NCBI RefSeq assembly: GCF_006345805.1
Contig: NC_043004.1
Coordinates: forward strand, 49,972,001 to 50,036,000
Length of the DNA: 64,000 bases
Direction: 5' to 3'
Source of the DNA: Octopus sinensis
Taxonomy: Eukaryota
In this document: piece after piece, positions 1-64,000 of the stretch
Numbering within the stretch: the first letter of the stretch is position 1
Layout of the letters: every line of letters starts with the position of its first letter
Translations under genes and position numbers: made by a program
The notes under the pieces: model-generated
Seen by the model: the letters and a program-made list of their open reading frames with translations, nothing else
The model's database searches: none
What the model was told of the DNA's origin: nothing

Positions 1-259
1 GGATTCAAATAAGGTTGCCTACAAACGTATAAAGTTGATATCTCAGCTACTAGGAGGTAAGACCCTTCCAACCTCTTGTATGCAGTGGAGAATGGAATTG
101 AGATAACAGTCGACCCACAAAGAATATCTTTTGGTCTCTCCAATATACCTATTTTTCTAGCTAGTTTTGTATAGTTATAAATACAAAAACTCCGTAAGCC
201 AAAGTCAGTTAGTGAGAATCGAGTCTGGCTGACCGGCTGAACGAAATGCCGTCAACGGA

Positions 260-887
260 ATGAAAAGGCACAGCAAGACAACTATGGTATCTCACAAAAC
301 GAAGCAGTTGTTTCGTCCCACCATTCCCACTTCTACTGGCTCACTTTCTTTTCTCTACAACATCACCATTTCTATCTTTGATTTACTACTACACAATGAC
401 GAGAACACACTCTATACAAGGAAAATATACGATATCTCTCTTTACTTCGCATGCTTTACGAATTATATTTTGCCAGCCTGTCGCGGTTTGGCTACAACAA
501 CATGTAACAGTGTTTACAACATCGATCACTGTTCTTTAATCTTGCACATCTGCAACATCAACACCCGTTACAATTGGTAACTGCCGACCACCAACATATA
601 TCATTACATAAACCGTTACACCAGCAACACTTCCAATACTGAAAAATACACCACAAGCGCTCATAATCAACTCTGAAGCTAAACCTGCTGCCTTCTTGTC
701 TCTATCTTGTTCCACTCCACCGACAGAATGAGGTAAAAGACGAAGCTCGATCAAGACTTGAAGCTGCTCTTGTTGGTGGCTCTGTGATATCTCTGGATAT
801 TTGATATTTATTTCAACTCAGAAAAAAGGAAAGAAAAGAAGGAAGGAAGGAAGGAAGGAAGGAAGGAAGGAAGGAAGGAAGGAGGAA

Positions 888-920
<33 letters not shown>

Positions 921-1133
921 GAAGAAAGAAGAAAGAAAAAGAAAGAAAGGAAGGAAGGAAGGAAGGAAGGAAGGAAGGAAGGAAGAAAGAAAGAAAGAAA
1001 GAAAGAAGGAAGGAAGAAAGAAAGAAAGAAAGAAAAAGACAAAGAAAGAAAGAAAGAAAAAAGAAGGAAAAAGAGAAAGAAAGAAAAAGAGAAGGAAGGA
1101 AAAAGACAAAGAAAGAAAGAAGGAAGGAAAAAG

Positions 1134-1172
<39 letters not shown>

Positions 1173-2100
1173 AAAAGAGACAGGAAGAAGAAAGAAAGAA
1201 AGAAAGAAAGAAGGAAAGAAAGAAGGAAAGAAAGAAAGAAAGAAAGAAAGAAAGCAAGAAAGGAAGAAAGAAGACTGTATTTGATGTCTGGAATGGTCAT
1301 CAGATTGCCCGAATGTATAAGGAAGATAGGCATTACACTTAAGTCAGAATTCTGCGCGGTGAATACCGATATTGCACAGTTCTTGATGGTTACATTGTTT
1401 TTGGTACCAGCTTTTAGATTTCATGAAATAGTCTCAGAAGCACGCGTCGAAACCAAATACGTTGATGGATTCCATCGACTAAGCCAATAACTTAGAAGTA
1501 TTTTCCACCAAATAGTTTGCTTTATATGTCAAATATGGTATAACTCTTAATCTTGAAAAAATTCTCTTTATTACAGATGAAATAAACATTTTGGGTTTTG
1601 GAATACAACTGTACAATGTCCATCCGTGAATACTGACAGAAAATCAAGGATTTTCCTGCCACTAATGAAAGCTCTGGCTGTAGCTGTTATCCTCGATAAA
1701 GACAGATATTTTGTCCCATGATGAGATAATATCTTTGTTACTGTTTGCAATAATCCCCTTTATTTAGAATATTTGTTGATAAATCACGTGAGAATATAAC
1801 AAACATAAGACTGAGATATTTAAAAGAGGACACTGCGCTACAAATCCCGTATGGTCCGCACATACATTACAACAACAAAAGATACCACTTGCAAATGACC
1901 TTTCTCACCGCCAATCATGAAGTGTTTAATTTGGGAGATAATAGGTCTTCCACCACAAAATAAATATGTCATCAGTATGACCAATGTCTTGAACTTACAT
2001 CAGTGTCCGGTATTCAGCAACACATGTGCTGTATATAACCAGCATTCGTTGCATGATATCTAGTGACAATACTGCTGATAATCAGGGAAGCTTATATGGT
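260..2100 (+). mobile_element. Highly degenerate retroelement remnant, probably Penelope-like, split by a purine microsatellite
   Basis: Residual coding-like sequence with many stops. I recognise it only as resembling Penelope N-terminal and endonuclease-region sequence; weak. Confidence 0.3.
822..1272 (+). repeat. (GAAA)n/(GGAA)n polypurine tract
   Basis: Direct reading; it generates the artefactual K/E/R- and F/L/S-rich ORFs. Confidence 0.97.
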
Positions 2101-2149
2101 GTTTCATCATTTACTTCCTTAAAATTCATGTCTTGGAACAAAGTACGTA

Positions 2150-2620
2150 CAAGGTGGCATCAAAAAGTTCCCGGACTAGTTCTGTAACCCGCCAACAGAT
2201 AATAGCATACGGTTGCGTGTGCAGTGATGGCCAGCAGTGACATCCACGTGGCTGTGTGCCGAGTGAAATTGCTGCGTTTACTTCACAAGTTGTGAAATTT
2301 CTGTTTTCGTCATCACATGTATGCCGTAGTTTACGATTTTGTAATGGACAGAAAGTAGGAACAAAGCACCAGCGTGAAATTTTGATTGAGCATCCTTTAA
2401 GACGAAGCAGTGGGTCGTACGCGATGTTTCGAGTAGAATGGGGGGCTTCAAAAACAACGGAAGAGTGACTCTGGAAAACGATGAGCGATCTGGAAGACCT
2501 GCTACGAGCGTTATCCCTGGAAATGAGGAAAAAACTCCGGGTACAATTCTGAGACGAAGTATCAGTCGTCATAATGAAAGAGCCCTTGATCTCCACGACC
2601 GAAGAAGGCACGACAGAGAT
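2150..2620 (+). mobile_element. Internally deleted mariner of the same family as 8396-9669
   Basis: Left TIR caaggtggcatcaaaaagttccc, LENDERSGRP, and a match to 9123-9155 at 2588-2620. Confidence 0.8.
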
Positions 2621-2697
2621 AATATCTCTTGTAGACATATATAAATATAAATTCAATATTTTTGAAAATTCGTAGCAGAGAGTCAGTTTAGAGAAAA

Positions 2698-3029
2698 TTA
2701 AGTAGAAACTTGCTTCGACTGGTATTTATTTCGTAAAGTCTTCTTCAGATTGTTCCAGAATGCAGTTTGAAGATGAGTGCCCTCTGAGTCTGATGGCCAT
2801 TGTAGGTAGGTGACTGTTTCCAAAATGAATTTTAGATTTTTATCTTTGATGTCTAAATCCTTGAAATTACCGAGAATAACAGGAATAATTCTGTGACGAA
2901 GTTTGAACATTTCCTGTTGGGCTACTTGGTATTCCATCCGGGTCCACTCGCTGTCTATATAATCATTGGTTAGCACCAGAAGCGTTCTTCTGCTGTTTTG
3001 TATGCTTTCTATGATATTGTTTGAAATAG
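2698..3029 (-). CDS. Gene A coding exon 4 (TIR domain C-terminal half and stop)
   Basis: Acceptor catttacag| at 3030/3029. In frame with exon 3: (T)ISNNIIESIQNSRRTLLVLTNDYIDSEWTRMEYQVAQQEMFKLRHRIIPVILG...VTYLQWP...FWNNLKKTL, TAA at 2698-2700. Typical TLR-type TIR C-terminus. Confidence 0.93.
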
Positions 3030-3075
3030 CTGTAAATGTACAAGAAAATCATTGATTAGAAACAATTTCACTCAT

Positions 3076-3152
<77 letters not shown>

Positions 3153-3156
3153 GATA

Positions 3157-3531
3157 TCTCTCTATATATATAAACGGCAAAATGTGTGTGTAAGTGTGTG
3201 TGTGTGTGCGTGTCCTTTGTACAAATCCGCAATTTTTCAGTTAGAGGGCTCGCACTTTCTATGGTCATTCAAAACCGTCCAAGGGTGGTCGTGCACATAT
3301 TTACATTTCCCCAGTCACCCCGCAAAGCCATTTAAAAATCAATAGAAGTTGCTTATTTTGTGAATTTTCTATCCAAAACCCAATCAAAATGGCCGAAACT
3401 TGATACGTCAATTGAATGCCAGAATGTGATTGGTCGGAGATTTGGAGAGTACTCGCGTGTATGTGCGCACGCACGCAGCTGCATATGCATGCACTATCAC
3501 TATGATCCGGCGTTGCCGGTCATACTGCTAG
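3157..3531 (+). mobile_element. Non-autonomous Helitron
   Basis: A|TC...TATATATAAA 5' end, ccggcgttgccgg hairpin, CTAG|T 3' end. Confidence 0.8.
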
Positions 3532-4048
3532 TATATTAATAATTATTTCAACCTTGAGTATATGGTTAGTAGTATGCCGATTTAAGCACTTTCACCGTTT
3601 AGGCTACCTGAGGTCATCCACAGTTTTGATGTAAATGCCATTGGAGCTAACTCAGGAATTCCGCGGTGTTCGTTGAGCTTATAATGGATAGACGCAACGA
3701 AGAATGGAGTTTGCAAGAATATTTAATCAATACAACGATCGTTTCAACCCATCCTGTTTCTGTCCCTTGCACGCGGGATACTGTACAACTAGTTATGTTG
3801 CATCCACCAGTATTTAGCGAAGCATTTTGTATAAAATAAGCTAGTTTAACATATTTAGCAATAACTGATTAATTATTAGCGATTCTTTGAGAAAGGGGAG
3901 GAGGGGAGGTAACTTTACGAAATTAAGGATCAAACGCTGAAAATTAATAAATCTTTTTTTATCTTTTGGTCAAGAGGTAAGGTGGTACGACGACCATTAA
4001 AAATCCTCTGAGGTCTTGGGGGTGGGAGAGACGGTATCCTCGAACAAG

Positions 4049-4270
4049 GCGGCGAGCTGGCAGAAACGTTAGCACGCAGGGAGAAATGCTTAGCGGTATT
4101 TCGTCTGCCGAGTTCAAATTCCGCCGAGGTTGACTTTGCCTTTCATCCTTTCGGGGTCGATAAATTAAGTACCAGTTACACACTGGGGTCGATATAATCG
4201 ACTTAATCCCTTTGTCTGTCCTTGTTTGTCCTCTCTGTGTTTAGCCCCCTATGGGTAGGAAAGAAATAGG
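4049..4270 (+). mobile_element. SINE-like family B; other copies at about 8250-8375+, 15960-16155-, 24340-24480-, 24570-24715-, 33318-33480+, 43160-43385+, 63480-63700-
   Basis: Repeated ggcggcgagctggcagaa...gagttcaaattccgccgagg...ctttcatcctttcggggtcgataaattaagtaccag. Confidence 0.85.
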
Positions 4271-5072
4271 TATCCTCGAACAAGAGTCCTGACTCGAATG
4301 TTTGTAATACGGGAACTCCGCTAAAGTCACTGAAAGTGTCAGCTATGGATTATATTTACCGGAGTTCGAACTCACAACGTTAAGAGCCAGAACGAATACC
4401 ATAAAACATCTGATCTAAGGTTCTTACACTTCCAACACTTCACAGGCCTGGTTTAATACTTTCTGTATCGGCCTCGAAATAATAAAAAACGAAGTTTAAC
4501 CAACGCGATATTTGTACTCAGAGCGCAGGAAGTCGGAACAAATGCCGTAAGAAAATTTATTCGATTCTCTAACAACCAGTCAGAATGCCCTTTGTATGAC
4601 TTTACACGAAGACTATACAGGTTTATCGAAAAGGTTGACCTTTGTTTGGTAGCAAAATGACAGATATGGACATGTTTCGGTCTTCTTTAGAACTTATCAG
4701 CATGGAAGATTCTATTCAAATGTACCTTGACTATGTATATGTGTGTGGGGGGGTGCGTGTGTGTGTGTGTGTATGTGTGTGTATGTGTGTGTTTGTATGT
4801 GTGTGTATGTGTTGTGTATGTGTGTGTATGTGTTGTGTATGTGTGTGTGGGGGTGCGTGTGGGTGTAAGTGTAGTGTGTGTATGTGTGTGTGTGTGAGTG
4901 TGTGTGTGTGTGTGTGTATGTGTGTGGGGGGTGCGTGTGGGTGTAAGTGTGCGTGTGTGTATGTGTGTGTGTGTGTGAGTGTGTGTGTGTGTGTGTGTGT
5001 ACACATCATAAAACTCGATCACCAGTAGTATCTTTGAACTGGTATATTCCACTCACACTAGTCGATACTTAC

Positions 5073-5216
5073 TCTCACCCGGGACGAAGTCCCGAAAGTG
5101 AACGCATGCTTTCAATCCCATGTCATCTTCGATTTTCGGAAACAAAATATTTTTCACCCAATTTTCGTCTGCATCTGAAGATTTGTACGAAATAAATACG
5201 TCGTATAACTTCTCCT
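5073..5216 (-). CDS. Gene A coding exon 3 (TIR domain N-terminal half)
   Basis: Acceptor ttttccattttcag| at 5217/5216 and donor GAGA|gtaagt at 5073/5072. 144 nt, phase 1-1. EEKLYDVFISYKSSDADENWVKNILFPKIEDDMGLKACVHFRDFVPGE contains TIR box 1 (YDVFISY) and the BB loop (RDFVPG). Confidence 0.93.
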
Positions 5217-5231
5217 CTGAAAATGGAAAAC

Positions 5232-5284
<53 letters not shown>

Positions 5285-5298
5285 CGTGTGTATATATA

Positions 5299-5331
<33 letters not shown>

Positions 5332-5366
5332 ATGTATGTATGTATGTATGCATGTATGTATGTATA

Positions 5367-5792
5367 GGCGCAGGAGTGGCTGAGTGGTAAGTAGCTTGCT
5401 TACCAACCACATGGTTCTGGGTTCAGTCCCACTACGTAGCACCTTGGGTAAGTGTCCTCTACTATAGCCTGGGGCCGACCAAAGCCTCGTGGATGGATTT
5501 GGTAGACGGAAACTGAAAGAAGCCCGTCGTATATATATATGTATGTGTGTGTGTGTGTGTGTATGTGTGCGTGTGTCTGTGTCTGTGTTTGTCCCTCCCC
5601 CCATCGTTTGACAGCCGATTTTGGTGTGTTTACGGGTTTACGTCCCCGTAACTTAGCGGTTCAGCAAAAGCAATCGATCAAATAAGTCCTAGGCTTACAA
5701 AGAATAAGTCCTGGAGTCGATTTGCTCGACTAAAAGCGGTGCTCCTGCATGGCCGCAATCAAATAACTGAAACAAATAAAAGAATAAAAGAA
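5367..5792 (+). mobile_element. tRNA-derived SINE family A with internal (GT)n/(AT)n; other copies at 17018-17456+, 50822-51220-, 32763-33200+, 50447-50810+, 39595-39910+, 16257-16500-, 34312-34830- (split), 19332-19500+, 20265-20465+, 62616-62745-
   Basis: A-box/B-box head (ggagtggctgtgtggtaag...ggttcagtccc), shared body and (aaagagt)n/(aaagaat)n tail repeated across the window. Confidence 0.9.
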
Positions 5793-5990
5793 TATATATA
5801 TAGCGAGAAGTTGAGGTTATAAGAGATAATGGTGCCATTGAGACCCAGAGGTGTCAGGTAATGCTGAATAAGTGCTATAGACAGACCATAGTTAAGTTCC
5901 AGATTCGGTAATTTTGCGAATAAGGGGTTCAACGTTGATTCTATGTCAGCGTGTGTGTATAAGAATTTTTTGCGCAATGAGATAAATAAA

Positions 5991-7500
5991 ACCAAGGCTG
6001 TGTAGATATTAGAACACTTATATCACATCTATTTTCTTTCCTCCACCTCACTCTCTATTTTATATCACATCTAAACTATGACTTAATCATCCTCTCACAC
6101 CGTCTCCGATGAAGGGATATAATTAATAAATATCCTGGAATCTACTGTAAGACCTATCTATAAATGTTCTAAAATCTACACAGCCTTGGTTTTTTATCTC
6201 TTTACGCAAAAAATTCTTATATATATATACTTACATGTATGTGTGTTTGAGGGATGATGACCGAGGGATCATACTGGATCGTTCGTCCGACTCTGTGTGT
6301 CACGGAGTTGCTTGATCACAGTTCACTCTTAGATATCCACCCAACCAGGACTCTGAACCCGTTTCTTTATATCACACTCCAGAAAAGCAGTCCCTATTCT
6401 CGAAATTTTTAAATTTCCTAACAAAATCACAAACATACACCCAAAATATCATTAGAGCACTCACAAAATATCTGCAATTATATGCCAACCACCTAGAATT
6501 CATAATAGTCTTACGAAACTTAAGCAAAGTATCTTCTTATAGAAATATCAGCCACCCAACACACACGGACTTTCAAACATTTTAGAATGATTCATTTTTC
6601 ATATCACAAACTTATATATTCCTTTCTCTGAAAACAAAAAAAAAAGCTACATTAATCCTTAAACAGTACATCTAAGGCATCATAAGTTATCTAGTCTTTC
6701 CTTAGATCCAGTCACTTTGTAATAAACCAAAATGAATTCAAAACAGTGCACTTGGCAAAGATCACAGTTTGTGCAGAGATCTATTCCTTAAACTGTCAAA
6801 ACAAAAAATTTCTGAAAAAAATATTGTAGCAAAGCCCAATCTTGCTTTCCCTGTCCCTGCAAGCATCCACACCTCTACAAAATACAATACACCAGAAATC
6901 TACTACAACAGTATACTGAGAACCGTAAACCTAACCTACTTGATTAAAAAAAAAATGAAGCAATCTCAGTAATGCAGCAGCAACATAATCAGCGGTATTA
7001 GCCCCCAGCACAGTGGTGGCATACAGAGTACTAATAATTTGTTAAGCTGAGAAGCAGCCATCAGATTCGGACTGCATTCGCTTTGACTGCTTCTGCTGTA
7101 GACACTAACGAAAGCAACTGCATAAGAATAGACAATAGAGTGAGTACAACATTCAAAGACTTGACTGTAACACTGTATCATATATGATCCATCTTTATAT
7201 GTCGGAAAGAGCAAAACAGTGTCTAACTAGATTAAAATGCATTAGTGCATAAAACCTAAATTAAGGATATCATGACTAACGACAGTCCTTCCTGGAATCG
7301 AATCCCTTCACAACAAACTACAAAGTTATAGATTTTCACTCGACTCACTCTCTACGCACCATGGACCTCCTTGTTTCATGGATCTCTTGCAGACATACAC
7401 CAGCAACAGCTTCAAAACACTGTTCTAAATATCCAGTTGTTTCCCGATAATATACATGGCACACTGACACACAATCGAAGTTATAATGCAACACTCCATT
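5991..7500 (+). mobile_element. Degenerate Penelope-like element with 5' inverted repeat
   Basis: 30-bp inverted arms 5991-6020/6161-6190 enclose a degenerate hammerhead (6102-6153). An LYVGKSK GIY-YIG-like remnant lies near 7195-7215. Confidence 0.55.
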
Positions 7501-7515
7501 ATCTAAATGTTAACT

Positions 7516-7894
7516 GTGGAGGCGCAATGGCCCAGTGGTTAAGGCAGCGGACTCGCGGTCATAGGATCGCGGTTCGATTCCCAGACCGGGCGTTGTGAGT
7601 GTTTATTGAGCTAAAACACCTAAAGCTCCACGAGGCTCCGGCAGGGGATGGTGGTGATCCCTGCTGTACTCTTTCACCACAACTTTCTCTCACTCTTACT
7701 TCCTGTTTCTGTTGTACCTGTATTTCAAAGGGCCGGCCTTGTCACTCTCTGTGTCACGCTGAATATCCCCGAGAACTACGTTAAGGGTACACGTGTCTGT
7801 GGAGTACTCAGCCACTTATACGTTAATTTCACGAGTAGGCTGTTCCGTTGATTCGGATCAACTGGAACCCTCATCGTCGTAACCGACGGAGTGC
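7516..7894 (+). mobile_element. tRNA-derived SINE family C
   Basis: tggcccagtggtt...ggttcgattccc head; 3' half shared with 18795-19105. Confidence 0.85.
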
Positions 7895-7935
7895 TTCCCA
7901 AATGTTAATTTTCAGTTATTATATACGAAACTTAC

Positions 7936-8103
7936 CTTTGTCTACGTAAGGCTGAAAATAGTGTGCAAACTTCATAAAGAATCGAAACCGTCTCTTCCAC
8001 ATCAGGCACATTACGAGTGAAATTAAGACAATCACAGTAACTGCTGTAACAGTTAAAATAATATCTATTGGGAATAATTTCTTCTTGTTTCCATCAGGAC
8101 CGC
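7936..8103 (-). CDS. Gene A coding exon 2 (transmembrane helix and juxtamembrane region)
   Basis: Acceptor ttcttaattacag| at 8104/8103 and donor AAAG|gtaagt at 7936/7935. 168 nt, phase 1-1. Translates (G)GPDGNKKKLFPIDIILTVTAVTVIVLISLVMCLMWKRRFRFFMKFAHYFQPYVDK: 22-aa hydrophobic helix followed by KRR. Not in the ORF track. Confidence 0.9.
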
Positions 8104-8395
8104 CTGTAATTAAGAACGGATGGTGTTACTTCTATTTAAATAATCGAACGCATATTTCAATATAAACAGCTTAATACACTAAGCTGTTAACAGTTTACTG
8201 TATTATGTGCATGACCTGTTTAATCCACTTAGCTGTATGTAGGTATAATACCTTTCGGGGTCGATAAATTAAGTACCAGTTACGCACTGGGTGTCGATAT
8301 AATCGACTTAATCCGTCTGTATATCCTTGTTTGTCTCCTCCGTGTTTAGCCCCTTGTGGGTAGTAAAGAAATAAGATATGTATGTAGGTATAATA

Positions 8396-9669
8396 AAAGG
8401 TGATATCAAAAAGTTCCCAGGTTAGTTTTGTAGCGCGTCACAGATGGCAGTACACGGTTGCGCAGTGAGAGCTAACAGTGACCGTCATGAAACAGTGTAC
8501 CAATTGACATTGCTGTGTTTCTTTCGCAAGTTGTGAAATTTGTGCTTTTGTCATCACGTATATTCTGTAGTCAGCGATTTTGTTATTGACAGGAAGTTGG
8601 AACAAAGAACCAATGTGAAATTTTGCATTAAACGTAGGAAATCTATTACAGAGACATTGAGCACTATTCGGTATGCTTACGGCGTCGAGGCAATGGGTCG
8701 TACGCAATGTTTCGAGTGGCACGGGCGCTTCAAAAACGGAAGAACGTCCCTGGAAGACGATGAGCGATCTGGAAGACCTGATGCGAGCATCACCTCACTG
8801 AAATGTGGAGAAAATCAATCAGCTTGTGCATGAAAATCGTCGGAGGACAATCAACGACATTGCTGATGTTGTTAGTCTGTCGTATGGTTCCGCAAAGGCA
8901 ATCCTAACGTTTAAATTGAACATGCAGCGTGTCTCTGCCGAGTTTGTCCCCCGTCTGCCGACAACTGAGCAGAAAGAACATCGCGTCGAAGTCTTTCAAG
9001 ATCTCTTCCAGCGTGCCGCTGGTGACCCATCCTTCATGTCGAGGATCAACAGCAGTGACGAGAGTTGGGTCTACTCATACGATCCTGAAATGAAGTAGCA
9101 GTCATCACAATGGAAGCACCCTTCATCTCCACGACCCAAAAAGGCATGACAGAGCCGAAGTTCAATCAAAAGCATGTTCATTGTTTTCTTTGACATCCGC
9201 AGTATTGTTCATCGAGAATTTATTCTCCAGGACCTGACTGTCCGTCGATAGTTCTATTGCGAAAGCAACCGGATCTGTGGAGCGCGAAGAATTGGTTTCT
9301 TCACAACAGCAATGCACCTTGTCACCGAGCTCCCCTTCGCTCGTGAGTTTCTCACAAAAAGCAAGATGGCATCGTTTCCGAACCCGTCCTATTCGCCAGA
9401 TTTAGCACTTGCGAACTTGCATCACTTCCCCAAGATAAAAAGGCAGCTCAAAGATCGCCACTTTAACTCCGCTTTCGAGAATCGCAGAAGGTGCTCGACT
9501 CCCTTACGGAAAATGACTTTCAGGATGGATTCCAAAGTGCAGGAACTCTGGGACCGGTGTACTGCTGCGCACGGTGACCATTTGGAAGGATATAATGTTA
9601 AAACTTAGGTAAATAAGTTATTTTTTTTATCAAACGTAACTAGTTCGAGAACCTTTTGATGTCACCTTG
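8396..9669 (+). mobile_element. Full-length degenerate mariner (DD34D) transposon
   Basis: TIRs (a)aggtgatatcaaaaagttccc / ttttgatgtcaccttg. Broken transposase: EQRTNVKFC, DDERSGRP, SAEFVPRL, SSDESWVYSYDPEMK, PSYSPDLA. Confidence 0.9.
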
Positions 9670-9788
9670 CAATGTACCAAACCAATGATAAGACATTTAA
9701 CTGTAATGTATCCAGCCTACGTAGCTGTGTTACTTATTTACAATCAGGTCAGGTATCAGTCAAAAATGAAATAAATAGTGTATTTCCA

Positions 9789-9820
<32 letters not shown>

Positions 9821-10449
9821 CACCTCTCTTTCTTTTATACAATGCAATAGTACACTTAAAATACCAGAAACAAATCATATTTAATTAGAGAAGAAGGCAC
9901 TTGGCAGTAAATCTGTAATATGATTACCAGACAAGAGCTATATACAAACTGTTGGCCTGATTCCTGGGCTCGTTTCAACATTTTGCTTCAAATTAGTGCT
10001 AATTGATTGCCTATATAGATTATCATTTGCATTTAATTTAAGTAATTTAAGATATCACTGAACAGGTTTAGTATGTTTTGATATTATTCAACGGACATGT
10101 TTTGTGTCCATAAATTCCCAAAGTGCTCGCGAACATTTGTGAAATGAATCATTGTTGGTGCTGTGTAAGAGAAACTATGACAAAAGATGTCATTTTAAGC
10201 TATGGTTACAATAACATTATATACTTCTTCATGTGATGTGAAAGGTATAGTTAATTAGAAAAATATATCATAATTAACGAAAACGTCAAATGTCAATTAT
10301 TATACTGGGACAATATCCCAGGAAGTGTTGCAAGTTTGAGGAAAATAGTATTACAAGGACTTTTTAAGAAACATCCACCTTCTGGAAAAGGATTCAAATG
10401 ATCCGCCATTCTCGATGACGAAGTTGAGTAACCTCTCCTGTTTTCACGC

Positions 10450-10960
10450 AGAGAAGGATGTGTAAATGTACGTGGTTTGGGTTCAGCTTGAAAGTCAAAC
10501 AACTTGCTCGGCGAGTTCTGATCACTAAATATAGATGTGGTAACCATTACTGGAACCAGAAACTCTGGAACACATACATTCATCTCCATTTTTGACAACT
10601 ATTAGACACAGATCTTGTGGTCTAACGGGATTGGGCGGTTACCGGAACTGAGTACCACACGCTCATCTTGTTCGGTTAAAGATCAATTCTGTGAGCCTTG
10701 TTGTGTTAGCTCTGATGGAAAACAAACACCAATAAAGGAGATAATCTAAATAATTTCCAACCCATAATCCCTCTAAATGCAGTATTCAATACCTTGGGTA
10801 AGGTGTTAGCAAAATGGTCGTTACTTATTGGTCGGTCAATCAAAAATGTGTGCGATTCCCAATAGATTCATTCACAGTAACCTTCATATGGTGCGATACA
10901 TCATAGAAAGCTCGGGCAACAATCTGTATGTACGCATTGTATGTCACATTTTAGGCATTC
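10450..10960 (+). mobile_element. Internally deleted Tx1/L1-like LINE remnant
   Basis: GCVNVRGLGS..KSNNLLGEF.SLNIDVVTITGTR (AP-endonuclease N-terminus) joined to CAIPNRFIHSNLHMVRYIIE (RT domain). Confidence 0.6.
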
Positions 10961-12069
10961 GAAGTCAAAGATCTAAGATATCAGTCAGTCAAAAATTTAC
11001 TCAACACCTCTCAATGCAGTTGAAAGATGTTCACTGGTGGAGAGTGCCGATGTTTGGAGTTATAGATGCAGATGTTGACATCATGTTAGTAAATATCAGT
11101 TTAGTTTGTGGTCAGTGTAGGAAATTTAAAGAGCGATAGGAAAAGATAGCATACGTTGTTAGGTTGAATAAAGTACTATGTGTTATTATGCTTTCAGACA
11201 CTTAAGTCAGTGAAGATTTCAAGAAGTAAATAAGGAAACAGAAATGAAAGAATAAATATACAGAGTTATGAGTGAGTAAAAGTGCTCGTTCATACACCAT
11301 AAATGGAATCACTCTCTGTCACACACGCCAACAAGTGGGGATAGACACAAAGAAAGCCAGGATGTGTATTATATGCATACATGTAAACGTTAAATACGCA
11401 TATACACTGGCATCTCTCTTTTTTTCTCTCTCTGTCGTTCCTTTTTTTTTTTTCTGTGGACACAAGTAAATATACAAACATATGGATGAAAGAATGACAG
11501 GAAACAATATCAGGGATATTTTAAAATATTCATTTCTACAACTATTTCAATAATTTTTTTTTTATGTAATACTACAATTTCAATTATAATCATATAACAA
11601 GAATTATATTATCGTGTTTAATAACCACATCATCAAACATTTTTTGAAATATGAATTACAGTTACAAATTTGCTCTTATAAAAAGGTTGAAGGTTCAAAT
11701 AACAAAAGAGAAAAAAGACAGAAAATAAACAAAATACGCATGCATCACTAACATAAACACACTACTAACACACACACACTCACACACGCGCACACACACA
11801 CACTGGTAGTTTCGCATTCTCCTGCCTCAAGAAAGCACTATCTCTATCTCTCTCCACTTACGGTCACTTCAGCCATGTAACCACACACGTGCTTTTCTTG
11901 GACTTTTTCTTTCTCCCTGGGCATGTCTTCTCTCCTCTTTCTGACGAAGAGCAATGCTCGAAACTTTATACACCCTTCCGTCTTATACTGAGCGTCAACC
12001 TAACACATTCGATGTGTAGGTCCTTTTGACTTTTATTGTTTTATTATTTTCAATTTTCGACTTGCCTAC

Positions 12070-12325
<256 letters not shown>

Positions 12326-12889
12326 CACATGCATGCGCAGAAATAGGTTTGTGCAGCTTGCTATGGTATATAGTTCTTAATCTTCCACGTGTGTGTGTGT
12401 TATTTGTGCCAAACCAGGCTCTTACTAATCTGAGTTTCACCTTTAATCACAAAGATTTTTAAGGCAAGTAGTGTCACAACTTACGTGAAGTTGAAACTCT
12501 GAATAGCAACAGGCTGACTTGACCAAAATTAAATATCATTAATTTCTACCACAGTATTGAGTAATCTCTTTTATTCCCGATAGCTAACATTAAAGAAGTG
12601 TGTGTATGTGTGTGTGTGTGTGTATGTATGTAAACATACATATATATATATACACACATACATACATACTTTTTACTATTTTTTACCGTTCATTATGTAG
12701 CTAAATTAGATTAACTTAAATTAAATATGTTTGTCATGCCTTGCCTAATTTTTTACCTTTCCTCACTACTTTAACCTACACACACACACACACACACACC
12801 ACACACACACACACACACACAACTATATACACACAGACACTTTTGATCTTGTGTCAATAAGTAATTCATTAGTTTTCAGTTTTATATAT

Positions 12890-14120
12890 GCACGAACTCA
12901 TCGACAGATATATAACTATATACGGTTGCGTATACCGTCTAAGAATCCATAAATCAGAAAAAATGCGCTCGTATGCTTGTCAGTTGAGTGGGTATATTAT
13001 TCGAAGTATACAGTATCATATATCCATTACAACCGATCTTACCGATCGGTTTCGCACTAGAGGTTTCGATGGAGTGTTAGGTAACAATCTGATTATAAAA
13101 CCCCGTCCGCTTCAGAGGTGGCAGTTATGGAATGAAATATGGCAACTGATCTCTGTTATTAGAGGTGAACAGACATATCCGGTGTATGGTTGATGTGAAA
13201 AAGAGGAAACGAACCGAGCAAGGGTTAGGTTAAGAGTGATGTCCCTTGATACCAAAACACCATCTCTGGAGTTGTTGCAAGGCGACAACAGTTTTCTGGA
13301 AAAGAGTGTATGGGAAAGGTGTGTATGTTTTAGGGTAAGAGTTTTTGTAGAAATGGCCGCATATACATCTGTGCGCGTTAGTGTGTGTTTTTTTTCTTTT
13401 ATGTTTTGGTTAAAACTTTGGTTAAATTCTTTGGGGCATTTATGTATGCATGGAACTGTGTGTAGGGATACAATAAGTGTAGGGGCTTATATTGGAGGAG
13501 GTGAAAAAGGGTCTATTGAGTGAATGTCCGCCGTGTTAGAGCATGTGTGTTTGTGAGTGCGTTTGTGTATGTTCTGGTCAAACACTCTTCCGGATTCCCA
13601 GGTATTGATGGGAGAAGAGTTGAAGCTGGGGGATTGGTGTTTATAGCTACAATGGGGCACGCAGGTATGACAGGATGTACTTTCTTTCGTATGGGCAGAG
13701 ATTAAAAATTTCACTTCTGCTGTTCAGGTAGATTCCTGGATGCTGAGAGCTCCTTAATATCGCTCTTTTCTCAGCCAGGCATTTCCTGCACTTCCCGTTG
13801 CAATTAAAGTATGCTTTGCATTTCTCTAAAATCCTCCACTTTATGATGTACTCGTCAGCGCTTTCTTTCAATGACCATACGTGCTTGACCAGGGTTATGG
13901 CGTTAGATCTCCCCAAGCATGACTTGTGGTTCTGATAGCGGATCCTGAAGAGGCCTTCAGTTGTTCCTACGTACTTTCGTACGTTTAGTTGCCTATTTAA
14001 TCCGATTACTGTTACCTTTACTTCGTTTACGACGATTTCCGTATTACAGTAGCCGTTCAGCGGACATGTTGTGAAACTCCTACATGAGCATGTTACTTCT
14101 GTCTCACAGAGCTCTGGCAC
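12890..14120 (-). mobile_element. Penelope-like 3' fragment (GIY-YIG and terminal repeat)
   Basis: ORF 13647-14120: CSCRSFTTCPLNGYC...KYVGTTEGLFRIRYQNHKSCL...CRKCLAEK...LNSRSEIFNLCPYERKY. A hammerhead-like motif follows downstream. Confidence 0.85.
13033..13121 (-). ncRNA. Degenerate hammerhead motif downstream of a Penelope GIY-YIG ORF
   Basis: Minus strand: ccacct-CTGAAGC-GGAC...GTGC-GAAAC-CGATCG-GTA-agatcgg. Perfect palindrome ACCGATCGGT; core A9 changed to C. Confidence 0.5.
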
Positions 14121-14479
14121 ATGATACAGTGTGTCGTGTTCCGCAGCTCACGAACTGACGTACAGTCTTTGGAACAGGTATGTCAACAGTACAACCATAC
14201 TTTTCTGGTATATAAACTCAAGATAAGTCCAAGCATTTCAAACTTTGTCCAAGTATTTCAAACTGTCCAAGCTTCCTTAAATTCGTAATATAAATGTCGA
14301 TCTTCGTGTTATTTGCTGGTAAAACTTTCTGAAATTATATTCGCTGCGCCTTATAATTTGCCACGGCTTCTTCCTTTAACACTACTTTTTAACCCACCTC
14401 ATCACCTCATCATGAAACGGTTTGGTTACTCTGTAAAACATATAGATACTATACTTGAAACAAATGTCACAGATGCAGA

Positions 14480-14810
14480 ACAGAAAAGGCTGAAATTGAA
14501 CCTGGCAAACTAAACATTATATGGAATTTTGATAGCCCAACAAGCAGCAATTGAACACGTGATATAAAAAAGAGAATATCACATAACAGAAGTCACAATT
14601 TCTTCAGACTAAGACATTGTAAAGCAGTAAAAAGATCTCGATACAAGCTCAAATAAAAGTAGAAGTCTACAAAATGTGGGGATATCGAGAAGCAAAATAA
14701 GAATAGAACAGAACCAGTTATCATCGGGGCATTAGATTGAATTTACACTTAAGAGACGGAAAAATTTTGCTTTCAAAGAAAATATTTGAAGCCTTGAGAA
14801 AGAATAAAAA
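14480..14810 (+). mobile_element. Old RLE-LINE 3' remnant
   Basis: KMWG...EPVIIGAL remnant at 14670-14735. Confidence 0.5.
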
Positions 14811-14989
14811 TTGAAAACGAAAAGCAAACAAAACAAAACAAAAACAGTTAAACAAAGCAGAAGGTCAAACAATTCCCCAGAGAATTAATAGAAAGGCAGA
14901 GAAAAGGAAAACACTCCTGAATAAAATTGCAATTGATGTATTTATGTAGGTTGCATGTATGTATCTTTGTGTGTGTCTGTGTGTGTGTG

Positions 14990-15029
<40 letters not shown>

Positions 15030-15577
15030 ATAAGAGAGAGAGAGAAGAAGAAGAAGAGAGAGAGAGAGAGAAAGAGAGAGAAAGAGAGAGTGAGAAAAGA
15101 AAAGAGAGAAAGGGACAGAGAGTGTGTGAGAGTTTAAGTATGAATGTATATAAAGATACATAAAGATAAAAAGAAGTTATTGTCTCTAGTTCAAATTCGT
15201 TCTCAATGCATGACACGCAATGAACCTGGATTGACCCCTTGCTATTAAGACTCTTCATTAAAAATACTGAAATTGATTTATAAATTTACTGGACTTTATT
15301 TTCAACTTGGTTAAAACTTTTCAAAACAACACTATACTTCAAAAATAACAGTATACTATACTTTCGCGTAAATATCTATTTAATAACCCCCTTATAACAT
15401 TCTGTATTTACATTTGGTATCACCGTACGCTGTCAGTAATATGCACAATACATGTACAGTGTAATTAGTGAGAGAATATTTTTAAAAAAAATTAAATGAT
15501 AGCATTGTAGTTGCGGGTGGGATCCTTTGTCTCCTGGCAACCAGTATTTTTAGACCCAGTCTGCTACAGTATACACA

Positions 15578-15661
<84 letters not shown>

Positions 15662-17204
15662 CTGCTAGGTTCGGTTGTTCTACATTGATATGGGACAAAT
15701 ACCCTGAAACTAGTCTGCAGATGCCTGACCAGCAAGGGGAAGCGGCTGACCTCCCCTGTTCGAAGGGTGTAATGGACACAGGTTCGTGTGTCACATAGCT
15801 AGCTAGAGGCGATGGCCTCTTGGAGCTATTCAACAGCAGCATTTGTCCTATATTTCTGGGCTGCCATATTAGCTTGGCGATAACTACTAATATATATACA
15901 TACATACACACTGTGTGATAAAATATAAAAATAAAGAACATTATAATTATAAATATGATTTAAAATTTTGGCACAAGGCCTGGAATTTCGGGTGAGGGAT
16001 TAAGTCGATTATATCAACCCCAGTATTCAACTGGTACTTAGTTTATCAACCCCGAAAGGTGTGAAAGGCAAAGCGGACTCGAAACACAAAGACCGACGAA
16101 ATGTTACTAAGCATTGAGCGCAGCGTGCTAACAATTCTGCGAACTTGCCGCCTCAGTAACAAGTTCAATAGCTGATAGGACATTACAAAAGACAAATTAA
16201 AAAAGAGTATTGAGATGAGGAGAAGTCCATAAAAACAGATATGAGATCAGGTATACTCTTTTACTTGTTTCAGTCATTTGACTGCGGCCATGCTGGAGCA
16301 CCGCCTTCAGACGAGCAAATCGACCCCGGGACTTATTCTTTGTAAGCCCAGTACTTATTCTATCGGTCTCTTTTGCCGAACCGCTAAGTGACGGGGACGT
16401 AAACACACCAGCATCGGTTGTCAAGCAATGCTAGAGGGACAAACACAGACACACAAACATATACATACACATACATACATATATATACATATATACGACA
16501 GGTATGATAAAAAATATTATAAAAACAAATTAAATGAAACATTCCAATATGCGGACAGATGCTTGACGTTAAAATCAGAATCTCGCAAGTCCTGGCAAAC
16601 GTTAAGATGGGGAAAAACTTAAATAAATAAAAATCGCTGATACCATGATATATAAAGAGATATAAAGAGATGAGAGAGTTAAAGCAGACTAGGAAATACC
16701 ATAGAATTGATGAACTATACAGTACAACTCGCACAAATGAAAGAAAAGATTAGGAAAAATATTAAAGACACTAATTAATATTAATATTTAAAACAGAGCT
16801 AAAGGCGATAGGTAATAATACTCTAATTGTTGTAGTAATTAGCTGTGGTTATGATAGTGTAATATTCTCAAATGTATGCAAATCGAATTTGAAAGAACAA
16901 TCAGAAAAACGAGTAAAATAACAATTGTATTGAGAATACACCACTCAAAACCCAACACAGAACGATTACATCACTAATACAGGATCTTCTGCAATTGGAA
17001 AACGATAATAAAATATAGGAGTGGCTGTGTGGTAAGTAGCTTGCTAACCAACCACATGGTTCCGGGTTCAGTCCCACTGCGTGGCATCTTGGGCAAGTGT
17101 CTTCTGCTATAGCCCCGGGCCGACCAATACATTGTGAGTGGATTTGGTAGACGGAAACTGAAAGAAGCCTGTCGTATATATGTATATATATGTATATATG
17201 TGTA

Positions 17205-17252
<48 letters not shown>

Positions 17253-17479
17253 TCCCCCTAGCATTGCTTGACAACCGATGCTGGTGTGTTTACGTCCCCG
17301 TAACTTAGCGGTTCGGCAAAAGAGACCGATAGAATAAGTACTGGGCTTACAAAGAATAAGTCCCGGGGTCGATTTGCTCGACTGAAGGCGGTGCTCCAGC
17401 ATGGCCGCAGTCAACTGACTGAAACAAGTAAAAGAGTAAAAGAGAGAGTAAAGAGTATACCGTAGAAGTTCAAAGCATA

Positions 17480-17722
17480 TTGGGTTGGTGCATAATTATT
17501 GAGGCTTTTTTTTAAAACAAATTTTATTCAACAAAAACAATAACAACAACATGTAACAAAAACATCGTTAGATGATTATTCCGGAGCATATTCACCATCT
17601 ACTTCAATTACTGCTTCCCATTTGCTTGGCAGGCGGTCAGACCGTCATTTAAAGATGTTTTTGTTAAATATTGTTATTATTTTTGTTGAATAAAAAGTCG
17701 CAATAATTATGCACCAATCCAA
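17480..17722. mobile_element. Mariner-derived MITE
   Basis: TIRs ttgggttggtgcataattattg / caataattatgcaccaatccaa with TA target-site duplication (TSD). The empty site is visible in the paralogous intron near 42465. Confidence 0.85.
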
Positions 17723-18191
17723 TATATAGAGGAAAGTGAAACTTACAAATAGCTGCATTATCACAACGAAAAACTGTTGTCTTTGTTCTGGGAAGCCAAA
17801 AAATATAATTTAGAAATTAAGATAACAGAGAACAGTTACGAAGGTGGAGAAACAACAGAAATTATCAACATCTGAAAACGGCGTCGAAAATCGGTTAACA
17901 GGATGTTAAGACGATTACAAGATAAAATCCTCCATAAGCAAAATCATACAAGACTAAATAAAGCAGAAGTATCGACTGAAAGGCAAAATATTAAAACTGA
18001 AAACTAATGGATTACTTATTGACACAAGACCAAAACTTCCCATCTGAACAACCAGGATCATATGATGGTTTCTAATTTTGGCAAACAGCCAACTTTTCTC
18101 GAGGAAGGGTAAGTCGGTTAGATCGACCCTAACGTTCAACTAATACATATAGTTGCCATTTGCGTATATACGTATACATATGCATATGTAA

Positions 18192-18272
<81 letters not shown>

Positions 18273-18794
18273 TATGATATATATATACCTGAATAGATAT
18301 ATGAATATATATGAATATATATATATATATGTATATTAATATATATATACATGAGAGAAAGAGAGAGAGAGATGCGTGTATATAATATTTACGTACACAC
18401 GCGCACACACATACACACACACGTATATATACCTACGTGTGTGTGTGTGTACAAAGATATAGAAAATATCGCGATCATAAAATTTGTACAATTTGGCTAA
18501 TTTAACAGCGTATATATCCGACCGCCTTTTCCTAACTATTATACTGTCCACACCATGACTCCGTTCTAAACCATTTATCCGTAGAAAGTTTTTGTAATTA
18601 TAACCTTAATTGAACCACTTTTGCTCTTAGACATGGCGCTTCATTATTCCTTTTTGACATGTTTTCTCTTAATTTGACTGATAACATAAAAATACTACCC
18701 TACCCCTTAAATGGTATAGAAAGAATTTTCTCTTAAGTTCACACACATTTGTTTCCTCGCTCTATCAACCAACCAAGTTTGGTATGTACGAGCA

Positions 18795-19105
18795 ATCCGT
18801 CGGTTACGACGTCGAGGGTCCCAGCTCAACGGAACAGCCTGCTCGGGAAATTAACGTGCAAGTGGCTGAGAATTCCACAGACACGCGTACCCCTAACGTG
18901 GTTCTCAGGGAGATTCAGCATGACATAGAGTGTGACGAGGCTGGCCCTTCGAAATGTAGGTACTATTCATTTTTGCCAGCTGAGTGGACTGGAGCAGCGT
19001 GAAATAAAGTGTCTTGCTCAAGGACACAACGCGTCGCCGGGAATCGAACTCACGACCTTACAATCGTGAGCCGAAAGCCCTAACCACTAAGCCACGCGCC
19101 TTCAC
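18795..19105 (-). mobile_element. tRNA-derived SINE family D (partial head also at 59165-59310+)
   Basis: gtggcttagtggtt...gagttcgattccc head; 11-bp direct repeat tttggtatgta at 18778-18788 and 19128-19138. Confidence 0.85.
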
Positions 19106-19495
19106 AAGTAAAGAGATAGGGCAGAAATTTTGGTATGTAATAATATATTATATGATATAATATATTCCTCTGTAGGTTTCAACTCTGTCATGCATTTAAC
19201 TCTATAATGTATTCGTTTACGTAACGATTATCGTACAACTTTGTCGTGTTTGTTAAGGAAAAACAAGCTTAAGTAATTTACGTTGTTGTAATAAAAACAC
19301 TTAAGCAAACTCTCCTGTTTCATTCTACTCCTGTGTGGTAAGGAGCTTGCTTCTCAACCACCACATGGCTCCAGATTCAGTCCTACTGCATGGCACCTTG
19401 GGAAAATGTCTTCTTATATGGCCTCGGGCTGACCAAAGCCTTGTGAGTAGATTTGGTAGACGAAAACCGAAAGGAGCCCATCGTATATGTATATA

Positions 19496-19538
<43 letters not shown>

Positions 19539-19616
19539 TAAGGGTAGAAATTGATATTTATCAATTAGGACCAGTGGTCTAGCATATTCAAAAAGAATCC
19601 GAAGATTAAAATATTT

Positions 19617-19827
19617 ATATATACCAATTAAGAACTGAACACGAAAAGTGGACAGTCAACATGCTAGATATAGACGTCAAATCGCCATTCACCACAAAAG
19701 ATTATGTTCTCAGATCAAACTGAGTTTGATCTGAGAACATAATCTTTTGTGGTGAATGGCGATTTGACGTCTATATCTAGCATGTTGACTGTCCACTTTT
19801 CGTGTTCAGTCCTTAATTGGTATATAT
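19617..19827. repeat. Near-perfect palindrome, about 100-bp arms with a 3-nt spacer
   Basis: 19621-19720 is the reverse complement of 19724-19823 with one mismatch; spacer tga. Confidence 0.95.
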
Positions 19828-20062
19828 ATATATAATATATAGATATATATATATTATATATATATATATATAGGGAGAGTTTACGAAAAAAACCCAAAAA
19901 AGACGAAGACAGGTGGTGTACAAAACAAACAGGTGTATTAGTATAACGCTCAGGAATAGAAAAAGTCTTTTACGTTTCGAGCCTACGCTCTTCTACGAAA
20001 GGGACACAGAAAAAAACAAGGAGAGAAAAATTGTGTAGTGGCTAACGATCTATCATGGCGAC

Positions 20063-20112
<50 letters not shown>

Positions 20113-20163
20113 ATAATGTGTATGTATATATATATAATGTATATATATATATAATATATTATA

Positions 20164-20218
<55 letters not shown>

Positions 20219-21326
20219 GTATGTATGTATATTTTATGTGTCTCTGTCTCTGTTTCTGTGTTTGTCCCCGCATCATCGCTTGACAACCGATGTTAATGTG
20301 TTTACGTCTCCCGGAACTTAGTGTTTCGGCAAAAGTGACCGATAGAATAAGTACTAAGCTTTACAAAGGATAAGTCCTGGGGTCGATTTCTTCAACTAAA
20401 GCCCTTTAAGGCGGTGTCCCAGCATGGTTGCAGCCAAATGACTGAAACAAGTAAAAGACTAAAAGAACAGATATATGCACGCGCACACACAGGCACACAC
20501 ATGTAAAGAGAGAGAGAAGGGAGCAGAGAGAGAGGAAGAGAGAGAGAGAGAGAGAAAAGATAGAGAGAGGAACAGAGAGGGAGAGAGGAAAAGAGAGAGA
20601 TGGGACAGAAAGATAAGACATATAAAGAAATAGGACAGAAAGGGAGAGGGATAGAGAGAGAAGGGAGAGGGAAAGGGAGAGAGAGGACAGAAAGATTGGA
20701 CATGTAAAGAGATAGGACAGAAAGAGAGAGTGAAAGGGAGAAATAGGGAGAAGATGTAGAGAGAGAGAGAGAGAGAGAGAAACACAGGTATATCAAATAT
20801 CATGTAGCATAAATTCTTGATACGTCTAGGGAGACTCATTACGCCAGTATAAATAACACACACATTTATGATTTGTGAATTGGTCAAATATCCGATTGCT
20901 TTGTTTTTGTTTGTTATTGAAAAGGTTGCAAGTAGCAACGAAATAACTTTAACAAACAAAAGCAAAACAATCGGTTATTTAACCAACTAACTACTAGTAA
21001 TAAATGAGTGGAATTGAAACAGTGTTAATTAAATTGGCATAGTGATTCTCTCTAGACACAATAAAATTTGTTTCAACACACGAATTCACATAAAGAATCT
21101 TGCAAGTCAGATACAAAAACGAAATATGTTCTTGATTTATTCAAATTATCTATCTCTAGAGGATGTGTCACAATTATCAAATGGCAACTGAGACCAGGTC
21201 CATATGAGAAGGGGAGATAGTTGACATACCATATGACTTAACAGCTAAGGTTTTCAAATACACACGTACAAATACAAATACAAATACACACACACAAATA
21301 TATACATACATACATACATACATACA

Positions 21327-21404
<78 letters not shown>

Positions 21405-21457
21405 CATATATACATTCATAATCTTACAATTGTTGTAAGTGGGGCAAAATGACTCAC

Positions 21458-22598
21458 CTTTGTATTGTTCTGTGCAGTTCGAAGAAGGCGTAAAATTGCC
21501 TGGACACTCGCAATATTCTTCATATCGTAACAAAATACAATTGCCAATTGTGCAGTTCCTGTGACAAGGCTCAGTGCATAGATCTCCTGTCCACTGTGGT
21601 TTGCAACTACAGTACATATCTCCGTCATTCCCAAGCACACATATACCATTGGCACATAGATCACACATGTACTGTTCTCCGTCACTTAACTTACGGCACT
21701 GCAAACTATTGTTGTATTTCACACACGTTTCATCGCTTCCACAATGAGTCGAATTCACGGTACAGATTTTGGGTGAAACAGTTGGAGATTCAGAGGTCCC
21801 GTTGTTGTTGGTGGTGTTGTTGCTGTTGTTGTTGTTGTCGTCAGTGTTGTTATTGTTGACCATACGGCATTTGTATATTCTACCATTACCTTCACGAATG
21901 CACTTTTTACCGTTTTTACATGCTTTCCACAGCGGGTGGCAGGTCGCCGCTTTAACAATCAAATCCACTGTTTTGTTAAAGGTTATGATTTTGGGGTTGA
22001 AGCTTCCGTCGTTGTGGTTACTCTCATTTCTGTTGTTGTTGCTGCTGTCATTGATGATGCTGACGGTAGTGCTCTTGTTCGTGTTGTCATTCTTGCTGCT
22101 GTTGCTGCTGTTGTTGTTGTTGATGATGATGATACCATTGGAGTTATTACTGTAGCTTTCGTTGTTGTCAGTGATGCTGATGTTGCTGCTGCTAGTGTTG
22201 CTGTTGTTGATGATGCTAGCATCGATAGCATCGCTGCTGCTATTGCTGTTGGTAATGTTCTTGATGTCGTCAGTATTGTTGTTGGCGATGGTGACGTTCG
22301 TATTCATCTCGTTGTTGTTGCTGTTATTGCCGTCAGTGTTGTTATTGTTGACCAAACGGCATTTGTATATTCTATCATTACTGTCACGAATGCACTTTTT
22401 GCCGTTTTTACACGCATTCCACACCGGGTGGCAGGTCGCCGCTTTAACAATTAAATCCACTGTTTTGTTAAAGGTTATGATTTTGGGGTTGACGTTACTG
22501 ACGATATTTCTTTTGTTGACGATGAAGCTGCTAGTTTCGATATGTATCACACTTGCCATCAATGTGACAATATATAACAGAACAGTTGCTTCCTTCAT
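21458..22598 (-). CDS. EGF-TM-TIR receptor gene A, coding exon 1 (signal peptide, three 4-Cys modules, Asn-rich stalk, two EGF-like domains)
   Basis: ORF MKEATVLLYIVTLMASVIHIETS (signal-peptide-like). EGF-like patterns CDLCANGICVLGNDGDMYCSCKPQWTGDLC and CHRNCTIGNCILLRYEEYCECPGNFTPSSNC. Strong phase-1 donor AAAG|gtgagt at 21458/21457; the rest of the listed ORF is read-through into microsatellite. Confidence 0.9.
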
Positions 22599-22929
22599 AG
22601 TTTCTTTTACAGATATGATGCTACGTTGCTGCGATGTTGCTGGGTCAAGTGTACAACAGAGAATGAAGTGAGATTAACATCAGATCCCGGTGCCAACTTA
22701 TTAATGGAGCACTTCTCAATACAAAAATCACCAGATTACACTGAAAAACACAAAAGATACACGATTCATATTGATGGTGGAGCGGGGTGGTGATGGGATG
22801 GCGGTGTTGGGCTGGCTGACACACACACAGATACACACACACACACACATAAACACATATACTCGCTGCTACATATTGAACAGAAAGGGTACCGAAAGAG
22901 GAGCCTGGGTACAACGGATCAGCTCTTAA

Positions 22930-24234
22930 TCGATAATTAAATTATCAGAAACTGCAAGAGAAGACATACAAACCTGAGCATCGAAAAGCATACGATATGA
23001 TAACACACACCTGGATGATAAAAACAATGGCAATATATGGAGTAGCAGCACAAAAAGTGAGACAGAACTGGACAGCCTAGTCCAGACTGCGGATTTCTCT
23101 GGTGTTATTAAGATGGAGTTTGGGTTCTCAAAATGTGCTACGATGGTGATGAGACGAGGAAAGCTTGTCAGGACAGAAGGCATAATTTTATGAAGTGGTG
23201 AAATGATTAAGGCAATTCAACCTTAATCCAGCTATAAATACCTGGGCATACTTAAGCCAGATGGAATTAAACACGACGACATGAAGAAAAAGACAAAAAG
23301 AGAGTACCTGCGGCGATTGAGAAAAATACTGACTTCAAAGCTGACTACCAGAAACATAATTTCGGAAATAAGACTTGCACGCAGTCGCAGTAGTACGGTC
23401 TGGCGCAGGAATCCTGAAGTGGACAGAGGATGAGCTAAAGGAGATGGACAGGAAGTCAAGAAAGTTCCTAACGATGCATGGAGCCCATCATCCACGTGCA
23501 GACACTGATCACCTATACATGAAGAGAGCAACTGGAAGAAGAGGACTGACAAGTGTGGAATACTGTGTACGTATCGAACTCGAGAGCTCAATGAAATACC
23601 TAACCCAAAGTAAGGAAAACTTTCTAGTGAGCTTTGAAAGCATTGAAAGCAGAAAAAAGGGAGCATTGAAAGCAGAAAAAAAAAAATGAAAAACAGAGGA
23701 AGAAGTACAAAAAGGATACGAAGAAGAGTTACACAACAAGGGATTACACAATCAATTTCATGTAGCCACAACGGAATTTGCTGAAAAAAGTAGATGGGAT
23801 AAGCTGAAAAAAATCCCGAGAGCACTATTCTGCCAGCGCAAGACCAGGCTTTGGCCACGAACTGGAGGTTTAATCTGAGGAAGGAACAAGTGATTTCGCT
23901 GTGTCGCTTCTTTAATAGAGTCGATGAAACCATTGCCCATATCACAAATGAATACCGTAGACTTGCCCAAAACCACCACAGTGCCAATTATTGTTGGGTC
24001 CTTGGGAGCAGTATCAGAAGGCATCAAGAGGAATATCAAGGAAATTGGAATAGAGTGCCTAGTAGAACTGTTAGAAAAGGTTTACTTGCTTGGCACGACG
24101 AGAATAATCAGGAAAATATCAGATAGCAGAAAAGAATGAGTAGCATGGTACCGTAGGTTGCAGGTAGCAAGCCCGCTTCGCATGCAAGACTCCAGGAACT
24201 CAAACAAAACCTGTGATAAAGTGAGAATATAAAT

Positions 24235-24235
<1 letters not shown>
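22930..24235 (+). mobile_element. 5'-truncated RLE-type LINE (R4/Dong-like)
   Basis: MEFGFSKCA, SYKYLGI, zinc-knuckle remnant LCRFFNRVDETIAHI, VPIIVGSLG. Ends in (AAC)n(AAT)n at 24236-24327. Confidence 0.8.
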
Positions 24236-24328
<93 letters not shown>

Positions 24329-24483
24329 GTTTCAAATTGTGCTACAGGAGCAGCCGTTTTGGGGGAGGGATGAGTGTTATCGACCCTGAAAGGCGATGTC
24401 GACCTCGGCGGAATTTGAGCTCAGAACGTAGCGACGGGCGAATTACCGCTAAGCGTGCTAACGATTCTGCCAGTTCGCTGACT

Positions 24484-24541
<58 letters not shown>

Positions 24542-24834
24542 TAATAATAATAATAATAATCTTTTCTACTATAGGCACAAGGCCTGAAATTTTGGGGAAA
24601 GTGGCCAGTCAATTAGATCGACTCCAGTACGCAACTGGTACTTAATTTATCGACTCTGAAAGGATGAAAACCAAAGTCGACCCCGGCGGCATTTGAACTG
24701 AGAACATAAAGATAGGGGTATTAGGTTTGCCCCCGTTTGTAAAACCAAATGTGAGTATTTATCAGATAGGCTAAATTTCTTTTCGGTATCCAAACAATTG
24801 TGTGTGTGTGTGTGTGTTACGTGTGTGAGTGTGT

Positions 24835-24909
<75 letters not shown>

Positions 24910-26130
24910 GTGCGCGCGTACGTGCGTGTGTGTTGAGTATGTGTGTTGAATATTTGTGAAATAATGTGTAGAAAAATATGGGGAAAATGTTACCTGGCCC
25001 TTCAACAGGGGTAAACGTAATACCAGCCCGTCGCCATACTGTCTGTGTACACTAGGACATCGTTGTAATATCAGCCACTTCAAATTGTTGGTCTTTTCTT
25101 TCTCTTATCCTTTTGTTGTATAACTTTTCTCACTTGATGTTTAACCCACGTCAGTCTTAATACTAACGACCAATACTCAAGGACATTCAAACAGTTACCG
25201 CTTTTTTTTTAGAGCTATCAAAGACTGTGTTAAAATATGTTAGAATGAATGATTTAAGGGAGATTTAGCTATTTTCTGACAATCGAGTGACTTCGGTATT
25301 GTTTCCTTCCCAGACTCGCTCCCCTCTTTCTTAGAGGTGTTGATATTGTCGCTGTTTCTACTTTTACTGATGGTGATAAAAACAATGATGGTAGTAATCA
25401 TAGTGTTGACTCACCCCACCCTTGCTCTCCCTTTTTTCCCTGTCTTTCGCTGTCTCCTTGTTTCTTCCCATGTATTATGCATGTATGTATGTATGTATGT
25501 ATGTATGTATGTGTGTGAGTGTGTATTTATACATACACCTACACACATACATACACACAATGAGTGCAAATAAATAGATTGGAGAAAGAGGAGAGGGAGA
25601 TAAATAAATAGATAGAATGAGAGAGAGAGTGAGTGAGAGAGAGAGAATGAGTGAGTGAGAGAGAGAGAGAGAGTTACGACAAATAATTTGAGTTGTAACA
25701 ACAGGTTTTTGTAAACGGCTTGATGACTGGTTAAGACACAGGTGCGCGAATGTGTATGCGTACGGGGTGCGCTGGTATGTGTGTATGTGTGAGCATGTGT
25801 GTGCTTGTGCGTATGTGGAGATGTTGATGATTGTTTGTGATAAAAGGTGTGTTAATGGACGTGTGAATATATGGTTGGGAATATTAAGAATATTATTTTG
25901 AATTCGGTCATGAGAATGTGTATATGTATACGTAAATGCAAATCGGTAACTCATATGAATTGATTGTATACACATTCCGGGAGGAATAAAAAAAGATCAG
26001 CAAAGTACAAGTGAACTATACATTGCAGAATCAGTAAACATTTATGTGGTCGCTCGACCAGGTAAAAATAGCAACCAAATCCTCCTTAAATCCTACCGTG
26101 CTGTCTTTCTAAACAAGACATTTTCGATAA

Positions 26131-28603
26131 CACTGTAACACCAATTTTGTTTTTCTAAATGTTTTCAATGTTCCTTGGTGTTCTTCTTCTGATTTTAAAA
26201 ATGCCCTTAGATTTTGCTTCCCATCGATATCTTAAGAAATAATCATGGTTTTATACTGGAAGAAAAACATATTTTGATACGGTAGTGCTATATTGACCTT
26301 ATTCACATTGTGCTACAATATCAATCAAGAAATATTTTTGTCATCATTTATTGCATTGCACTTTAAGCTACACAGAAAATCTAAGTAGACATATGCTGAG
26401 ATTACACTAGAAATGCATTAAAGATTGTGTTTTCCTTTATCTTTACGGTCTCTCATTATGATAGTGCCTTATCTTCCTTGGTATCTCTTCTCCAGTGTAG
26501 TAATGTCCTGATGGCATCTCTGACCATGCTCCTTACTGACCTGGGAAGAAGTCTAAATGTGAATTCATGAAGTGCACGTTTAAGGACGTTCGATAACTTA
26601 ACTTCTTAAAACATCTAATTAAGCGTTGCCAGCAGCTGCTTGTAGTTGGGACTTTTGTTCTGACCTTGGAAACTATAGAATATGCCGTGATTTGCACACC
26701 ATGTCTCTTTTTCGATATCACTCATTGCTTTATCATATTTCTCTGAACTCAGTATTGTCATTATTTGTGGTCCAGTAAAAATGCCATCCTTAAACTTTGT
26801 CTCAGATAGCTTTGGAAAGAGCAAACGAATTTCTTGAAAGCTTTCTCCAAAATGATCAAAAGCCTTCACATTGTTTGACCAAACCCAGTTTTATGTGAAG
26901 TGGAGGTAACAAAACATTGGCAGACTCTACAAGAGGTTGTCTTATAACATTCCCGGATGCATATCATTTCTTAGGGAGGGAGGGGGGTCACTCAATCTTA
27001 CGGTATGATCGGCTTTGCGGTGCCATACACAAAGAAAACATGAATATTTTGTGCATCCACTCTGCAATCCTAGGAAGAAGACAAGCTTCTTAAAATAACC
27101 ACAAATATCTTACTTATAGTCTTTCTGAAGAAGCTTTTTGACAGTTTCATATTTTTCTTTCATCTGAAAAGAGTATGCGATAGGCAGAGATGTATACTGA
27201 TTTCCATTGTGTAGTAAAACTGCTTTGAGGCTTCTAACTGAGCTGTCTATGAAAAGGTACAATTCTTTTGGGACATGATCAATTCCATTAGCTGCAAGCA
27301 AGCCACTTATATCTTTGCAGAGATAGATCTTCAGAAATATCAAAGTATACTTCGAATTCCTCATGTCGTTTCCTGTATACTGTTGATTTGTAGTCCTCCT
27401 TTAACAAATTCCGCTCCTTCAGCTTGGATGCTACAAATTCAGCTCCTGAATTGGTGAGGCCTAAACCCCGATGAGATCGTCCAGTACGCGTTGATTTGGA
27501 AAGTGTGGTTGAATATTCATTCTTGGCTCGATTGCTTCATCCATCTCTTGGTTGCTGCTACCTTCGGACTATCCAGGTGACAGCTCCATAGTATCTTCTA
27601 CCTGACAAGATAAAATGTTTGCATACAATGACTTGAACTATAGTATGAGTTTTATTAGTGACCATAACATTAAAAGAAAACTGAGTTAAATATTTTTAAC
27701 CTTTGAATTTTGATTCTTTTGTCATATGAAATTCAAATTCGATTGAAGCATTGTGATGGGATTTTCTAACATTCTCTGATTGTTGTGATACCAGTAATTT
27801 GTCATCTTGTGGCACAGGTGCTGGGATAATGAAGTGCTTGTTTTTCTATAAATTTTCTGTACTTTGTTACGTCAATCATGTAAAGACAGCAGCCATCGTG
27901 ATGGCTTTGTAACTCTTGCCATACACTTGGGATGGCAAAAGGCATACACCTTCTTTCTAAATTTGATCGACAACTTCCACATGTAGGGGCCCAAGGCTTA
28001 CTTTGGTCACCTAAATTCATTACAAAGTAGAGTCTGTAAACGATTCCGCATTTGGCACCTTTCACGATTTTATGTGATGCATGCTTTGTTCCAACATACT
28101 ACCTGCACACATAACAGAAATATTCTGGAGAATTTCTGTACCCTGTAGTAACTATGGTCAAGAAAATTTAGAGAAATACTCACAATACAAAAGCTGAAGG
28201 AGAAAATATATTAGTACCATATCAATATGGACCTTAATGAATAGGCTCTTTACTACACAGAAAGGGAGTCCGTCATTTCTGACAGACTGAAATGAAATTG
28301 GCATACCTGTTGAGTACCATGAAAAGTGGAGTAGCTTATCACTGTTCATTCATTAGAGGTTTATATTAAACCAAAAGCACGATTTTCCCTAGCTATCTCA
28401 AATTTTGGGTACAATTACAAATGAGCAGATGGCCTTTCCCATAAACAATACGTTTGTTATTAATTAGCGTAGTTTCATATATTTCAGCGACAGTCGATGG
28501 TCAAGAAAAAGTAAGATAATTTTCGGAATTGGAGCGAAAATTTGCATATAAACACTTAGAAAATTAGGATAAGAAAACTTTTGCAAAATTTTATAACACA
28601 GTT
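26131..28603 (-). mobile_element. Degenerate Chapaev3 (CMC superfamily) DNA transposon
   Basis: Termini cactgtaacaccaatttt and aaaattttataacacagtt, both flanked by TAA (TWA-type TSD). Fragments FCYVC, LGDQSKPWAP, LFIDSSVRSLKAVLLHNGN, FPKLSETKFKDGIFTGPQI. Family assignment is from recalled motifs. Confidence 0.75.
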
Positions 28604-29175
28604 TAATTGGTTAATGGAAATTCCTAATAAATGTTTAAAAATTCTAAGCATATTATTTAATTCCCTGCATGATAATTAATTTTAATTTCTAATGTAATAC
28701 TTTCACTAAATTATTTTACAAATACTCTAAGCTGATCACCAAGTAACCTGATTTAACCAATTAATAATTACAGTGACCACTAAATAATCAACACTGACTA
28801 CCAAATAATCTACCGATCATCAATCAAGATAATCTAGAGAGACTACCATATTATCTACGCTGACCCGCACATACTGTAAAATTGTCAACAAACACTGTAC
28901 AATGACCCTAGAATATTTATTTCGCTATTAAATAGAATATGAAATGACTTTGGACTGTTAATCTGAACTTGTTCTGCCTTTCTTATTTCTTCTCTTTCTT
29001 TCCCAGATATGTGAGACACTCTTGTCCTATGGAGTAACAGTGTTCCAAACTAGTGCTGTACATCCCGGAGGTAAAAAAGGCCAATATGTCAGTGGTGACA
29101 AGGAATACGACAGGGAATGTTACGGTTGGCTGAGCTTGTTTATTCAGATTAAAACTTCATTGATTTAATACTCAC

Positions 29176-29300
29176 TTCGTTGTTGCTGTGGTTGTTGGCG
29201 TTGTTACTTTTGGTTGTTTAAACAGACGCAAACATTGACAAAACCACGCTTTGCTTTTTTAATTTTTAATCACGTTTCTCCTGTGATTTATTAAAGATTT
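29176..29300 (-). other. Putative non-coding first exon of gene A
   Basis: Strong minus-strand donor CGAA|gtgagt at 29176/29175. A matching acceptor ttttgtgtttttcag lies at 22741/22740, 142 nt upstream of the gene A ATG. The 5' boundary is a guess. Confidence 0.4.
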
Positions 29301-29520
29301 CTCGGGGTAATTACAATACTCTGAAAGAAAATAAACTTAGTATCGTTATCAAAGGCGCCTTTATCTAAAGCTACAGTAGAGCTCGTGGAAATTCCCCGGA
29401 ATGGAAAAAATTAAGAGGCCCTATTTAAGAAAAAGCCGACGATTTGCATTTTTATGATATCCATAGTTTAGCTTTCTTTAAATATTCTTGACGTTCGTCT
29501 CCATTCATTTCCTCACGTCT
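29290..29520. promoter_or_regulatory. Candidate bidirectional promoter with NF-kB/Rel site
   Basis: ggaaattcccc at 29387-29397 (reverse complement GGGGAATTTCC), octamer ATTTGCAT at 29442-29449, TATTTAA at 29422-29428, TGACGT near 29489. Non-repetitive, CpG-richer sequence between two outward-pointing splice donors. Confidence 0.45.
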
Positions 29521-29649
29521 CCGCCGTCGTTGTCTTTTTCCTCTTTTTATTATAATCTTCTCGCTGTTCCTTTCTCATCCGGTGCTCTATATCTGCGCAA
29601 CCTTTCTCGGGCAGTTTGCACTGTTTTTTTTATTTTGTGAATCTAGAGA
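29505..29649 (+). other. Putative non-coding first exon of a plus-strand transcript (possibly paralog B)
   Basis: Pyrimidine-rich UTR-like sequence ending in donor AGA|gtaagc at 29649/29650. Candidate acceptor tgtaacag| at 40103/40104 upstream of the paralog B ATG. The 5' boundary is a guess. Confidence 0.35.
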
Positions 29650-29802
29650 GTAAGCTAAGTTAACCCTTATAAACAAATATCAATCTTTTAAGCGGGCAGA
29701 CGATAACTGTACTTATGCATATGCAATGGTCGCTATAAAAAAATTAGTTCAATGAAAAAAATCCTTTTCAGTATCAGCACTCCACCGCTGTCTTTCTGTC
29801 CC

Positions 29803-29891
<89 letters not shown>

Positions 29892-30609
29892 ATAACTGCG
29901 TCTCCTATCGAATCTCTCTCTCTCTCTCTATCTACTTTCCCCTTCAGCTAACTTTTTAACCGCGTAATAAGTATTCCTTCCCCCACCCCACCACTCGTCG
30001 TTAACACTTCTCTCTCCCTATTTTTCTCTCGTCGTCTTTCTCTCTCGTTCTTCGCCTCACCTTCAGCTGACCACGTGACCATTTGGTTTGGCCCAGGTAT
30101 ATTAATTTCAATCACCTTTCTCTACTTCTTCCTCTCTTCTTTTTTCGCTCCTCCATCTCTCTCACTCCTACTCCACCTCTCACCCAATCCACCTCCACGT
30201 CTCTAACTAACTAATGTGTAATGGGCGATCGAACAAGCAGGTTATTATATAGATACTCTATATTTAACCCTTTATCATTCAAATTACTCTGTCAAATATA
30301 ATGCTTCTTTTTCCTCATTGCTTTGAATTTATGTATTGTCGCGTAACCTTGAGAATTCGATTTCTGTCCGGTTTTAACAACAAGCAGCAGGAACACTATT
30401 TTGGTCACATATGGCTGGTTTAAATGCTAGAAGGATAAACTACTAACTAAATGAAGGCGGCAAAATCGCAGAATCGTTAGAAGGCCTGATAAAATACTAC
30501 ACGGCATTTATCCTGTCTTTATGTTCTGAGTTCAAATGCCGTTGAGATCTACTTTGCCATTCATGCTTTCGGTGGTCGATAAAATAATCACGGGGTGAGC
30601 AGTGGGGGA

Positions 30610-32002
30610 TGGAATCGATATGTGGTGTGAAAGGTACAGAACTTCTATAAATTTTGATTCACCCAGGATATCATCTTCAAGGTTTGGAAGGTGAGTGGAA
30701 GCATTGTTGAGGATGAGGAGGGCCTTGAGAGGGAGACTTGTTCTCCAGAGGTACTTTTTCAATGTTGTGTTCGAAGACAAAGTTGTCCCACTCGGAGAAG
30801 AATTGCCTGGTGATCCAAGCTTTAACGTTTGTCCTCCACATAACCTGCAGCTTCTCCTTCGCGATTTGTGTGACTTGAACGCTCGTGGGTTTTCGGAATG
30901 GTAGACAAGGAGCGGCTTAATCTTCAAGTCTCCACTCGCATCAGCACAAAGGGCGGGAGTTAGCCTACTTTTCATAGGTTTGTCGCCTGACGTTTACTCC
31001 TCTGCAGTTTTGTAGGTTCTCCTAGGCATTTATTTTACCAAAACAAGCTAGTTTCATCACAGTTGAATACTTGTTGTGCGATGTATCCCTCGGTTACGAT
31101 GAGCAGACGGAAATCTCGCACGAAATCTCCAGTTACCTTCGTGTCAGAACGCCTTGCTTCTCCATACCTGACGACGCTATGAACACCACTCCTTTTGTTG
31201 AAATAATCAAACCAGTCACAACTGGCCTCAAATGCGTCTGCTAATGTCTCCTCCGTCGATGTTTCAGGGCTTTGCTTCGGGAGATCCCCATATACCGCTC
31301 GTGCTTTCTCGAAGACGATGGTCTCCGTAATTGTATCCCCTGCGAGTTGCTCCCCGTTGATCCGCAGGAGAAGCAACTTTTCCATCCTTTCGTGGACAGA
31401 TGTGCGTTGCTTAGAGAACCTGGAGACACCCTTTGCTGTTGTAAAAGCCTTGAACTTGTCCTTTTTCTTCAGGATGGTGCAGATCGTCGACGTGCTTCGG
31501 TCGTATTGACGGGCTACATCCACTACACGCACGACCCACTCTTGTTTATCGGTGATTTCCTTCTTCAATTCCATCGTAACTAGCTTCTTCTTCTTCTTCT
31601 TCTTCTTCTTCTTCTTCTTCTTCTTCTTCTTCTTCTTCTTCTTCTTCTTCTTCTTCTTCTTCTTCTCAACACTGACCTTTGCACTAACCTTTTTAGAATC
31701 CATGGCTAACATAACTAACTATTATAAAATAATAGCAAAAATGCACGAAACTAAACAAAAACATTGGGGAAAACAGATCAGCGATGCTGCCACAGCAAGA
31801 TAAACACCGTGGACTGAGCGAGCCGAAACTGAGCTTGTTGGGAGAGCGGTGTGTGAGCTCAGCGCCGACTAGCGGTCGCTTGTAGGAAACTCACTCGTAC
31901 TGCAGATTTCTGCTCGTACTTCAAGACATGAATTCGCACGAACCTCGGCTAATACAGCAAATTACTCGTACAATGGCGCACTCGTACTGCGAGGTTCTAC
32001 TG
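30610..32002 (-). mobile_element. Tigger/pogo transposon remnant
   Basis: Terminus cagtagaacctcg with TA. CENP-B-type HTH (VARQYDRSTSTICTILKKK), FEASCDWF, QQVFNCDETSLFW, LCADASGDLKIKPLLVYHSENPRAFK. Confidence 0.9.
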
Positions 32003-32419
32003 TACTACCATACACAAAAAAGAAAGAAAGAAAGAAAGAAAAGAAAGAAGCCGTAATGTAAGGAAGATAACGAACGACACTTTATTAATAAGTTATCTCC
32101 CGTGAACAATGCATCTCAAGCTATAGAGATTGAAAGCTATTTTTTCTTTTGCAAACATTCGTCTCCTTTCTGCATTCGTTACATATTCTAAAACTAGGAC
32201 CATTTTCTCCTTTCTCTCACCGCTCTTTATTTCGTTCTGATCATTTGCTTATAATAATGACTGCTATGCTATTCAGTGGAGAATTTCTCTGGTACTTTTT
32301 GCTCAGTCTAATTACGATGTTGATAATGAAAATGATGATGATGGACAGACAGACAGACAGACAGACGACAGATAGACAGACAGATAGACAGACAGGCAGA
32401 CAGACAGACAGACACAGAC

Positions 32420-32488
<69 letters not shown>

Positions 32489-32509
32489 TACAGTCAGACA
32501 GACAGACAC

Positions 32510-32577
<68 letters not shown>

Positions 32578-32584
32578 GCAGACG

Positions 32585-32675
<91 letters not shown>

Positions 32676-32910
32676 TAGTAGATACATGCGTGCATATATC
32701 GATGCACTACGTACGCACGCGGGCGCAGTCATACACCCACCACACACGCACACATACAGACCCAGGAGTGGTTGTGTGGTATGAAATTGCTTTCCAACCA
32801 CGTGGTCCCGGATTCAGTCCCACTGCATGGCGATTTTGGTAAGTCTCTTCTGCTATAGACTCGGACCGACCAAAACTTAGTGAGTGGATTTGGTAGACAG
32901 AAACCGTCAT

Positions 32911-32947
<37 letters not shown>

Positions 32948-34473
32948 TGTTTGTGTGTGTGTGTGTGAATGTGTGTGTGTTTGTCTGTGTATGTGTATGT
33001 GTGTCTGTGTGTTTGTATGTATGTGTGTTTTTATGTATACGTGTGTGTGTGTGTGTGAGTGTGTGTGCGCGCGCGCGTGTTTGTTTATTTTTCTCTCACC
33101 GCGGCTTGACAACCGGTATTTGCATGTTTACGTCCCCGTAAGATAGCGGTTCAAGAAAAAATGGCCTATGGAATAAGTACCAGGATTTTAAAAAATTACT
33201 GTAAGTATGAGAAGTACTTTCATATAAGAAGTTTAACAGGCTCACCATTGGAATCTCGTAGAACACAGAAATGTAAGAAAATAAAGATAGCTGCTAATAT
33301 TTTCTTGGTAAAGTTAGGGCGGCGAGCTGGCGGAATCGTTAACACACCGGACAAAATACTTCGCCAATCTTAGTCTTTACGTTCTGTGTTCATGCTCCAT
33401 CGCGGTCGACTTTGTTTTTCATCTTTTCGGGGTTGACAAAGGTCGATATAATCTAACTCTGCCAAAATTTGAAACAATTATTATTAGAATGGTGTTGTTG
33501 TTTTGTAATGTAGACACATAAATGTCACTACTATGGCTTGTTTCCATCAGCGGTATCTATTCTTGGGAGCTCGCCAGTAACACACACCTACCACCCACGC
33601 TTATTACACTACCTTCTGTCAACTTCGTTCCATGAAATCTTCTCAGTTCCGCACTATTATGTTCAGAACATCTGTCCTATGTTATCTCCTCTCTGTTCAT
33701 GTCTTTCTTCTGCGTGTTCACGTATGTATGTGGATAAGCAAGCAACTGTCTTTAGTTCAACGGTCGTAGATAAAGTGAATAGTCACCGAGGCACCTAGTG
33801 AGATGTATTGTGAAATTCATAGAGTAACTTGAAGTAAATATTCCATATTCTCTTTACGTTGTATTCCTGAGGTTCATTGCTTATTTCAGTTGAATTCAGA
33901 GATACATAACATCATAGCATCCATTACCTGTGACATAGCTGTGCACTATTAGTGATTATGTTGAAATACCTAACGTGAATTAAAATTTACCTGCCGAAGT
34001 TCACAAGTCTCTATTCAATGTAGGTTGGTGGGATTTTCTGTTTCTGATATGTGTCATACAGGTTCACAGAAGCATTCAAGAAAGTGAATGCATTTTATGA
34101 CCATGATTGTGTGGCTCGTGTGAGTGTAATTGCTAAAATAGCAACATCTAATGTATGGTGGGATATTAAACCAAACTTTCCTACAGATCAACTTCGCTTT
34201 TGTTCCTTCTATTTTAGGTCGAGGCCAACGTTGTTTGAATTCTTTTATCCTTTTTACTGTTTCAGTCATTTTAGTGCGGGGTTTTTGAAGCACAGCCTTG
34301 CAAGGTTTTAGTTGAACAAATCGACACTCAAAAGGCTTTGGTCGGCCCGGAGGTATAGTATAAGATATTTACCCTCGGTGCCACGCAGTGGGACTGAACC
34401 AGAACCATGTGATTGGGAAGCAAGCTTCTCACCATACAGCCACACTGCTCCTATATGTATGTGTATTATTATG

Positions 34474-34591
<118 letters not shown>

Positions 34592-35123
34592 TCCTAGTTA
34601 CTCTAGGAATTTCACAAGACATCTCAGATATACATATATATTCTTTTATTGTTATATTTGTTTCAGTTATTTCACTACGGCCGTACTGGAGCACCGCCTT
34701 TTAGTCGAACAAATTGACCGCAGGATTTATTCTTTGTAAGCCTAGTACTTATTCTATCGGTCTGTTTTGCTGAACCTCTAATGTATGGGGACGTAAGCAT
34801 ACCAACATCGGTTGTCAAGCGATGGTGGAGGAACAAATACATACATACGAGCATATACATATACGTGTATATATATAAATATATAAGTATATATATATAT
34901 ATAGTAGGGGATATAATTCCAAACTTACAGGGAAAAATTCAATTTAGCGATTCTAAATCAAATTTCACAATATATAATATATATATATGTAAAATTGAGA
35001 GAAAGACCTCTATTAAACAATTCAATAGTGAAAGACGCTATTCACACCATATAGAAAAAGTGAAATATACTATAGAAAACATTATTCTAAAAATCAATAA
35101 ACTACATAAACGATAAATAGTAA

Positions 35124-35242
35124 ATAGGCTACACGCTTTTCATGACTATATTTTCAATACATAATAATAACAAAATCAATTCGATTAAAACTAAATCGAT
35201 CTAAAATTAATTCTATTTTAAAATATAGTCACTCATCAGGTC

Positions 35243-35245
<3 letters not shown>
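35124..35245 (-). ncRNA. Hammerhead-like motif with 13-bp stem II base
   Basis: Minus strand: atagac-CTGATGA-GTGACTATATTTT...AAAATATAGTCAT-GAAA-agcgt-GTA-gcctat. One stem III mismatch. Confidence 0.6.
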
Positions 35246-35310
<65 letters not shown>

Positions 35311-35313
<3 letters not shown>

Positions 35314-35638
35314 GCTTTCTAATTGATGTATCAATACCGGCTGATGACAACGTGTCTCTAAAAGAATGGAGAAACTCTCAAAATACAAAGACCTGGAATA
35401 TAGGTAACTAGAATGTGGAATCTGAAAACAGAAACAATTCCTATCATAGTAGGTGCATTAGGCATGATAAAAAAATATTCAGACAAATACATAACAAAAA
35501 CACCAGGACTTAAAACACATATAACATACAGAAAATTGCACTAACGGCACTGCACACATCCTACGCAGAACACTTTCCATACAATAACCATCAAAGCATC
35601 ACAACGTGAAGTGAAAGCACGCTATAAAAATAAAACTA

Positions 35639-35640
<2 letters not shown>
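35311..35640 (+). mobile_element. 3' fragment of an R4/Dong-like LINE inside an (AAT)n tract
   Basis: LIDVSIPADDNVSLKE, KYKDLE, RMWNLKTETIPIIVGALG, TAHILRRTLSIQ; (AAT)n on both sides. Confidence 0.85.
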
Positions 35641-35729
<89 letters not shown>

Positions 35730-36426
35730 TAAACAATATAATAAATGTACGTATATACACTTATAATTAACTAATGAATATATAAAAATACGTGTTTTAA
35801 CAATAAACAATAGAATTTCTTCGATAAGATAAGTTATGTTTTCATTTTAAATAATACTGTTAAATTTTATTCTACGAAGGATTGTCATACACTATAACAT
35901 TTCGTCTAGAACTCCCGCGTAAATGGACCTAAATGGGCATAGCGTTTTGCATGTAGGGTCTCCCATACATTTTTAATCTTCTTATAAAAGTGAAAGGATT
36001 TTGTCAATTTATTTACTTCGACTGTCCACCTGCGCGGTAACCCAGTAAGGAAACAGAATTTGGAAGCTATCATTTTCATTATTGACATTATTTATATTTG
36101 ATGGAGGTTTGTGTGTCTCATAGCTAGCTAGAGGCGATGGCCTCTTGGGGCTAATCAACGGCAGCATTCGTCCTATTTTCGTGGACTGCCATGTTAACTT
36201 GGTGATAACACACACACACATACAAATACAAACGCACACACACACATACACACACATACACACACACAAACGCAAACACACACACATACATATATATGAG
36301 GAAAAACAAGAAGAAAATGGAGAAGAAATGGCTGAATGAATAATTTATTTGTTACAATAAGATCAAAGTTTTCTTTAAAAAAAATAACAGTACAAATAAA
36401 TTGATTGCAATAAAATAAAATAAAGT

Positions 36427-36545
36427 ACCTACATATATGTTTCAGTCCTATCACCTAGTTGACTAGAGTTTCCAAGCATTCGATTTAATGCTGAGAAGGT
36501 TACCATATTCTAACCATATGGTGGTAGGACATCTTCAGGTTTAAT
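36427..36545 (-). ncRNA. Hammerhead-like motif
   Basis: Minus strand: CTGAAGA-t-GTCCTA...TAGGAC-t-GAAAC-ATATAT-GTA. Palindromic stem III ACATATATGT; stem I is poor. Confidence 0.5.
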
Positions 36546-37227
36546 ATAGTGCTCATGGATCTTTGGTAATCATTTTTCTTTTGAAGGTTGCATAGAGTAT
36601 TAGTGGGTTTAAAAGGATAAAAGCTATATATTGTAAGTGTATTTGATTCATGGGTTTTATATATTTGTGAATATACTATATATTATAATTTGAAGACAAA
36701 TAAAGTATGTATAAAAATTAAAATCAAGTTAAAGATTAAAAAAATAAAAATGACAGTAAAAACATAAAAACAGAAAACCAAATAGTATAAAATAAAATAA
36801 GATAAAATAGACTAAAAATAAAACCTATAGATTATTCTTATTTGTTTAATGATAGATATGACATGATGAGGATGGAGGATGGAGAATGGATGAAAATTGT
36901 AAACATAACCATTGTAATAGGCGTTTCTAGTGAAACTTACTGATCGACCGTTATTGATTAGTATATATAAATGCATATTTTAGATTAATGCATTAGGATT
37001 TTGGGACATGAACATCGAATACATAGTTACGCATACGTGTGTCATTGATCATATGTTTGCACATAGATAGGCATACGTACACACATATATATATAAGTTT
37101 ATACGTGTATGCATACACATAAATACACACACACACACATGCATCCATACATACACACACACAATGCATCCATACATACACACACACCACACATGCATCC
37201 ATACACACACACACACACACACATTAT

Positions 37228-37262
<35 letters not shown>

Positions 37263-37265
<3 letters not shown>

Positions 37266-37459
37266 ATTATATAAAATCCGTTGTCTGTCTGTTTGTGTGT
37301 CTTCTAGGATCTCGGGCATCCTCCATCCGATTGCGCTCAAATTTGATATGTAGATACCGACTGTATCAGGGCGTGTATAAGTCTTGAAAAAAATTACAAA
37401 AATCGATTCCAAGTGAGAATGCGATTGATAAAGTCTATCATTATTTCTTATTTTGCTAG
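37263..37459 (+). mobile_element. Short Helitron-like element
   Basis: A|TCTATTATATAAAA start and CTAG|T end; no clear hairpin. Confidence 0.5.
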
Positions 37460-38168
37460 TGTCTAAGGGTGATTCATGTCGCTTACTCCAGGATCCCTTC
37501 TCTGAACATTTCGGTAGATAATACATTTCTCATCACCTGTCACAATTATGCTTTTAAAAAGCGCGTTTTCATTCCGTTTATAAAGTGAATCACAGATGGA
37601 AATGCGATCTAAAAGTTTCTTCTCATTCAATTCATGTGATACCCAAACATCGTAGCGATTTGTGTACCCAAGCTTTACCAGGTCCTCATGAATGACGGAT
37701 TTTGATAGGTTGAGGCTTTCTGCCAATTCTCGGGTTGTGCAATTTGGGTTATTCTCAGTTAATGACTTGATTTGCTCATCATCTGTAGTGGATGGTCTGT
37801 CTGATCGCTCTTTATCAATAAGGCTACAATCTCCAGCTTGGAACTTCACAAACCACTTCCGTACAGTTCTTTCGGATAAAGACACATCACCGTAAACTGC
37901 GCATATTTCTTTGGTTGCTTGTGAGGTATTTTCCCTTTACGGAAAAAGAAAAGAATCAAGTGCCGAAAATGAACTTTCTTATCTTCCATTTTAAAGGGTT
38001 GCAGAATTAACACAGGTTATAGGAACATAAAACTTCCCCGAAAAGATAGCTTAAACTGTGTTCTAAATGGACGTGTAGTCAAATCCTATTTTATGGACTC
38101 AACCATGTTCTAAAATAAGTCGAAAGGTAAGCTATTATAAATCCGCACGAACTTTCCGGACAACCCAA
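37460..38168 (-). mobile_element. 5' half of a mariner of the same family as 60686-61977
   Basis: TIR at 38140-38168 followed by TA. ORF 37463-37885 is nearly identical to 60873-61235. Confidence 0.9.
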
Positions 38169-38239
38169 TATATATTATCATATGTTGTGCAAATATACCA
38201 ATGGCAGTATGTCCGATTGCATATATGGGGTTTTATGTA

Positions 38240-38295
<56 letters not shown>

Positions 38296-38388
38296 CTATA
38301 TGATGTATGTAAGTAGTCTATGGGTGTGCATGTGTATGTATGTATGTATGTATGTATGTATGTATGTATGTATGTATGTATGTATGTA

Positions 38389-39125
38389 CAGGGGTTGGAC
38401 AAAATCATAGCATAATAATTTCGAAATATCTATAAAACCGTCAAAAGCTTGTTTATTGGTATACTTTTTTTTATTTTTTTTGGTTTATTATTAATGTTGC
38501 TTAATATGTTTTGCTAAAATTGCTGTTTCTTTTTCAGATACCATCAGAAAAAGGTAATTTTATTCATTAAATTGACAGATCTCTCGGACTTTCAAAGAGG
38601 TCAAATTGTTGGTGCTCGTATGACAGGCGCTAGCGTAACGAAAACTGCCGAAATGCTTAGTGTATCAGAAGTACTATCTCGAAAGTAATGACAGCCTTTG
38701 AGAAAGAGGGGAAAACCTCCTCGTCAAAACAAAACTCTGGGAGAAAACCAAAACTTTCAAATAGAGACCGTCGGACTCTTACACGAATTGTTAGAAAGGA
38801 TCACAAAATTACTGCTCCTAAAATTATTGCAGGGCTTAACGACCACCTCGAGAACCCAGTTTCCACAAAATCTGTTCGCCGGGAGCTGCACAAAGCCTGA
38901 TTTCACTGGAGGGCTGCAATCAGAAAACCACTATTTTCAAAAACAAACATTGCAAAGCGTTTAGAGTGGAGTAAAAACCTACAAAATAGGTCCCTTGAGC
39001 AGTGGAAGAATGTTATTTTCTCGGACGAGTCATCCTTTACCTTATTTCCGACAACCGGCCGATTATACATGTGGGGACAGCCAAAAGAAGCGTTTGACCC
39101 AGGCTGCCTTCTTCCAAATGAAGAG
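38389..39125 (+). mobile_element. Tc1-like transposon 5' fragment
   Basis: TA-caggggttggacaaaat start; DFQRGQIVGAR, SGRKPKLS, VRRELHKA, KNVIFSDESSF. Confidence 0.85.
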
Positions 39126-39217
39126 AAAGCCAGGAAATTTGAGAGATGGAAACAAAAGAAAGAGTGAAAAAACGAAGTAAGTGTGAAGGAGCTGATAGAA
39201 ACAAAGAAAGTCGTACA

Positions 39218-39287
<70 letters not shown>

Positions 39288-40217
39288 GTGTGTGTATGTA
39301 TGTATGTTATGTATGTGTCTATGTGTGTGTGTGTGTACTTACATATAAGATTGCATATAAGAGACCAAATACAAAAAATAGGACAAGAACGCAAAACATC
39401 CACACAGATAATACAAAAAGGGAAACAAGGACGGGTCATTCGGAGTTTTCTTTCCTCAGTCGAGTTCCAGGTTATCTTTGCAATTTCGGCTGGTTATACT
39501 CGAGATTGCTCCAATCTGGCCAGCCCCAAGGAAAAACTAAGCTAAGAGCAGTAGATTCCTTGGAAGAAAGCAGCGAATGTATACGAAAACAAAGCCCTGT
39601 GAGTGGATTTTGTAGACGGAAACTGAAAGAAGCCCTTCGTAAATGTGTATATATATATATATATATATAATATATATATGTGTGTGTGTGGTGTGTGTGT
39701 GTATGGTGGTGTGTCTATGTTTGTCCCCCAACATCGCTTGACAACCATGCTCGTGTGTTTACGTCCCCGTAACTTAGCGGTTCGGCAAAAGAGACCGATA
39801 GAATAAGTACTCGGCTTACAATGAATAAGTCCTGGGGTCGATTTACTCGACTAAAAGGCGGTGCCCCAGCATGGCCACAGTCAAATGACTGAAACAAGTA
39901 AAAGAGTAAACTCTTTTACTTGTTTCAGTCATTTGACTGTAAAGAGTATATATACCTACCTTCATACATACATACATACATACATACATACATGCATATA
40001 TAATACCACTATAATGACCTGCGCCACTATTAATCCCACCACCACTGCCAGCTCACCACCATCAATATGAATAGTGTATCTTTTGTGTTTTTCCGTGTAA
40101 CAGATATTATTTGTGTTGATAAGTGCTCCTCAATAGCTTGGCACCAGGATCATTCTCTGTTGTACACTCGGCCAAACAACATCGCAGCAACATAGCATCA
40201 TATCTGTAGAAGAAACT

Positions 40218-40728
40218 ATGAAGAAAGAAGCTGTACTCTTACTTATTGTCACATTGATGGCATGTCTGATGTATATCAACACTAGCACCGTTAATGTCAA
40301 GAACAACGACAGCAACAACACAACCACGAACAACAACAGCAACAATAACAACATTGAAGATGACGTCGAGAACCACACCAAAAAATGGACGTCTCAACCT
40401 TCGTTTGTTTCACCCAAGATCTGTACCATGAATTCGACTCATTGTGGAAACGGTGAAATGTATGTAATATATAATAGTAGTTTACAGTGCCGTAAGTTAA
40501 GTTACAAAGAACAGTACTTTTGTGACAAGTGTGTCACTGGCTTTTGTGGTTTTGACGAGGACGGATATATGTCATGTTACTCCAAACAACCATGTACAGG
40601 AGAATACTGCTCTGAGCTTTGCCTGAGGGACTGCACAATTGGCAATTGTATTTTTGAAGGAAACAAAGAATATTGCGAATGCCCAGGCAACTTTACATCT
40701 TCTTCGAACTACACAAAACAATATAACG
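40218..40728 (+). CDS. Paralog B coding exon 1 (signal peptide, short Asn stalk, 4-Cys module, two degenerate EGF-like domains); possible pseudogene or decoy
   Basis: MKKEAVLLLIVTLMACLMYINTS...SPKICTMNSTHCG...CTIGNCIFEGNKEYCECPGNFTSSSNYTKQYN aligns with gene A exon 1. Same phase-1 donor position (AACG|gtatgt at 40728/40729). Frame is open but three conserved Cys are substituted. Confidence 0.75.
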
Positions 40729-40788
40729 GTATGTGTCGTTTTCCCCTCTTACAACGATTGTGTGTAAGATTAAGAATGTGTGCGTATG

Positions 40789-40830
<42 letters not shown>

Positions 40831-41449
40831 GTGTGTGATATTGCATGGCAAGTTTGGAAAATTCTTGATCATCTCTCCTTCTAACATGGAGCTGGACTCT
40901 GTTGCCATTTGATGATTGCGACATCCTCTCGAGACAGATAATTTTAATAAACCATGAATCTACGTTGCATGGTGTTTGATATACTTGTGTCCTTCTCTCT
41001 CTTCCTCCCTCCCTCCCCTTCTCTCTCTCTTTCTGTCCTATCTCTTTACATGTGTGCGTCTGTGTGTGTGTCTATGTATATAAGGGAGTTGAATAAAACG
41101 CGAGAGTTTGCTTAAATGTTTCTATTACAACGTGTTTCGCTAGCAAACACCACAACGTTGTACGATAATCGTTACGTAAGAAAATGTATAATAGAGTTGA
41201 AACCAACAGAGGAGTATAGTAATTGAGTTCGATACTATATACCAACTTAAGTTGGTTGACAGAACGAGGAAACAAATGATAAAATTCCTTTTACACCAAT
41301 TAAGTAAAGGGGTGGGGTGGGTAGTATTTTTACGTTATCAAAAGAATTAAGGGAAACGAATAAAAGAGTAATAATGTAGTCTTTATGTCTAAGAGCAAAA
41401 GAGGTTCAATTTAAGGTCATGATTCCAAAAATTGGAATTATGTGTGCAT

Positions 41450-41508
<59 letters not shown>

Positions 41509-41564
41509 TTTGTGTGTGTGTGTGTGTAAATAAAAACATATTTATGTACGTATATATATATATT

Positions 41565-41606
<42 letters not shown>

Positions 41607-43413
41607 TACATACATAAGCATTAGTATATATATGTAATTATATATGTTTATGCATATAAGTATGTATATACCTACATGTATGTATATTGATATGTGTGCG
41701 TATATGCATATGTGTATGTGTGTGTACAAAGATGTCGAAAGTATTATTATTGTTATGGTGGTGATATTCCGCCGAGGTCGACTTTGTCTTTGACTCTTTT
41801 GAGGTCGATAAGGAAGGTACAATTTGAGCACTGGGGTTAACATTATCGAGTAGCCCCTTGCACAAAATTTCCGACCTTGTGCCTATAGGAGAAAGGACTG
41901 TTACGGCGGTGAAATTTCAGACTCGTTTGCCCTCCGGAAAAGTGCTTAGCAGCATTTCATCGAGCTTTACATTTTGTGTTCAGCTTGACCTTTCATCCTT
42001 TCATCGTTGGTTAAGCACCAGTTAAAGATTAGGGTCAACTTTCCGTTCTTCCTAGAAATGTTGGCTTTTTGCCAAAATTTGAAATTATATAATTCTGGCT
42101 GTTCCCGGAGGGAAGCTTTTGGTCTTGTATTAATAAGTAATCTACCAATGTTCAGTCTTAAAATTTAAGTAATTTCGCTTTGCAGCCAGTACATTTTTTA
42201 AAATAAATAACTCTCGCTTCTGCTTTATTTAATCTTGTAAGATATTGCTTATGCAGGGTTTTATCTTGTAATCGTTTTAAAATGACATTCTGTTAACCGA
42301 TTTTCAACTCCGTATTGAAATGTTAACAATTTCTGTTATTTCCCTACCTTCATTATTATTCTCTCTTATCTCAACTCTTAAATTATATTTCTTGACTTCC
42401 TAGAACATAGACAACAGTTTTTCGTTGTGATAATGGCGCTATTTGTCACTGTTTCACTTTCTTCTAGATATGTTTTGAACTTCTACGGTATATATATATC
42501 TATATATATATATATATAATAACAAAGGGTAAAATTACTTAATTAAGAAGTAATCAATAATTTCACCAAGTAGAATTCGGCATAAAAAAGGACCATTTCA
42601 CGGTAAACTTAAGGAATACTTTATAATTAGGGTTCAGCAAAGATTTGTTTTACCACATACCGAAGCTTAGAAATAGCAGCCAAAAAGCCTTAGCTAGTTC
42701 TTCTACTTTAAAAAGGGGACTCCCAGAAAAAACCAAAATACTTGAAAACAATCCACGCAGGCAGAGAGGAAAATTAACGAAAATCAATCTATATCTGGTC
42801 ACTCATGTCCCCTTTTTAAAGTATATATGTATATTAATATTCTTCCAAACCTTATTCTTTCATGTGTGTGTTGTACTGTATAGTTGCATCAATTCTGTGG
42901 TATTTCTTAGTCTGCTTTAATTATCCCATCCCAGTTTCTTTATGTAACATGATATTAGTGATTTTTATTAAAGTTTTTCTTTATCTTCACAGGTGGCAGG
43001 AACTGCGGGATTCTGTTCAACATCAAGCACCAGTCCTTTTATACTGTTTTTATTATGCCTGTCTTAATATCTATTTTAACGAACATCACCCCAACAACAA
43101 CTACTCTTTTGTAATTTGTCTTTCTAATATCCCATCAGCAATTAATTGACTTTGTGGTCAAGGTGGCAAGCTGGCGAGCAGGCAGAATCGTTAGCACGCC
43201 GGACAAAATGTCTAGCGGCTTTCGTACTTCTTTACATTCTGAGTTCAAATGCTGATGCCACCGATGCTGATGTTCACTTTCATCCTGTCGGAGTCGATAA
43301 ATTAAGTCCCAGTTGAACACTGGGGTTCATATAATCTTTTTAATCCCTCCCCCGAAATTGCAAGCCTTGTACCAAAATTTGAAAACAATCATTACTTATT
43401 ATTATTTTATCAC

Positions 43414-43453
<40 letters not shown>

Positions 43454-43460
43454 GATATAT

Positions 43461-43529
<69 letters not shown>

Positions 43530-43541
43530 TATATATAATAT

Positions 43542-43917
43542 AATATAAGAGAGTGGTCACTATATGGCTCACTCTAGCACCAGTTAATCCAAAAGGTTTC
43601 AACCACAAAAATACATGTTCCCATGAAAGTCAGTACGATTGTTAGCTCACACGGACAGGGCAAATAAAAAATATTCATCCAGATAGTTTTGGCTGACGAG
43701 CTACAAGTGGATTTTTTTGTAAGTAAAATTACATTTAATTCATTAATAGCGAAACAATTGTCCCAAAATAATCTGTATTTTTGTTATTTTTTATTTGCCC
43801 TGTCCGTGTGAGCTAACAATCGTACTGACTTTCATGGGAAACATGTATTTTTGTGGTTGAAACCTTTTGGATTAACTGGTGCTAGAGTGAGCCATATAGT
43901 GACCACTCTCTTATATT
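43542..43917. repeat. Inverted repeat, about 132-bp arms, enclosing a hammerhead
   Basis: 43542-43673 versus 43785-43917, one 1-nt indel seen; 111-nt spacer. Confidence 0.95.
43682..43773 (+). ncRNA. Type I hammerhead ribozyme with intact core (Penelope-associated)
   Basis: Stem I gatagttttgg/ccaaaataatc; core CTGACGA 43693-43699; stem II GCTA/TAGC with a long loop; GAAAC 43751-43755; palindromic stem III ACAATTGT; GTC cleavage triplet ending at 43762. Confidence 0.8.
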
Positions 43918-44084
43918 TATTTTGTAAAAATATTATAATATATTATAAAATATTATAATAATCCAGGTTTCTCGGAGCACTAGGCCACTTGGTGTTGAAT
44001 AGATATACTATTAAATTAGTATCTAATTCTCTCACCCTTATTAATTAATTATATATATATATATATATTTATATGTATATACAT

Positions 44085-44136
<52 letters not shown>

Positions 44137-44141
44137 TATAT

Positions 44142-44173
<32 letters not shown>

Positions 44174-44261
44174 TGTATGCATGTATGTATGCATGTACAT
44201 ATATCATCAATTAAAAGAATAAAATTAAGAGTTAATGGTTAATAATTAATTTAACTTATTG

Positions 44262-44369
44262 ATAATCATTCCTACAACTGTTTCAATTAATTCTCAATTA
44301 ATGAATTACAAATTTATTACATAAATTTACATTCATAAGTTATTAGCAAAATATCATCAGGGAAATATT
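44262..44369 (-). ncRNA. Hammerhead-like motif with weak stem II
   Basis: Minus strand: aatatttcc-CTGATGA-tatt...aatt-GAAAC-AGTT-GTA-ggaatgatt. Confidence 0.55.
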
Positions 44370-44579
44370 AGACATTAAATAATTACATGATGAACAATTT
44401 GTTCTTCCAACAAACTAAATATGTGAAATTGCTCTTATTATTTAGTGTATTACTTTGTGTATATGTCCCCCACCCCACCAATATAAGGTATAAAACCAAT
44501 GTAATCTTGGATGTAATCATCCCTTCAAGAGTTATATATTAATAAATATAAATAATAAAGTTTTAATACTAATAAAGTT

Positions 44580-45480
44580 TTAAAGATTCTTTTGAGTTCG
44601 GTCGTTTTTCGAGTTAATTCGCATGTTTCCAATTACCAACTTATACCACCACAGACCCATGCCATTCATGCCACCACAGACACATTAGAATGAATATCTT
44701 TGAACCAAGCAAAAAGGATTTGTACTATAGTTTCTAATACAAGCACCATGGACACACGACTACATGATCTAAAGGATATACTCATTACCAGGAACCACCC
44801 ACCATCACAAATTGATATAGGCTTTCAACATGCCCTATAACTCAACAGCCACGAACTTAGGCATCCAAAATCAAAGAAGGATTTACAACCAAAAGCCCTA
44901 CCATACATCACACAACTCTCTTAACAATGAAGCCTTCGACGCTCCAGAACATTCCCCTAATAAAAGGGGACCACAGAATGAATTTAATCCTCCAAAAGCA
45001 CACCTTCATAAAGAGAAAAAGATAAACCAAATCTATGAAAAGTCTCCTGACAAAAGCCCAAGTACACTAGACAACAACACTGAAGCCGCCAGTAAAAAAA
45101 TGCGGAAGACTTAACTATATGCGTCAACTTAATTGAGGGATCGGAGTTCTCTTTCAAACAGGGTCAACGTTTCACAGTGAAAAACAGCTTCAGATGTGCT
45201 TCGGAGAACTTAATATATGTATTAACTTGCTTTGGATGTCAAGAGCAATACATGAGCGAAACCAAAAGCAGTCTACGTCAAAGGATGGCTCTACATATTT
45301 CCCAGATCAAGATTCAGTAATACAGAAAAATAGCATTCAGCGAACACATCGACATTTGCACCATTAACAAACAACTCAGCTTCAGAATTTTTCCCCTCTA
45401 TAAATTCAGAGAATATGCAACCTGTAGTTAGCGCATCAGTAAAGAGTCAAATTTTATCACAAAATATAAGCTCCTTTTGA
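44580..45480 (+). mobile_element. Degenerate Penelope-like fragment (RT C-terminus and GIY-YIG)
   Basis: 45165-45260 reads RFTVKNSFRCASENLIYVLTCFGCQEQYMSET. Upstream is HPCHSCHHRHIRMNIF...RNHPPSQID-like thumb sequence. Confidence 0.75.
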
Positions 45481-46537
45481 ATGCGCCCACCACAAATAAC
45501 TTTATTACAAGGGTCTTAGAATAATATCCACGCAAATATATTAAAAACGATATATTCAGAACAGTCACTACCCATGAATTTATTCAGAATAATTCCAATC
45601 ACTACTATTACAACCACAACAGGTCACTTTCATTCAGTGCATTTTTGTAGATCAGGTCATTGTATCCAATGTCAGCATTAGGGTACCGTTGCTTTGTCAA
45701 TCATCATTTGCCTTGACTACCGAGAAAGCAAAATTACTTACAGAGAATTTCATAAATGTTGGTATATTTTAGATTAACACTCGCACGATTTTCATTAAGA
45801 AGAAACAAATCAGATTTTTTGCGTGGACTCCTAATATGCTACAAATCCCTTTTTGTGGTCCGAAAAACGAGGTGGTTTGGTGGAAGCCTCGGAAATTTCA
45901 CCCCCTACACCCATTGATCTTTTTACCATCAATTTTTCGATGTACGTGGGAAAATACGGAGATTAAGAATATGGAAAACACCTTTTTTCAATCTCAAATT
46001 TACCATGAAAAACTGCAAGTAAATTTTTAGATAACACTCGTACGATTTTCACTATGACAAAAAAAAATCGGATTTTTTGCGCGGAATCAGTTACCCTGGC
46101 CTCCTAATATGCTACAAAACCATTTTGTGGTTCGAAAAACGGGCGCCCAAAGTAATGTGCGTGATAGATGGGAGGCGGGAAGAAAGATGAACGATTTACA
46201 ATAAATAAGTGATTTAAAATAAATATATTTTAATTGTTGTGTGAGAAAGTATATATAATATGATTATAAAATGTAGTGTCTTTCAAAAACATCCTAAATT
46301 TGAAAACTATATCTCATATTTAAGAAAAAAAAACATTTTACATTTTTATTTTTGGTGAACGCTGTCACTTTCCCCCTCTCCCTCAAACACATTTTGTCTT
46401 TAACGCTTTTATTAGATGCTGTGAAACTCTTTCCCCTCTCCCTCACACACACTTTTTCTTTACATTTTTTTGTTAGACGCTGTGAAACTCTCTCTCTCCT
46501 CACACACACATACATCAATACACAACTCTCACCCTCA

Positions 46538-46590
<53 letters not shown>

Positions 46591-46919
46591 CACACGCACA
46601 CAGTTTCACTTCGCTATGGCACGAAGGGACTTAACTCATGTTAGCAAAGTTCAAAATTGGTAAAAATTATGGTTGAAAATCGATTTTTGCTACTATCCAT
46701 GGGTATCTCGGGAAAAATACGTTGACAAAACCCAGCTATGGTTGTGACGGATGTCCTCCTAAAATTGAAGCGACCTGCGTGCTAATTTGTGGACATGCAT
46801 AAATTACATTTACGTACACACACACACACACATATTCTCTCTTTTATAGATAAACAGTTGTTTAAAAATTATCCCCTCAAAGAAGTCATCTCTACTCATT
46901 CTTTCAAACATATATATAT

Positions 46920-47022
<103 letters not shown>

Positions 47023-47424
47023 CATACATTCATACATATATATATATATATATACATATATATACGTATATATATATAGACATGCATACATATATTCACA
47101 CACACATATATATATGTATACATACATATATATGTCTGTGTGTATATATATACATACATACATATATAAGTGTTCATACATAAATGCATATATAAATAAA
47201 GAAGTATTGTTACCGTAGTTTACAGTAATAAGATAGCTAGCAAGTACACACCTTTACAGGCACAGTATAAAGTCATTGAAGATTAAGTAGGGTATATAAT
47301 ACCACTTGCTAGAATCAGACCCATTGCTCCAAAAGCCATCATAAAAAATACGATAAAGTTACACACAAACAATGCAATGTACATACATACATCTTTAAGT
47401 CTTTAAAATGTTTTAGCTTCAAAA

Positions 47425-48930
47425 CTACACCATTATTTGAAACCGTCTCTCATATGTGGCATTTGGTTAATGAGGGAGTTTGATGCCGCTGCCCTGATAT
47501 ATGTTCCCGAGCGTGATGTAGGCTCGTCTGGAACACTTGACAGGAAGAGATCCAGTTTTGTTTTAAAGAGCTGTTGGCCTTTGAAACCCAAGCTGTTGCA
47601 GTATCTGGTCCTGTATTTTGATGACGATGTTGGGATCTTTGGTACTCTGCGGTGGCGCTCTGTTCTGCTGTTTGAGTAACTTTCAATGCCAGAGTTTGGT
47701 ACAAGGACTTCCAGGATTTTCCAGATGTGTATCACTGCATTATTTCCCGCCTTCCTTCTAGGGAGAAGAGTTTTAATTCTTTCAGTCTTTTCCAGTAGCT
47801 GATACATTACATTGAGACGATTTTCTTAGATTGCTTCGAGTTCCACCGTTGAGTATAGTTGTGAGCAGTAGTCCAAGCGGCTGAGGACTCATGTCCTCCA
47901 CAGGACCATGAATGTCTCCCTTTCTCTTGTTTTGAAAGTTTGGAGGATGCATCCAGCTAGCCGTCTGCATTTTATTACCAAATTGGTAATATGCAATTGG
48001 AAAGATGCATCATTACTCATGTCAATGCACAGGTCAGGCACTGATATTGATTCAGGGATTGCAATTCCTCCCGGGTCAGTGTATTCTGTCTGTATGTCGT
48101 TCAGCTTTGCGTGCTAGTAGCGCAGGGCTTGGAATTTTCCTGCATTAAACTGCATGTTGTTGTCTTCAACCTACCTGTATATTGCGTCCAACTCCCGTTA
48201 CAGATGTGCAATATTTCCAGGATTTTGTATTGTCTGAGAGACTTTTGTGTCATCTGCATTGCAAGCAAGGGTGGGTATATGCGCAACTGAGGGCATGCCT
48301 GAGAGGGCCACTATGAATAGCAGTAGCCCTAAGACAGTGCCCCGTGGAACACCACTTGTTATTTGCGTTTCCTTGAAGGTGGCTCCATTGGCCACCACTG
48401 CCTGACGTCTATCTTTTCGAAAGTTGTGCAGCCACTCTCCATGTTTTCCACCTATGCAGAGATCACGCAGCTTGTGACATATATCATGGTCGACTTTATC
48501 AAAGGCTTTTTGCAAAGTCGAGACATCACAACCACACTTGAGCCATTTAGCAGTTGTTTTAACACCCAGTCCCAGTGTTGCAAGAGCTATGTTAGACAGC
48601 TCCTACCTGGTCGAAATCCATTCTCGTTGTCAGCCAGCAAGTCGTTTTCTTCTAGGAACGCGATTAATTTATTCCATGACTTTGCTGATTTGTGAGGTCA
48701 GAAAGATTGGCCTATAATTTTTAGCATCTGCTCTGCTTCCTCCCTTATGGATAGAGCATATTATCCCTTCTTTCAGGCTGTCTGAAAGCTTACCATTTTT
48801 AGAATGCCCAGAAAAATTACTTACACATATAAAGGTATGTTGGAATAGGTCATTTTCAACCAGATATCGATAGTGAGACAATTTTTCCAGATCCACGTTA
48901 TTTGAAAGGTATTGGAAATATCTGTCTTGA
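47425..48930 (-). mobile_element. 5'-truncated CR1/L2-group LINE
   Basis: HKGGSRADAKNYRPIFLTSQISKVME, QKAFDKVDH, TSGVPRGTVLGLLLF, NADDTKV, DLFLSSVPDEP; frameshifted. Confidence 0.88.
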
Positions 48931-49242
48931 AAATGTCACTTCTATTGGTGTCACAGGCGTCACACCAAATAAAGGACGATGGTGATCACAGTGATAGTTG
49001 TCCTGTAAACACCTTAGCATTATTTTTTTTTATTTCAAGGTTAATATAAATAAACACAATATGGCTTTTTACGTTGCTCTGGAGAAATTCAAAGAAATTA
49101 GTAGTTAATAAAAAAAGATTCTTTATGCGATGTCTCATAAGTCAAACTTCTGGGGTCCTCAACAAACATTTTCAGTTTTAAATAGTTTAATATTTGTATG
49201 TGTACTGTGAAAAGTGAATCGATATCATTCTTGTAAATGTTC

Positions 49243-49314
49243 GAAATTTACAGCTCATATATTTCTGTCTCTCTGATTGAAATTTACAGCTCATATATTT
49301 CTGTCTCTCTGATT
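49243..49314 (+). repeat. Perfect 36-bp tandem duplication
   Basis: gaaatttacagctcatatatttctgtctctctgatt twice. Confidence 0.95.
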
Positions 49315-51959
49315 GTCACGTACGTCACGCATGAATAGCAACCTTATGCCTTTAAGCTCTTAATCTTGTTTCCTGTATAACTTCAACGGGAACGTTATGT
49401 GTAAATTTGGTTATTATCAAATTACATGAAAGTGTTTTTCTTTAGCCTGTCATTGTTACCTTCTAGTACATTTAGGATAATGTATACTTTGTTTATGTAT
49501 TAATATATTGAATATACTTGTTGTGGCTGTGTATTGTATGAGTGAAAATCATATATCCGTTTAAGGACTGCAAGTACTCGAACCGAAGTAATGGCAACAC
49601 TTCTGGTCTTGTTCATTTTCTGAAGTGTTTTGAGGTTGATTCAAGTGGATTTCAAGTGGATTTCATTCCGTGTGTTGTTTTGTTTATTTGTTTGTATCTG
49701 AATATATTGTTTGGTTCTGCTGACATTTCTATAATACTACAACGTAGCGTGGGTGGTGGAACAAGTATATTGAATAAGTTTCTGGCTTTGCCTAAAAGAA
49801 AATACAGGAGGACCAGTCAGTTATGATTTAATTCATAATATTCCCCTCTCAGATTCACACACTTATTGCATCAATCCTTCAGTTGTTCTAAGCTCTCTAA
49901 AAGAACTCGGACGGTTGGGTCCCCAACCAGGCCTTTCGCGACATTTCTAAAGCCTGTTTAGAGGGAGTCTTACGAGGAATTTTTTTATTTCTTTAGTTGT
50001 TTTTACTCATCTAGGAAGTTTATGTATAGAATATGTAGAGTATAAATTATTTCATTACGTTTAATATGTATTATGTAAATTATGTTTTTCGGTTCCTTTA
50101 ATTAAGTCTGTATAAAAGACAGGCCATAATCAGATTCGCTACAGCATCGGAAGAAATGCCTTGTGACATTTCTTCCGGCTCTTTACATTCTGTGTCGATA
50201 AAATACGGTACCAGTTATGTACTGATACGTTGATGGTATCCACTAACCCCTCTCTTCAAAATTACTGGCTTTCATTCTATATCAGAAACTATTAGTTAAG
50301 AAAATATTTCCAGCTTTACTCGTAAGTAATTTTAAGATTATTAATATCCTTAAGAAAACATTCAGGTTTTATAGCCAAAGCTGAGCTCATTGACTCCCAA
50401 TGAATTCTGAAAAGTTAAAGTAAAAATAGGAATACTTCATTATAAAGGCGCAGACGTAGCTGTGTGGTAAGAAATTTGCTTACCAACCACATGGTTCCGA
50501 GTTCAGTCCTTTTGGCAAGTACCTTCTACTACAGTCCCTTCAGCAAGTATCTTTTACTTCTGCCTCGGACCGACCAAGCTGTGTGTGGATTTGCTAGACG
50601 GTAACTGAAAGAAGCCCGTCTTATATGTACACTCATATACGGTGTTGGTATGTTTATGACCCGAAACGTAGCTGTTCGTCAAAAGAGACCGATATACGTA
50701 CTAGGCTTTTAAAAAATGAGTACTGGGGTCGATCCTTTCGACTGAAATCCTTGCAGGCTGTGCCCCAGCATGAAAGAATTCTAATAACTGAAACAAGTAT
50801 GAAGATTAAATAATATATATTACTCTTTTACTCTTTTACTTGTTTCAGTCATTTGACTGCGGCCATGCTGGAGCACCGCCTTTAATCGAGCAACTCGACC
50901 CCGGGACTTATTCTTTTGTAAGCCCAGTACTTATTCTATCGGTCTCTTTTGCCGAACCGCTAAGTAACGGGGACGTAAACACACCAGCATCGGTTGTCAA
51001 GCAATGCTAGGGGGACAAACACAGACACACAAACACACACATGCATATATATATACATATATACGACGGGTTTCTTTCAGTTTCCATCTACCAAATCCAC
51101 TCACAAGGCTTTGGTCGGCCCGAGGCTATAGTAGAAGACACTTGCCCAAGGTGCCACGCAATGGGACTGAACCTGGAACCATGTGGTTGGTAAACAAGCT
51201 ACTTACCACACAGCCACTCCTTGATCAATCTGTTCTTCAATGTGTTAGATCATTTTTCCCATATCCCTATTACCGTATGATTTATTTTAGATATCAACTC
51301 TCTAATATGTTATTCGCTTTTCTTATGTTATTCTTATTTATTTATTTATCTGTATATTTATTTATTCATGTCTCTACTAAGAAAGGGAATGCATGCTTCT
51401 GATGACACTGAAACGGATGAGATAAAAATAAAGATGAAATTAAGTCTGTTCTATTGTTATACCCACATGTACTCGGTGATAGACGAACCGTTCTCAAATT
51501 TTCAGTCGAAATATTTCTTTAAAAATATGTGTGAATCCCTAAAAGGTATTTTTTATATTCTTATATTGATAAGGTGATTATATGAAAGTAAGCCACTGAA
51601 AGATTTCAAGGGAATGTTAGAAAAGACAAAGATGGTCGGCACTGCTGTTTCATTTTGGTGCAAACCACTTTAAAATCTGATGTAATGACAGAAAGTAGAA
51701 TTCTCTTGTTTGCTTTAGCATTCAGTCTGTTTGCAATGGTTACATTGTTTTGCAGACAGGAAATCCTATTTCACATAAACACGCGGCTGGAAATAGGAGA
51801 AGTGACTTAAAGCACTTTCTATGAATATTCTTCATTTTATCATCATCACTGTTGATACTACCACCGCCGCCACCACCACCACCACCAGCACCTTCAAAAT
51901 CGTCCTCGTCATCATCATCGTCATCATCATCATCAACATAGTGTGTTTGTATGTCTTGT

Positions 51960-52200
51960 AGAAATTTGGCTCTTCGCAAGAATCTTCCAATGAGTTCTGT
52001 TCCGTGGTTTTCCTTTCACGTGATTACATGTCATTCCATCGTGTTCTTCACTTGATTCCTCTTTTCTCTGATTTTCCTCTCGATTTCACTTGGGCATTTG
52101 ATGCAGTAAATTAAATTTCTGGCTTTGCAGTTCATATTCGCACAGATTTAACCATCTCGCTACAGTCAAAAATTGTGAAGCATGACTGTCACCACTACTA
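51960..52200 (-). mobile_element. Penelope GIY-YIG remnant
   Basis: Minus strand reads NMNCKARNLIYCIKCPS. Confidence 0.55.
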
Positions 52201-52384
52201 CATGAACCTGAAGATTGCATAATTTAATGCATGAAAGGGCTAGTTCAATCAGAAAGAACATTTAACATTCTACTATACTATTTTATTTTATTCTATTATA
52301 TTATATTATCTTATATTATATCATTATAAGATTGTAAATAAAACGTGAAAATCAGACAAGGTTGGAATTCCTTTTATTAATATA

Positions 52385-52763
52385 CTAGCAGTATCGCCCG
52401 GCGTTTGTTTCGACCCGCTGGAATTGGAATTTATGAAAAGTAAAAATTTTGCATTATGTAGATTGTTATTCTCTTCAAGTGAACATTTTTCTGGTTGAAA
52501 TAAACCTAAAAGTGGCGACACAGCAGTGAAAAAATCGTAAAAAATAGGGATTTTCATAGAAAAAAGCACCTTTTTGATGTAAATAATTTTTGGTGTTAAC
52601 ATGGTCCGATTTGAATTTTATCTTTTACGGAAGGAAGAGCAACCCTTCTATCATACTCTCAATTTTGGTCAACTTGTGCCGCAGGGTCTCGGAGGAGATA
52701 GTGTTAGTTGAAGGCTACCAAACCTGGCGCACACAGACAACTTCAGCTTTATATAGAGAGAGA
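52385..52763 (-). mobile_element. Non-autonomous Helitron
   Basis: Minus strand: A|TCTCTCTATATAAAG start and cgccgggcgatactgCTAG|T end. Confidence 0.75.
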
Positions 52764-53051
52764 TAACACACACACATTAATACACATACATACACACACT
52801 CACACACATCTATGTATGTATGGATGTATGTATGTATATATGTACATCTGTCCACTTCTTGCCATATTTTTATCCTTCACTTCCTACACACACACACACA
52901 CTCTCACACACACAGACACACACACACACGCACACACAGACACACCTTCTTAGCTTACAATTTTCTTTCAACAATTGACACTTTCATATATGTATATTTG
53001 CGTGTCTATGTGTGTAAAGAGAAAGTGTGCTAATAGGCGGAGTAAAGCCTT

Positions 53052-53469
53052 TGAAGTGAGAGAGGGAAATCGTAAAATATTGAGTTTTTTCAAATTTTAG
53101 CTTAATTGGGGGTCAAATTGAAAGAAATTTATATGCCATGACCGAATGGAATGTACTTCGAAAAATCATAGGTAAATTCCAATTGAAGAAATTGCGTGAG
53201 GAGTAAATCGTTATGTATTTATTTGTTTCTGTTTGCTCTGTTTTTTTGTTTTTTTTTAGTAGTGGTTTAAGGTACACTTGCAAAGAGAAAGTAGGAGAAA
53301 TTATGGTAATAGCAGGAGTGAATCAGTTGAAATTAGAGAGGCAAATCGTAAAATATTTACTTTTCTCGAACTTTTGCTTAATTGGGGGTCAAATTGAAAA
53401 AACTTTATATGCCATGACCCAATCGAATCTACTTCGAAAAATCATAGGTAAATTCTAATTGAAGAAATT
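53052..53469 (+). repeat. Diverged direct repeat of about 140 bp (53052-53193 and 53329-53469)
   Basis: Both copies contain gcttaattgggggtcaaattgaaa...tatgccatgacc...tacttcgaaaaatcataggtaaattc. Confidence 0.85.
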
Positions 53470-53969
53470 CTATATTGTAGAATTGTATTAAAAAGGAACA
53501 TGGGAACAGGCAGAGAAAATCTGCCTTTTATCATAAGATATATATATATATATATATATTATATACACACACCCCTATAGGTATATATATATCTATATTC
53601 ACATATATATATATGTAAAGTTTAAGGGAAGTAACTCTACAGGATATTTTTTAGTTATGTCCCTTAAATAGACACGCACACACACACACACACACAAATA
53701 TACACATACACACACGTATATACATATATATATATATGGTAAAGTGTAAGGGAAGTAACTTTTGAACTCTATTGTGTCTGGGGAGAGTCATTCTCTTTTA
53801 GTGCCTTATTATTTTGACACACTCACCGGTAAAATTTCCACTTATTTTTTATTTTCTAAAATTTTCATTGCGTCTTGCAACCTTTTCAATAGTCTTGACT
53901 CTGTCCGATATTTACACTGCGTTCCCTTTTGTTTGTTTGTGCGCATGTGTGTGGGTCAGTGTGTATGTG

Positions 53970-54000
<31 letters not shown>

Positions 54001-54595
54001 CCTATACATGCATACATGTATGTATGTATGTGTGTATGTGTGTATATATGTGTGTTTATGCATATGTATGTATGTGTGTGCATCTGTATGTACGTATCCT
54101 GCATATTTATGTGCTTGCCTGTCCGTGTTTGTGTATTTTCTATGTATGTGTGTGTGAGCATGTGTTTGTATATGTATGCACCTCTGTCTCCTTGTGTGTG
54201 CATATCTGTGTGTGTGTGTGTTATGTAACAATGTACCATATTTGTATGTATCGATGTGCATCTTTATATGTGTGGATCCGTGTCTCCATATGTGTCTGTT
54301 CTTGTAACCTATGTACCTATCCGTCTGTATGTTGATCTGTTTATTTACATATCTAAATGCTTACATACAGAAATAAAAAATAAATAAATAATAAATAAAA
54401 ATATAAAAAATAAAAAATAAAAAATATAAAAAATTAAAAAAATATTTAAAATATATATAAAAATATAACAAAAAATGATTTAAAAAAAAGAAGTGTACAC
54501 ACACACTCACACACACACACATACATACATTTATCTACCTAACAGTCCACTAACTATTCTACTCTTCCTGTGTAAACTGTGGGTATGGAGGGTAT

Positions 54596-57560
54596 TTATT
54601 GTGTATATTTCCTATTTAATATTGGGGAAGTTTCATTTATAAGGACGTACTCCCGTATTTGTCTGAGTGTTGGGTCTTTTGGGTGCTTGGATAAGATGCG
54701 GATGTCAAGTTGACCCAAGTTACCTCCATGGTGGTCTTTGGCATATTGGTAGAGTATGGAGGACTGTTTTCTGTCGTCATATTGTCTTAGATGTTCATTT
54801 ATCCGTTCCGCAATGCTCCTAGACGTCTCCCCTATGTACATCATGTTCATGTCCTTACAAGCACCTTCTATGCATCTTATGCTGTAAACTACATTTCTAG
54901 TTCTACAGTTAATACCAGGGCTAATTCTACACACCATGCAGTTATCATTGGTGCATATGGTATTCTTAAACGGGTACGTCCTACATAGTTGTGATCTGAC
55001 GGAGTTCCCTGGCTTTTCAACAATTTTAATGTTGAGTTTGGTCTCCTTCAGAGCTTTTCTAAATCTACGGGCTAGTTCTCCGTGGGCTGTGGCCTCTACA
55101 AACATCACGCCTTGATATTTGTCGGTTTTATACCACGTGTTCTCCCTGTTTGCTTTGTCACAAGCTCTTTGTATTCTATTCCATTCTTTGTTTCTATATC
55201 TAGGGCAGGTATCAATGTTATCTAATTTCTTTCTAGACCCCCTGTATACACGAACCCTATCTTTCTGATCATATCTAGAGAACTGCATGCGGTGTATGAA
55301 GTTCTGTATATGTTTCTTCATTTCACAGGGTTCGCATAGTGGGGACACATTGTTCATTATTCTAACTAGGTCTGCTATTAGTATGTTAATTCTCATGTTG
55401 TGTGACAAAGCTGAGTTCTTGTGAACAACATATTTTGAAGTTACAGGTTTCATGTAATAAGAGTGGAGGAGCTGCACTCTATTGTTCACAGTCTCTAACC
55501 AAAGTTCAGTATCAAGTACAGGGAGTTTATTGTTAGGGTTCTTAGTGGGGTAATCTATAGTTTCCTTGATACTTTGGTGAATGGAGTTAGCTATTTGCTG
55601 GATGCTCTCCATTACGTTCTTCTCAGTCTCTACATTACCGTCACTAGAGTTGGTTCTAACTTTTATATTAATGTCATCTACATATCTACTGTAGAGTAGA
55701 AAAGTTGTGGACTGTTCTGCTAACATTTGTTTAAATTTTCTGCCCCACCATGTCATAAAGAGGCCAGCCACATCTCCAGCTATACCTACACCAATGGCTG
55801 CACCTTGAACCTGCATGTATAGTTTTTTTTTTTTTTTTTATTAAACTTTACTATGTGGTTTTTCAAAGTGGTTTTTACGCTGGCCCCTATTGCATATGTA
55901 GTCATTTCCCTCATCTGATTGTTGTTCTCAGGGTTTTGGGTGGGTGCGGTCCAGCCACTCCAGCGCTCTGTGGTGCTTTTCTTCACCGCTGAAGTGATGG
56001 TGGGTGGTCTTCCCCTCAGTGACCTAGTGGGGCAGAATTTACTAAGGTCATGGTCATCTAAATAGTTATTGTCAGAGCATAGTCTGAGGAGGAGGCCCAG
56101 TTCCCTAGTGTTGACCTTACAGAATTCTACTTCACTCTCACAGATTGCTTGAATGCATTTCTCCACAGCAAAATCTATGTCTATAGATGGGTAGAGTGAA
56201 ATTACATCCATACTACCCACTATACAACCTGTGAGGTCGTTGGTGTGGTTGCAAGTACTGATTTTACTGAGGAGATCTTCCGTACTCATACAGACATCCG
56301 GAGACATCTCTATGAGAGGTCACAATACCTGTGAGAGGAAGTAGGACAGTCTATAGTTGCTGGAGATGTTCGCTCCGCAAACTGGTCTTGTTGGGGGCCC
56401 TGCGACAGGGTTTATGTAGGGTTTGTGGTCTTTGCGTAACCCGTATAGTGTAGGAACATCATTGTTGGATGCCTGGAAATTGTGTGTCGTCCTTTTTGTA
56501 GGTTGGAGTATGTTGCACCACATTCCCATCTGTGCATTGATGAGTTTTTCTGCTCTTTCATGTTCTTGTGGTGCAACTTCTCTCATGCTACTGATATGTT
56601 GTTGCATGGTCTGGACATAGTTCTGTGGGCTATCTACTGATAGTCTGCCAGACTTGTCTGTAGGGAGGCACACTAATTCTTTGTTCCTAATTCGCTGTTT
56701 TAGGCCTTTGTCAACAGATGAGCCGAGTTGGTGGGACTCCTCCTCACTATGTTTTTTAGTGGTTTTGTTGAGTGGGATACACACTCTTTTGTTAAGTCTG
56801 TGGGATAGATCCTCGTCATGTCATAAGATTTGTTGTTAGGGTTATAAAAGACAGAGTGTAGAGTGTTATTATCGTTGTGGTTGTTGTTATGGTTGCCGGT
56901 ATTGTTGTTGTTGATGGTGGTGGTGGTAGTGGTGGTGGTGGTTGTGCTTGTGTTGTGCCTATTGTGATTGTTATGGGTGACGTTGTTGGTAGCGGTGTGA
57001 ATAATGTGGTTGTTGTCGTTATCTGTGTGTGGGATGTTGTTATTGTTGCTGCCGTCATCGTTGTTTCTGTTTCCTACGCTTGTGTTGTTGTTCTTGTTAT
57101 AGTTGTCTGAGTGAGGAATGTTGTGGGTGTTATTGTTGTTGCTGTTGTTGTTGTTGTTGTTATTGCCACTATTGTTGTCATCAACACCGCTATTGTTATT
57201 GTTGTTGTTTTGGCTGTCCTGTCTTTTACTGTTTATATTTTGTACTGTCGATACTGACCTGTTTTTGTTACCCCTCCGCAAAAAGATCTCAAATTTTATT
57301 TAATTTGCTTTTCGCGGGAAGGAAAGTTTCTATCAAAGATGCGTATCGCCTTCACCTTCGAAACTCAGAGTAGATGAAACCATGGCGACTGAAGAAGGGG
57401 AATTTTCCTTGTGTTATTTGTCCTGTACTCTATTTTTTCGTTGTTTAAGAAAAATGTCCAGTTCCTTGGTTTTGTGTTTATGTTTTCGTTTCTCACTGTG
57501 TTCAACGTTTTTTTGGTGTCCTGTACCCATATATGCGTGTATATATACATGCAGAGGTAG
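54596..57560 (-). mobile_element. Near full-length Penelope-like retroelement (RT plus C-terminal GIY-YIG endonuclease)
   Basis: Four ORF pieces join into one protein: Asn/Thr-rich N-terminus, KELVCLPTDKSGRL, VGSMDVISLYPSI, QGAAIG, YSRYVDD, LPVLDTELW, then RNVVYSIRC...YIGETSRSIAERINEH (GIY-YIG). Terminal repeat-like sequence at 57300-57560. Confidence 0.9.
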
Positions 57561-57832
57561 GTACGTACATATATGTATGTATATATGCATATGTTTTATT
57601 TATTAATTTATATATATATATTTAATAAATAAAACATATATATATATACACACATATATATAATACAAAGTGTAAGGGAAGTAAGTGTAGAAGATATCTT
57701 TTAGCTATACACACACACAAACACAAACACACAAACACACACATACAAACACACACAGATAACAAAAATATTTCATAGAGTTACTTCCCTTACACTTTAT
57801 ATTATATATATATTTGTGTGTATACATATATA

Positions 57833-58044
57833 CAGGGTGTCCCAAAAAAATGTATGCATACTTTAACTGTTTTTGCACTTCAACTGCATTTTCACACTTC
57901 CAGTATCATTTTAGAATGAATTTTCTTTGTTCAAAGCTTAATCTGACTGCCATCATTAAATCCTAAAGGTTTCATCTGGAAAGAAAAAATATCAAATGAG
58001 TTATCAGCTGCTAAAGTGTGTATTCATTTTTTTGGGACACACTG
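57833..58044 (-). mobile_element. MITE derived from the maT-like family
   Basis: TIRs cagggtgtcccaaaaaaatgtat / attcatttttttgggacacactg with TA TSD. Interior encodes MAVRLSFEQRKFILK*YWKCENAVE. Confidence 0.85.
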
Positions 58045-58224
58045 TACATATATATATATATATGTATCTATTTAAGGGAGATAACTAAAAAAATATCTTC
58101 TAGAGTTATTTCTTCTACACTTTATATTATATATATGTGTGTGTATATATATATTATAATTATCTACTTAAGGGAGATAACTAAAAAATATCTTTTAGAG
58201 TTACTTCCCTTACACTTTATATTA

Positions 58225-58262
<38 letters not shown>

Positions 58263-58587
58263 CATATTGGAGAATATGGTGTACGTGCGCTGCAATAATA
58301 TATATATAAAAATACAAAATGGGACAAGAACGCAACACATTCAAATAAACGATACAAAAAACACGGACGATCATTCGAAGCCTCTAATTTTCAGTGAAGA
58401 ACCGGATCGTCCTCGCAATTTCGACTGATTAATCTTGAGATTGCTTCGATCTGGCCAGCCCCATGGAAAAACTAAGCTACGAGCATATATATATATATAT
58501 CATTACTGTAGATTATGTGACCTCGTGTGTACCGTCGGCGATTTTTTTCCCTCTGTCTTCCCTTCTCGGGATCTTTCCTTCTCCTAT

Positions 58588-58622
58588 GTTTCCGATGAAG
58601 AGCTCCGCTCGAAACGTTAAAC
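58588..58622 (+). ncRNA. Minimal hammerhead-like motif (U4C variant)
   Basis: GTTT-CCGATGA-A-GAGC-TCC-GCTC-GAAAC-GTT-AAAC. A related copy is at 11938-11970 (CTGACGAAGAGCAATGCTCGAAAC) and a degenerate one is on the minus strand near 19965-20005. Confidence 0.45.
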
Positions 58623-58717
58623 CCTTCGTCTTCCCTTCTTTCCTGAGCGTCCAATAATACTATATTTGTTCCACGTCCTCGCGTTGTTGTGTTTTTTGTG
58701 TTTTCTTGTTTGGATTA

Positions 58718-58752
<35 letters not shown>

Positions 58753-59078
58753 TTACTGTAGATCGCAATGAATACAGAAAGTCTTTGGTAAAGTTCTTCA
58801 AAGAGACAAACAAGAAAGGTAGAAGGGTATTAAGCAAAAACTTATTAACAAACATGAAGAAGATAGGCTTTGAGCAAAGGAGAAAGATTTAGTTTCTGGG
58901 AAAAGTATTTCCTCTGTTCAACATAGTCATTGGCTATGCAGATTACTCTAACAGAGAATCGCTTAACAGGATATGTTACAACGATACTGACATCAGTAGC
59001 AAAAATATTCTTCACGTAAAACACCAATGGTTAATCATTGGGTATGAAGAATATATATATATATATGTGTGTGCGTGT

Positions 59079-59127
<49 letters not shown>

Positions 59128-59134
59128 TGTGTGT

Positions 59135-59165
<31 letters not shown>

Positions 59166-59308
59166 ACGCTGTGGTTAGAGCGTCGAGCCTATGATCGTGA
59201 GGATGTGAGTTCGATCCTGGACCGGGCTGCGTGTTGTGTTCTTGAGCAAGAGACTTTATTTCACGTTGCTCCAGTTCACTCAACTGTAGAAATGATTTGC
59301 CACGTCAC

Positions 59309-59939
<631 letters not shown>

Positions 59940-59948
59940 TATATATAT

Positions 59949-60015
<67 letters not shown>

Positions 60016-60139
60016 CAGAACCCAGCTATCACATTTTGTGTATGTATATGTATGTGTGTGTACGTATGTATGAAAATATGTGTATGCATGTATGCAGGTA
60101 CACATGTAAGAAGGCATGTATATGTATTTTGCATGTATA

Positions 60140-60350
60140 CAAGGGGGATCTGAAAAGTTATTGGCTTTGGTTAAAAGAAAGTACGGGAGGATCCGTTTAT
60201 TATGATTTTATTCAACATATTCTCCTCTCAGAATCATACACTTATTGCAAGTCCTCCAGTTTTTCTAAGCCCTGTAAAAGAACACGGAAGGTTCGGCCTC
60301 CAGCCAGGCCTTTCGCAATCCCCTTAAAGTCAGAAACTTTTCAGCATCTC
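60140..60350 (-). mobile_element. Mariner 3' terminal fragment (related copy at about 49770-49960)
   Basis: Shared sequence ...ttatgattt...cctctcaga..cacacttattgca...ccaggcctttcgc in both copies, with a TIR-like start caagggggatctgaaaagtt. Confidence 0.6.
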
Positions 60351-60685
60351 GGCGTATGCCTATGTGAATGTATGTACGTGTTTATGCATGCGTGTGTCTG
60401 TATACGCATGTGTGCGTACATGCATGTGTATGTATATGCATGTGTGTAAGTATATATGTGCATAGATATGTATGCGCAAGTGTGTGTATTTACATATGTA
60501 GATTCTTTTATTTAATCTTCTATTCTTTTCTTTTTTTTCTGCTGTTTCATTCATTCGACTAACACCATGATAGAGCACGTCCTCATTTATAATGGGACGT
60601 GGTCGATAATACTCCCATACGAAATACACTGACAGTCTGTCGGTAATTCAGGTCTTTTGAGCCGGATTCGAAATGGTAGTAAATA

Positions 60686-61977
60686 TTGGGTTGTCCGGAA
60701 AGTTCGTGCCGATTTATAGTAGCTTACATTTCCACTTATTTTAGAACATGGTTGAGTCCATAAAATAGGATTTGACTACACCTCCATTAAACGTTGAGTA
60801 CAATTTAAGCTATCTTTTCATGGAAGAAGGTTTATGTTTCTATAACCTGTGTTAATTCTGTAACCCTTTAAAATGGAAGATAAGAAAGTTCATTTTCGGC
60901 ACTTGATGCTTTTCTTTTTCCGTAAAGGGAAAAATACCTCACGAGCAACCAAAGAAATATGCACAGTTTACGGTGATGTTTCTTTATCCGAAAGAACTGT
61001 ACGGAAGTGGTTCGCAAGGCTCCGAGCTGGAGATTGTAGCCTTAATGATAAAGAGCGATCAGGCAGACCATCCACTACAGATGATGAGCAAATCAAGTCA
61101 TTAACTGAGAATAACCCACATTGCACAACCCGAGAATTGGCAGAAAGCCTCAACCTATCAAAATTCGTCATTCATGAGCACCTGGTAAAGCTTGGGTACA
61201 CAAGTCGCTCGATGTTTGGGTACCACATGAGTTGAGTGAGAAGAACCTTTTGGATCACATTTCCATCTGTGATTCGCTTTATAAACGGAATGAAAACGCG
61301 CCTTTTTTAAAGCGAATTGTGACAGGTGATGAGAAATGGATTATCTACCGAAATGTTCAGAGAAAGTGATACTGGAGTAAGTGACATGAGCCACCCTCAG
61401 CCACCCCAAAAGCGGGTCTTCACCTTAAAAAATCTTGCTTTGTGTCTGGTGGGATTGGAAAGGAATTCTGTACTATGAGCTTCTCCCAAGTAGCCAGACA
61501 ATTAATTCTGAGAAATACTGCACACAAGTGAACGAGTTAAAAACAGCAATTTTCAAGAGAAACGTCCAGAATTGACCAAAAGGAAGGCTGTTGTTTTCCA
61601 CCATGATGATGCAAGACCGCACGTTTTTTGGGGAACCTGACAAAAATTGCTGCAGCTCGGCAGTGATGTGTTACCCCAACCTCCATATGCACCAGATATT
61701 GTTCCTTCGGATTTTCACTTTTATTCAGGTCTCTGCAGAATAGTCTTAATGGAAAAAGTTTCAATTCCTTGGATGACGTAAAAAGATATCTTGATGAATT
61801 CTTATGCCATGAAACCACATCAATTATGAGAAGAGGGCATTTTCAAGTTAAAGGAAAGATGGAGACGCATTGTGCAACAAAATGGTTCATATTTGGTTGA
61901 GTAAAAATGTAATGGCAAGTATTTATTGACCTTTTTCTTTCCTTTAAAAATCGGCACGAACTTTCCGGACAACCCAA
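60686..61977 (+). mobile_element. Full-length mariner (Mos1-like DD34D), inactivated
   Basis: TIRs ttgggttgtccggaaagttcgtgccgattt on both ends. MEDKKVHFRHLMLFFFRKGKN, IVTGDEKWIIYRN, FHHDDARPH, PYAPD; frameshifts and stops present. Confidence 0.92.
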
Positions 61978-62009
61978 CCCATAGGCATATGTATACACAC
62001 ATATATGAA

Positions 62010-62079
<70 letters not shown>

Positions 62080-62804
62080 TGTGTGTGTGTGTGTGTGCGT
62101 GCGTGCGTGTGTGTGTAAATCTACGTAGTAGGCAGCCAAGTATGTCAAGTTTACCTCTTTTACTGTTGATTGAAAATGAGCGATGACCAGCTGTAACCGA
62201 TTTTCGACACTTATTGGTTTTTCATTGGTTTTTCATCTGAGGTGTCTATCACTTGACCAGTACCAGAGATGTATGAAGCTAATCCCTCTAACACATCAAA
62301 CCTAGTAATTTCACAGAAGTGGGGCGGCTATTTTGCATACAATGGGGTCCGGACAAAACTAACCGAGGACAAAAGCTGTCTCTTGATTATGTGAATGAGA
62401 GGAAGCCCATGGAGGGATTTCTAAATGATGTAGGGCACACGGCATCAGGTTGTGGTAAAATGAATTTTAAATGACCCTCAACATTTAATGAGGTTTTCAA
62501 TATTGTGTTTGTTTTAATTTTTCAAAAATACGGTATAATGTTCATTTTATTTTGCTCATTTTTGTGATTGGGGTTATTTTATAATTAATGTAATATTTAT
62601 AATTTAAAAATTGCTTACTCTTTTACTTGTTTCAGTCATTTAACTGCGGCCATGCTGGAGCACCGCCTTTAATCGAGCAACTCGACCCCGGGACTTATTC
62701 TTTGTAAGCCCAGTGCTTATTCTATCGGTCCCTTTGCCGAACGGTAAGTACTTGTTTTCTTTCTTTCTTTTTTTGTCCTAGAGTTGTTTTGACTTCCACA
62801 CAAG

Positions 62805-64000
62805 TACTATATATTAATAGGGTATCTCAAAATAATGTATACACACTTTAATAGGTAACTCACGTTTCATTTCCTTTTAGATTTAACTCAGTACAAATAA
62901 TCAAACGAGCCAGGCTAAGCTTTGAACAGAGGAAACTTTAAGTGCAACTGGAAGTTTGATGTCGCAGTCTAAGTGTAAAGATAATTAAGAAGGGAATTTT
63001 AAACGAATCCACCAACGCGGCTTACCATCACGCATATTAGAGATATGCTTGAAGCGATGGAACTGTTCAGAATGTCCACAAGGAACGTTCCGGAAGTTTG
63101 CGGGCACGGACGCACCCCACAAAGCAAGAAAGCATACTAGAGATTTATTGACAGACCTCAAAAACATCTGTGCTGCAAACAAGTTGTGAGATAGGAATGT
63201 CAAAATCAAGCTTCCATCGCAATTTGAAGCGCTGTCATTGAAAAAGCTACATTTCAAGAATAGTCTATGCTCTCTATGAAAATGATTCAGACCAAAGAGT
63301 GGAGTTTTGTGGGTGGTACTCGGCCAGATATATACGCTTATGCACACCCTCCAACAAAGATTTTTGAAATGATGAGGCTACATTTAAACTAAATGGCTTA
63401 ATTAACTGTCACAATCGCACCTGCTAGGGACCTGATAATCTGCATATCACGGATTGCTAATATGGTTTCAAGTTTTGTCACGAGACTAGCAATATCGGGT
63501 GGGGTGGGGGTTCGAGGTGGATAAGTCAATTATATCGACCCCAGTGTTCAACTGGTACCTATTTTGTCGACCCCGAAAGAATGAGAGGCAAAGTCGACCC
63601 CGGCGGCATTTTAACTGAGAACGTAAAGTCTGAAGAAAGGCCGCTAAGCCTTTTTTTTACCGTCACGATAACGGTTCTTCCAGCTTGCCACCTTATTACG
63701 GATTGCTAATTTACCAAGAGTTACAGTATAGTGTGACTCATCGTAAAAAGGGTTAACTGGATCAATCTTTTTTGAGGGCACTGCAACTGATCCCATTTAC
63801 TTGAACTTTCTAAGACATTCAGTCATACCAAGTATTCATAAGGATTTTGAAGATGTGGAGCATAATTTCCTCCACATTTCTATAGTAATGTAAGGACCTG
63901 CTTTGATTAAATTTTGCCAAAAACATGAATTGTACGAAACGGTTCAGTTGAATTCCTTCCGCGTTCATCGGATTTCACACTGCAAAACCTTTTTATGGAC
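62805..64000 (+). mobile_element. Degenerate Tc1/mariner maT-like (DD37D) transposon interrupted by a SINE
   Basis: TIR-like gggtatctcaaaataatgtatacacacttt; RLSFEQRK, NPPTRLTITHIRD, HKERSG, and PPHFYSNVR near 63860. Confidence 0.65.

What the first reader, a model, noticed from the sequence alone, without database searches (positions are those of the whole stretch)
40040..43385. Head-to-head paralog from an inverted duplication: Cys-depleted and apparently lacking TM/TIR exons (decoy or pseudogene)
Seen: plus-strand 40040-40217 matches the reverse complement of 22599-22800, exon 1 is paralogous, and intron blocks match collinearly (40840-41050 vs about 20700-21240; 41085-41350 vs 18640-19330; 42020-42470 vs 17720-18140; 42840-43385 vs 15950-16770). 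Copy B keeps an open frame and its donor but has TCV->MYV, CSC->CYS and NCT->NYT, plus W->C in EGF1. I found no TM- or TIR-like exon in 43400-64000. Inference: either a decaying pseudogene, a gene whose remaining exons lie beyond the window, or a secreted ectodomain-only decoy paired with the receptor, by analogy to IL-1R2 and soluble TLR decoys.
Basis: partly seen in the sequence, partly recalled or inferred. Interest (0 to 1): 0.7.

Follow-up and report, generated by a model that had tools for sequence, protein, structure and literature searches.

The report
Truncated TIR-less octopus receptor paralogue
Next to an octopus immune-type receptor gene (EGF-like outside, TIR signalling domain inside) lies an inverted partial copy that is a real, already annotated two-exon gene encoding only the outer part plus a short greasy tail; it is a modestly interesting case of a possible "decoy" born by partial duplication, not a new kind of system.

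Summary
Window 40033-43412 (+) is collinear with the reverse complement of 22799-15952, exon 1 is paralogous (61% aa), and the three Cys losses and W->C are real. No TM or TIR exon lies in 43400-64000.

Copy B (Octopus sinensis XP_029639642.1, misnamed) is a complete 210-aa gene: exon 1 at 40218-40728 and exon 2 at 42993-43114. Exon 2 comes from sequence homologous to gene A's intron 1 and adds a 39-aa hydrophobic tail.

The duplication was partial, so B never carried TM/TIR exons. A syntenic O. bimaculoides orthologue has the same splice junctions and stop, and keeps all 16 Cys. There are no frameshifting indels in the coding sequence where about 6 are expected.

So B is neither a gene running off the window nor an old pseudogene. 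However, the O. sinensis copy lost as many Cys as unconstrained substitution predicts (3 versus 2.96). Its dN/dS is about 0.6-0.7 and not clearly below 1. A mosaic phylogenetic signal at 40391-40665 indicates gene conversion among paralogues.

A decoy or co-receptor function is only inferred. Recent relaxation in O. sinensis remains a live rival.

The parts
40033..40217 (+). Gene B 5' module (promoter-proximal region and 5'UTR). It is the inverted copy of A 22799-22599, with an 18-bp deletion relative to A and C.
   Evidence: BLASTN. The five-way alignment shows this ~190 bp plus the signal-peptide codons are the best conserved part among paralogues A, B and C.
40218..40728 (+). Gene B exon 1: signal peptide, Asn-rich N-glycosylated linker, a 4-Cys module and two EGF-like modules (170 codons plus 1 nt, phase 1). 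The donor is GTATGT.
   Evidence: 100% identical to P0001 / XP_029639642.1. AF2 gives pLDDT 70-88 over residues ~65-150, and the top Foldseek hits are Notch and EGF-ligand EGF modules, though E >= 0.009.
40391..40665 (+). Tract within exon 1 with a discordant phylogenetic signal (a gene-conversion mosaic).
   Evidence: Site patterns A=B_bim|B_sin=C versus B_sin=B_bim|A=C are 9:2 inside the tract and 3:33 outside. Max-chi-square permutation p = 0.0002. The protein tree groups (A,B_bim)|(B_sin,C) with 93/92 support.
40729..42992 (+). Gene B intron 1. It carries blocks collinear with the 5' part of A's intron 1, interspersed with microsatellites.
   Evidence: Orthologous intron in O. bimaculoides locus L001 10503-12624.
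42993..43114 (+). Gene B exon 2 (terminal). Acceptor ...TTCACAG|G. It encodes GRNCGILFNIKHQSFYTVFIMPVLISILTNITPTTTTLL followed by TAA.
   Evidence: spliced ORF equals P0001. The same junction and stop occur in O. bimaculoides. Kyte-Doolittle 19-residue mean is 1.65. AF2 predicts a helix at 186-200 at low pLDDT.
43115..43412 (+). 3' flank of B, still homologous to A's intron 1. It marks the end of the duplicated segment, and an (AT)n repeat follows.
   Evidence: First AATAAA is at 43663.
21458..22598 (-). Gene A exon 1 (381 codons). It holds an internal tandem duplication of the 4-Cys module, an Asn/Ser-rich region, a third 4-Cys module and two EGF-like modules.
   Evidence: Identical to P0004 and P0016.
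22599..22799 (-). Gene A 5' module, the source or partner of B 40033-40217.
15952..21457 (-). The 5' part of A's intron 1 that was co-duplicated. It includes the non-coding counterpart of B exon 2 at about 16600-16160, interrupted by a SINE at 16251-16495.
   Evidence: At the position of B's acceptor, A has AACGT|T rather than CACAG|G, plus 2-nt and 17-nt indels and the SINE.
7936..8103 (-). Gene A transmembrane exon. It is not duplicated in B.
   Evidence: Present in NCBI isoform X1, P0016. No TBLASTN hit elsewhere in the window.
5073..5216 (-). Gene A TIR exon, N-terminal half. Not duplicated in B.
2698..3029 (-). Gene A TIR exon, C-terminal half plus stop. Not duplicated in B.
   Evidence: Pfam TIR PF01582 E = 5.9e-21 over residues 503-652 of my 656-aa model.

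Best explanation
Copy B is a real two-exon gene of Octopus sinensis (chromosome CM016866.1, about 50.0 Mb; RefSeq XP_029639642.1, misnamed 'basic-leucine zipper transcription factor J' because of its Asn-rich linker). It is a truncated, TIR-less paralogue of the neighbouring EGF-TM-TIR receptor gene A.

Shown: an inverted partial duplication copied about 190 bp of 5' flank/5'UTR, exon 1 and the first part of intron 1. It did not copy the TM and TIR exons. The copy then uses a 122-nt terminal exon made from sequence that is intronic and non-coding in A. The product is signal peptide, glycosylated Asn-rich linker, 4-Cys module, two EGF-like modules and a 39-aa tail with a 15-residue hydrophobic core. 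The gene predates the O. sinensis / O. bimaculoides split and has kept its frame, splice sites and stop in both species. Exon 1 carries a mosaic tract best explained by gene conversion with paralogue A in the O. bimaculoides lineage.

Inferred: the protein enters the secretory pathway and is held at the membrane by a short TM anchor or a GPI signal. It cannot signal through TIR. It therefore acts, if at all, as a competitor or partner (decoy or co-receptor) of the EGF-TIR receptors.

In O. sinensis the disulfide scaffold is eroding: 3 of 16 Cys are lost and one is displaced. This copy is therefore either being remodelled or has recently come under relaxed constraint.
For: The spliced ORF with canonical GT..AG equals P0001 exactly. 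The duplication is collinear and ends at about 43412 / 15952. There are no TM/TIR hits downstream. O. bimaculoides locus L001 is syntenic on both flanks, and its 207-aa product P0002 uses the same junctions and stop and has the same tail.

Indels outside simple repeats run at 13.7 per kb in orthologous intron and intergenic DNA. That predicts 7.3 indels (about 6 frameshifting) in the 536 non-repeat CDS sites, and none is seen (P = 0.0024). The only indel is 9 nt, in frame, in the AAC/AAT repeat. Whole-CDS dN/dS is 0.58, Fisher p = 0.035. The B_bim branch is slower than neutral, with 7 substitutions where 13-17 are expected.

In A, the exon-2 counterpart lacks the AG, is frameshifted and is split by a SINE. 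The hydrophobic core of the tail is conserved, with only V<->I changes, and its KD19 value is 1.65. The 5' module is conserved among A, B and C. The mosaic signal has p = 0.0002, and the A-B_bim distance in the tract (about 0.09) matches the species divergence. A truly dead paralogue, C in O. vulgaris, shows what decay looks like here: a TE fragment and a stop inside exon 1.
Against: No expression data could be examined, and neither P0001 nor P0002 has a Logan (SRA assembly) source. Pfam finds no domain in B.

On the inferred B_sin branch, 20 non-synonymous and 7 synonymous changes give omega of about 0.66, not different from 1 (p = 0.31). The 3 Cys lost equal the neutral expectation of 2.96. 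Exon 2 diverges as fast as intron (13/122 versus 0.082 per site; omega 0.69), so only its ORF and hydrophobicity argue for constraint.

For the O. sinensis branch alone, an open frame is only moderately unlikely under neutrality (about 0.012 jointly). The tail's hydrophobicity is borderline for a TM helix, compared with 2.83 for A's TM. Decoy or co-receptor activity is pure inference.
Confidence: 0.6

Rival explanations
1. The O. sinensis copy is a young, not yet disabled pseudogene. The B gene was functional in the common ancestor and still is in O. bimaculoides. In the O. sinensis lineage constraint has lapsed, so the EGF scaffold is drifting and the ORF is open only because little time has passed.
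For: Cys losses match unconstrained simulation (3 observed, 2.96 expected). Branch omega is about 0.66 and not significantly below 1. There are 28 lineage-assigned substitutions against 7 in B_bim, while introns are symmetric at 39:41. There is no Pfam hit, and the C-x-C of EGF1 is destroyed. NCT->NYT lies outside the conversion tract, so it is a genuine O. sinensis-lineage loss. No B-like protein is annotated in O. vulgaris, although A and C are. Paralogue C shows that this family does decay.
Against: There is no stop or frameshift, and both splice sites, the start and the stop are intact. The joint probability of that over the whole branch under neutrality is about 0.012. Part of the apparent acceleration is probably an artefact of A-to-B conversion in O. 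bimaculoides. RefSeq models it as protein-coding.
Confidence: 0.28
2. Exon 2 is an annotation artefact. The locus is transcribed, if at all, as exon 1 with read-through or other 3' ends, and the 'tail' has no biological meaning.
For: Exon 2 evolves at the intron rate with omega 0.69. The tail has low AF2 confidence. Short exon-1-like models with unrelated tails exist in other species' predictions, P0020 and P0023.
Against: The same acceptor, phase and stop are present and were predicted independently in O. bimaculoides. Both have a polypyrimidine tract plus AG, and A's homologous site lacks them. The hydrophobic core changes only V<->I.
Confidence: 0.08
3. B is a full-length receptor gene whose TM and TIR exons lie to the right of the window.
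For: A's intron 1 is more than 13 kb, so long introns occur in this family. The region right of 64000 was not examined.
Against: The gene closes with an in-frame stop at 43114 in both species. Homology to A ends at about 43412. 20.6 kb downstream holds only TE remnants and no TM/TIR similarity. No other gene is called within 10 kb of B in either species' locus.
Confidence: 0.03

Closest known systems
Molluscan EGF-TIR proteins (a class named in Crassostrea gigas, PMC4346834, and Aplysia californica, PMC9334734). In this window it is gene A (XP_036361280.1) and elsewhere on the chromosome paralogue C (XP_029640222.2, named 'toll-like receptor 4').
   Same: B's signal peptide, 4-Cys module and two EGF-like modules are direct paralogues of A's (61% aa, 79% nt). 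The conserved 5' module is shared with A and C. A's TIR domain is 46-50% identical to bivalve family members.
   Different: B has no TIR domain and no homologue of the family's TM exon. Its C-terminus is a lineage-specific exon derived from intron sequence. Only the three Octopus clusters match the ectodomain strongly among 1.84 billion representatives.
Signalling-dead receptor paralogues such as IL-1R2, RP105/CD180 and soluble TLR5 of fish (from my own knowledge, not tested here).
   Same: The ectodomain is homologous to that of a TIR-signalling receptor and the TIR domain is absent. It is encoded by a separate gene next to or related to the receptor gene.
   Different: No ligand, binding, expression or inhibitory activity is known for B. 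The ectodomain is EGF-like, not Ig or LRR. In O. sinensis the disulfide scaffold is partly lost, which is unusual for a working decoy.
Partial gene duplicates that gain a new terminal exon from formerly intronic sequence (a general mechanism of new-gene origin, from established knowledge).
   Same: The duplication breakpoint lies inside intron 1. The new 3' exon lies in sequence that is intronic and non-coding in the parent.
   Different: The direction cannot be proven. An ancestral alternative terminal exon that later decayed in A is not excluded, because C's intron shows no homology.
Paralogue C in Octopus vulgaris (CAI9726519.1, locus L002): a clearly decayed family member.
   Same: It has the same exon-1 architecture and losses at two of the same Cys positions (TCV->TFV, C-x-C->CHY).
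   Different: C_vul has a ~100-bp TE-like insertion and a premature stop inside exon 1. B has neither.

Membership tests
Molluscan EGF-TIR receptor class | Intracellular TIR domain | tested here: not met
   Pfam finds TIR in A (E = 5.9e-21) and nothing in B. There is no TIR-like TBLASTN hit anywhere in the window except A's own exons.
Molluscan EGF-TIR receptor class | Transmembrane segment homologous to the family's TM/juxtamembrane exon (..W[KR]RR[FV]..MK..YFQPY..) | tested here: not met
   TBLASTN with A's TM exon finds no second copy. B's tail is unrelated in sequence and only borderline hydrophobic.
Molluscan EGF-TIR receptor class | Signal peptide plus an EGF-like ectodomain homologous to family members | tested here: met
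   61% identity to A over 114 aa, E = 1e-37. Profile hits to the A and C clusters at E = 4e-51 and 2e-53.
EGF-like domain | Six conserved Cys per module, with C-x-C-x5-G-x2-C (PROSITE EGF_1 pattern, recalled from memory) | tested here: not met
   In B_sin, EGF1 reads SCYSKQPCTGEYC: the C-x-C is lost and a Cys is displaced four residues. EGF2 has lost its sixth Cys (NYT). A and B_bim have CSCKPQWTGDLC and CYCKPQWTGEYC, which fit the pattern.
EGF-like domain | Significant profile or fold match to EGF modules | tested here: inconclusive
   No Pfam EGF hit for B_sin, and EGF_Teneurin at E = 0.06 for B_bim. The AF2 core has pLDDT 70-88. All top Foldseek hits are Notch or EGF-ligand EGF modules, but the best E is 0.0086.
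Decoy receptor (IL-1R2 type) | Ectodomain paralogous to a signalling receptor, with the signalling domain absent | tested here: met
Decoy receptor (IL-1R2 type) | Expressed, binds the receptor's ligand or the receptor itself, and dampens signalling | not testable with these tools
   No transcript, ligand or assay data are available. Accession searches of the literature found nothing.
Unprocessed pseudogene | Disabling lesion: premature stop, frameshift, or lost start or splice site | tested here: not met
   Intact 210-codon ORF with canonical GT..AG. Zero frameshifting indels against about 6 expected.
Unprocessed pseudogene | Neutral evolution (dN/dS about 1, structural residues not protected) | tested here: inconclusive
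   Whole-CDS omega is 0.58 (p = 0.035 versus 1). The B_sin branch omega is about 0.66 (p = 0.31), and Cys loss equals the neutral expectation. Polarisation is confounded by gene conversion.

The most novel reading that the evidence does not exclude
B is a functional, membrane-tethered, TIR-less partner of the octopus EGF-TIR receptors. On this reading it is a cephalopod-specific decoy or co-receptor created by partial inverted duplication plus exonisation of intron sequence. It is periodically re-homogenised with the receptor's ligand-binding region by gene conversion. In O. sinensis its disulfide pattern is being adaptively rewired: the EGF1 Cys is displaced, and two other Cys are lost, which leaves two former disulfide partners unpaired and free for a new pairing.
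Probability: 0.15. Interest if true: 0.55.

Novelty: new member of a known kind. Interest (0 to 1): 0.35.

Why it matters
EGF-TIR proteins are a mollusc-wide but functionally uncharacterised branch of TIR immunity. A naturally occurring TIR-less paralogue sitting next to its parent offers a convenient handle for asking what the EGF ectodomain binds and whether signalling is regulated by competition.

The locus is also a clean worked example of how a partial duplication becomes a closed gene (intron to terminal exon). It shows how gene conversion can make one orthologue look accelerated. Practically, three RefSeq names in this family are artefacts of Asn-rich low complexity and should not be propagated: bZIP factor J, Ser/Thr kinase DDB_G0272254 and eat-20.

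If the O. sinensis copy is merely drifting, the finding is an ordinary young pseudogene-in-the-making.

Tried and rejected
1. I searched for TM/TIR exons of B. TBLASTN of A's exons against the whole window at E <= 10 with word size 2 found nothing. Sensitive BLASTN of 43000-64000 against 1-17000 found only SINE/TE matches beyond 43387.

2. Gene conversion from C into B_sin, as the cause of B_sin's unique changes, is rejected. The C-B_sin distance in the tract (10-12 per 60 nt) is not reduced, and only 3 of 14 B_sin-specific residues match C. The A-B_bim distance is the reduced one.

3. I first used three-way-alignable intron blocks as the neutral yardstick (0.06). This underestimates divergence, so I replaced it with full orthologous intron and intergenic HSPs (0.077-0.097).

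4. I tried to obtain the O. bimaculoides gene A and the O. vulgaris gene B. P0003 is not on record. The loci L001 and L003 have no called genes in the flanks to walk from. No B-like O. vulgaris protein was found. The conversion donor is therefore inferred, not observed.

5. Pfam on B gave nothing. Literature searches by accession gave nothing. A search for 'ecTIR-DC'/EGF found only general EGF-TIR mentions.

6. A PDB search by fold gave only weak EGF matches.
Full report
**Origin of the window.** The window is Octopus sinensis chromosome CM016866.1, at about 50.0 Mb. The 210-aa product of copy B is 100% identical to RefSeq XP_029639642.1, and the gene span of 2,897 bp equals window 40218-43114.

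**1. Check of the observation.**
- BLASTN of 39000-46000 against 1-30000 gives a single collinear inverted chain from B 40033 to 43148 onto A 22799 to 16160. One more block, 43277-43387, matches 16067-15956. Identities are 76-88% and E-values go down to 1e-65.
- The other matches in the region are copies of a dispersed SINE, with at least 8 copies in the window.
- Exon 1 of B (40218-40728) is open and ends at a GT donor. Its last 114 codons are 61% identical to A exon 1.
- The substitutions TCV->MYV, C-S-C->C-Y-S, NCT->NYT and W->C are all present.
- No TM- or TIR-like sequence exists in 43400-64000. That stretch holds reverse-transcriptase and Mos1/mariner remnants.

**2. Gene A.**
- Gene A lies on the minus strand and has canonical splice sites.
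- Its exons are exon 1 at 22598-21458, a TM exon at 8103-7936, and two TIR exons at 5216-5073 and 3029-2698. A possible extra exon lies at 10564-10379.
- Pfam TIR scores E = 5.9e-21.
- RefSeq lists isoforms of 594, 538 and 511 aa under misleading names.
- Relatives with 46-50% identical TIR regions occur in bivalves.
- The EGF-TIR class is recognised in oyster and Aplysia (PMC4346834, PMC9334734).

**3. Gene B.**
The sequence 42993-43114 follows a polypyrimidine tract and AG, and it is in phase with exon 1.
- It encodes 39 residues (GRNCGILFNIKHQSFYTVFIMPVLISILTNITPTTTTLL) and a TAA stop. The spliced ORF equals XP_029639642.1 exactly.
- This exon lies inside the duplicated block. Its counterpart in A's intron 1 (about 16600-16160) has AACGT where B has CACAG, carries 2-nt and 17-nt indels, and is split by a SINE at 16251-16495.
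- So the duplication was partial. It covered about 190 bp of 5' flank/5'UTR, exon 1 and the first part of intron 1.
- B closed its reading frame with sequence that is intronic in the parent. I could not decide whether that exon is new or an old alternative exon that decayed in A. The only outgroup intron available, paralogue C in O. vulgaris, shows no homology.
- The tail has a 15-residue hydrophobic core. The Kyte-Doolittle 19-residue mean is 1.65, just above the classical 1.6 threshold and well below the 2.83 of A's TM segment.
- AlphaFold2 predicts a helix at residues 186-200 at low confidence. It models residues ~65-150 at pLDDT 70-88.
- The best PDB fold matches are all EGF modules (Notch1, epiregulin, epigen), but the best E-value is 0.0086.

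**4. Conservation.**
- O. bimaculoides locus L001 (CM046608.1) is syntenic with the window on both sides of B. L001 1-6004 aligns with window 29912-34533, 9835-13045 with 40037-43412, and 16417-19418 with 48796-51035.
- Its 207-aa product (XP_014777861.1) has the same donor, acceptor, phase and stop, and the same tail. It keeps all 16 Cys.
- Orthologous intron and intergenic DNA differs by 0.077-0.097 substitutions per site. Outside simple repeats it differs by 13.7 indels per kb.
- The CDS has 536 non-repeat sites, which predicts 7.3 indels, about 6 of them frameshifting. None is seen (P = 0.0024).
- The single indel is 9 nt, in frame, in the AAC/AAT repeat.
- Whole-CDS dN/dS is 0.58 (Fisher p = 0.035).
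- The gene has therefore been kept open since before the species split. This rules out an old pseudogene and a gene that continues off the window.
- A third paralogue, C, lies elsewhere on the same chromosome. It is intact in O. sinensis (374 aa with TM and TIR). In O. vulgaris it is clearly dead, with a TE-like insertion and a stop inside exon 1.

**5. State of the O. sinensis copy.**
- I polarised changes with A. The EGF-coding 342 nt have 28 changes assigned to B_sin and 7 to B_bim (p = 0.0005). Three-way-alignable intron sites are symmetric at 39:41.
- The B_sin changes are 20 non-synonymous and 7 synonymous. That gives omega of about 0.66, not different from 1.
- A simulation of 28 unconstrained substitutions predicts 2.96 lost Cys, and 3 are lost.
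- Taken alone, this looks like lapsed constraint.

**6. Gene conversion confounds the polarisation.**
- A protein tree groups (A, B_bim) against (B_sin, C) with 93/92 support, which contradicts synteny.
- Nucleotide site patterns, using C_vul as a fourth taxon, support (A=B_bim | B_sin=C) 9:2 within 40391-40665. Outside the tract they support (B_sin=B_bim | A=C) 33:3. The max-chi-square permutation p is 0.0002.
- In that tract the A_sin-B_bim distance (about 0.09) equals the species divergence, while C-B_sin is not reduced.
- The simplest reading is conversion of B by A in the O. bimaculoides lineage.
- If so, many 'B_sin-specific' changes, including TCV->MYV and the EGF1 rearrangement, may date from any time since the duplication. 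They may simply have been erased in B_bim.
- NCT->NYT (40709-40711) lies outside the tract and is a true O. sinensis-lineage loss.

**7. Mechanism.**
- Shown: B has the family's conserved 5' module, a signal peptide, an ectodomain paralogous to the receptor's, no TIR, and a hydrophobic C-terminus.
- Inferred: B is exported and tethered by a TM anchor or GPI signal, is unable to signal, and acts as a competitor or partner of A or C.
- For O. sinensis alone, an open frame across the whole branch under neutrality has a probability of about 0.012. That falls short of excluding a recent loss of constraint.
- I put about 0.6 on 'conserved truncated gene, function plausibly modulatory' and about 0.28 on 'recently relaxed, drifting copy in O. 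sinensis'. Small weights go to an exon-2 annotation artefact and to distal exons.

**8. Novelty.**
- The gene is already in RefSeq, misnamed and uncharacterised.
- TIR-less receptor paralogues and partial duplicates with exonised intron sequence are both known kinds.
- A profile search of 1.84 billion representative proteins finds the ectodomain strongly only in the three Octopus clusters, and finds the tail nowhere else. B is therefore a lineage-restricted new member, not a new category.

Noticed in passing
window 40033-40290 versus 22799-22520; L002 9814-10083: The ~190 bp upstream of the ATG plus the signal-peptide codons are far better conserved among paralogues A, B and C than the ectodomain coding sequence. 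A versus C shows 0-2 differences per 60 nt, although the two genes lie about 6.5 Mb apart in O. vulgaris. B carries an 18-bp deletion here. This suggests a constrained promoter/5'UTR element, or recurrent conversion of the 5' end.
   Followed up: partly
window 21458-22598 (-): Gene A exon 1 contains an internal tandem duplication of a 52-residue unit (NPKIITFNKTVDLIVKAATCHP.W.ACKNGKKCIR...YKCR.VNNNNTD). The two copies are separated by about 110 residues of Asn/Ser-rich low complexity. B and C lack this. The Asn-rich stretches explain the spurious RefSeq names (Dictyostelium-like kinase, bZIP factor J).
   Followed up: partly
window 7936-8103 (-) and P0004: RefSeq isoform X2 of gene A (538 aa) skips the TM exon in frame. 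It joins the signal-peptide-bearing ectodomain directly to the TIR domain, which is an odd topology if it is real.
   Followed up: no
window 10379-10564 (-): An open, phase-compatible candidate exon with AG/GT borders in A's intron encodes ..ENRRGYSTSSSRMADHLNPFPE. This is homologous to a segment of O. bimaculoides paralogue C (P0003: ENRRGYSTSSSRIARHLHPFP). It is absent from all three RefSeq isoforms of A.
   Followed up: partly
L002 10373-10495 (O. vulgaris OX597821.1, about 17.92 Mb): Paralogue C of O. vulgaris is a pseudogene. A ~100-bp TE-like fragment and a stop interrupt exon 1, and two Cys are lost at the same positions as in B_sin. The O. sinensis orthologue (XP_029640222.2, 374 aa) is intact but has a shortened second EGF module and NST instead of NCT.
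   Followed up: partly
window 5526-5791, 16254-16496, 17017-17443, 20189-20463, 34642-34885, 39654-39910, 50815-51221, 62615-62749: At least eight copies of one SINE-like element (80-96% identical) are present. Three of them sit in A's intron 1, and one sits immediately upstream of B's 5' module.
   Followed up: no
window 37466-37936 (-), 60864-61232 (+), 48201-48602 (-), 54599-56820 (-): These are transposon remnants. Two are Mos1/mariner transposase N-terminal fragments (HTH_48, E = 4e-11 and 4e-20). One is a reverse-transcriptase fragment (RVT_1, E = 3e-4). The longest ORF set in the window (413 + 177 + 166 aa) has no confident Pfam match.
   Followed up: partly
window 40218-40728 versus L001 10001-10502: Synonymous divergence of B between the two species (dS about 0.18-0.21) is about twice the substitution divergence of the adjacent intron and intergenic DNA (0.077-0.097). 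Gene conversion explains part of this. Higher exon mutability (for example at CpG) was not examined.
   Followed up: no
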